32,000 nt of DNA, taken from positions 1,440,380 through 1,472,379 of the forward strand of contig NC_018664.1 of the NCBI RefSeq assembly GCF_000299355.1. Reading direction: 5' to 3'. Positions within the stretch are counted from its first letter, which is position 1; each line of letters opens with the position of its first letter. The stretch is from Gottschalkia acidurici 9a. Lineage in GTDB: Bacteria; Bacillota; Clostridia; Tissierellales; Gottschalkiaceae. Below, piece after piece: positions 1 to 32,000 of this stretch. A program made the translations under genes and the position numbers. The notes below the pieces were generated by a model, which saw only the letters and a list, made by a program, of their open reading frames with translations, ran no database searches and was not told where the DNA came from.

Positions 1-2
1 TA

Positions 3-728
3 ATTTCAACTAAGTCTTATTCATATTCTAAAGAGACTGCAGAAGTAAGTTTAAAAAAAGCATTAGATGGAATAGGGACAGACTATATAGATATATTTCT
101 CCTTCATGAGCAAGAAAGTGAATATACTATAAAGGGTCACTATGAAGCTATAGAATACTTTTTAAAGGCCAAAGAAAAAGGTATAATAAGAGCCTTAGGA
201 ATATCTACACATAATGTGGCAGGAGTTAATGCTATATGTAAATATGATGAATTAGACATAATCCATCCGATAATAAACAAAATAGGAATAGGAATACAAG
301 ATGGTACAGTAGAGGATATGCTAAAAGCTATCAAAGCAGCTTATGATAAAGGCAAAGGAATATATGCTATGAAACCTTTAGGTGGAGGTCATCTTATAAA
401 AGATGTTGAATCGTCATTTAACTACGTGAGAGATATACCTTTTATACATTCAATAGCAATAGGAATGCAGTCGTTAGAAGAAATAGATGGAAATGTAAGC
501 CTTATAAACAATGGATATATACCGAATGAAATAAAGAAGAAGATAGATAAAAAGCAAAGAAGACTTCAAATTGCAGATTGGTGTATAGGCTGTGGAGCTT
601 GTGTAAGCACATGTAAAAATGATGGAATAGAGATAATTGATGGTAAGGCTCAACCTATAAAAGGAAAATGTATATTCTGCGGATACTGTGCACCTAAATG
701 TCCAGAGTTTTGTATAAAGGTAATATAA
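3..728 (+). CDS. Aldo/keto reductase family protein with C-terminal 4Fe-4S ferredoxin domain (5' truncated by window)
   Basis: Open frame continues upstream of the ORF-track start to position 3 (...[18 protein letters not shown]...[10 protein letters not shown]...), with C-terminal [11 protein letters not shown] and [13 protein letters not shown] ferredoxin motifs. Confidence 0.9.
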
Positions 729-742
729 TTTTGGAGGAAATA

Positions 743-1156
743 ATGAAGAGGATAATGGGATTAGATGTGGGAGATAAAACTATAGGAGTTGCTGTTTCAG
801 ATCCACTTGGGATAACATCTCAGGGAGTTACTACTATTAGAAGAAAAGGTATAAAGTCAGATATAGAAGAATTAAAGAGTATAGTAGAGGAATACTGTAT
901 AGAAAAAGTAGTAATTGGGCTTCCTAAGAATATGAATAATACTATAGGACCTCAAGGTGAAAAAGTTTTAAAGTTTTCAGAAAAGTTTAAAGAAAAGTTT
1001 GAATTGGAAATAATATTACAAGATGAAAGATTAACAACTGTATCTGCTGAAAGAGTGCTTATAGATGCAGATGTAAGTAGAAAAAAAAGAAAAGATGTGA
1101 TAGATAAAGTTGCAGCAACTTATATACTGCAATCTTATTTAGACAGATCTAAATAA
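743..1156 (+). CDS. ruvX: Putative pre-16S rRNA nuclease / Holliday junction resolvase-like YqgF/RuvX
   Basis: [49 protein letters not shown] motifs; GGAGG RBS before ATG 743; followed by a DUF1292 gene as in Firmicutes. Confidence 0.93.
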
Positions 1157-1170
1157 AGGAGCGACAAAAA

Positions 1171-1428
1171 ATGTCAGAAGAAGAAAACATAATTAAGTTA
1201 ATAGACGAAGATGGTAAAGAACAAGACTTTGAGGTTATAGCAACGTTTGATGTTGAAGATGATGAATATGCAGCGTTACTTCCACTAGGTGAAGAAGAGG
1301 AAGAAGTGTATTTATTAAAAATAGAATATGATGAAAATGGAGACGCAACTTTAAGAAATATAGAGGATGAAGAAGAATTTAGTGATGTAGCTGCAGCATA
1401 TGAGGCTATAGTAGATGAAATAATATAG
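1171..1428 (+). CDS. DUF1292 family protein (YrzB-like)
   Basis: Small acidic protein (LIDEDGKEQDFEVIATFDVEDDEYAALLPL...) in the conserved position after ruvX. Confidence 0.88.
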   Translation: MSEEENIIKLIDEDGKEQDFEVIATFDVEDDEYAALLPLGEEEEEVYLLKIEYDENGDATLRNIEDEEEFSDVAAAYEAIVDEII

Positions 1429-1491
1429 TTTTAAAATTATTGACTTTTACACTTTATAATTATAGACTATAAGTATAGAGCAGGTGGGAAA

Positions 1492-1938
1492 ATGGAGAAA
1501 ATTTCAGATGATTTAAAAATTAAATTAAAAGAAAAAGGATATAAACTGACTACACAAAGAAAGGCTATAATAGACGTCTTTTTAAAAAATCAAAGTAGTC
1601 ATCTAAGTCCTGAGGAAATATATGATAATGTTAGGAATAGCTATCCTGAAATAGGGTTAGCTACAGTGTATAGAACATTACAACTATTAGAACAATTAAA
1701 TATAGTTTACAAAGTTAACTTTGATGATGGATGTAGCAGATATGAACTGAATCTTGATACTGACGATCACCAACATCATCATCTTATATGTATTAAATGT
1801 GGTAAGGTAAAAGAAGTTAAGCTAGACTTATTAGAGAATCTAGAGTCAGAAATAGAGAAAGAGGGAGATTTTAAAGTAGTTAATCACAATGTTAAATTTT
1901 TCGGATACTGTAAAAATTGTGAAGACGAGTCCTATTAA
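1492..1938 (+). CDS. Fur family transcriptional regulator
   Basis: KGYKLTTQRKAIIDVFL, LSPEEIYDNVR, GLATVYRTLQLL, HHHLICIKCGKV...CKNC: Fur winged helix and metal-binding motifs. Confidence 0.93.
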   Translation: MEKISDDLKIKLKEKGYKLTTQRKAIIDVFLKNQSSHLSPEEIYDNVRNSYPEIGLATVYRTLQLLEQLNIVYKVNFDDGCSRYELNLDTDDHQHHHLICIKCGKVKEVKLDLLENLESEIEKEGDFKVVNHNVKFFGYCKNCEDESY

Positions 1939-1969
1939 AAATAAATCCCATTATGGGATTTATTTTTTT
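1937..1969 (+). terminator. Intrinsic terminator after fur-family gene
   Basis: AATAAATCCC-ATTAT-GGGATTTATT followed by a T run. Confidence 0.85.
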
Positions 1970-2103
1970 ATTATATAAATGTTATACAAAATTACTTTCT
2001 TGGGTAAATTAAATCTATAAAGTAAAAATATCTAAAGGTTTGAACGTGTTTGGAAAAATTGCAAAAATAAAAACGGTAAAAATACAAAAGGGAGTGTGAT
2101 AAG

Positions 2104-3765
2104 ATGTCTAAGAAATCACCAAAATTAAGAATAATTCCTCTGGGAGGTCTGTATGAGGTAGGTAAAAATATAACGGTAATAGAATATAATGATGAAATAA
2201 TAGTTATAGACTGTGGACTGACGTTTCCGGAAGAAGAAATGTTAGGTATAGATGTGGTTATACCAGATATAACATATCTTCTAAAGAATAGGGAAAAAAT
2301 AAAAGGAATAGTATTAACTCATGGGCATGAAGACCATATAGGCGCGTTACCATATGTTCTTAAAAGAATAAATGTTCCTGTATATGGAACAAAATTAACT
2401 CTAGGATTACTAGAGAATAAATTAAAAGAACATAATATTCAGAATGCAAAGCTTCATATTATAAAAGCATCACAATCTATGGAAATAGGACAATTTGGAT
2501 TAGAATTTATAAGAACTAGTCATAGTATACCAGACACAGTAGCAATAGCAATTCACACACCTGTAGGAACTATAGTTCATACAGGAGACTTCAAAATAGA
2601 TTTTACTCCAATAAATGGAGAAGTAATGGACTTTTATAAATTTGCTGAACTAGGAAGTAAAGGGGTATTGCTACTTTTAGCAGATAGTACTAATGTAGAA
2701 AGAGCAGGATACACTATGTCTGAAAAGACAGTTGGGGATACTTTTAAAGATATATTCATGACAGCTAAGCAAAGAATAATAGTGGCTACTTTTGCATCAA
2801 ATATACACAGGGTTCAACAAATAATAAATGCAGCAGTAATTTTCGATAGAAAAGTAGCTGTATCAGGTAGAAGTATGGTAAATGTAGTAAATGTAGCTAC
2901 TGAATTAGGATATTTAAATGTACCAGAGGGAACTCTTATAGAATTAAATGATATAGGAAAATATCCAGATGATAAAGTGGTAGTTATTACTACTGGAAGT
3001 CAGGGAGAGCCAATGTCTGCATTAGCTAGGATAGCTTCTTCAGATCATAAAAAGATGGATTTGAGACCGGGAGATTTGGTTATAATATCAGCTAGCCCTA
3101 TACCTGGAAATGAAAAAACTATATCTAAAGTTATAAATAAGTTATTTAAAAAAGGTGCAAATGTAATATATGAAGCACTAGCAGATGTCCATGTATCTGG
3201 TCATGCTTGCCAAGAGGAACTTAAATTAATTCATAGCTTATTAAAACCTAAATACTTTATACCTGTTCATGGAGAGTACAGACACTTAGAGCAACATGCT
3301 AAGCTAGCAGAGGATCTTGGTATGCCTAGAGAAAATATTTTCTTGGCTGAAAACGGTTCTGTTTTAGAATTTACAGAAGAGAGTGGAAATATAGTAGGAA
3401 GTGTACCATCAGGAAATATTTTAGTAGATGGCTTAGGTGTAGGAGATGTAGGTAATATAGTACTTAGAGATAGAAAACACTTGTCAGAAGATGGTTTAAT
3501 AGTTATTGTTGTAACGATTAGTAAAGAAGACGGTAGTGTCATTGCAGGTCCAGATATAGTTTCAAGAGGATTCGTATATGTTAGAGAGTCAGAAGATTTA
3601 ATGGAAGAAGCCAAAAGGGTAGTAAGAAATGTGTTAATGGAATGTGAGAAAAATCATATAACTGATTGGGCTACTTTGAAGTCTAGCATAAGAGATGCAT
3701 TAAGAAGTTTCCTTTGTGAAAATAAAAGAAATCCTATGATATTACCTATAATCATGGAAATATAA
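2104..3765 (+). CDS. rnj: Ribonuclease J (metallo-beta-lactamase/beta-CASP)
   Basis: LGGLYEVGKN, LTHGHEDHIGALPYV, HTGDFKIDFTP, HVSGHACQEE, IPVHGEYRHL motifs; full length 553 aa. Confidence 0.95.
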   Translation: MSKKSPKLRIIPLGGLYEVGKNITVIEYNDEIIVIDCGLTFPEEEMLGIDVVIPDITYLLKNREKIKGIVLTHGHEDHIGALPYVLKRINVPVYGTKLTLGLLENKLKEHNIQNAKLHIIKASQSMEIGQFGLEFIRTSHSIPDTVAIAIHTPVGTIVHTGDFKIDFTPINGEVMDFYKFAELGSKGVLLLLADSTNVERAGYTMSEKTVGDTFKDIFMTAKQRIIVATFASNIHRVQQIINAAVIFDRKVAVSGRSMVNVVNVATELGYLNVPEGTLIELNDIGKYPDDKVVVITTGSQGEPMSALARIASSDHKKMDLRPGDLVIISASPIPGNEKTISKVINKLFKKGANVIYEALADVHVSGHACQEELKLIHSLLKPKYFIPVHGEYRHLEQHAKLAEDLGMPRENIFLAENGSVLEFTEESGNIVGSVPSGNILVDGLGVGDVGNIVLRDRKHLSEDGLIVIVVTISKEDGSVIAGPDIVSRGFVYVRESEDLMEEAKRVVRNVLMECEKNHITDWATLKSSIRDALRSFLCENKRNPMILPIIMEI

Positions 3766-3768
3766 AAA

Positions 3769-3790
3769 AGTCGTAGTTAAACTACGACTT
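3769..3790 (+). terminator. Intrinsic terminator after rnj
   Basis: AAGTCGTAGT-TA-AACTACGACTT hairpin followed by CTTTATTT. Confidence 0.8.
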
Positions 3791-3839
3791 CTTTATTTGA
3801 TAAAGAGGATATTAAGTGTTACTTAAGGAGTGTGATCGT

Positions 3840-4316
3840 ATGAATACTAAATACTTAACTAAGGCCAGTATTATAGCCGCTATTTATGTAGTTTTGGTTC
3901 TAGTTGAGATTCCACTTGGGCCAATAACATATGGTCCTATACAAATAAGAATATCTGAAGGGCTTGCCTTACTTCCCCTAGTAGAAGCAGCAGCTATACC
4001 TGGTGTTTTTATAGGATGTTTAATGGCAAATTTAATATTAGCATTTTTATCAGGATTTGGATTAGTAGATGTACTAGGTGGAAGCTTAGTTACACTCTTA
4101 GCTGCCTATATGACTAGTAAAATGCCAAACAAAATATTAGGAGTTTTACCGCCAGTAATATTAAATGGGCTTATAGTTTCTATATGGGTATCAAACTTTA
4201 TGGGTGTTCCTTATATTGTTACAGTTGGTACTATAGGACTGGGAGAGCTTATAGCTGTATCTGTATTTGGTAATATAACTTTATATATTTACAATAGGAT
4301 TAGAAAGCACATTTAG
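3840..4316 (+). CDS. QueT-family (ECF substrate-binding) transporter
   Basis: MNTKYLTKASIIAAIYVVLVLVEIPLGPITYGPIQIRISEGLALLPL is typical of QueT family; multiple TM helices; ATG 3840 preceded by AAGGAGTG. Confidence 0.8.
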   Translation: MNTKYLTKASIIAAIYVVLVLVEIPLGPITYGPIQIRISEGLALLPLVEAAAIPGVFIGCLMANLILAFLSGFGLVDVLGGSLVTLLAAYMTSKMPNKILGVLPPVILNGLIVSIWVSNFMGVPYIVTVGTIGLGELIAVSVFGNITLYIYNRIRKHI

Positions 4317-4424
4317 CTAAATTTAAATGTTGAAAGTTGTAATTGGTTAAATTAAACCTTGTAAATAAATGATTTAAATTGTATAATTTAAGAAAATGAA
4401 GAAACTTAAGAGGAGAAAACTCAT

Positions 4425-5483
4425 ATGGAAAAATCTTTTCTTATAGAAGAAAAAAGAAGAAAAAAAAGAAAAACATTTATTAAATTTCTAGTACTAATAG
4501 TAGTTTTAGTAGGAGCACTTATATTTATTAAAGGTTATATTGAAAGTGCTAAGGGATCAGTAGCTAAAGGTAGTATAATAGAAAAATCTATAGAAATTCC
4601 AAGTGGTAGCTCTACAAATGATATTGCTAGAATTTTAAAGCAAAATAAGCTCATAAAAAATGAAAGTATATTTAAGTTATATTCTAAGTTAGAAAAAAAA
4701 GATGGAAAATATAAAGCAGGTATATACACATTAAATAATGGAATGAGTCAAGAACAAATAATGAATAAGCTTATAGAAGGTGGAGCTTTAAGCAATGCTG
4801 TCCAATTTACCATACCAGAAGGTTTTGAATTAGAACAAATAGCTGATAGATTAAGTAATGCTGGAATAGTAGATAAAGGCAAATTTATGGATTTGGCATC
4901 AAATGCTTCTGGATTCGAGAATGAATATGACTTTTTAAAAGGGTTACCAGAAGGATCTTCTTTAGAAGGGTACCTTTATCCAAATACTTATGAAGTATAT
5001 AAAGATGCTACTGAGGAAGAAATTATAAAAAAATAGCTAGATAATTTTAATATGATTTATACGAAAGAAATACAAGAAAAAGGCGAAAAACTAGGACTTA
5101 ATACTAATCAGATTATAACTCTTGCATCTATTATAGAGAGAGAAGCTATGGTTGAAGATGAAAGAGCTATAATGTCAGGAGTATTTCACAATAGATTAAA
5201 AATAGACATGCCTTTACAATCTTGTGCAACAGTTCAATATGTATTAGGAGAAAGAAAACCAGTACTCAGTAATGCAGACGTAGAAATAGACTCTAGCTAT
5301 AACACATATAAGAATAAAGGTCTACCACCAGCACCAATAGCATCACCTGGAATTAAATCTATAGAAGCAGCGGTAAATCCTAAAGATGTTGATTATCTTT
5401 TCTTTGTTAGAACTGGTAAAGATGGATCACATACGTTTTCTAAAACTTATGAAGAGCATTTAAAAGCTAGAAGTGAGAATTAG
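4425..5483 (+). pseudogene. mltG: Endolytic transglycosylase MltG, interrupted by an in-frame TAG at 5034-5036
   Basis: N-terminal part 4425..5036 (LysM-like, FTIPEGFELEQIADRL, YPNTYEVY) and C-terminal part 5052..5483 (ASIIEREAM, GVFHNRL, MPLQSCATVQYVLG, PPAPIASPG) are in the same frame, separated by a single amber codon. Confidence 0.88.
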
Positions 5484-5506
5484 ACTCAGATAAGAATAAA
5501 GTACCG

Positions 5507-5554
5507 TCAATAAATAATACGTGGGAAGCTACCACGTATTATTTATTGATTTTT
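5507..5554 (+). terminator. Strong intrinsic terminator after mltG
   Basis: Perfect 18-bp stem TCAATAAATAATACGTGG / CCACGTATTATTTATTGA followed by TTTTT. Confidence 0.9.
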
Positions 5555-5573
5555 AAAATAAGGAGAGATAGGT

Positions 5574-6224
5574 TTGGGTAATATAAATAGAAAATATATA
5601 GAAGACTATATAAGAAGTTTAATACCTAATAAGAAAGATTTTATATCGGAAATAGGACAATATGCGCTTGAGAACAATGTGCCGATAGTTCATCCAGAAG
5701 TTGCTCAACTTCTGAAGGTGTTGGTTAGAATGAATAAACCTAAGAGAATATTAGAAGTAGGGACAGCAATAGGATACTCAGCGTTAGTAATGGCTAAATG
5801 CATGAATGATGGAGAAATAGTTACAATAGAGCGTAACGATGATATGATAAAGATTGCAGAAGATAATATACAGAAAAATGGATTTAAAGATAGAATTAAA
5901 ATTATAAAAGGTGATGCCGAAGATGTTTTAAAGAATATAGATGGTAAGTTTGACTTTATATTTTTAGATGCATCAAAAGGACATTATAAAGATTTCTTTT
6001 TTTACTTTATAGATAAATTGACTGAAGGTGGAGTAGTAGTATCAGACAATATATTGTTTAAAGGAATGGTAGCAACAGATGAACTAGTAATTAGAAGAAA
6101 AAAAACTATAGTTAAAAGAATGAGAGATTACTTAGAATTCATATCTAATAATGAAAGTCTTGAAACAAGTATAATACCAATAGGAGACGGAGTAGCCATT
6201 AGTTATAAGAAGGAGGATGCTTAA
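5574..6224 (+). CDS. trmR: SAM-dependent O-methyltransferase, probable tRNA 5-hydroxyuridine methyltransferase (TrmR-like)
   Basis: VLEVGTAIGYSALVMA, TIERNDDMIKIAEDN, FDFIFLDASKGHY motifs; TTG start with RBS; sits directly before a U32 peptidase as in B. subtilis yrrM-yrrN-yrrO. Confidence 0.82.
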   Translation: MGNINRKYIEDYIRSLIPNKKDFISEIGQYALENNVPIVHPEVAQLLKVLVRMNKPKRILEVGTAIGYSALVMAKCMNDGEIVTIERNDDMIKIAEDNIQKNGFKDRIKIIKGDAEDVLKNIDGKFDFIFLDASKGHYKDFFFYFIDKLTEGGVVVSDNILFKGMVATDELVIRRKKTIVKRMRDYLEFISNNESLETSIIPIGDGVAISYKKEDA

Positions 6225-7452
6225 TGAAAAACCAGAACTTTTAGCACCAGCAGGAGATTTAGAAAAACTAAAATTTGCAATAGCTTATGGAGCAGATGCA
6301 GTATATTTAGGTGGTTCAAAATTTGGACTTAGAGCTTCAGCTAAAAACTTTACAATAGAAGAAATGGAGCAGGGTGTTCTATATGCACATGAAAGAGGAA
6401 AAAAAGTATATGTTACTTTAAATATGATACCTCACAATGAAGATCTAATAGGAATGTCAGAGTATGTTAAAGAATTAGAAAGAATAGGTGTAGATGCAGT
6501 ATTAGTGGCAGATCCTGGTGTACTAGAAATAGTGAAAGAGAGTGCACCTAAATTAGAAATACATTTAAGTACTCAAGCTAACACTACAAACTATGTAGCT
6601 GCAAACTTTTGGTATAAGCAAGGAATAAAAAGGGTAGTAGTTGCTAGAGAGCAGTCATTAGAAGAAATAAAAGAACTTAGAGATAAAGGAAATAAAGAAT
6701 TAGAAATAGAAGCTTTTGTTCATGGAGCTATGTGTATATCTTATTCGGGAAGATGTCTGTTAAGTAACTATATGACTCATAGAGATGCAAATAGAGGAGA
6801 ATGCGCACAGTCATGTAGATGGAGATACTACCTTGTAGAGGAAAAAAGACCTGGCGAATATTTTCCAATAACAGAAGATGAAAAAGGAACATATATATAT
6901 AATTCTAAGGATCTATGTATGTTAAATCACATACCTGAGCTTATAGAAGCTGGAATAGATAGCCTTAAAATAGAAGGAAGAATGAAGAGTCCATACTATG
7001 TAGCTACGGTAATTAGAGCATATAGAATGGTTATAGATGAATATCTTAAGGATCCTCAAAACTATAAGATGGATAATAAGTGGTTAGAAGAAATAAAAAA
7101 AGCTAGCTATAGGGACTTTACAACAGGATTTTACTTTGAAAAGCCAGATCAAAATGAGCAGTTATATGATACTAATTCATATATAAGAGGATATGACTTT
7201 GTGGGATTGGTATTGAACTACGATGAAAAGAACAAGATAGCTACTGTAGAACAAAGAAATAGGATATTTGTAGGAGATGAAATAGAAATATTTGGACCTA
7301 ACAAAGAATATTTTACTCAGAAAATAGAAAAAATGTGGAATGATAAAGAGGAAGAAATCGATGTAGCTCCTCGTGCACAACAAAAGATAAAAATAAAAGT
7401 AGATCATCCAGTTGAAAAAATGGATATATTAAGAAAAGAATTAAATATATAA
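6217..7452 (+). CDS. U32 family peptidase (probable tRNA hydroxylation protein TrhP-like)
   Basis: PELLAPAGDLEKLKFAIAYGADAVYLGG, HGAMCISYSGRCLLSNYMTHRDANRGECAQSCRW, DLCMLNHIPELIEAGIDSLKIEGRMKSPYYVA motifs. Confidence 0.92.
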   Translation: MLNEKPELLAPAGDLEKLKFAIAYGADAVYLGGSKFGLRASAKNFTIEEMEQGVLYAHERGKKVYVTLNMIPHNEDLIGMSEYVKELERIGVDAVLVADPGVLEIVKESAPKLEIHLSTQANTTNYVAANFWYKQGIKRVVVAREQSLEEIKELRDKGNKELEIEAFVHGAMCISYSGRCLLSNYMTHRDANRGECAQSCRWRYYLVEEKRPGEYFPITEDEKGTYIYNSKDLCMLNHIPELIEAGIDSLKIEGRMKSPYYVATVIRAYRMVIDEYLKDPQNYKMDNKWLEEIKKASYRDFTTGFYFEKPDQNEQLYDTNSYIRGYDFVGLVLNYDEKNKIATVEQRNRIFVGDEIEIFGPNKEYFTQKIEKMWNDKEEEIDVAPRAQQKIKIKVDHPVEKMDILRKELNI

Positions 7453-7515
7453 ATAAGAATACCCCTACTGAAAGTTGGAAATAATTTTAATAAAGACTTT
7501 AGTGGGGGTATTCTT

Positions 7516-9192
7516 ATGGGAAAATATGAAAAAGATAATACATATAAAAGAGCTAAAATAATTGCATCGTTTATGGTAAGTATATTTCTATCGTTAATGG
7601 TAAGACTTTATTTTATTCAAATGGTAAAAGGCGAAAAATATCAAGAATTAGCAATGAATCAACAAATATTTAATATTGAGAGTTCTCTATCAAGAGGAAT
7701 AATATTTGATAGGAATGGAAAAAAGTTTACAAATCAAGATGAAGAAAAAGTCTTATATATTTTTAAAAAGAATATAAAAGATAATAAAAAAAATATTGAA
7801 GAATTGAAAAAAGCACTAAAATATAGTAATAAAGAAATTGAGAAATTACTAAATAGTTCTGATTCAGTTATAGAAATTTCTCTAGATAATAAGGATGTTA
7901 ATTTAGATAAATTATCTAACATAAAGGATGTTGTCATAGTTGATAAACAGAAAAGAAATAATGATAAAAACATTTTAGCACATGTTATAGGTTATATTAA
8001 TGAAAAGGACAATATAGGATTAAGTGGAATTGAAAAAGCATTTGATAAAGAGCCATTGAAGGCTAATATAAACCATGGCAAAACTCCTATATTTGTAGAT
8101 GCTAAACAAAGAGTAATTCCTGGTGTAAGTGCAGATATAGGTAGAGGAGAGGTAACTGGAATAGCTAATAGTTTAAAATTAACTATAGATTACGATATAC
8201 AAGAAAAAACAGAAGAGATACTAGATAAAAGTAGAAAAAAAGGGGCTGTAGTTGTATCTGAGGTTGATAGTGGAGATATAATAGCGATGGCAAGTAGACC
8301 TAATGTGGACTTAACAAATATAAAAGAAGAGTTAAATAAACATGATCAAAGATTTTTTAATAAATCATTAGAATTGTCATATCCACCAGGATCTATATTT
8401 AAAGTACCAGTACTATTAGCAGCACTTGAAAAAGATGAAGTATCATTAGAGGATAAAATTTTTTGCAAAGGCTATGAAGAAGTAGAGAATACAATTATTA
8501 ATTGCAATAAAAAGGGAGGACATGGAGAGATTACTGTATTTGAAGGACTTTATAATTCATGCAACTCTACATTTATCCAAATAGGCAAAAAGATAGGAGC
8601 AGAAGAGATAGTGAAAACTGCTAAGGTTTTAGGATTTGGAGAAAAGATAAATATAGGTTTAGAAGATGAAAGTAAAGGAAATCTTCCAAAAGGGAAGGAC
8701 TTAGTAGGTCCCGCAATAGGTAACATATCTATAGGTCAGGGTAATATTGAAGTTACGCCATTACAAGTGACTAATATGATGATGATTGTCGCTAATGGTG
8801 GAGTAAAGAAAGATATGTCTATAGTAGATAGTTATGTTACGGCACAAGGTGCACATGGGAAAAAAATAAGAAGAGAGAGTGATCAAAGAGTTTTATCAGA
8901 GGATTTGGTTAATATGGTAAAAAAGGGATTAGACGAGGTAGTTCAAAGAGGAACAGCTAGTAATATAGAAATGAGAAGTATAGGTGGGGGTGGAGGAAAA
9001 ACAGGTTCGGCTCAGGCTGTACTAAATGGAAAAGAAACCGTACATGCATGGTTTACTGGGTACTTTCCCAAGGATAAGCCCAAATATGTAATAACTGTAT
9101 TCATAGAGAGCGGCGACTCAGGTAGTACACAGGCTGCACCTGTTTTTGAAAAGGTTGCAAAAGAAATATATAAGATTGAGAATAAAAAATAG
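7516..9192 (+). CDS. Penicillin-binding protein, class B (PBP2/SpoVD/FtsI-like) transpeptidase
   Basis: Catalytic YPPGSIFKVP (SxxK), YNSCNSTF (SxN), KTGSAQ; N-terminal TM then SRGIIFDRNGK. Confidence 0.92.
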   Translation: MGKYEKDNTYKRAKIIASFMVSIFLSLMVRLYFIQMVKGEKYQELAMNQQIFNIESSLSRGIIFDRNGKKFTNQDEEKVLYIFKKNIKDNKKNIEELKKALKYSNKEIEKLLNSSDSVIEISLDNKDVNLDKLSNIKDVVIVDKQKRNNDKNILAHVIGYINEKDNIGLSGIEKAFDKEPLKANINHGKTPIFVDAKQRVIPGVSADIGRGEVTGIANSLKLTIDYDIQEKTEEILDKSRKKGAVVVSEVDSGDIIAMASRPNVDLTNIKEELNKHDQRFFNKSLELSYPPGSIFKVPVLLAALEKDEVSLEDKIFCKGYEEVENTIINCNKKGGHGEITVFEGLYNSCNSTFIQIGKKIGAEEIVKTAKVLGFGEKINIGLEDESKGNLPKGKDLVGPAIGNISIGQGNIEVTPLQVTNMMMIVANGGVKKDMSIVDSYVTAQGAHGKKIRRESDQRVLSEDLVNMVKKGLDEVVQRGTASNIEMRSIGGGGGKTGSAQAVLNGKETVHAWFTGYFPKDKPKYVITVFIESGDSGSTQAAPVFEKVAKEIYKIENKK

Positions 9193-9225
9193 AAAATTGT
9201 ACTTGCACAAAAGTTAAGTAAGTCT

Positions 9226-9233
9226 CATATAAT
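9226..9233 (+). promoter_or_regulatory. Possible -10 element (CATATAAT) of the sigK promoter; sigma class ambiguous
   Basis: CATATAAT about 50 nt upstream of the likely ATG at 9278, with TTGCAC at 9203-9208; resembles mother-cell -10 (CATAnnnT) but the -35 is not a clean match. Confidence 0.3.
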
Positions 9234-9277
9234 CTTATATATAACTTTTTCTCATAATTCTGGAGGTGCAAGACTTA

Positions 9278-9664
9278 ATGATAACTTCATTAATATCAAA
9301 TTTAACTTTTTTAATAGAACCTATTTTGTTACTAGTAGGATATGTTTCTAATAATAATTCTTTTCCGAAACCTTTATCGCAAGAGGAAGAAAGTCATTAT
9401 CTTATTCTATATGAGCAAGGTGATGAGAATGCTAAAAATATATTAATAGAGAGAAATCTTAGACTAGTAGCACATATAGTTAAAAAATATAATAATACAG
9501 GAAGAGAAACAGACGATCTTATTTCAATAGGAACAATAGGGCTTATTAAAGCTATAAATACATTTGACAGGAATAAAAAAGTAAGATTGGCTACATATGC
9601 AGCTAGATGTATTGATAATCCAATCATTACTTTTCGGAACGAATTTGCCATAGCACAAAAATAA
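9278..9664 (+). CDS. sigK: RNA polymerase sigma-K factor, N-terminal half (interrupted by skin-type element)
   Basis: MITSLISNLTFLIEPILLLVGYVSNNNSFPKPLSQEEE...NLRLVAHIVKKY...DLISIGTIGLIKAI...ATYAARCIDN, then 14 foreign residues (PIITFRNEFAIAQK) and a stop. GGAGGT at 9262-9267 favours ATG 9278 over the GTG at 9266. Confidence 0.95.
   Translation: MITSLISNLTFLIEPILLLVGYVSNNNSFPKPLSQEEESHYLILYEQGDENAKNILIERNLRLVAHIVKKYNNTGRETDDLISIGTIGLIKAINTFDRNKKVRLATYAARCIDNPIITFRNEFAIAQK
9609..9619 (+). repeat. attL core direct repeat GTATTGATAAT
   Basis: Identical to 21167..21177; located exactly where homology to SigK stops. Confidence 0.95.
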
Positions 9665-9678
9665 GCCCAGCCTTTCCA

Positions 9679-11319
9679 TTACCTTTTTTCATATTTAGCA
9701 CCAAACATAACTATATCTATATTTTCTCCATCCCATGTAATTCTGTCTACTAAATTTCTAATTAGACTTCTCTTTTCATCATCTTCGGCATCATCAATCG
9801 TATTCTTAAAAATATTTATCATACGGTTCATTATTTCAAAATTTTCTTCTAGAGAGTGCTTGTCATCAATGCTTTCCCTTAAATCTAATAACTTTTCTTT
9901 AAGATTAGCATTTTCACTTTCGAGTTTATTAATTTGATCTAATATGTGCTTAGCTGCAAGACTTCCTTCTCCTTGTGCTAGAGCATTGATTAAGTTAGCT
10001 ATAGACTTGTTGTTAGATTCAATGTTTTTTTTAAGTATATCAATTTCAGACTCTATATTACTTTGAGATGTTTCTACAGCTACTTTATCATCTTTAATTT
10101 TACTATGAAGTCTTGATTCTTGAGAGGATAATCTTTTAAGTTCTTCTATAACTAATTTATCTAATTTATCACCTCGAATATTCTTGATGTTACAGTTCTG
10201 CCCACGACTCTTTTCTTTTAACTCACATAGATAATAGTATGCTATAGATTTATCTTTGTTAACTCTAGTAGCACCTTTTCTCATGAAACTGCCACAGTTT
10301 TCACAAATCAGTATTCCACTTAATAAAGCATTTGTATTTATGTATCTCTTTCTTAATCCTTTGTCTCTATTCATTTCCATTATTTCATTAGCTTTAATCC
10401 ACATATCACTTGAGATAATACCTTCGTGATCCCCAACAGATATTATCCAGTCTGATTGGTCTCTATTTCTATCAGTAGTACCTTTTACTTGTGTAGTCTT
10501 ATTGTAAGCCATGACTCCATGCTCTCCATCAAAATCAGTTTCATCGGCAAATATTGCATGGCCATTGCCTATAAGATAATTGTAAAGCTTTTTATCTGCT
10601 GTAGCATATACTGGATTCTCTAAGATTATTTTTAAAGTATGTACATAGAAGTTAGCACCATTTTTTGATTTTATATTATTTCGTAGACAATAAGTTTCTA
10701 ATCCAGTAAGAGATTTGATCTCAATATACTTATTATATAACAATTTCACTAACTCAACTTCTTCTTGTACAGTTGATAATTTGTATGCTTTTCTTTGTTT
10801 TCCATTTTGATCCAACATTATAATTTCCTTAGAGATAAATCCGGTAGGAGTAATACCTCCTAGCCAGCGCCCAGTCTTAGCTAATTGTTGCAAGTTATCT
10901 CTTATTCTTTCCGCTATAGTTTCTCTCTCTAGTTGAGCAAATACACTAGCAATGTACATCATAGCTCTACCCATAGGGGTAGAGGTGTCAAACTGCTCTC
11001 TTATAGACACAAAAGAAACATTATAGTTTTGTAGCTCTTCTATAAGTACGGCAAAGTCTGCTATATTTCTGCTTATTCTATCTAACCTATAGCATATAAG
11101 TACGTCAAATTTCTTTTGCTTAGCATCCTTTAACATAAGTTGAAATTGAGGTCTATCAGTAGTCCCACCAGAAAAACCTTCATCTTCATATACTGTTATA
11201 TCGTCATTTGAAATATTAAAATGATTATATGCGTACTCTTTACACATTTGTACCTGATTCTCAATAGATTCACCTTTACCGGTAAATTTTGATTTACGTG
11301 AATAGATTACAGCTTTCAT
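9679..11319 (-). CDS. Large serine recombinase (skin excisionase/integrase, SpoIVCA/CisA functional class)
   Basis: MKAVIYSRKSKFTGKGESIENQ (catalytic Ser), YEDEGFSGGTTDRPQFQLML, RLDRISRN, FAQLERETIAERI, zinc-ribbon CENCG...C, C-terminal coiled coil; stop codon 60 bp from attL. Confidence 0.96.
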   Translation of the reverse strand: MKAVIYSRKSKFTGKGESIENQVQMCKEYAYNHFNISNDDITVYEDEGFSGGTTDRPQFQLMLKDAKQKKFDVLICYRLDRISRNIADFAVLIEELQNYNVSFVSIREQFDTSTPMGRAMMYIASVFAQLERETIAERIRDNLQQLAKTGRWLGGITPTGFISKEIIMLDQNGKQRKAYKLSTVQEEVELVKLLYNKYIEIKSLTGLETYCLRNNIKSKNGANFYVHTLKIILENPVYATADKKLYNYLIGNGHAIFADETDFDGEHGVMAYNKTTQVKGTTDRNRDQSDWIISVGDHEGIISSDMWIKANEIMEMNRDKGLRKRYINTNALLSGILICENCGSFMRKGATRVNKDKSIAYYYLCELKEKSRGQNCNIKNIRGDKLDKLVIEELKRLSSQESRLHSKIKDDKVAVETSQSNIESEIDILKKNIESNNKSIANLINALAQGEGSLAAKHILDQINKLESENANLKEKLLDLRESIDDKHSLEENFEIMNRMINIFKNTIDDAEDDEKRSLIRNLVDRITWDGENIDIVMFGAKYEKR

Positions 11320-11426
11320 TTTAAAACCCCTTTATGTTTATTATGTCAATTATATCAAATTTTGAAATAATAAAAAGCTAATAAGTTAATAATAGATTCA
11401 ATATTTATTATATTTATTTAAAAACA

Positions 11427-11463
11427 TAATAAGAGGCCGAATATAAAGTAGTCAGCCTCTTAT
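11427..11463 (-). terminator. Intrinsic terminator downstream of CotF-like gene
   Basis: 10-bp perfect arms AATAAGAGGC / GCCTCTTATT; T-rich continuation on the minus strand. Confidence 0.7.
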
Positions 11464-11478
11464 TGTGTAAAACTATAA

Positions 11479-11772
11479 CTATTTTATTGTATCTTGAGAT
11501 TCACTATAAGCATCTAGTAATTGTTGAGTAGGCGTATTATAAGGTTTTTCCCATCCTTTTTGAACAGATAGTTCTGTTACTGCAGTATGTCCGCCTAATA
11601 CTTGGTTTAAGCTTGCTAAATACATTGCTCTTAATTCTGGAGTAGTGGCAGCCATACTAGAAGTAAGATATGCTGTTGCACCAGCAGAAGCACTAGAAAT
11701 CATGCTGTTAGCTATAACTTCATCACTTATATTTGTAGTATCTTTTACTTTATTAGTAAGAAAAGAAGCCAT
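11479..11772 (-). CDS. CotF-family spore coat protein
   Basis: MASFLTNKVKDTTNISDEVIANSMISSASAGATAYLTSSMAATTPELRAMYLASLNQVLGGHTAVTELSVQKGWEKPYNTPTQQ matches the coat F pattern (DxVIAxDxL...TPELR...H..(x)6KGxYxxY). Start assigned to 11772 because AGGGAGG lies just upstream; the ORF-track start 11811 adds 13 residues. Confidence 0.8.
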   Translation of the reverse strand: MASFLTNKVKDTTNISDEVIANSMISSASAGATAYLTSSMAATTPELRAMYLASLNQVLGGHTAVTELSVQKGWEKPYNTPTQQLLDAYSESQDTIK

Positions 11773-11773
11773 A

Positions 11774-11992
11774 TTATTGTACCTCCCTTGTTGGTGTAAC
11801 TTGATTTTCATTAATAAACTGTTGAATTCCTTTTATTCTTCCCTCTGTTGCTAGAATACCAGCTTCAGCTTGTCTTTTTAAATCTTCATCTGTAATTAGT
11901 GTCTGCATAGCTTTAGAAACTATTAGACCATCTTTCTCCATCTTTAATAAGCCTGTTAGTGATAATAATTCACTTTCCGTAAGTTTTCTCAT
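11774..11992 (-). CDS. Small protein upstream of and coupled to CotF-like gene; probable spore coat-associated protein
   Basis: MRKLTESELLSLTGLLKMEKDGLIVSKAMQTL...; stop lies inside the RBS/start region of the CotF-like gene, implying translational coupling. Confidence 0.6.
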   Translation of the reverse strand: MRKLTESELLSLTGLLKMEKDGLIVSKAMQTLITDEDLKRQAEAGILATEGRIKGIQQFINENQVTPTREVQ

Positions 11993-12270
11993 CTTTTAAC
12001 CTCCAACTTGAAAATTAATTTTGATAACATCAATAGTATGTCAATTTTAGGACATAACATTCCAGGAACTAAATACCAAAAAAAGAATCAATCAAGCAGG
12101 ATTTATATAGATATGAAATAATTGAAACAGAAGAATAACTTTTTATATACAGAAGTTTAAAAAGTCTGTAAGTAACTAGTAAGTTGGAAAGTTAGTGAGT
12201 TTATAGAGATAAAAAAATTATAACTCCTGAAATATTTGAAGAATTAAAAGGATGGAGGGATTAAAGGGAA

Positions 12271-12310
12271 GCACAGTTGGTTCCCAAATTGGATAGTATG
12301 AACCAACTGC
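12271..12310 (-). terminator. Hairpin downstream of KTSC gene, possible terminator
   Basis: CAGTTGGTTC ... GAACCAACTG arms; weak T tract. Confidence 0.5.
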
Positions 12311-12331
12311 AATTTAGAAATAGCAGATTAT

Positions 12332-12535
12332 CTAACTCATTTTTATACAAGGATAAGAGCCTTTTATATTATCACGATGATACTTACCTTTAGAAGAGGC
12401 AGTTAGTAACCCTTCGTATATATGTTGCGGAATTTCACTATAAGCATATGTGCCGCTATGAAATTCAATTAATAAGTTTTTAGATGAAGGATCATAACTA
12501 ATAGTTTTCAAGTTACTTGAAGATACAGGTATCAT
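12332..12535 (-). CDS. KTSC domain-containing protein
   Basis: VSSSNLKTISYDPSSKNLLIEFHSGTYAYSEIPQHIYEGLLTASSKGKYHRDNIKGSYP matches the KTSC domain pattern; upstream GGAGGTG. Confidence 0.85.
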   Translation of the reverse strand: MIPVSSSNLKTISYDPSSKNLLIEFHSGTYAYSEIPQHIYEGLLTASSKGKYHRDNIKGSYPCIKMS

Positions 12536-12793
12536 TTAAATACATTCACCTCCTATAAGCAAATATTATTATATGAAAAGAAGTGGATAATTAAACAAGA
12601 AGATACTGGTTAACATAAAAAGTGAAAATTGACAAGAAGCATTAGAGAGTAATATCAGTAATAATATGGGCTATAATTAGCACTAATAAAATCACTAGAT
12701 GATAAAACAATTAGATTAATGACAAAGTTAAAGTTAATAGGACAAAACATATAAGGCATATATATAAACACTAGCAATAAGGAGTTGAGTGTT

Positions 12794-13000
12794 TTGAATA
12801 TCAGAGTACACTTTCCTACGACGGAGGAAGGAATGGAGGAATTACAAGAGAGGATAGATGAAGCACATGCACATTTAATTATGAATCGTATAAATAACCT
12901 TAACTGGAGTTATGAGGACAAAATTGCTTTAGTTAAGCAAATAAGAGGAGAGCTAAAAAGAAGAGGTGAGCAGAAAGTGTCCTTGGAGGCACCTAGTTAG
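12794..13000 (+). CDS. Small charged protein, candidate recombination directionality factor or phage-type accessory protein
   Basis: MNIRVHFPTTEEGMEELQERIDEAHAHLIMNRINNLNWSYEDKIALVKQIRGELKRRGEQ; AAGGAG 9 nt upstream of the TTG at 12794 (ORF track starts at TTG 12785). Confidence 0.65.
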   Translation: MNIRVHFPTTEEGMEELQERIDEAHAHLIMNRINNLNWSYEDKIALVKQIRGELKRRGEQKVSLEAPS

Positions 13001-13054
13001 TAAAGAAAAGGAGAGTTCATATATAAATTTAAGAATATCTTGCAAAGCGAGTGA

Positions 13055-13080
13055 ATTATTAACTTCATGAAGTTAATAAT
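13055..13080. repeat. 26-bp perfect palindrome ATTATTAACTTCATGAAGTTAATAAT
   Basis: Read directly; each base pairs symmetrically around CATG-centre (TTCATGAA). Confidence 0.9.
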
Positions 13081-13513
13081 AAATGAACTTGGATAGAAAT
13101 TGATATTAACTATATTTATTAAGAAAGATGGTGAATGAGAATGAATTTAAATTACGTAAACACCACGTGAAATATTAGGTTTAAGTAGAAATGACGTAGT
13201 GGGATCACTAGTTGATAGAAAAATAGATATAAATTAAGAGGTCTAACATGCTCTGAAAGAGGAGCAAGGAATCCATCGCCAGATATTATTGTAGAACTTT
13301 TTTAAATATAGAAAGAACCATTTTAAACTTAAAGAGATTTCAGATATAAATGAAGAATAGGACAAGCATATAGTTATGAAATACTAGATAACATAGATTG
13401 AATAATTTAAGGAACATAGTACTGAAGCTACTACAAGAACATAGAGAATTATATGACGTATTAAGTAAATTACTTACCATAATTACTAATATGAAAGCAT
13501 TCCTAAACTAGTA

Positions 13514-13885
13514 ATGATTGATAAGAGACTTAGTATAGAAATTAAGGCTATATATGTCTACATGGCAAGCTATGCAGGAGCAGAAGACACAGCTTTTCCT
13601 GGAGTTGAATTAATGATAGAGCATTTACGTATAAGCGAAAAAAGATTTTATAAATATAGAAAGGAGTTAGTAGATCAAGACTATGTTTCAATAACTAAAA
13701 CTAGGAAAGAGAATAACATCTATACACTAAATCAAATAATAAAATCTCAACACAGTCAATTTGAATGCGTTCAAAGTGTTGCTACTAATAATAGTAGTAT
13801 TAAAAAACAACACAATAAAAAAATAGAAAAAGTCATGTGTGTGTTAGATAAAAAATTGTTTTTGATAAGGCTAGAAAGATACTAA
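13514..13885 (+). pseudogene. Phage/plasmid-type replication or helix-turn-helix protein N-terminal domain, likely truncated
   Basis: LSIEIKAIYVYMASYAGAEDTAFPGVELMIEHLRISEKRFYKYRKELVDQDYVSITKT resembles the N-terminal wHTH of phage replication proteins; the C-terminus runs into unrelated sequence and surrounding DNA is full of frame-disrupted coding remnants. Confidence 0.6.
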
Positions 13886-14125
13886 AAGTATCTAATGAAG
13901 ACATTGACATTGTAAAAGAGAAATATGAAATTACTAAGATATCTGGGTATAAAATCTAATGATATTCAAGATAAAAGCAATATAAGAGAATAGGTAGATG
14001 CCTATTTCACAGTTTTAAGCAAAGGATAAGTAAATATAGTCTAGAATAATTGGAAAAGACGATACTTGAAAGAAGACAGGAAAGTAATTTAAAAGACTTA
14101 GACTATGTTAGAATAATTCCTTAGT

Positions 14126-14155
14126 AAAAAAAGTAAGTGGACAAACTCCACTTAC
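14126..14155 (-). terminator. Intrinsic terminator of the DUF1259 gene
   Basis: GTAAGTGG / CCACTTAC hairpin followed on the minus strand by TTTTTTT. Confidence 0.85.
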
Positions 14156-14203
14156 CCCAAGTTTAAAAATAAAATAAGGTGCGATTGTTAATATTAGTTT
14201 AAT

Positions 14204-14695
14204 TTAATATATCATATAGTCATCATCATTATAGTCATAAGACCTATCATAATCTTTATGGTTATCACTATGCTTACGACGATCACAATCTTCCAAGATT
14301 TCAAAAGCTCTAGCTACTTTATTTGCAAAATCTATAGGATCATCTATAGAAAAAAAGTGAATATAAAATAATCTTGGCTTGTCAAATAGCCAGTGATTAT
14401 GAAGAGCTGTAACTTCAATGCCTTCTCTACGAAGTTCACTAATAAATGGATTAATTTCTTCTTGCAATATAACAGTTTCTCCTAAGTTTAGAGTTTTACC
14501 TTTACAATCCATTGATTCAAATGAAAAAAGAGCGTTAAGAACAAGTGGACTTTCAGTTCGTATTCCTTCAATGGTTGCTTTAATATTTCTCATACGCGTT
14601 ACTGCACATAGACCATCAGTGGATGTTAAAATCTCACTTTCAAGAATACGTGCGAATCTTCTACACAAGTTAGATGAACTATTATTTGAACTCAT
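14204..14695 (-). CDS. DUF1259 (LpqO-like) domain protein
   Basis: GLCAVTRMRNIKATIEGI, GKTLNLGETVILQEEINPFISELRREGIEVTALHNHWLFDKPRLFYIHFFSIDDPIDFANKVARAFE is the DUF1259 signature (GE..LLEDEVNPVM..L...GIEVTALHNH). Confidence 0.85.
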   Translation of the reverse strand: MSSNNSSSNLCRRFARILESEILTSTDGLCAVTRMRNIKATIEGIRTESPLVLNALFSFESMDCKGKTLNLGETVILQEEINPFISELRREGIEVTALHNHWLFDKPRLFYIHFFSIDDPIDFANKVARAFEILEDCDRRKHSDNHKDYDRSYDYNDDDYMIY

Positions 14696-14975
14696 TATTA
14701 TTTCTCCCCCTCAATAATATAGTATGTCCAAGGCTTAAAATTGTTACTAAAAATTATAAGGAGGTGAATATTTTAATAGATTATATGAGTTATTAGAGGT
14801 GTACTTTAATAGCTAGTGGTGTCTTGTAAAAGCTAAGTATCATAATAAGTGTCCGTGATATAGGATTAGATATTTTATTCTTGGTTCAATCATGGTCTCA
14901 TAAGAGAAAAATAATGGCAGTGCTAGATCATATACTCTCAGATCAGATTCACTTCAGTCTTATTCATCATTTAGA

Positions 14976-15455
14976 TCACCAGTAGCATGCAATATTTGGA
15001 CTTTCTAAATATAAACATTTGTATAGTACCTGAGGTAGAATTCTCATAGATATATATTTACTTCTGTCTTTTTTTATATCTTTGTTTTCATAAGCAGCAA
15101 TAAAATTCCATCCACGATCGTTAACTGCTGTTATACGTACAGTTCCTTGTATCATATAAGCCCACTCTGATTGCTGATGCCAATGAACCTCACGTATGCC
15201 ACCAGGTGTCAATCGCTTCCATTGTGGTTGCTACTGGAAGTTCCCTAGCAGTAATCTCACGAGACTGTCCACTTCGTCTTAATACCATAGTAGTATCAGA
15301 AAAAGAAAATTTCAAGTTGGGAATCACACCAGTATCTGTAGCATGTGAGACAAGCATGTTATGATTTCGAAGATCCCGAAGGATATTACGTGGGTCTGCA
15401 TCGGTTGCACCATCTCCATTTTTTATAGGATGTGGTATATATCCAGTAAGTTAGT
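14976..15455 (-). pseudogene. oxdC: Oxalate decarboxylase-like bicupin, decayed (frameshifted N-terminal cupin only)
   Basis: Minus strand: [65 protein letters not shown] (frame 1) then [39 protein letters not shown] (frame 2), both diagnostic of OxdC/YoaN; C-terminal cupin missing. Confidence 0.88.
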
Positions 15456-15555
15456 TACTATTACTCTAATATCTTATTAAGTAAGGATAATATGATTAAC
15501 ACAAATAGCTTGGATAGCATGGATCAATATAAACTAATGAGATGCTCACAGTTAC

Positions 15556-15760
15556 TTTACATTTAGAGAGTACTGTGCAGAATAAATTTAAGGCTCATTA
15601 ACGGACATATTATTTAAGTTGCAATTTAATAAATAGAAATGTTTTTGAAAATTAAATAATACGGTGTTCAAAGGTTGATGAAATTTATGTCGAACCATAA
15701 AATATATGTTACATATGGTATAGTATTAGTATACGTTAAGTTGTAGTAATTAGATATTGT
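15556..15760 (+). repeat. Diverged dispersed repeat copy A
   Basis: Shares TTTACATTTAGA(G/A)AGTACT and GAAAAT..AATAAT..GGTGTT.AAA.GTT and (T)AGATATT(G/A)TGT blocks, in the same order, with 16672..16880. Confidence 0.65.
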
Positions 15761-15792
15761 GTCATAGTTCATTTACAAAGGAGAAGGACATA

Positions 15793-16044
15793 ATGAAAAA
15801 AGATATAAATATAAAAAAATTATATTTATTCACATTTCTATCTTTCATTTTAATCTTATTATTTCTTTATTTATTTTCACAGAAAGCTCCATACTTTTAT
15901 ACGGGATTCGATTACCATACAATACCAAATAGATTAAGCAAACTTGCAAACTTCACATTTATAATTTTAATTCTGATTAACTTTATATGTGTATTATTAT
16001 CTATTTTTTATTCAATAAAGATAATATTTAATAAAATTAAGTAA
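15793..16044 (+). CDS. Small two-TM membrane protein, unknown function
   Basis: MKKDINIKKLYLFTFLSFILILLFLYLFSQK...FTFIILILINFICVLLSIFYSIKIIF; GGAGAAGG RBS before ATG 15793. Confidence 0.6.
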   Translation: MKKDINIKKLYLFTFLSFILILLFLYLFSQKAPYFYTGFDYHTIPNRLSKLANFTFIILILINFICVLLSIFYSIKIIFNKIK

Positions 16045-16151
16045 CAGTCTGACTTAGTTTGTTCTACACTAACTGAGTCACAAAATTATTGTTTTATAAC
16101 ATAACTGTTAAAGAATATGCAATAATACGATAGATAATAAGAGGTGAATTT

Positions 16152-16349
16152 ATGGATAAAAGAGATAAACAAGGTAAACACATGATAGGGAAATGTAAAA
16201 AAAATTCTATGATTAATTTGTCAGAGTCAATAAATCGTTCAACAATAGGTGATTTAGGTGAGTTAACAAGATTGGGATGGATCTCCAATATTATCATTAT
16301 AGTTATTATTATTGGAATATTATTTTTTCTCTCCAAATGCTCTAATTAA
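16152..16349 (+). CDS. Small single-TM protein, unknown function
   Basis: MDKRDKQGKHMIGKCKKNSMINLSESINRSTIGDLGELTRLGWISNIIIIVIIIGILFFLSKCSN; GAGGTG RBS. Confidence 0.55.
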   Translation: MDKRDKQGKHMIGKCKKNSMINLSESINRSTIGDLGELTRLGWISNIIIIVIIIGILFFLSKCSN

Positions 16350-16440
16350 GTTAAATCATAATCATATTAGAGTATTATGATGTAAAAACATATCAGTAAA
16401 CACGCTTGATCTATAATATTTATAACTTGAGGGTTACTTA

Positions 16441-16500
16441 TATTATTCAAAGTTGAATTTTACGGTATTATTATATTTAAATTCAAGTAAAAAGATAAGT
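16441..16500 (+). repeat. Diverged dispersed repeat fragment
   Basis: TATTATTCAAAGTTGAATTTTACGGTATTATTAT matches TATTATTCAAAACTGAATTTTACGATGTTCTTAT at ~18748. Confidence 0.55.
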
Positions 16501-16547
16501 TTAAAGTCAGCAAGATTAGAAAGGAGCTTATGAAATAGAGGTGACAT

Positions 16548-16649
16548 ATGGAAGATAAGAAAGAAAAACTAAAAGAACAAATGAAGGAATATATAGATAA
16601 TTTACTTAGATTAGCAGAAGATGAAGGACGCTGGACTATTTTGAAATAG
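16548..16649 (+). CDS. Putative 33-aa peptide
   Basis: MEDKKEKLKEQMKEYIDNLLRLAEDEGRWTILK; upstream GAGGTGAC RBS-like sequence. Not in the ORF track because of length. Confidence 0.4.
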   Translation: MEDKKEKLKEQMKEYIDNLLRLAEDEGRWTILK

Positions 16650-16671
16650 AAGTAAAAAACAATAAAGGTCA

Positions 16672-16880
16672 TTTACATTTAGAAAGTACTATACAGAATA
16701 GGTCTAGAGTTTATTAATAGATAAACTGTTTAAATTACAGCTAAACTCATATAAAAGTTCTTCGAAAATCGAATAATGTGGTGTTTAAAAGTTAACGTGC
16801 TTTTACCTAGCTATAAGATATGTGGAAAATATGGTATAATTTTGATAGTAATTAATTCATAATCGTTAGATATTATGTAC
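16672..16880 (+). repeat. Diverged dispersed repeat copy B
   Basis: See 15556..15760. Confidence 0.65.
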
Positions 16881-16917
16881 AAGCAGTAAGTAAGTCTATA
16901 GGAGGAATTAGTCATTG

Positions 16918-17247
16918 TATAAGGAAAAAACGAAAATCATCAAACTCATTTTAGAAAAAGATTTAGAGTCTTTATATGTGGGAGTATGATCTCAGCTACC
17001 CTTTTAGGGGTATATGGTCAGGATATTGCTTATTATATAAGTGACCATATAGAAAAATTATCTCCTGTGTATTGTAAGCAATAACACTGATAAGTATAGT
17101 ATTGTTTTTAACTACATCCATATTAATATATATACCCATAAAAAACAAAAACTGAAAAGATTTATTCCATATTTGATTATTAATAGTCTTATAGGTATGT
17201 TGATTTCTATGCTTTCATTATTAGTTATGATTATGTGGTGGGGATAA
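16918..17247 (+). pseudogene. Frame-disrupted small membrane protein remnant
   Basis: Hydrophobic fragments in different frames: GSMISATLLGVYGQDIAYYISDHIEKLSPVYCKQ*, FLTTSILIYIPIKNK and LKRFIPYLIINSLIGMLISMLSLLVMIMWWG*. Confidence 0.4.
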
Positions 17248-17316
17248 TGGTAATTACTTTATAATTTTTAGATATAATAAAAATGGGCAAACATTCATGA
17301 AACTGTAAAAGAAGAA

Positions 17317-17523
17317 ATGAATCAAACTATTTTTGTGAAAGATGGCAAGGTAATATGTCATCTACATGGGAATCCTGAAAATACTGGAATAGGGTTCAAC
17401 TTTGGTACATATCTGCTAAATTCAAAAGAAGGCAGATACATTAGTTTTATGTCAAAATCAAAGTTATCATTTAAAATTACGGTCTCAGAGAATGGTATAA
17501 GATATTTTGAATATGTTAAATAA
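17317..17523 (+). CDS. Small protein of unknown function
   Basis: MNQTIFVKDGKVICHLHGNPENTGIGFNFGTYLLNSKEGRYISFMSKSKLSFKITVSENGIRYFEYVK; compositionally protein-like, no recognised family. Confidence 0.4.
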   Translation: MNQTIFVKDGKVICHLHGNPENTGIGFNFGTYLLNSKEGRYISFMSKSKLSFKITVSENGIRYFEYVK

Positions 17524-18280
17524 ATTAATATTCTTCGCAATATTATTTTACGACACAATAGTTAGATAATGCTATATCTGTAATTATGATAGCAGGATAT
17601 GAAAAAAGTTATCTTACTTTTTCGTGATTATTTTTTGAATTGGTGTAAAATCACTTGTTATCTTTCTTTTACCAATACCGAATTCAAAAAGAAATGTATT
17701 TACAACTGACATAAAGATGGTGATAAATCTACCAGATGAAGCAGATTGTGAAGCGATTGTAAGAACTTATACAGCAAAATAATTTAATAAATTTAATATC
17801 CATCAACTCACTAAAATTAAAGATAAAGTAGGAGGAAACATAGAGGGTGATATTCTAGCACTATACTTAAAAGACGGAAAAGGGATTTTGAATTTTTTCT
17901 TTAAAAAAATAAAACTAATGTAAGTTTTGATGATGTTTCGGATGTTAAAATAACTGCTTTTTCTACAATGGGATTGGCCACAGTAGATGAACAGGAAAAG
18001 AGAGTAATCAACGGACAACTTAAATAAGATGAGAAAGGAATGTATTCTTATGAGATCCAACGTTACTATACTCAGTATGAAAAATGGTTTATGGAGTCCA
18101 TTCTTATAGAAGTAAAGTATCAAATTGATGGAAATGGATATGTATCAGTATTTGCAGTAACTACAACAAATGCAGAAGATGGTTCCAATTTCTTTGAAAA
18201 CGAAACATTAAATAATCCTATTGAACCTGAAGAATAAAATCAGTAAAGTTACAGATATTTAATTTTAAAGGTCAGTATCT

Positions 18281-18730
18281 ATGTTGAGACTTTTTCTATT
18301 CAAAATAAATAGGAGGTGTAGAGAATTGAGTAAGCATAAGGCAGATTTGGATTTAAGATCAAGTATGATTTTAGCTCTTATACTATTAGCTTTATCACTA
18401 ATTGTAAGTCAGATTTCTGATGAAAAGATTAAAATGAATATAATAATTATTTTATTTAGCATTATGACTATTGCACTACTATATAGAAGTTATAAAGACT
18501 TTAAAGATAAGACTTACTCTACTACTATATTTATAGCATTAACTAACATAGCAATAATCATTTTAGGTATATTATATATGTTTGTATTTTTAAGATACTA
18601 TCAAGTTACAGACATTAACCTTATAATAAAGATGAGAAAAACTGAACGTATACTTAGTGTATTTATATTTGCTATGATATTTTTAAAAAACTTTTTAAGA
18701 AGCGAAAGATTTGTAAATAGAGATAAATAG
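18281..18730 (+). CDS. Membrane protein of unknown function (several TM helices)
   Basis: ...LRSSMILALILLALSLIVSQISDE...IIIILFSIMTIALLYRSYKDFKD...TIFIALTNIAIIILGILYMFVFLRYY...; likely true start at TTG ~18326 after AGGAGG. Confidence 0.6.
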   Translation: MLRLFLFKINRRCRELSKHKADLDLRSSMILALILLALSLIVSQISDEKIKMNIIIILFSIMTIALLYRSYKDFKDKTYSTTIFIALTNIAIIILGILYMFVFLRYYQVTDINLIIKMRKTERILSVFIFAMIFLKNFLRSERFVNRDK

Positions 18731-18731
18731 T

Positions 18732-18880
18732 ATTTAAAACACCGTATTATTCAAAACTGAATTTTACGATGTTCTTATGTTAAAATTCAAATGAAAATTA
18801 ATGAAAACATAGGTATGAAGTTAAAAAATTGATAAGAAGGATATACAGAATAGATTTAAGGCTCATTAATAAATTAATTA
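18732..18880 (+). repeat. Diverged dispersed repeat copy C with partly inverted block
   Basis: ACAGAATAGATTTAAGGCTCATTAA matches 15576..15600 (GCAGAATAAATTTAAGGCTCATTAA); AACACCGTATTATT (18739..18752) is the exact reverse complement of AATAATACGGTGTT (15655..15668). Confidence 0.65.
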
Positions 18881-18905
18881 ATTTTAAAAATTTTAATAAA
18901 TAAGA

Positions 18906-18945
18906 GGCAAATTCCCTTATCTAAATAAGCATAAGGTAATTTGCC
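18906..18945 (-). terminator. Terminator of YmaF-like gene
   Basis: GGCAAATTCCCTTAT / ATAAGGTAATTTGCC (14 of 15 pairs) just downstream of the minus-strand stop at 18960. Confidence 0.7.
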
Positions 18946-18959
18946 GTTATATTACAATA

Positions 18960-19505
18960 TTAAGATATAGGATCCTGAATTAGTGTTGCAAATACAATTT
19001 GATGGAAGTGTCCATCATCAAAAGTTGTTCTAGCCTTAACAAAATGAATGTGTTTTCCGTTACCTACATCAATAGCTGGACCAGTTTCAGTACCAAGTTC
19101 ATGATGGTGGTTTACGAAGAAATCAGTATTAGTTAGTAGAGCATGTTTATGGCCACCACCAGGTAGAGGAATTGCCTCACTAGTAACTCCTGCAACACGG
19201 TGATTATGACGATCGTCACACTCTTCCGCTAATTTAGTGCTACCTAAGAATTCATGCACGTGAGATTGAGTTCCTTCTTCATTTTCATCACAATGGTCAT
19301 GACGCTTACGTCCATAATACTCATTTTCTCTATAGTCATCATATTCATTATAATAACGATCTTTATCACAATCGTGTTTATGTTTCTTTTTATCATCTTT
19401 ATTACAATCATGTTCATGCTTCTTTCTATTATCCTTATCACAGTGGTTATGACAAGGGGGATTTATTCTCTTTATGCTTTGAATAATATGACAAAATAGA
19501 CACAT
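18960..19505 (-). CDS. YmaF family protein with His/Asp/Lys-rich N-terminal extension
   Basis: HVHEFLGSTKLAEECDDRHNHRVAGVTSEAIPLPGGGHKHALLTNTDFFVNHHHELGTETGPAIDVGNGKHIHFVKARTTFDDGHFHQIVFATLI is the YmaF signature. Confidence 0.88.
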   Translation of the reverse strand: MCLFCHIIQSIKRINPPCHNHCDKDNRKKHEHDCNKDDKKKHKHDCDKDRYYNEYDDYRENEYYGRKRHDHCDENEEGTQSHVHEFLGSTKLAEECDDRHNHRVAGVTSEAIPLPGGGHKHALLTNTDFFVNHHHELGTETGPAIDVGNGKHIHFVKARTTFDDGHFHQIVFATLIQDPIS

Positions 19506-19967
19506 CCTTATTATTAATTTATTGGCGAGTATACAATTTTTGTTATATACAAGCTATATTACATTATATGCACCTATCCTTAATGAGTGACTTGAAAAAA
19601 GTGTTTTACTTAAACATTTAGGAAGTTAAAATTAAAAGAAAAGTTAATTCAAACTTAGAAGAAATGATGTGAAAAAAGTATATAATTAAATAAGTCCTAC
19701 CGAATATACCGACAGACACTTTAGACAAAACTACTAAGATTAAAGTGTATTTTTTTATTGTGGGTAGGTTCAACATGAATTACCTTTTGAGGATTAAAAT
19801 AGTTATAGGTTAGGCTATAGAGCTAATTTATAGTTTTTACCTAAATATTATACTATAATCTTCAAATATAGTACTTTGTAAAGTGTTCCTAGAGTCTGGT
19901 AAATATATGATAAAATAAGTGTAATTAATTATATTTACACAAACACAATATCATATGTGTTAAGGAT

Positions 19968-20321
19968 GTGAAGAGAATAGAATTAAGAAAAATAATCTCA
20001 AAAAGTCTACAGGGAGTACTAGGTGTAATAAGTTCAATTCTATTTACAATAAGTTTTCCTTATTTCGGATGGAACTTTGTAATAAATGTTACAAAAGCAT
20101 TTGAAAATATAGGTTTTAGTATTGATCTAGTTGGACGTCCAGGAACTTATGATCCTGGAGCAGTTATTGTATCAGGATTATATTTATTGACAATATTGTT
20201 AGCTTCTTATCTTACTATTAAAAAGACAAAGTATAAACTCTATGGTAAAATAATTTTGTTCAGTGGAATACTCATGACTATCATGGTTTTTGTATTAGTT
20301 AGTTCTATGATATGGTTCTGA
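19968..20321 (+). CDS. Multi-TM membrane protein, unknown function
   Basis: ISKSLQGVLGVISSILFTISFPYFGWNFVINVTKAF...VIVSGLYLLTILLASYLTI...IILFSGILMTIMVFVLVSSMIWF. Confidence 0.6.
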   Translation: MKRIELRKIISKSLQGVLGVISSILFTISFPYFGWNFVINVTKAFENIGFSIDLVGRPGTYDPGAVIVSGLYLLTILLASYLTIKKTKYKLYGKIILFSGILMTIMVFVLVSSMIWF

Positions 20322-20649
20322 TTATACATAATGATAAACTACAGTATGAGTTTTGAATGTTTAACATTAGAGTAAATGAAGATAGTTAATTTAGTGAACT
20401 AAAGGCTGGATCATATCAAGCTATAGAGGTATATTTTTCATGCCTAATATTTACTTAAGCTATATCATATATTTAACCATGTGAAACTTAATTAGAATAG
20501 AAGATGACTATATAATTGAGTTTTAATTATACTTTCTGTTTCAGTGATTTTTATTATTTTTTGACTGTTATTTTGGAAAAAAGTAAGAGTAGATCTTATA
20601 CACAATTATCATTAAAATAACAAAAGATTACGAGATATATGGAAATGCT

Positions 20650-20769
20650 ATGGGAAAGGCGACTTTATCTATAAGAATATTAATTCTGGTTATGGTAATG
20701 ATTTTTCTACTTGATAATTCTGAATTAATTTCAGTAAGGTTTTTATATGTATTCTATTTATTAATATGA
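20650..20769 (+). CDS. Putative 39-aa TM peptide
   Basis: MGKATLSIRILILVMVMIFLLDNSELISVRFLYVFYLLI; weak RBS. Confidence 0.25.
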   Translation: MGKATLSIRILILVMVMIFLLDNSELISVRFLYVFYLLI

Positions 20770-20850
20770 TATAGAAAAAATATAACGGTAGCATGATCTA
20801 GTTTAATCACAAAAATTATTAAATTGATAAGTAACAATACAAACTGTATT

Positions 20851-20894
20851 AATAGACTAGACTATTGAATGACTCTATATCTAGTCTATTTTTT
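20851..20894 (+). terminator. Strong intrinsic terminator
   Basis: AATAGACTAGA / TCTAGTCTATT 11-bp perfect stem followed by TTTT. Confidence 0.8.
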
Positions 20895-21007
20895 ATATAG
20901 AAAACAACAAAATATGTACAATTAAAAGAATTAATATAAAAATCACCTTTTAACTTTAATTTTAAGACTACTAAAAACAACTATAATATTATAAAAAATT
21001 AAGGAGC

Positions 21008-21145
21008 CTAATTGAAATGCATCTCAATTAATTTACTAAAATCTTCTTTAGTTAGATTTAATGATCTTCTCGTGCTTTTTATTATTCTTCCACCTACAGT
21101 ACTAAGGTTATATAAAGACTTTAAGTTATCAACAGTCTTGCTGAA
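21008..21145 (-). pseudogene. Coding remnant, HTH-like, no start codon
   Basis: Minus strand frame YFSKTVDNLKSLYNLSTVGGRIIKSTRRSLNLTKEDFSKLIEMHFN*; preceded by a stop, no ATG/GTG/TTG start found. Confidence 0.3.
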
Positions 21146-21166
21146 ATAAAACGTTCCAGATCACAA

Positions 21167-21177
21167 GTATTGATAAT
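21167..21177 (+). repeat. attR core direct repeat GTATTGATAAT
   Basis: Identical to 9609..9619; SigK homology resumes here. Confidence 0.95.
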
Positions 21178-21549
21178 GAAATACTTATGACGATACGATC
21201 GTGTAAAAAAACACAATCAGAGGTTTCACTACAAGACCCTATAGGAGTAGACCGTGAGGGTAATGAATTATCACTTATGGATGTACTGGGAACAGACCCA
21301 GATGAAATAACAGATAAGGTTCATCTCAAAATCGAAATAAAAAAGCTTTATGATAAGATAAGCAAGGTTTTAAAAGCGAGAGAAAAAACCATAATACAAC
21401 TTAGATATGGTCTTTTAAATGGTGAACGTAAGACTCAGAGAGAAATAGCTGATATGCTTGGAATTTCAAGGTCATATGTATCCAGAATTGAAAAAAGAGC
21501 TGTACAAAAATTATCAAAAGAATTTAATTATGAAATTAAAGGAAGGTAA
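21178..21549 (+). CDS. sigK: RNA polymerase sigma-K factor, C-terminal half
   Basis: EILMTIRSCKKTQSEVSLQDPIGVDREGNELSLMDVLG...REKTIIQLRYGLLNGERKTQREIADMLGISRSYVSRIEKRAVQKLSKEF (region 4.2 HTH). Confidence 0.96.
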   Translation, partial: EILMTIRSCKKTQSEVSLQDPIGVDREGNELSLMDVLGTDPDEITDKVHLKIEIKKLYDKISKVLKAREKTIIQLRYGLLNGERKTQREIADMLGISRSYVSRIEKRAVQKLSKEFNYEIKGR

Positions 21550-21694
21550 GACATTTGTATCTTTTTTACATTTAACTCAAATAAGATAACATGTTAAATA
21601 AAATCTATAATTAATATTATAAAAATATTAAAATATCAAACAAAGATTTATTAGGCATATTTATCAATATACTAATTTTGAATAATAAACTCGC

Positions 21695-21728
21695 AAAAGT
21701 AGCTATAATTTTCTATATAGCTACTTTT
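21695..21728. terminator. Bidirectional terminator between sigK 3' part and convergent lipoprotein gene
   Basis: AAAAGTAGCTATA / TATAGCTACTTTT perfect 13-bp arms. Confidence 0.88.
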
Positions 21729-21780
21729 AATGTTTTATATTACAATGAACTTATAACATGAATAGTATGACAAGACATTA

Positions 21781-22359
21781 TTACATGTTAGGAGTTATTC
21801 TTCTGATGATTTCTTCTACTTCATTTCCTAATCCAGATATCGGTTTACCATTTCTTACATCTGTACCTAAATTTTCTACTCTTTTGATTAAATCTGGGTC
21901 AGCTGTTACAGCTACATTATTTATATTACTATCTTCTTCTTTTACTTTAGCCTCAACCCTATTCTTTAAGTCAGTAGTAACTTTTCCTTCGGTATTGTCA
22001 TTCGTATTAATACCAACAAGACAAGTATTACCAGTTAATATAACTGATGCATTTTTAACTTCAGGCAATTCTGTTAACTTGTTAGCTATTCTATCAGATT
22101 TCTCTACCATAGAATTATTATCCGTATTAGTGTTTAAGTTATCATTCGGATATCCATCATTTGGATTATTATACAGATGTCTATCTGTACTTTGATTATT
22201 ACTATCTCTAGGCTCTATTCCATTCGTGCTACGAGGAACAGGTTCGTTAGGAGCTATCTTCTTAGGTGTAGTTCTACAACCTATAGATCCTACAGCTACA
22301 GATAGCGTTAAAATAGATAATAAAGAAAATTTCTTTAAACTTTTATTCAATATTAACAC
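21781..22359 (-). CDS. YhcN/YlaJ family sporulation lipoprotein
   Basis: Lipobox SIGC, ...ADRIANKLTELPEVKNASVILTGNTCLVGINTN-type domain (here SDRIANKLTELPEVKNASVILTGNTCLVGINTND). Confidence 0.88.
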   Translation of the reverse strand: MLILNKSLKKFSLLSILTLSVAVGSIGCRTTPKKIAPNEPVPRSTNGIEPRDSNNQSTDRHLYNNPNDGYPNDNLNTNTDNNSMVEKSDRIANKLTELPEVKNASVILTGNTCLVGINTNDNTEGKVTTDLKNRVEAKVKEEDSNINNVAVTADPDLIKRVENLGTDVRNGKPISGLGNEVEEIIRRITPNM

Positions 22360-22488
22360 CTCCAGTATCTATTATGTCTATATATAAAAAAAATATTTAT
22401 ATTATATTAACATTAGATACTGGAATTTTTTTGAAATATTTAATGGGAGTAAAAAGTTAAACCTAAAAGTTCTTTAAAACTATAAAAG

Positions 22489-23178
22489 CTATCTATAATC
22501 ATAATAATACATATAAGGGTCGTAATTATAGTTACAGTAATAATTACTCATATTGTGATTATTATTACTGTGTTTAAGCATAAACATTTCAAGTCTTTGA
22601 TTAACAATGTTCCAATCTATATTCTCCATAAAAATATCTATATATTTCTTTCTATCTATCCCGAAGTCGATCATATAAGCATGCTCATATACATCTAAAA
22701 CCAATAAAGGATGTGCCATCCAAATAGAGCCTTTATCATGTTCATCCTGACCGTATATGTGAAGTCTTTTATCAATATGATCTATGGCTAATACTACCCA
22801 TCCTCTCATAGCCAAACCAGTTTGCTTAAACAAATTTTCCCATCGTTCAAAACTATAGAAATCTCTTATTATAAGATCAACTATAGGTCCGAATGGACGA
22901 TTATAATTACTATTTAGGTTTTCAAAATATAACTCATGTAATTTAACTCCATCTAGAGCATAAGTTTCTCCTAGTCTTAGACAACGAAGAGGACTATAAG
23001 TAGGATTTGAGTCATTAAATTCAGGAGTTTGATCAAGTATATCCCAAATTTTATTGATATTTCTGACATATCCTTTATAAAGCTCATAATGTTGATCTAA
23101 TTGATTTCTGGAGATTCCTTTTACATTATTAAAATTAAATTGCTTAATATTGATTGTATTTTTTGAACTATTTTTCAT
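22489..23178 (-). CDS. Fe/Mn superoxide dismutase-family protein (divergent, Asn/Tyr-rich tail; probably spore-associated)
   Basis: LDQHYELYKGYVRNINKI, LHELYFENL, GRGWVVL-like AMRGWVVLAID, LLVLDVYEHAYMIDFGIDRKKYIDIFMENIDWNIVNQR; C-terminal NNNHNMSNYYCNYNYDPYMYYYDYR. Confidence 0.82.
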   Translation of the reverse strand: MKNSSKNTINIKQFNFNNVKGISRNQLDQHYELYKGYVRNINKIWDILDQTPEFNDSNPTYSPLRCLRLGETYALDGVKLHELYFENLNSNYNRPFGPIVDLIIRDFYSFERWENLFKQTGLAMRGWVVLAIDHIDKRLHIYGQDEHDKGSIWMAHPLLVLDVYEHAYMIDFGIDRKKYIDIFMENIDWNIVNQRLEMFMLKHSNNNHNMSNYYCNYNYDPYMYYYDYR

Positions 23179-23337
23179 AAACTCACCTCATTATATTAAC
23201 TTAGTTTCAGTCATTCTATGCAAGTACATACACATAAGTGAATAAAGTTGTTTACAATCTTTAAAGTTTGGAGAATATATGTTATTATAAATTCAAATAA
23301 TATATATTCTTTGGATTACTTAGAAAGAGGTGAAAAA

Positions 23338-24186
23338 ATGATCATAGATGCAAATACAAACTTATATTGCTTAATAGGACATCCTATATCTAAAAGCTTA
23401 TCACCAGAAATACATAACTATAGCTTTAAAAAAAACGGTATAAATGCTAAATATATTGCATTAGATGTATCTACAGAAGATCTAGAAGATGCTGTCAAGG
23501 GCATAAAAGCTTTAGGTATAAGAGGATGTAACGTTACTATACCTCATAAAATAGACATAATTAAGTATTTGGATGAAATAGACGAAGAAGCTGAGCTGTT
23601 AGGTGCAGTAAATACTGTGAAAAATGAAAATGGAAAACTTATAGGATACAATACAGATGGAAGAGGATTTGTACAAGTATTAAAAGATAAAAATATAGAG
23701 ATAAAAAATAAAAATATAGCTGTTCTAGGAGCTGGAGGAGCCGCAAGAGCCATATCTATAATACTTGCAAAAGAAGGAATCAATCAAATAACAATATTTA
23801 ATAGAACTATTGAAAAAGCTAAAATAATAATAGATGAGATAAAAGAAAAGTTTCCAGATGTCACAGGAATGTATTCAAGTTTAGAAAGTAACAAATATGA
23901 CTTAAGTTCGGTTGATATTTTAATAAACTGTACTTCTATAGGAATGTATCCAAATATAGATGAAATGCCAGTAGATCCTAGCATTTTTCCTAGACAAACT
24001 GTAATTTGTGACATAGTATATAAGCCTTTAAAGACTAAACTATTAGAAATGTCAGAGAAAAATGGAAATATAGCTATCGGTGGATTAGATATGTTAATAT
24101 ATCAGGGAATTTTAAGTGAAGAAATTTGGCTACAAAAAAACATAGATAAAGATTTAGTGATAGAATGGATTAAAGAAAAGATATGA
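23338..24186 (+). CDS. aroE: Shikimate dehydrogenase
   Basis: YCLIGHPISKSLSPEIHN, GCNVTIPHK, GAVNTV, GYNTDGRGF, VLGAGGAARAI; AAAGAGGTG RBS before ATG 23338. Confidence 0.95.
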   Translation: MIIDANTNLYCLIGHPISKSLSPEIHNYSFKKNGINAKYIALDVSTEDLEDAVKGIKALGIRGCNVTIPHKIDIIKYLDEIDEEAELLGAVNTVKNENGKLIGYNTDGRGFVQVLKDKNIEIKNKNIAVLGAGGAARAISIILAKEGINQITIFNRTIEKAKIIIDEIKEKFPDVTGMYSSLESNKYDLSSVDILINCTSIGMYPNIDEMPVDPSIFPRQTVICDIVYKPLKTKLLEMSEKNGNIAIGGLDMLIYQGILSEEIWLQKNIDKDLVIEWIKEKI

Positions 24187-24345
24187 TAAACTTGTATGTT
24201 GTACTAGTTTGAATAATTAGGACAACATACAATCAAACATATACTAAAAAACAATATATAATTCTTATAAAAGATAAACTCACTTCAAAATAATAATTCC
24301 ATAAATAAAGTCCAAAAATTTCATAAAAGAGTCAAAAAATATTAA

Positions 24346-24783
24346 ATGTGTGTGATAAATATGTTTAAGAAGTGTTCAAATAATAAAGGACTTACCCTAG
24401 TAGAGGTAATAGTATCTATATTTCTGTTAGGTATAGTAATGATATCTATAGGTACTTTAGTGAATTACAATATAAAAATGAATTCTAAGGCTAAAAATCA
24501 GATAATAGCAACTACCGTTGCTGAAGATATTATAGAGGAAGTTAAATTCTCTAATAAAATCAGTGTAGGAGAAAAGACAATTTTATATCATAATTTTGTT
24601 ATAGATTTAAAAGTAGAAATATTAAATATAGAAAAAGATAAAAATCAAGGTAATAAATATGTAAGAAATTATGATTTATATAGGATAGAAGTAGAAGTTA
24701 AACTAAATGATGAAGTCATTGAAAAATTGATTACTTATAAAACTTCACAGTCAGGAAGTGGTGTTAGTGAAATGTCAAGATAG
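24346..24783 (+). CDS. Prepilin-type N-methylation protein (minor pilin/pseudopilin)
   Basis: KGLTLVEVIVSIFLLGIVMISIGTLVNY class III signal. Confidence 0.85.
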   Translation: MCVINMFKKCSNNKGLTLVEVIVSIFLLGIVMISIGTLVNYNIKMNSKAKNQIIATTVAEDIIEEVKFSNKISVGEKTILYHNFVIDLKVEILNIEKDKNQGNKYVRNYDLYRIEVEVKLNDEVIEKLITYKTSQSGSGVSEMSR

Positions 24784-25368
24784 CAAAGGCTTTACTTTGA
24801 TATTAGTAATAATAATGACATCAATAATACTTTTCATAGGAACATATATGATTAAGCTAACATCTACAAACTATAAGATGAAAAAACTAAATAGTATAAG
24901 TAAAAAAATTTTTACATAGCAGAAGCAGGAATAGAAGAGGCATATATGATTCTGGATAAGCATGTTCAAGAATCAATAAATTATTCATATGAAAAACTAA
25001 ATGAATATCAGAATATAGCAAATTTAGAAGACACAGAAATAGTTAAAGTATACTCATCAGAGAATGAAAAGTATGAGCTTTTTAAGCGAATCTACAAGGA
25101 ACACATGAAAACAGTAGCCAACAAGTTAAAGAATATCAGTCAATATAACTTAAATAAAATAGATGGATATACTTTCCTAGTAAATACATCAATATTACAA
25201 TCAAGCAAAGATGATGAACTTATATTGAACATAACCATATCATATGACAATAAGAAAGTACTAGAAAATATTAGAGTTAAGTACGCCATTAAAACTCCTG
25301 AGTATGGAGTAACTAACAGTAGTGATGATCTTATAAATAAGATAGATTGGCTAAATACAAAGTGGTGA
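24767..25368 (+). pseudogene. PilX-like prepilin protein, frameshifted
   Basis: GTG 24767 frame: CQDSKGFTLILVIIMTSIILFIGTYMIKLTSTNYKMKKLNSISKK then +1 change in AAAAAAATTTTT to YIAEAGIEEAYMILDKHVQES... continuing to 25368. Confidence 0.75.
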
Positions 25369-25373
25369 AATCT

Positions 25374-25946
25374 ATGAAAAAAGTCAAAGATAATAGAGGA
25401 ATGACTCTTATAGAATTGATATTAAGTGTATTTATATCATCAATTATAGTTATTGTTCTGAGTACTATGTCAATTACAAGTATAAAAATATTTGAGCGTA
25501 TTTACAATAGCATAGAAATACAGCAGCAAGGTCATTTTATAATGGATTTTATGACTAATAAAATTATACATTCTAATAAAATAGATTCTGTATTAAATTA
25601 TAATAATATTTCTGTATATAACACTAATAAAGAAGTAAGTCTAGGAGAAATTAAATTTAAAGATGCTTCACTAGAAAGTGGAAAATGGCATGTTTTTTCT
25701 ATCCAAAAAGACTATAAAGTTGAAGGTAGATCCATCAGATATGGAAATCGCTCACCTGCTACTATAGAAGCAGGTAACTATATAGATTCAATTCATATAA
25801 AGCCGCTACCAGAGAAAAGTGCTTACAGTGAAGCTAAAGGTATAAATATTTCTATAACTATGAAAAAAGGTGAAAACAAAATAAAATTATCTAAAAATAT
25901 ATATTTCAGAAAATTTGATATAGAAGATATATTAACAGGGGGATAA
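25374..25946 (+). CDS. Prepilin-type N-methylation protein
   Basis: MKKVKDNRGMTLIELILSVFISSIIVIVLSTMS; start within the ORF-track frame 25347..25946. Confidence 0.85.
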   Translation: MKKVKDNRGMTLIELILSVFISSIIVIVLSTMSITSIKIFERIYNSIEIQQQGHFIMDFMTNKIIHSNKIDSVLNYNNISVYNTNKEVSLGEIKFKDASLESGKWHVFSIQKDYKVEGRSIRYGNRSPATIEAGNYIDSIHIKPLPEKSAYSEAKGINISITMKKGENKIKLSKNIYFRKFDIEDILTGG

Positions 25947-25947
25947 A

Positions 25948-26367
25948 ATGGGATTAAAAAATAGGGGGATGACCTTAATAGAGGTAATAGTAGTTATATC
26001 AATATTAGCAATAATAACTTCTATAGTTACTCCTAAAAATAATATAAGAACTTATAGACTAAAGTCCTATGCTAGAACAATGACTAATGATATAAGAATG
26101 GTAAGGTATTTAAGAATGACAGAAGGGGAATACTATAGCATCTTATTGCAAGAACACTATTATGTAATTTTAAATGGCACTAAATATATAAAAAAAGTTG
26201 AATTTGGGAAAGATATAAGAATAAGTGATAACCTAGGCAGGGTTATAAGATTTACTTATGCAGGAGTACCTATGGGGGCTGGAAGTATTTTTATACAAGA
26301 TTTAAAAACTAAAGAATACTATGATATAACTATAGTCCCAGCTACAGGCAGAGTATTGCTTAGATGA
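25948..26367 (+). CDS. Prepilin-type N-methylation protein (GspH/FimT-like)
   Basis: MGLKNRGMTLIEVIVVISILAIITSIVTPKN. Confidence 0.85.
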   Translation: MGLKNRGMTLIEVIVVISILAIITSIVTPKNNIRTYRLKSYARTMTNDIRMVRYLRMTEGEYYSILLQEHYYVILNGTKYIKKVEFGKDIRISDNLGRVIRFTYAGVPMGAGSIFIQDLKTKEYYDITIVPATGRVLLR

Positions 26368-26508
26368 TAATGTGAATATTTAAGTAGAATATTATTATTC
26401 TATTCAAATAAATAAAATTATGATATTATATTATGGTGTATTTGGCTATTTGAAATACTTAAACAAATAAAACATTAAGAAAATATAATCAATGTAGGAG
26501 GTTCAAAT

Positions 26509-27066
26509 ATGATTTCAGCAGGCGATTTTAGAAAAGGTCAAACATTTGAAATGGATGGAGATGTTTATCAAGTTATAGATTTTCAACATGTTAAACCTGG
26601 TAAAGGAGCAGCTTTTGTAAGAACTAAAATAAGAGATATAATGCACGGTGGGACAAAAGAAGTTTCTTTTAACCCGAGTGATAGATATCCAAAAGCTCAC
26701 ATAGAGACTAAAGAAATGCAGTACTTATATACTGACGGAGAATTATATCACTTTATGGATACAGAGACTTATGAACAAATGCCACTTGAGCATCAGCAAG
26801 TAGAAGATGCTATTAGATATATTAGAGAAAATGACAATGTTGTAATTAGATTCTATAAAGGCAAAGCTTTTGATGTTCAAGCTCCAAACTTTGTAGAGTT
26901 AGAAGTAACTCATACAGAACCAGGAATAAAGGGAGATACAGCTACAGGAGCTACAAAGCCAGCTACAGTTGAAACTGGTGCTATCATACAAGTACCATTA
27001 TTTGTAAACATAGGAGATGTAATAAAAATAGATACAAGAACTGATGATTATTTATCTAGAGTTTAG
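26509..27066 (+). CDS. efp: Elongation factor P
   Basis: [41 protein letters not shown] ... [17 protein letters not shown]. Confidence 0.97.
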
Positions 27067-27111
27067 TTAATACTACAAATTGTATAAACTAAACTCTGGA
27101 GGTGAATCAAA

Positions 27112-27390
27112 ATGGAATATTTATATGAAAAAGTATCTTATCTTAGGGGATTAGCTGAGGGTCTTGATATAGAAGAAGATAGCAATGAGGGTAAACTACT
27201 ATTACATATAATAGATACTCTTGAAGACTTTGCAGATGCCATAGTAGACTTAGGTGTTGCTCAAGAGGAAATAAGTGAATATGTAGAAGCTATAGATGAA
27301 GATCTATCAGATGTAGAAGATGAGATATATTTTGATTACGATGATGAGTGTCAAAATTGTGAGGAAGAATTTGTATTTGAAGAAGATTAA
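27112..27390 (+). CDS. Small acidic protein, conserved position between efp and spoIIIAA (CD1247-domain-like)
   Basis: YLYEKVSYLRGLAEGLDIEEDSNEGKLLLHIIDTLEDFADAIVDL...YFDYDDECQNCEEEF. Confidence 0.7.
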   Translation: MEYLYEKVSYLRGLAEGLDIEEDSNEGKLLLHIIDTLEDFADAIVDLGVAQEEISEYVEAIDEDLSDVEDEIYFDYDDECQNCEEEFVFEED

Positions 27391-27396
27391 TTTAGG

Positions 27397-27429
27397 AAAA
27401 AGAGACTAGTATATACTAGTCTCTTTTTT
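27397..27429 (+). terminator. Intrinsic terminator
   Basis: AAAAAGAGACTAGTA-TA-TACTAGTCTCTTTTT palindromic stem with T run. Confidence 0.9.
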
Positions 27430-27456
27430 ATTTTTATAAAATTTTAAAATATAGTC

Positions 27457-27483
27457 ATATTTAAATGAGCTTGTCATATCTAT
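27457..27483 (+). promoter_or_regulatory. Sigma-E-like promoter of the spoIIIA operon
   Basis: ATATT (27457-27461) - 13 nt - CATATCTAT (27475-27483), similar to the mother-cell sigma-E consensus; the spoIIIA operon is sigma-E dependent in studied endospore formers. Confidence 0.6.
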
Positions 27484-27541
27484 ATATAAAGACAAGTTTA
27501 AAGTAAAAATAAAACTTTAGGACAAGAAGGAGGGAAGTTGA

Positions 27542-28522
27542 ATGAAGCAATCAATAGAATTTCACAATATACTACAATACATTGATCAAAATTTAAAAGA
27601 AATATTAATAAATATAGATAAAAATATAGCTAAAAATATAGAAGAAATTAGACTAAGAATGGGAAAGCCATTAATGATATATTCAAATGGAGTAAATTAT
27701 TACATAGATAAAAAAGGAACTTTATATTCTACACCAATAAACTTACAAAAAAGTTACTTAGTAACTCCTGAAAATATATATAAAACCTTTCAAATAGTAA
27801 GTAATTATTCAGTTTATTCTATACAAGAAGAATTGAAGCAAGGATTTATAACTATAAAGGGTGGACATAGGATAGGGTTAGTAGGTAGAGGAGTCTACAA
27901 TAGAGATAAGCTAGAAAATATAAAAGATATATCATCAATAAATATTCGTATAGCAAGAGAAGTAATGGGAGCATCTAATCACATTATAAAATATGTGATA
28001 AAAAATTCTCATAGTATATATAACACACTAATAATATCTCCACCTAAGTGTGGGAAAACAACTATATTAAGAGATTTAATTAGAAATATAAGTAATGGTA
28101 TAAATAGTTACAACTTTGAAGGGCTAAAAGTAGGAGTAGTAGATGAACGTTCAGAATTAGCAGGAACATATAATGGACAACCACAAAATGACTTAGGATA
28201 CAGGACAGATATATTAGACGGATGCTATAAGCATGATGGAATAATGATATTATTGAGAGCAATGTCTCCAGACGTAATAGCTACAGATGAATTAGGTCAT
28301 CCAAATGACATTAAAGCAATATATGAGGCTATGAAAGGTGGAGTACAGATAATTTCAACAGTTCATGGAGCGAACTTAGATGATGTAAAAAATAAACCTA
28401 ATATAAAAGATATAGTAGAAGAAAAAGTATTTAAGCGAATAGTAGTATTAGACAATTCAAAAGGTGTAGGAACTATAAGTGACATAATAGATGGAGAAAC
28501 TTTTAAATCTATAACTCATTAA
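27542..28522 (+). CDS. spoIIIAA: Stage III sporulation protein AA
   Basis: PPKCGKTTILRDLIRNIS Walker A, VVDERSELAG, GYKHDGIMILLRAMSPDVIATDELG. Confidence 0.96.
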   Translation: MKQSIEFHNILQYIDQNLKEILINIDKNIAKNIEEIRLRMGKPLMIYSNGVNYYIDKKGTLYSTPINLQKSYLVTPENIYKTFQIVSNYSVYSIQEELKQGFITIKGGHRIGLVGRGVYNRDKLENIKDISSINIRIAREVMGASNHIIKYVIKNSHSIYNTLIISPPKCGKTTILRDLIRNISNGINSYNFEGLKVGVVDERSELAGTYNGQPQNDLGYRTDILDGCYKHDGIMILLRAMSPDVIATDELGHPNDIKAIYEAMKGGVQIISTVHGANLDDVKNKPNIKDIVEEKVFKRIVVLDNSKGVGTISDIIDGETFKSITH

Positions 28523-28552
28523 CATTAAGATTAAAGAGAGGTGGAAACTTAT

Positions 28553-29077
28553 ATGTTTACGGTAAAAATATTAGGGTGCTTATTTGTAATTATATCTTCG
28601 ACTATGATAGGTATGGAATATAGTAAAAAATATACTGAAAGATTAAACAACTTAGTGTATGTTCAAAATTGCATACAATTATTAGAAACAGAAATAGTTT
28701 ATTCTTGCAATCCGTTGCCAAATGCACTGGAAAATGTATATAACAAAGGGAACAAGAAAGTATCATTTTTATTTGAAGAAATAAGAAAATATCTTTTAGA
28801 AAACAAAGATAAAACTTTATTTGAAAGTTTTGAATATAGTTTATCTAAGTTTAAAGATAAACTATATTTAGAGGATGAGGATACTGAAATAATATTATCT
28901 TTGGGAAGAGTACTTGGAGTATCAGATAGATTAGATCAAGAGAAGCATTTTAAAACAATATTAGTAAATCTAGAGATGAATCATAAAGATGCCAATGAGA
29001 AGAAAAGCAAGAATGCAAAAATGTATAAGAGCCTAGGTGTACTTTTTGGATTTGCTCTAGTACTTATCTTATATTAG
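28553..29077 (+). CDS. spoIIIAB: Stage III sporulation protein AB
   Basis: Position and MFTVKILGCLFVIISSTMIGMEYSKKYTERLNNL...QLLETEIVY...GVLFGFALVLILY. Confidence 0.93.
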   Translation: MFTVKILGCLFVIISSTMIGMEYSKKYTERLNNLVYVQNCIQLLETEIVYSCNPLPNALENVYNKGNKKVSFLFEEIRKYLLENKDKTLFESFEYSLSKFKDKLYLEDEDTEIILSLGRVLGVSDRLDQEKHFKTILVNLEMNHKDANEKKSKNAKMYKSLGVLFGFALVLILY

Positions 29078-29090
29078 GAGGAGATCTATT

Positions 29091-29285
29091 ATGAATGTAG
29101 ATTTAATTTTTAAAATAGCAGGAATAGGTATAATAGTTGGAATACTTCATACAGTTTTAGATAAAATGGGTAAACAAGAGTATGCCTATATAGCTACACT
29201 AGCTGGAGTGGTTATAGTACTTACTATGGTTATAGATTTAATAGGAAAACTTTTTGACGATGTAAAAGTAATCTTTGGACTCTGA
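29091..29285 (+). CDS. spoIIIAC: Stage III sporulation protein AC
   Basis: MNVDLIFKIAGIGIIVGILHTVLDKMGKQEYAYIATLAGVVIVL. Confidence 0.95.
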   Translation: MNVDLIFKIAGIGIIVGILHTVLDKMGKQEYAYIATLAGVVIVLTMVIDLIGKLFDDVKVIFGL

Positions 29286-29299
29286 GAGGGAGGAAGATT

Positions 29300-29686
29300 A
29301 TGGATATAGTCAAAATAGTAGGCATTGGAATAATAGCTACTACATTGTCAGTAATACTAAAACAACAAAAATCAGAGTTTGCAGTACAAATTAGTATAGT
29401 TACAGGATTAATTATATTCTCATTTATATTAAGTCAACTAGAATATGTTATTGATACTTTAGATAGTTTAGCAAAAAGAGTAGAACTAGATTCTCTATAC
29501 TTTTCTACTGTTTTAAAAGTAGTTGGCATATCGTATATAGGAGAGTTTGGAGCACAAATATCTAGAGATGCTGGAGAGGGTGCTATAGCATCAAAAATAG
29601 AATTAGGTGCTAAAGTTATAATAATGACTATGTCAGTTCCTATATTAATGTCACTATTAGATTTAATAATTAAAATTATACCTTAA
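29300..29686 (+). CDS. spoIIIAD: Stage III sporulation protein AD
   Basis: MDIVKIVGIGIIATTLSVILKQQKSEFAVQISIVTGLIIF...GEFGAQISRDAGEGAIASKIELGAKVIIM. Confidence 0.95.
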   Translation: MDIVKIVGIGIIATTLSVILKQQKSEFAVQISIVTGLIIFSFILSQLEYVIDTLDSLAKRVELDSLYFSTVLKVVGISYIGEFGAQISRDAGEGAIASKIELGAKVIIMTMSVPILMSLLDLIIKIIP

Positions 29687-29701
29687 GGTTAGGTGTTTAA
29701 T

Positions 29702-30886
29702 ATGCTAAAGAAAATGACCATGATAACAGTTATTACATTATCAATATTATTAAGTTTAACAGGTATAGTACACTCGGAAGATGAGGATGGAATATTAGAT
29801 AGTTTAGTAAAGAATCAAATAGAAAATTTAAATATAGATGAACTTGAAAAAGTGATAGAAGAAATAAATAAAAATACTAGCGAATTTTTACCCAAAATGA
29901 ATTTAAAAGAGGACATACTATCAATGGTTAAAGGCGAAGACAGTATGGATATTAAATTATTAACGAAAGGTCTTCTGAAATATTTATTTAAAGAAATTGT
30001 CTTGAACTGGGGCATTTTAACCAAAGTGTTATTTTTAAGCATAATATGTTCTATATTAACCAATATGCAGGGAGCATTTGAAGGCAAAACTATAGGAGAG
30101 TTATCGTTTTATGTATGCTACTTAATACTGGTAGCAATGTCTATAAATAGTCTTATGGTAATAATAAAAGTGGCTAATGAAGCAATAGGAAGTATGGTTT
30201 TTCTGATGCAAGCTTTATTGCCAATACTTATAACATTGTTGTTAGCTATAGGAGGTATTACATCATCATCATTATTTCAACCAATAATATTAGGATCTAT
30301 AAGTGTAGTAAGTACACTAATGAAAGATGTTATATTACCTCTAATAATATTAAGTACAATAATAGGTGTAATCAGCAATATATCAAGTAAAGTTCAAATA
30401 ACAAAATTATCAGGATTCTTAAGACGGTCAATATTATACGTTATAGGAATAAGTATAACTTTATTTATGGGTGTTATGTCTATAAGAGGAGCAGTAGGAT
30501 CTAAGCTAGATGGACTAACTATAAGGACGGCAAAATTTGCAGTAGACAAATTTGTACCAGTAGTCGGAAGATTTCTATCCGATACTATGGAAACCGTAGT
30601 AGGATGTTCTATGCTTATAAAAAATGCAGTAGGTATATTTGGATTAATAGCTCTATTTATAATAACTATAGTACCAATAATTAAAATAATATCACTAATC
30701 TTAATATACAAATTTACTATAGTAATTATAGAGCCAATAGCTAACGAAAGGATAGTAAATTGTTTGACAGATATAAGTAAATCTTTAACTTTGGTATTAG
30801 CAACAGTGGCTATAGTAGGTGTACTATTTTTTATGGCTGTAACTATAGTCATAGGAGCGGGTAATGCCACAGTGATGCTTAGGTAG
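29702..30886 (+). CDS. spoIIIAE: Stage III sporulation protein AE
   Basis: Order in operon; LLPILITLLLAIGGITSSSLFQP, FVPVVGRFLSDTMETVVGCSMLIKNAVG. Start could be GTG 29693. Confidence 0.94.
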   Translation: MLKKMTMITVITLSILLSLTGIVHSEDEDGILDSLVKNQIENLNIDELEKVIEEINKNTSEFLPKMNLKEDILSMVKGEDSMDIKLLTKGLLKYLFKEIVLNWGILTKVLFLSIICSILTNMQGAFEGKTIGELSFYVCYLILVAMSINSLMVIIKVANEAIGSMVFLMQALLPILITLLLAIGGITSSSLFQPIILGSISVVSTLMKDVILPLIILSTIIGVISNISSKVQITKLSGFLRRSILYVIGISITLFMGVMSIRGAVGSKLDGLTIRTAKFAVDKFVPVVGRFLSDTMETVVGCSMLIKNAVGIFGLIALFIITIVPIIKIISLILIYKFTIVIIEPIANERIVNCLTDISKSLTLVLATVAIVGVLFFMAVTIVIGAGNATVMLR

Positions 30887-30896
30887 GTGAAAAAAT

Positions 30897-31577
30897 ATGG
30901 TCGAATTTCTAAAAGGATGGATGACTAACTTAGTTACATTTATAGTAATAATAACTTTTTTAGAAATGATACTTCCGAATGGCAATATGAGACGATTTGT
31001 AAATATGATAATAGGAATACTTTTAATATTAGTTATAATAAATCCATTCATAAGTTTACTTAAAAGCAACATAGATATAGAGAAAGAAGTATTCATGAAC
31101 ATATCTGAGCAAAACACATATAAACCAAAGGAAGATAAAGAATTTAAAAATATACAAGATAAACAAATTGTCGACATGTATAAAAATCAGATAGAAAAAG
31201 AAGTAAGAAATAGCTTAATAAACAAAACACAATATGTTTTAGAAAAAATTCATATTGAAATTGAGGAAAACAATGATAGCAAAGAGTATGGAAGCATAAA
31301 AAAGATAGAGTTAATAATTAATGAAAACAAAGAAATTAAAGAAAAAGAAAATAGTAAAAATATACAGATTAAAGATATTGAAATAGATGTTAAAACAAAA
31401 GATATAGTGAAAGATAACGAAAGATTAAATAATGAAGAATTAAATAATAAACATACACAGGATATAGATAAGATAACTATACATATATCCGAGCAATTAC
31501 AACTAGACAAAGATAAAATATTTATTATCTTAAAAAACAAAGGAGTAGGAGGGGAAGAAAGTGTTAGAGAAGATTAA
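30897..31577 (+). CDS. spoIIIAF: Stage III sporulation protein AF
   Basis: MVEFLKGWMTNLVTFIVIITFLEMILPNGNMRRFVNMIIGILLILVIINPF. Confidence 0.92.
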   Translation: MVEFLKGWMTNLVTFIVIITFLEMILPNGNMRRFVNMIIGILLILVIINPFISLLKSNIDIEKEVFMNISEQNTYKPKEDKEFKNIQDKQIVDMYKNQIEKEVRNSLINKTQYVLEKIHIEIEENNDSKEYGSIKKIELIINENKEIKEKENSKNIQIKDIEIDVKTKDIVKDNERLNNEELNNKHTQDIDKITIHISEQLQLDKDKIFIILKNKGVGGEESVRED

Positions 31578-32000
31578 AGACAAAATAAAAGAGTTCATGA
31601 ATAAAGATAACTCTAAAAAATTTATAACTAACTTAACTATAGCTATATGCATAGGTATAGGCTTAATAATATTAAGTGATACTCTTTTACCCAATAAAGA
31701 AACAGTATCTAAAAGCACACATGATTTAGACTATGTAGAAGAAGATCAAGAAAATAAAATAAAAAAAAATTTAATAGAAGACTACTCAGATAATATGGAG
31801 TTTAAGCTTAAAGAGATATTAAGTGAAATAAAAGGTGTTGGAGAAGTTAAAATTATGATAAATCTGGAAGATACAGCAGAAATAGTACCAGCATTTAATA
31901 CTACTACAGTAAATGAACAAACAAATGAGAATGATGCACAAGGAGGTGTGAGAACTGTTTCGAGAGACGATTCAAAGCAAGAAGTTGTAACATCTAAAGG
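31561..32000 (+). CDS. spoIIIAG: Stage III sporulation protein AG (3' truncated by window)
   Basis: GTG 31561: MLEKIKDKIKEFMNKDNSKKFITNLTIAICIGIGLIILSDTLL...LKEILSEIKGVGEVKIMINLEDTAE; overlaps spoIIIAF end by 17 nt. Confidence 0.92.
   Translation, partial: MLEKIKDKIKEFMNKDNSKKFITNLTIAICIGIGLIILSDTLLPNKETVSKSTHDLDYVEEDQENKIKKNLIEDYSDNMEFKLKEILSEIKGVGEVKIMINLEDTAEIVPAFNTTTVNEQTNENDAQGGVRTVSRDDSKQEVVTSK

Follow-up and report, generated by a model that had tools for sequence, protein, structure and literature searches.

In Gottschalkia (Clostridium) acidurici 9a, an 11.56-kb insert divides sigK, the gene for a sporulation sigma factor, into two parts. This arrangement raises the question of whether the insert is removed during sporulation and, if so, what sets the direction and timing of its removal. 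The element itself is known and is one ordinary example of a type that occurs widely. Galperin et al. 2022 (bioRxiv 10.1101/2022.02.25.481979) catalogued it in silico in Table S7 and Fig. S4 (CP003326.1, 1,450,043-1,461,566, 11.5 kb, 13 ORFs), with a spoIVCB-like gene (Curi_c13480), a spoIIIC-like gene (Curi_c13620) and a SpoIVCA-like protein of 546 aa (Curi_c13490). The element was thus already on record with locus tags and coordinates. The published table, as its footnote states, gives gene-based limits without repeats, and it contains no att sites, crossover position, recombination directionality factor (RDF) candidate or promoter. Here we analyzed these features in a 32-kb window, the whole stretch of DNA under study, to whose first letter all positions below refer.

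sigK is interrupted in frame after codon 114

The 5′ part of sigK (spoIVCB equivalent, Curi_c13480) occupies 9278..9619 on the + strand and comprises codons 1-114, from the ATG at 9278 to the AAT at 9619 (...ATYAARCIDN). The 3′ part (spoIIIC equivalent, Curi_c13620; 21178..21549, + strand) begins with EILM and supplies codons 115-237 plus the stop (123 codons plus stop). Joining 9278-9619 to 21178-21549 yielded a 237-aa ORF, in frame and with no gap, and neither part contains a stop or frameshift. The in-frame reconstruction proposed in the initial annotation was therefore confirmed at every coordinate, with GTATTGATAAT at both junctions. The joined protein matched the SigK equivalog model TIGR02846 with 365.9 bits (cut-off 298.65) in a single stretch (model positions 4-227 of 227), and its alignment with nine intact SigK proteins (69-76% identity) was gap-free across the junction, where C111, I112, N114, E115, I116, L117 and M118 form invariant columns. 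Relatives carry an unbroken sigK at the equivalent chromosomal position, 3′ of U32 peptidase and PBP genes. G. acidurici was absent from the named sources among the 120 best SigK matches, most of which carry no source name.

The annotated 5′ ORF runs on into the element as far as 9664 (128 aa), and sigK has been entered as a 128-aa gene and an unrelated-looking 120-aa gene, an annotation trap that the joined reading corrects. An N-terminal extension of ~21 aa in the 5′ part is presumably a pro-sequence. A candidate sigK promoter of the mother-cell sigma type, AC-N16-CATATAAT (9207..9234, + strand), was detected by a regex search 43 nt before the ATG. It contains GCACAAAAG, a loose SpoIIID-like box (a pattern match only, with a background of 7% per 160 nt), and is overlapped by a sigma-70-like match.

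The recombinase and its att sites

At the left edge of the element, convergent with the 5′ part of sigK and ending 59 nt from the junction, lies the gene for a large serine recombinase (LSR; Curi_c13490, 546 aa, 9679-11319, - strand). Its ORF is full length, and the Resolvase (PF00239, 9.9e-42), Recombinase (PF07508, 2.2e-18) and Zn_ribbon_recom (PF13408, 2.6e-12) domains all exceed the cut-off. The protein is 100% identical to the G. acidurici 9a protein, matches the PHROG integrase family phrog_95 at 1.4e-116, carries the motif IYSRKS, which gives Ser10 as the catalytic serine, and, judged from its sequence, has a coiled-coil-like stretch at about residues 400-500. Among 80 related loci with LSRs 45-61% identical, 68 showed a sigK fragment no more than 250 bp from the LSR 3′ end and broken at N114|E115. 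The G. acidurici LSR belongs to a large clade that targets one sigK codon. The closest phage match, the integrase of C. perfringens phage CP51 (43% identity), was rejected as an element relative, as the sequence downstream of it lacks a sigK-type attP motif.

Across both strands of the window, GTATTGATAAT occurs only at 9609-9619 and 21167-21177; from the base composition of the window (29% GC), the chance of this 11-mer at one given position is ~2e-6. The distance between the repeats, with one copy counted, is 11,558 bp. At both ends this 11-bp common core is flanked by inverted-repeat half-sites. attL (9590..9646) consists of the attB-left half-site, a central AA at 9617-9618 and the attP-right half-site TCCAATCAT-N7-CGGAACG, and attR (21148..21204) of the attP-left half-site CGTTCCA-N7-AGTATTGAT, a central AA at 21175-21176 and the attB-right half-site. 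For the relatives, junctions were taken by codon-anchored extraction; calling by longest common substring yielded chance cores and was dropped. Reconstruction of attP from 17 complete elements gave a site symmetric about an invariant AA, an architecture common to the window and 16 relatives. The window attP is itself moderately symmetric (15 of 27 symmetric positions), with equally spaced outer GGAAC motifs. These site sequences suggest a crossover at the AA (9617-9618 / 21175-21176).

Serine recombinases produce no target-site duplication. For this reason, and because the relatives share only AATG or AAATG (4-5 bp), we do not regard the 11-bp repeat as duplicated target sequence. It consists of the presumed crossover dinucleotide and an attP half-site that by chance copies the attB half-site. 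The predicted circle junction, in which the right end of the element is joined to its left end, contains CACAAGTATTGATAATCCAATC. The intact LSR, the symmetric att half-sites, the intact sigK halves and the dozens of related elements at the same codon all bear out the original assignment to a skin-type element with a large serine recombinase.

A conserved small ORF as candidate directionality factor

Besides the LSR, only one gene is common to nearly all complete elements, namely a small ORF annotated as hypothetical (Curi_c13520, 68 aa, TTG start, 12794-13000, + strand). Of 19 complete elements, 18 contain it, among them elements of 2.7-3.2 kb with little else, as do 33 of the 80 related loci. 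An exhaustive search of a library of 1.84 billion proteins recovered 55 representatives of its family; a word-indexed protein search returned nothing beyond the organism's own two annotations, and neither Pfam nor PHROG contained a matching family. The AF2 model (pLDDT 91.6) comprises a short N-terminal extended segment and a helical hairpin, for which no PDB entry scored better than E=6 in a fold search.

Upstream of the small ORF lies a conserved promoter-like motif, ATAGGACAA-N8-CATATATA (ATA-N17-CATATATA; 12737..12764, + strand). In 21 of 35 family members, the pattern G[GT]ACA[AGT]-N8-13-[CA]ATA precedes the start by 23-72 nt (mostly 40-58); it occurs in 1.2% of random 110-nt windows. Within the motif, TAGGACAA agrees with the SpoIIID consensus TAGGACAAGC at 8 of 10 positions. 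From this resemblance to consensus only, we read the conserved ATAGGACAA-N-CATATA motif as a putative sigma-E-type promoter with a SpoIIID-like box. The only match to TAGGACAAGC with no mismatch in the window is at 13358..13367 (+ strand).

Among the genes of the element, we propose the small ORF as the leading candidate for a factor that directs excision. Against this role, the gene lies 1.5 kb from the LSR gene rather than adjacent to it, its product resembles no family or solved structure searched, and the closest relative, from Brassicibacter, has no small ORF. The last point fits a reading that we regard as unlikely but worth weighing, namely that the recombinase is itself expressed only in the mother cell and thereby times excision, with the small ORF serving another role, such as that of a regulator or immunity-type protein. 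The B. subtilis recombinase gene spoIVCA is under sigma-E and SpoIIID, a CATAATAAACATAAA stretch lies directly upstream of the LSR start, and the fold search revealed no similarity of the small ORF to known RDFs. However, B. subtilis still needs an RDF, Skr, and the G. acidurici LSR is preceded by a TG-extended TATAAT, a housekeeping-type -10, as in the case of the constitutively expressed CD1231 of C. difficile. Moreover, the conserved mother-cell-type motif is found on the small ORF and not on the LSR, and no other gene accompanies the LSR in nearly all complete elements. These points favor the small ORF as the factor that sets direction and timing.

The cargo is a decayed phage remnant with spore-coat-like genes

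The rest of the element combines remains of a phage with spore-coat-like genes. A CotF-type spore-coat-like gene pair (11479..11992, - strand) encodes proteins of 72 aa (11774-11992) and 110 aa (11479-11811), with matches to Coat_F (8.4e-17), phrog_30315 and phrog_38518, and is followed by a gene for a 67-aa KTSC-domain protein (12332..12535, - strand; PF13619, 6.2e-20). A truncated phage replication gene (13514..13885, + strand) retains the N-terminal third of a DnaD-like helicase loader (HTH_36, 5e-7; phrog_7882, positions 25-144 of 314); in the Pfam and PHROG scans, this gene and the integrase gave the only phage-type matches in the element. Further along are genes for a 163-aa DUF1259 protein (14204..14695, - strand; PF07485, 8.5e-38), with a weak sigma-K-like pattern 22 nt upstream, and for a 181-aa YmaF-family protein (18960..19505, - strand; PF12788, 5.1e-37). 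The sigma-K/sigma-E patterns upstream of both were set aside, given a background of 4-7% per 160 nt. Between them lies a cupin (oxalate-decarboxylase-like) pseudogene in two short frames (14976..15357, - strand), a 78-aa fragment matching Cupin_1 at 9.6e-7 and an adjoining 55-aa fragment in another frame. Coding density is low from 15.4 to 19 kb of the window, and no Rfam family reached threshold across the whole window.

Such decay invites the view that the insertion is fixed and dead, sigK being a pseudogene in a strain that relies on a different sigma gene or forms spores poorly. In addition to the cupin pseudogene, the truncated replication gene and the poorly coding stretch, the inner half-sites of the window attP read CAAT where the clade consensus is CTAT, a departure that also counts against a functional element. 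A metagenome scan with one degenerate 31-nt pattern returned 0 matches to attB, attP, attL or attR of this element, although such a result is uninformative on empty sites or circles. Against these points, the LSR is full length with all its domains, neither sigK part contains a stop or frameshift, the join exceeds the equivalog cut-off, and the small ORF remains intact, as does its promoter motif. The CAAT deviation recurs in both attP half-sites, with equal spacing of the outer GGAAC motifs, which resembles co-variation rather than decay. Furthermore, G. acidurici is described as an endospore former, and the only sigK entry in its genome paper is Curi_c13480, at the split locus. We therefore consider a dead insertion improbable.

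More improbable still is a mobile element, phage or integrative, that excises and transfers in vegetative cells as well: LSRs of the same clade do lie at the ends of predicted 24-42-kb prophages adjoining sigK, and a functional sigK-integrating phage is known in C. perfringens, but Pfam and PHROG scans of the ORFs yielded no genes for structure, packaging, lysis or conjugation, the phage-type matches amount to an integrase and one-third of a replication gene, and the element, at 11.6 kb and with long non-coding stretches, is too small and too degraded. By the same scans, it is not a functional temperate phage.

Comparison with known sigK-intervening elements

The skin element of B. subtilis resembles that of G. 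acidurici in that the recombinase gene adjoins the 5′ part of sigK in the opposite direction, sigma-K retains an N-terminal extension, and a small RDF gene (Skr) lies near the integrase gene, the small ORF being its candidate counterpart here. Because its recombination site contains AATGA and its spoIVCB ORF has only 129 aa, B. subtilis skin probably breaks sigK at the same Asn-Glu codon pair, a placement derived from literature values rather than from an alignment. The two elements differ in size (48 kb versus 11.6 kb) and share no cargo, and whereas Skr shares its strand with spoIVCA and overlaps the 5′ end of that gene, the G. acidurici candidate stands apart from the LSR gene by 1.5 kb and is encoded on the other strand. 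In the tree of Galperin et al. 2022 (10.1101/2022.02.25.481979), the Tissierellia recombinase falls in a different group from those of Bacilli. A search of a viral collection with an approximate B. subtilis SpoIVCA sequence confirmed no relative.

The C. difficile element skinCd (14.6 kb; CD1231 LSR, CD1234 RDF) is similar in size to the G. acidurici element. Its small acidic RDF CD1234 (72 aa) depends on sigma-E and SpoIIID for expression, making excision specific to the mother cell, and we propose the same logic for G. acidurici. Our likening of the small ORF to Skr and CD1234 draws on their descriptions. Unlike the G. acidurici element, skinCd occupies another sigK site (~residue 130 of a protein without pro-sequence) in the opposite orientation, and C. 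difficile sigma-K lacks the pro-sequence present in G. acidurici. C. perfringens phage phiS63, a complete and inducible phage, and the B. cereus AH820-type insertions also integrate into sigK by means of serine integrases, with an AATGA-containing core, but at the downstream site (nt 423-427, core GTAATGAAAT). The insertion described here is not of the skinCd type (C. difficile, C. tetani and the phiS63 site; ~nt 423-427, GTAATGAAAT), as the break falls after nt 342 (codon 114); the equivalent of the downstream site in the window, GTAATGAATT at 21260-21269, is intact and unoccupied.

These comparisons leave little of the earlier suggestion that the element is a distinct skin lineage. It is not one in any strong sense because its LSR clade targets the same sigK codon in 68 of 80 loci, a site that by literature values is also that of B. 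subtilis. Likewise, cargo unlike that of known skins is no peculiarity, unshared cargo being the rule among skin elements.

Proposed mechanism and implications

Taken together, we hold it to be very likely that the G. acidurici 9a skin (sigK-intervening) element is an 11.56-kb non-replicative prophage remnant at codon 114/115 of native sigK, and that LSR-driven excision in sporulation restores an intact gene, with direction and timing most likely set via the 68-aa protein. During sporulation, the LSR would pair attL with attR, cut at the central AA (9617-9618, 21175-21176), exchange strands and free the element as a circle, leaving an intact sigK coding for the 237-aa pro-sigma-K. In the forespore chromosome, the element would be retained and thus inherited. 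The 68-aa protein (12794-13000), transcribed from the putative sigma-E-type promoter with its SpoIIID-like box, would most likely act as directionality factor and impose both the excision-only direction and the mother-cell-only timing. Excision in sporulation and its mother-cell specificity are read here from sequence features.

On a broader proposal, we see the chances as even. The small ORF may found an undescribed RDF family that serves, in Clostridia and Tissierellia, the LSR clade targeting CI(D/E)N|EILM. Its ATAGGACAA-N-CATATA promoter, of sigma-E type and with a SpoIIID box, would confine excision to the mother cell, and the clade would insert either way simply by reversing the central AA/TT with respect to the integrase gene.

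What is new here is an LSR clade with a shared sigK codon, an attP symmetric about AA, and a conserved small ORF with its upstream motif. The analysis bears out a textbook mechanism, developmental gene reconstitution via excision of a prophage remnant, in one more, already catalogued case, and it provides an attL/attR pair with its predicted crossover dinucleotide, an LSR clade with one highly conserved target, and a single RDF candidate with a conserved putative promoter. The LSR and the small ORF could yield a new orthogonal integrase/RDF pair, and how non-model clostridia control sigma-K activation is now directly testable.

Reconstruction of SigK from the split gene

The sigK gene is divided as the initial annotation had claimed. 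Its 5′ part begins with the ATG at 9278 and closes with an Asn codon whose last base is 9619 (...ATYAARCIDN), homology restarts at 21178 (EILMTIRS...) and ends with a stop codon at 21547–21549, and joining the two parts in frame yields a 237-aa ORF. The sequence GTATTGATAAT is present at both junctions (9609–9619 and 21167–21177), with no third copy on either strand within the window; the chance of this 11-mer at one predetermined position, calculated from the window GC content of 29%, is ~2 × 10⁻⁶. The joined protein scored 365.9 bits against the SigK equivalog model TIGR02846 (cut-off 298.65) in one single stretch (model positions 4–227 of 227), and the SigE models gave scores under their cut-offs. 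Alignment with nine intact SigK proteins (69–76% identity) was gap-free through the junction, where C111, I112, N114, E115, I116, L117, and M118 are invariant columns. By homology, the product of the join is a bona fide SigK.

In the two closest relatives examined, an uninterrupted sigK, reading AGATGTATAGATAATGAAAT across the insertion site, lies downstream of a U32-peptidase and a PBP gene, just as the sigK 5′ part does in the window. This shared neighborhood, together with the identity of the protein, indicates that the insertion sits in the native sigK locus. A PRK-family kinase gene located between the U32-peptidase and PBP genes in relatives with intact sigK (L150–L152) is missing from the window (7452–7516). 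Ahead of the conserved YVSNxxSFPxPL, the window sigma-K retains an N-terminal extension, so that a checkpoint acting through the pro-sequence, as in B. subtilis, probably exists besides excision.

A recombinase clade that targets one sigK site

At its left edge, the element encodes a large serine recombinase (LSR; 546 aa, 9679–11319, minus strand) that is convergent with the sigK 5′ part and ends 59 nt from the junction. Besides Resolvase, Recombinase, and zinc-ribbon domains, it has the catalytic motif YSRKS; it matches a PHROG integrase and is 100% identical to a Gottschalkia (Clostridium) acidurici 9a protein. A TG-extended TATAAT upstream of the gene is compatible with constitutive expression without being evidence for it.

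The 2012 genome paper entered sigK as Curi_c13480 alone and mentioned no interruption. Galperin et al. 2022 (bioRxiv 10.1101/2022.02.25.481979), who examined 180 Firmicutes and recorded a split sigK in 15 species, list exactly this element in Table S7 (G. acidurici 9a CP003326.1, 1,450,043–1,461,566; Curi_c13480, 128 aa; Curi_c13620, 120 aa; Curi_c13490, 546 aa; 11.5 kb, 13 ORFs), with limits that, according to the footnote, are not adjusted for terminal repeats; the split sigK was therefore already catalogued in silico. The same survey found no gene, recombinase aside, common to all skin elements. We found no experimental work on the G. acidurici element in the literature, and excision is offered here as a proposal from sequence rather than as an experimental demonstration.

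Scanning one genome per species yielded 80 loci with recombinases 45–61% identical to the window LSR. A sigK fragment lies ≤250 bp from the recombinase 3′ end in 68 of the 80, and the remaining 12 include four or five contigs too short to judge. In those 68 loci, sigK is invariably broken between ...TG(T/C) NTN GAN AA(T/C) and GA(A/G) AT..., that is, between C-I/V-E/D-N and E-I-L-M. The recombinase is convergent with the sigK 5′ part, as in the window, in 15 loci, including the closest relatives Brassicibacter, Marinisporobacter, Anaerosolibacter, Anaerovirgula, and Wukongibacter; in the other 53 it is co-directional and immediately upstream of the sigK 3′ part. The skin-type reading was right in substance but concerns an already listed element, one member of a large clade with the same sigK target, and the suggestion of a separate skin lineage was not borne out. 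Complete elements range from 2.1 kb (recombinase alone) to >11 kb, and the same recombinase clade adjoins sigK in predicted 24–42 kb prophages (IMG/VR); this is the expected phage-to-stump spectrum.

Going by literature values, the B. subtilis skin lies at the same Asn-Glu codons as the window element, and its recombinase gene matches that of the window in placement and orientation. Recombination there takes place at AATGA, the spoIVCB ORF comprises only 129 aa, and the site is said to differ from the downstream site of skinCd, skinCt, and phiS63. The Tissierellia recombinase is set apart from the Bacilli group in the tree of Galperin et al. 2022.

In L019 (7511–15594; MAG Bacillota OH_CBlB_339, JAEYYB010000093.1), sigK is cut into three: an element of this LSR clade lies between N114 and E115, and a second insertion (~3.5 kb), whose LSR is only distantly related (21% identity), occupies the downstream GGNAATGAA site, so that rebuilding sigK would take two independent excisions. 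The window sigK carries GTAATGAATT at 21260–21269 (+), unoccupied and matching 9/10 bases of the core that phage phiS63 uses at the second sigK insertion site. In L023 (2644–3018 and 11047–11682), a sigK 3′ fragment beside the recombinase is accompanied, 8 kb off on the same contig, by a full-length sigma gene whose product is 49% identical to the window SigK (residues 22–234).

Recombination sites and predicted crossover

Codon-anchored extraction of the att sites revealed one shared layout, with a right end of ...ATGTTTCCG-N7-AGGATAGCA-AAT and a left end of GCTATCCT-N7-CGGAAACAT. Since the two ends are mirrored, the attP of the excised circle would be an inverted repeat around AA; in the reconstructed sites this AA is invariant in 17 complete elements, and 11–23 of 27 positions are symmetric. 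The window variant, AACGTTCCAGATCACAAGTATTGAT-AA-TCCAATCATTACTTTTCGGAACG, is symmetric at 15/27 positions, with outer GGAAC motifs at identical spacing on both sides and CAAT at both inner half-sites, versus CTAT in the clade. Because both arms share the same deviation, we read it as co-variation with the element's own recombinase rather than decay. The closest relative (L001, Brassicibacter mesophilus, 9583–11658) has a 2.1-kb element with the recombinase only and a degenerate distal half-site (11/27 symmetric positions, no TTTCC motif). It lacks the small ORF described below and is possibly a stump that can no longer move.

The cut made by serine recombinases falls around a central dinucleotide and leaves no duplication; on this ground we place the predicted crossover at the AA, 9617–9618 and 21175–21176. 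Relatives have only AATG or AAATG in common at their junctions, versus 11 bp in the window. Under this placement, the 11-bp repeat consists of the central AA and an attP half-site whose sequence copies the half-site of attB, the empty sigK site. The two orientations within the clade probably differ solely in how the central dinucleotide reads with respect to the integrase gene (AA or TT), which fits the rule that the dinucleotide alone sets the polarity of serine integrase recombination.

Cargo of the element

Apart from the recombinase, phage-type genes are represented solely by the N-terminal third of a DnaD-like replication protein (13514–13885); judged by gene content, the rest of the element is not a phage. 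An oxalate-decarboxylase-like cupin gene, split into 55-aa and 78-aa frames (14976–15357, minus strand), is by its broken frame a pseudogene within the cargo, and long stretches between positions 15.4 and 19 kb hold no convincing ORF. Intact cargo comprises a CotF-type pair (11479–11992), a DUF1259 protein (14204–14695), and a YmaF protein (18960–19505), all on the minus strand, as well as a KTSC protein and three small membrane ORFs; spore-coat-type or sporulation-associated families (the first three) predominate. Phages carry genes of this kind as well, since the CotF pair has matches to two PHROG families of unknown function. Sigma-K-like patterns upstream of the DUF1259 and YmaF genes were given no weight, being found in 7% of random 160-nt windows. 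The sole perfect SpoIIID consensus match (TAGGACAAGC) in the window, at 13358–13367 (+), lies inside the element, flanked by the small ORF at 12794–13000 (see below) and the truncated replication gene; directly downstream of it there is no ORF of ≥40 aa. Outside the element, a SpoIIID-like box with one mismatch, TAGGACAAGA (27518–27527, +), lies 15 nt upstream of a 326-aa ORF (27542–28522).

A candidate directionality factor

Serine integrases require a recombination directionality factor (RDF) for attL × attR. The RDF of the B. subtilis skin is Skr (64 aa), which overlaps the spoIVCA start; that of C. difficile is CD1234 (72 aa), expressed under sigma-E and SpoIIID, the recombinase being constitutive. 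In minimal relatives of 2.7–3.2 kb, an ORF of 55–76 aa is the sole conserved gene besides the recombinase. Its window homologue, annotated as hypothetical (Curi_c13520; 12794–13000, plus strand), encodes 68 aa from a TTG start with an AAGGAG ribosome-binding site. A profile built from these ORFs and run against the 80 loci found the family in 33 loci and in 18 of 19 complete elements, mostly in the position immediately 5′ of the recombinase gene, whichever strand it occupies; an exhaustive search gave 55 cluster representatives, nearly all of 52–107 aa. L057 (5336–13584) has two clade recombinases (7641–9254; 11939–13564) and two copies of the small ORF between the sigK halves, an arrangement that suggests a tandem pair of elements at a single site. 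The small ORF matched no Pfam or PHROG family. Its AlphaFold2 model is confident (pLDDT 91.6) and shows a helical hairpin preceded by a short extended N-terminus; a PDB fold search returned no match, which is unsurprising because known RDFs have no common fold.

Upstream of the small ORF lies a strongly conserved motif, (A/C)ATA-GGACAA-N8-13-CATA(T/C)A. Of 35 family members, 21 carry it, at 23–72 nt (mostly 40–58) ahead of the start codon, versus 1.2% of random windows; the form ATA-N16-18-CATANA occurs in 14 of 35 versus a 1.0% background. The window match is ATAGGACAAAACATATAAGGCATATATA (12737–12764). The sigma-E promoter form is ATA-N17-CATAxAxT, and the high-affinity SpoIIID site is TAGGACAAGC.

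Co-occurrence and conserved motifs suggest that the small ORF is most likely the RDF, with a promoter that would confine excision to the mother cell. The att layout shared across the clade, the crossover at AA, and this candidate RDF with its conserved promoter are possibly new, a reading to which we give about an even chance. Control of excision by such an RDF would carry the C. difficile logic over to the site used in B. subtilis.

Follow-up and report, generated by a model that had tools for sequence, protein, structure and literature searches.

The DNA analysed here (the window) is a 32,000-nt stretch of Gottschalkia acidurici 9a, in which the sigK gene is split into two segments by 11.5 kb of intervening DNA. 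The annotated start of the 5′ segment is probably the ATG at 9278, and the interrupted reading frame runs into the intervening element up to 9664. When 9266-9619 was joined in silico to 21178-21549, a 726-nt gene was obtained, which encodes in frame a 241-aa SigK containing the conserved stretch YAARCIDNEILM. Reading of the translation suggests that an N-terminal extension resembling the Bacillus subtilis pro-sequence is kept. Galperin et al. include the G. acidurici gene among the split sigK genes. The element itself was catalogued in a 2022 survey, there without an att analysis. Domain and profile searches of the element ORFs revealed no remaining phage structural genes, and Pfam, PHROGs and NCBIfam gave nothing usable for the small element ORFs tested, including the one at 12785-13000. 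The features of the locus are collected in Table 1.

Table 1. Features of the split sigK locus, numbered from the first base of the window.
Feature	Position	Strand	Remarks
sigK 5′ segment	9266-9619	+	codons 1-118, ends ...A-R-C-I-D-N; Curi_c13480
attB left (B) half-site	9598-9617		~20 bp, extent inferred; in-register match to attP half-site motif
Core copy at attL, GTATTGATAAT	9609-9619		identical to 21167-21177
Predicted crossover dinucleotide AA, attL copy	9617-9618		identity-run intersection, dyad centre, 55/55 junctions
attP right (P′) half-site	9618-9643		inner motif ATCCAAT; outer arm GGAACG at 9636-9641, positions 19-24
Large serine recombinase, 546 aa	9679-11319	-	Curi_c13490; PF00239, PF07508, PF13408
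Small conserved protein, about 68-71 aa	12785-13000	+	Curi_c13520; homologues in relatives
attP left (P) half-site	21150-21175		outer arm CGTTCC at 21152-21157, positions 24-19 from centre
Core copy at attR, GTATTGATAAT	21167-21177		identical to 9609-9619
Predicted crossover dinucleotide AA, attR copy	21175-21176		identity-run intersection, dyad centre, 55/55 junctions
attB right (B′) half-site	21176-21195		~20 bp, extent inferred; in-register match to attP half-site motif
sigK 3′ segment	21178-21549	+	codons 119-241 incl. stop, begins E-I-L-M-T-I-R; Curi_c13620

[quoted passage not shown] The protein carries Resolvase (PF00239, E 1e-41), Recombinase (PF07508) and Zn_ribbon_recom (PF13408) domains. 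Its N-terminus reads IYSRKSK; in the alignment S10 falls on the catalytic serine, which is the residue replaced in CD1231 S10A. Structure matches were obtained to TP901-1, Bxb1-type and SprA/YokA integrases. Comparison with one relative that has no coiled coil placed the coiled-coil segment at roughly residues 400-513 (~115 aa). Recombinases without the coiled coil are found in relatives of 1.6 kb.

An 11-bp direct repeat, GTATTGATAAT, is present at both element ends; the flanking bases differ, so the identity is exactly 11 bp. At the circle junction (attP), CGTTCC (21152-21157) is followed by 9 nt, the core, 16 nt and GGAACG (9636-9641). This 48-bp arrangement is centred on the step from core base 9 to core base 10, both of them A. 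In the rejoined chromosomal site (attB), GTATT-GATAATGA-AATAC has its midpoint at the same AA. This is the typical attB/attP design of large serine recombinases. The core, the hexamers, their coordinates and the two midpoints had been described in the initial annotation, and a recount on the sequence confirmed all of them.

The two symmetries had also been taken as independent support for the crossover. Both are centred on AA, but for the two mirror runs together the chance product of about 1e-3 refers to symmetries that are not fully independent, because left-half positions 1-9 are the same DNA in attP and attB. The chance levels for mirror runs were estimated with pseudo-attP controls built from the window: ~10% of controls had 6 or more mirrored bases in a row about one or another of the 10 steps of an 11-bp core, and ~1.2% had 5 or more in a row within 12 bp of a single step fixed beforehand. 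The total mirror count of the G. acidurici attP was 13/25 at the AA step (P about 0.015), and it was 13/25 two steps to the right of AA as well. Because of this tie, the G. acidurici sequence alone is suggestive and not decisive. As for the attB dyad, GTATT...AATAC is present and centred on AA, but it is not significant and not conserved. No peak of the attB mirror count at the AA step was found across the relatives, and the attB dyad was therefore not accepted as independent statistical evidence.

The related elements were then used to place the crossover. The comparison set consisted of about 50 related elements, with 80 genomic loci encoding homologous recombinases (40-58% identical), and 43 of the 80 loci abut sigK fragments split at the same codon. 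The nearest relative of the G. acidurici element is only 61% identical. AA was present at the predicted step in 55/55 junctions. The attL/attR identity runs were AATG in L003 (-3..+1), AAT in L041 (-3..-1) and AAA in L007 and L026 (-4..-2), and these runs overlap only on AA, the two bases predicted. The right-hand bound of this intersection is set by L007 and L026, both metagenome-assembled genomes, and would be widened by mutation after integration or an assembly error at -1 in these two. Moreover, attP is an imperfect inverted repeat of ~50 bp in the 11 complete elements, with conservation to about position 25-27 on each side. In all 11, the mirror matches had their sole peak at the AA step (12-22/25 versus a background of ~7). 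The summed matches reached 178 at AA, compared with 44-83 when 16 other steps were taken as the centre and 64-89 for axes through a base, and a dyad at +2 from AA was found in no relative. With the related elements, the symmetry of attP and its centre are therefore unambiguous. The AA crossover of a serine-recombinase site proposed in the initial annotation is thus supported by the junctions, the identity-run intersection and the attP dyads. Both insertion orientations occur at this one attB, in different clades. Among IMG/VR viral contigs with homologous recombinases no unintegrated attP was found; these were mostly proviruses, five of them with sigK flanks.

The half-sites were also compared. 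The attP half-sites have the consensus xTGCtAT..c...C.....GG, and 49/55 of them carry G at position 20; GG occupies positions 19-20 on both arms of the G. acidurici attP. When the relatives were scanned for the hexamer arms, as had been suggested in the earlier reading of this DNA, arms were found at the same positions 19-24 from AA, but with GGAAAC instead of GGAACG. The outer motifs are clade-specific (GGAAACA, GGCTCT or a T-run type), with GGAACG on both G. acidurici arms. Left and right arms covary per element: over positions 8-26 they share 11.4 matches within elements versus 8.6 between elements, a difference reached in 2/20,000 permutations. For attB, the reverse-complemented B-left consensus, TtTCaATACATCT, has T2, C4, A6 and T7 in common with the attP half-site motif, in register, and the B-right consensus, ATGAaAT.cT.ATG, has T2, G3, A6 and T7. 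Both attB half-sites, although part of conserved coding sequence, thus match the inner attP motif (T2, A6, T7) in register, and this match is conserved. The same AA centre is therefore supported by an argument other than the attB dyad. By eye, the outer attP motif shifted ~5 bp centrewards, following the Listeria integrase model, gave no convincing match in attB. The G. acidurici inner arms, TTGAT and CCAAT, depart from the family consensus of ATAGC and GCTAT. A half-site profile built only from the relatives had its best attP-region match at the G. acidurici right arm. The register was the expected one, and the score of 9.7 ranked 6th among ~64,000 positions of the window; the left arm scored poorly (-4.6). 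GC-rich clades are mixed in this profile, which also scores highly at unrelated places in the window, and it serves as supporting evidence only.

Taken together, we are confident that in G. acidurici 9a the interval 9620-21177 is the skin (sigK-intervening) element, and that its large serine recombinase recognises four half-sites about one AA step. It is unlikely that the crossover of such an element lies at another core dinucleotide, for instance near the alternative dyad at +2. The 11-bp identity would leave 10 dinucleotides possible, the mirror count at +2 equals that at AA, and with inner arms that deviate from the family consensus a shifted register in this particular element is conceivable. 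However, the outer hexamers and the family-conserved GG at 19-20 are equidistant from AA, as in the relatives, and the right arm fits the relatives' profile only in the AA register. The +2 dyad was found in no relative, and every related junction has AA at the predicted step.

It is quite improbable, too, that the hexamer symmetry is coincidental and that the element is a decaying remnant past recombining, with an att architecture that has no current function. A mirrored hexamer does arise at one of the 10 steps in ~10% of controls, and phage structural genes have gone from the element. However, the recombinase ORF of 546 aa is unbroken and no domain is missing, the same variant hexamer stands on both arms at the family-conserved distance, and joining at the core still gives a perfect sigK reading frame. 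The species has been described as forming endospores, which implies that an intact sigK is needed. A longer overlap across much of the 11-bp core, in the manner of tyrosine integrases, is hardly credible even though 10-14-bp core repeats are commonly quoted for clostridial phages, since a serine recombinase is the only one encoded at the element edge and relatives recombine with identity down to 3 bp (AAA or AAT), which is incompatible with an overlap region of 6-8 bp.

Under the skin-element reading with an AA crossover, the recombinase would act on two attP-type half-sites of ~25 bp each, with the inner motif at positions 2-7 and the outer GGAACG arm at positions 19-24, and on two attB-type half-sites inside the sigK codons ...A-R-C-I-D-N|E-I-L-M. 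All four would be arranged about AA at 9617-9618 / 21175-21176. Excision (attL x attR) would begin with 2-nt staggered cuts at AA, half-sites would then be exchanged by subunit rotation, and religation would yield an intact sigK and an 11.5-kb circle carrying the ~50-bp quasi-palindromic attP. Because AA/TT is not palindromic, AA alone would fix the polarity of joining. The cleavage chemistry, the mother-cell timing and the need for a directionality factor in this scheme are presumed by analogy with the established biochemistry of large serine recombinases.

The small protein encoded at 12785-13000 is a candidate recombination directionality factor. Its homologues co-occur with the recombinase in 11/12 complete elements, and in L007, L008, L047 and L068 they lie directly upstream of the recombinase start or overlap it. 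No homologue was found in the 2.1-kb Brassicibacter element. Pfam, PHROGs and NCBIfam searches assigned the protein to no known family, and its relatives are annotated only as 'hypothetical'.

The G. acidurici element has much in common with the B. subtilis skin element and its recombinase SpoIVCA. In both, excision restores a split sigK, the gene of the large serine recombinase lies at one edge of the element, adjoining and antisense to the 5′ sigK fragment, and a short direct repeat lies between imperfect inverted repeats of roughly 21 bp. In B. subtilis skin, recombination takes place at AATGA, a repeat of 5 bp accompanied by imperfect inverted repeats of 21 bp. The B. subtilis sigK fragments of 129 and 138 aa fit a site at codon 113/114 and not one at codon 142. 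With these fragment lengths, known from the literature, and with a B. subtilis SigK sequence that we take to be C-I-E-N|E-I-L, AATGA can be placed in the same codons (E-N|E-I), with the same AA as its first two bases. On this reading the sigK site of the G. acidurici element would be that of B. subtilis skin. The two elements differ in size (48 kb in B. subtilis versus 11.5 kb in G. acidurici, the latter without phage-like genes), in the recombinase (500 versus 546 aa) and in the core (5 versus 11 bp). B. subtilis uses the directionality factor Skr, whereas in the G. acidurici window no ORF of the skr kind was found across the 5′ end of the recombinase gene. No mapped crossover dinucleotide of SpoIVCA was found in the literature searched.

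The skinCd element of Clostridioides difficile is likewise a sigK-intervening element excised by a large serine recombinase, CD1231. Integration proceeds with CD1231 alone and excision needs the small element-encoded factor CD1234; its att sites share a 12-bp common motif flanked by inverted repeats. However, skinCd interrupts sigK at another position (fragments of 130 and 89 aa), a site grouped with those of PhiS63 and C. tetani around codon 142, G-N-E-I. Its recombinase has 505 aa, and the C. difficile sigK has no pro-sequence, whereas the G. acidurici SigK apparently keeps an extension that resembles the B. subtilis one. SPbeta, with SprA/SprB acting on spsM in B. subtilis, is also a sporulation-gene-intervening element with a large serine recombinase. 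The SprA attP is symmetric over ~25 bp on each side of a central AA, and no symmetry is obvious in its attB; recombination is efficient only with AA or TT, and cleavage at the central AA was mapped in vitro. SPbeta differs in its target gene, its 16-bp conserved core and its being an active prophage, and SprA is a distant recombinase (E 1e-8, N-terminal part only). The Alicyclobacillus sigK-prophage paper contained no att information.

Bxb1, phiC31, TP901-1 and Listeria A118/LI share the domain architecture, an attP of ~50 bp and probably an attB of ~40 bp with the G. acidurici system. In these model phage integrases polarity is set solely by a central dinucleotide that is not palindromic, and it is the zinc-ribbon domain that recognises the outer portion of the half-site. 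Unlike theirs, the G. acidurici attB is part of an essential sporulation gene, and its excision presumably belongs to development and not to lytic growth. The use of one attB in both orientations by different clades is a further difference.

This analysis gives a precise definition, predicted from sequence, of attB, attP and crossover for a previously uncharacterised recombinase. We tentatively suggest that the recombinases targeting sigK codon 118 form a natural specificity series, with one fixed attB and one fixed AA crossover. In such a series, at least 3 clade-specific outer-arm motifs would covary on both arms, and insertion orientation would have reversed independently at least 2 times, for which a simple cause would be whether AA or TT is read relative to the recombinase gene. 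An undescribed, dedicated small-protein family may serve as directionality factor. The 1.6-kb versions lacking the coiled coil could be domesticated, excision-only developmental switches that are no longer mobile; among the members, the G. acidurici element would be one of full length that can still integrate. Dozens of recombinases that share one attB and one crossover, and differ in outer arms and orientation, offer a data set that can be used directly to study the reading of DNA by zinc-ribbon domains and to pick orthogonal serine integrases for genome engineering. The small protein and the coiled-coil-less minimal elements bear on the control of excision directionality and on the conversion of mobile elements into fixed developmental switches.

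The sigK gene in the window was found split into two parts 11.5 kb apart. Its 5′ ORF, from 9266 (annotated ATG 9278), covers SigK from its N-terminus to residue 118 and ends ...YAARCIDN, and the 3′ ORF region, from 21178, continues EILMTIRS.... Computed rejoining of 9266-9619 and 21178-21549 gave an uninterrupted 241-aa SigK. An exact 11-bp direct repeat, GTATTGATAAT, lies at each end of the intervening DNA, at the junctions attL and attR, and the bases adjoining the repeat on either side differ between the two copies. No phage structural signatures (capsid, tail or terminase genes) were found among the remaining genes of the element, so it is not a recognizable prophage; its cargo includes CotF-domain, HTH, DUF1259 and YmaF-family proteins. 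The interval is thus identified as a sigK-intervening (skin) element that encodes a large serine recombinase, an anatomy observed directly in the DNA. Coordinates of its features and of those in related loci are collected in the table.

Features of the skin element and of elements at related loci (locus coordinates for L003 to L081, which are genomic loci with homologous recombinases)
Feature	Locus	Position	Strand	Remarks
Left copy of core GTATTGATAAT	window	9609-9619		attL
Recombinase, 546 aa, Curi_c13490	window	9679-11319	-	Resolvase, Recombinase and zinc-ribbon recombinase domains; left edge of element
Two-gene cargo unit	window	11479-11992	-	72-aa ORF, then CotF-domain spore-coat-like protein
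67-aa protein	window	12332-12535	-	KTSC-like by eye
Small protein, Curi_c13520	window	12785-13000	+	
HTH_36 protein	window	13514-13885	+	
DUF1259 protein	window	14204-14695	-	
YmaF-family protein	window	18960-19505	-	
Right copy of core GTATTGATAAT	window	21167-21177		attR
Small-protein homologue	L007	9677-9937		
Small-protein homologue	L008	9766-9969		
Small-protein homologue	L047 and L068	9792-10004		
Small-protein homologue	L003	3830-4060	-	
Small-protein homologue	L041	9629-9859	-	
Minimal element, 1.6 kb	L047	9716-11354		
Minimal element, 1.6 kb	L068	9694-11366		
Element, 2.1 kb	L081 (Brassicibacter mesophilus)	9574-11668		full-length 545-aa recombinase, 61% identical to that of the window

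The initial annotation had proposed crossover at the AA dinucleotide between bases 9 and 10 of the core (9617-9618 / 21175-21176), arguing from two coincident dyads, and its coordinates all proved correct. The circle junction (attP) reads CGTTCC-N9-GTATTGATAAT-N16-GGAACG over 48 bp (CGTTCC at 21152-21157, GGAACG at 9636-9641), and its midpoint falls on the AA step. The reconstructed chromosomal site (attB) holds GTATT-GATAATGA-AATAC, whose midpoint also falls there. Chance levels were estimated from pseudo-junctions made of random pairs of places within the window. Among these controls, ~10% had 6 or more consecutive mirrored bases centred on any one of the 10 steps of the 11-bp core, and ~1.2% had 5 or more in a row no further than 12 bp from a single step fixed beforehand. 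Both symmetries combined would arise about once in a thousand, a figure that treats them as independent although attB and attP have the DNA of positions one to nine of the left half in common. Over positions 2-26, the window attP showed 13 of 25 mirrored positions at the AA step (chance mean 7.3, P(≥13) ~0.015), and the same count when centred two steps further right. Taken from the window alone, the two symmetries were thus reasonable support for AA but not compelling, given this tie and the ~10% chance level of the hexamer.

The crossover position was then examined in relatives. An alignment of 26 recombinase homologues was used to fetch 80 genomic loci, whose proteins are 40-58% identical, and sigK junctions were located by tblastn with the rejoined SigK. 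At 43 of these 80 loci the recombinase locus adjoins a sigK fragment split at the same codon, C-I-(E/D)-N↓E-I/L-L-M. Further examples came from exact-protein look-ups (loci L081-L083) and viral contigs. The set of complete elements comprised the window and ten loci with both junctions (n = 11, 1.6 to 11.5 kb), and L081, a further complete one, was handled separately. Positions were numbered from the boundary of codons 118 and 119, with -1 as the last base of codon 118. The run of identity between attL and attR must contain the crossover, and this run varies by element: AATG (-3 to +1) in L003, AAT (-3 to -1) in L041, AAA (-4 to -2) in L007 and L026, AAATG in four other elements and 11 bp in the window. 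All runs overlap at positions -3 and -2 only, which is the AA originally named. Moreover, base -1 differs between attL and attR in L026 and L007, where the conserved Asn codon is restored only by crossover to the left of -1.

The mirror count of attP peaked only at the AA step in all 11 reconstructed sites (12-22 of 25), in agreement with a dyad centred there. Summed over the 11 elements, it was 178 at the AA step; for 16 other step centres the sums were 44-83, and for base-centred axes 64-89. AA stood at the centre of 55/55 attP half-sites. Read outward from the AA step, these half-sites share the motif xTGCtAT at positions 1-7, C at 13 and GG at 19-20 (C4 in 54, A6 in 53, T7 in 51 and G20 in 49 of the 55). 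The window has GG at 19-20 on both arms, indicating that its register is that of the family. The arms within one element were more alike than those of different elements (11.4 versus 8.6 matches over positions 8-26; 2/20,000 permutations reached this). The outer motif is clade-specific: GGAAACA in the nearest relatives of the window, GGCTCT in a Ruminococcus/Oscillospiraceae-like clade and a T-run motif in a third clade; that of the window is GGAACG on both arms. The covariation of arms and the clade-specific outer motif are the pattern that reading of both arms by a single protein domain would produce. Conservation of the CGTTCC/GGAACG arms among relatives held for their position and the GGAA core, but the exact hexamer is peculiar to the window element.

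On the other hand, the attB dyad was not significant by itself. Across relatives the attB mirror count showed no peak at the AA step, where it summed to 78; two other centres reached 86 and 85. The attB site is itself conserved coding sequence, which masks any difference in length between attB and attP. Both attB half-sites nevertheless match the inner attP motif (xTGCtAT) in register when read from the AA step outward, with TtTCaAT on the left and ATGAaAT on the right. These matches would fit recognition of a common type of inner sequence by a recombinase domain at each of the four half-sites. Four independent results in relatives, namely identity-run overlap, dyad centre, half-site register and arm covariation, support the proposed site, and crossover very probably occurs at the AA of 9617-9618 / 21175-21176. 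The decisive evidence is that from the relatives, not the two symmetries first put forward.

By analogy with established serine-integrase work, recombinase dimers would bind attL and attR, both strands would be cut at AA with a 2-nt stagger, and the half-sites would be exchanged and the ends religated. The products would be a restored sigK and a circle carrying a quasi-palindromic attP of ~50 bp. For SprA, the central AA was mapped in vitro, and efficient recombination needed AA or TT; no paper was found that maps the crossover dinucleotide for SpoIVCA or the recombinase clade of the window. Work on SprA, CD1231/CD1234 (C. difficile) and SpoIVCA/Skr (B. subtilis) is the basis on which we infer the chemistry, the timing within sporulation and a dependence on a directionality factor.

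The AA/TT asymmetry would be the only strong polarity signal. Insertion polarity was compared between loci where the recombinase gene adjoins the 5′ sigK fragment (antisense class; 8 loci and the clade of the window) and those where it adjoins the 3′ fragment (sense class; 35 loci). In the recombinase tree of L001-L080, opposite orientations at the same sigK site were found in different clades, which implies that the orientation reversed twice or more. All loci of both classes keep AA when read in the sense of sigK; relative to the recombinase gene, one class therefore has TT and the other AA. This natural experiment in two orientations, read from sequence comparison, supports the polarity argument.

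The 546-aa recombinase is 100% identical to the G. acidurici 9a genome protein, with the next best database relative at 61%, and it matches the solved serine integrases TP901-1, Bxb1-type and SprA/YokA. Its coiled-coil segment comprises ~115 residues, as delimited by comparison with a relative that has no such segment. By eye, CATAATAAA-like -10 sequences stand ahead of the recombinase start, reminiscent of mother-cell sigma promoters. The two-gene cargo unit ends in a hairpin and T-run, which lie immediately ahead of the recombinase promoter region.

A family of small proteins (56-86 aa, motif ..vHYP..E....L..R...) was present in 11 of 12 complete elements at sigK codon 118. In four relatives the small gene immediately precedes the recombinase gene or overlaps with the start of that gene. 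Searches gave no Pfam or PHROG family and no named homologue, and the 34 relatives found are all 'hypothetical'. The family is a plausible candidate for the recombination directionality factor. The elements of L047 and L068 contain only the small gene and a 447-aa recombinase without the ~115-aa coiled-coil segment, and the attP arm at attR supplies the last codons of that recombinase. These minimal elements may be excision-only, domesticated versions. The L081 element has no recognizable small-protein gene, and its left outer arm is degenerate (GACAAA versus GGAAAC in relatives).

Gottschalkia acidurici 9a was formerly placed in Clostridium, and the original genome paper gives sigK only as Curi_c13480. 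Galperin and colleagues listed the strain (Curi_c13480, Curi_c13490, Curi_c13620; 11.5 kb, 13 ORFs) as one of 15 species in which sigK is split and reported that skin element orientation varies. They did not adjust element ends for terminal repeats, so theirs is a catalogue without att analysis. The closest characterized system is the B. subtilis skin, where the recombinase gene also lies beside the 5′ fragment in antisense orientation. The B. subtilis site is a 5-bp repeat, AATGA, with imperfect inverted repeats of ~21 bp, and the fragment sizes there are compatible with the same C-I-E-N↓E-I-L codons. A second sigK site, downstream of the one occupied in the window, serves C. difficile skinCd, C. 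tetani skin and phage PhiS63. This second hot-spot (~21255-21275, codons R-E-G-N-E-L) is unoccupied in the window and reads GGTAATGAATTA; its core in PhiS63, of C. difficile and C. tetani type, is GTAATGAAAT. AATGAA is common to the hot-spot and the occupied site, indicating two distinct sigK targets with similar right half-sites. Gene order in the flank (1-9200) is conserved with L081-L083 (RNase J, QueT, YceG, methyltransferase, peptidase U32, uridine kinase, penicillin-binding protein, sigK), indicating that the chromosomal context of the target is stable. The element, already catalogued, is a typical example of a familiar kind of system; more interesting leads than the element itself lie in the family as a whole and in the side observations.
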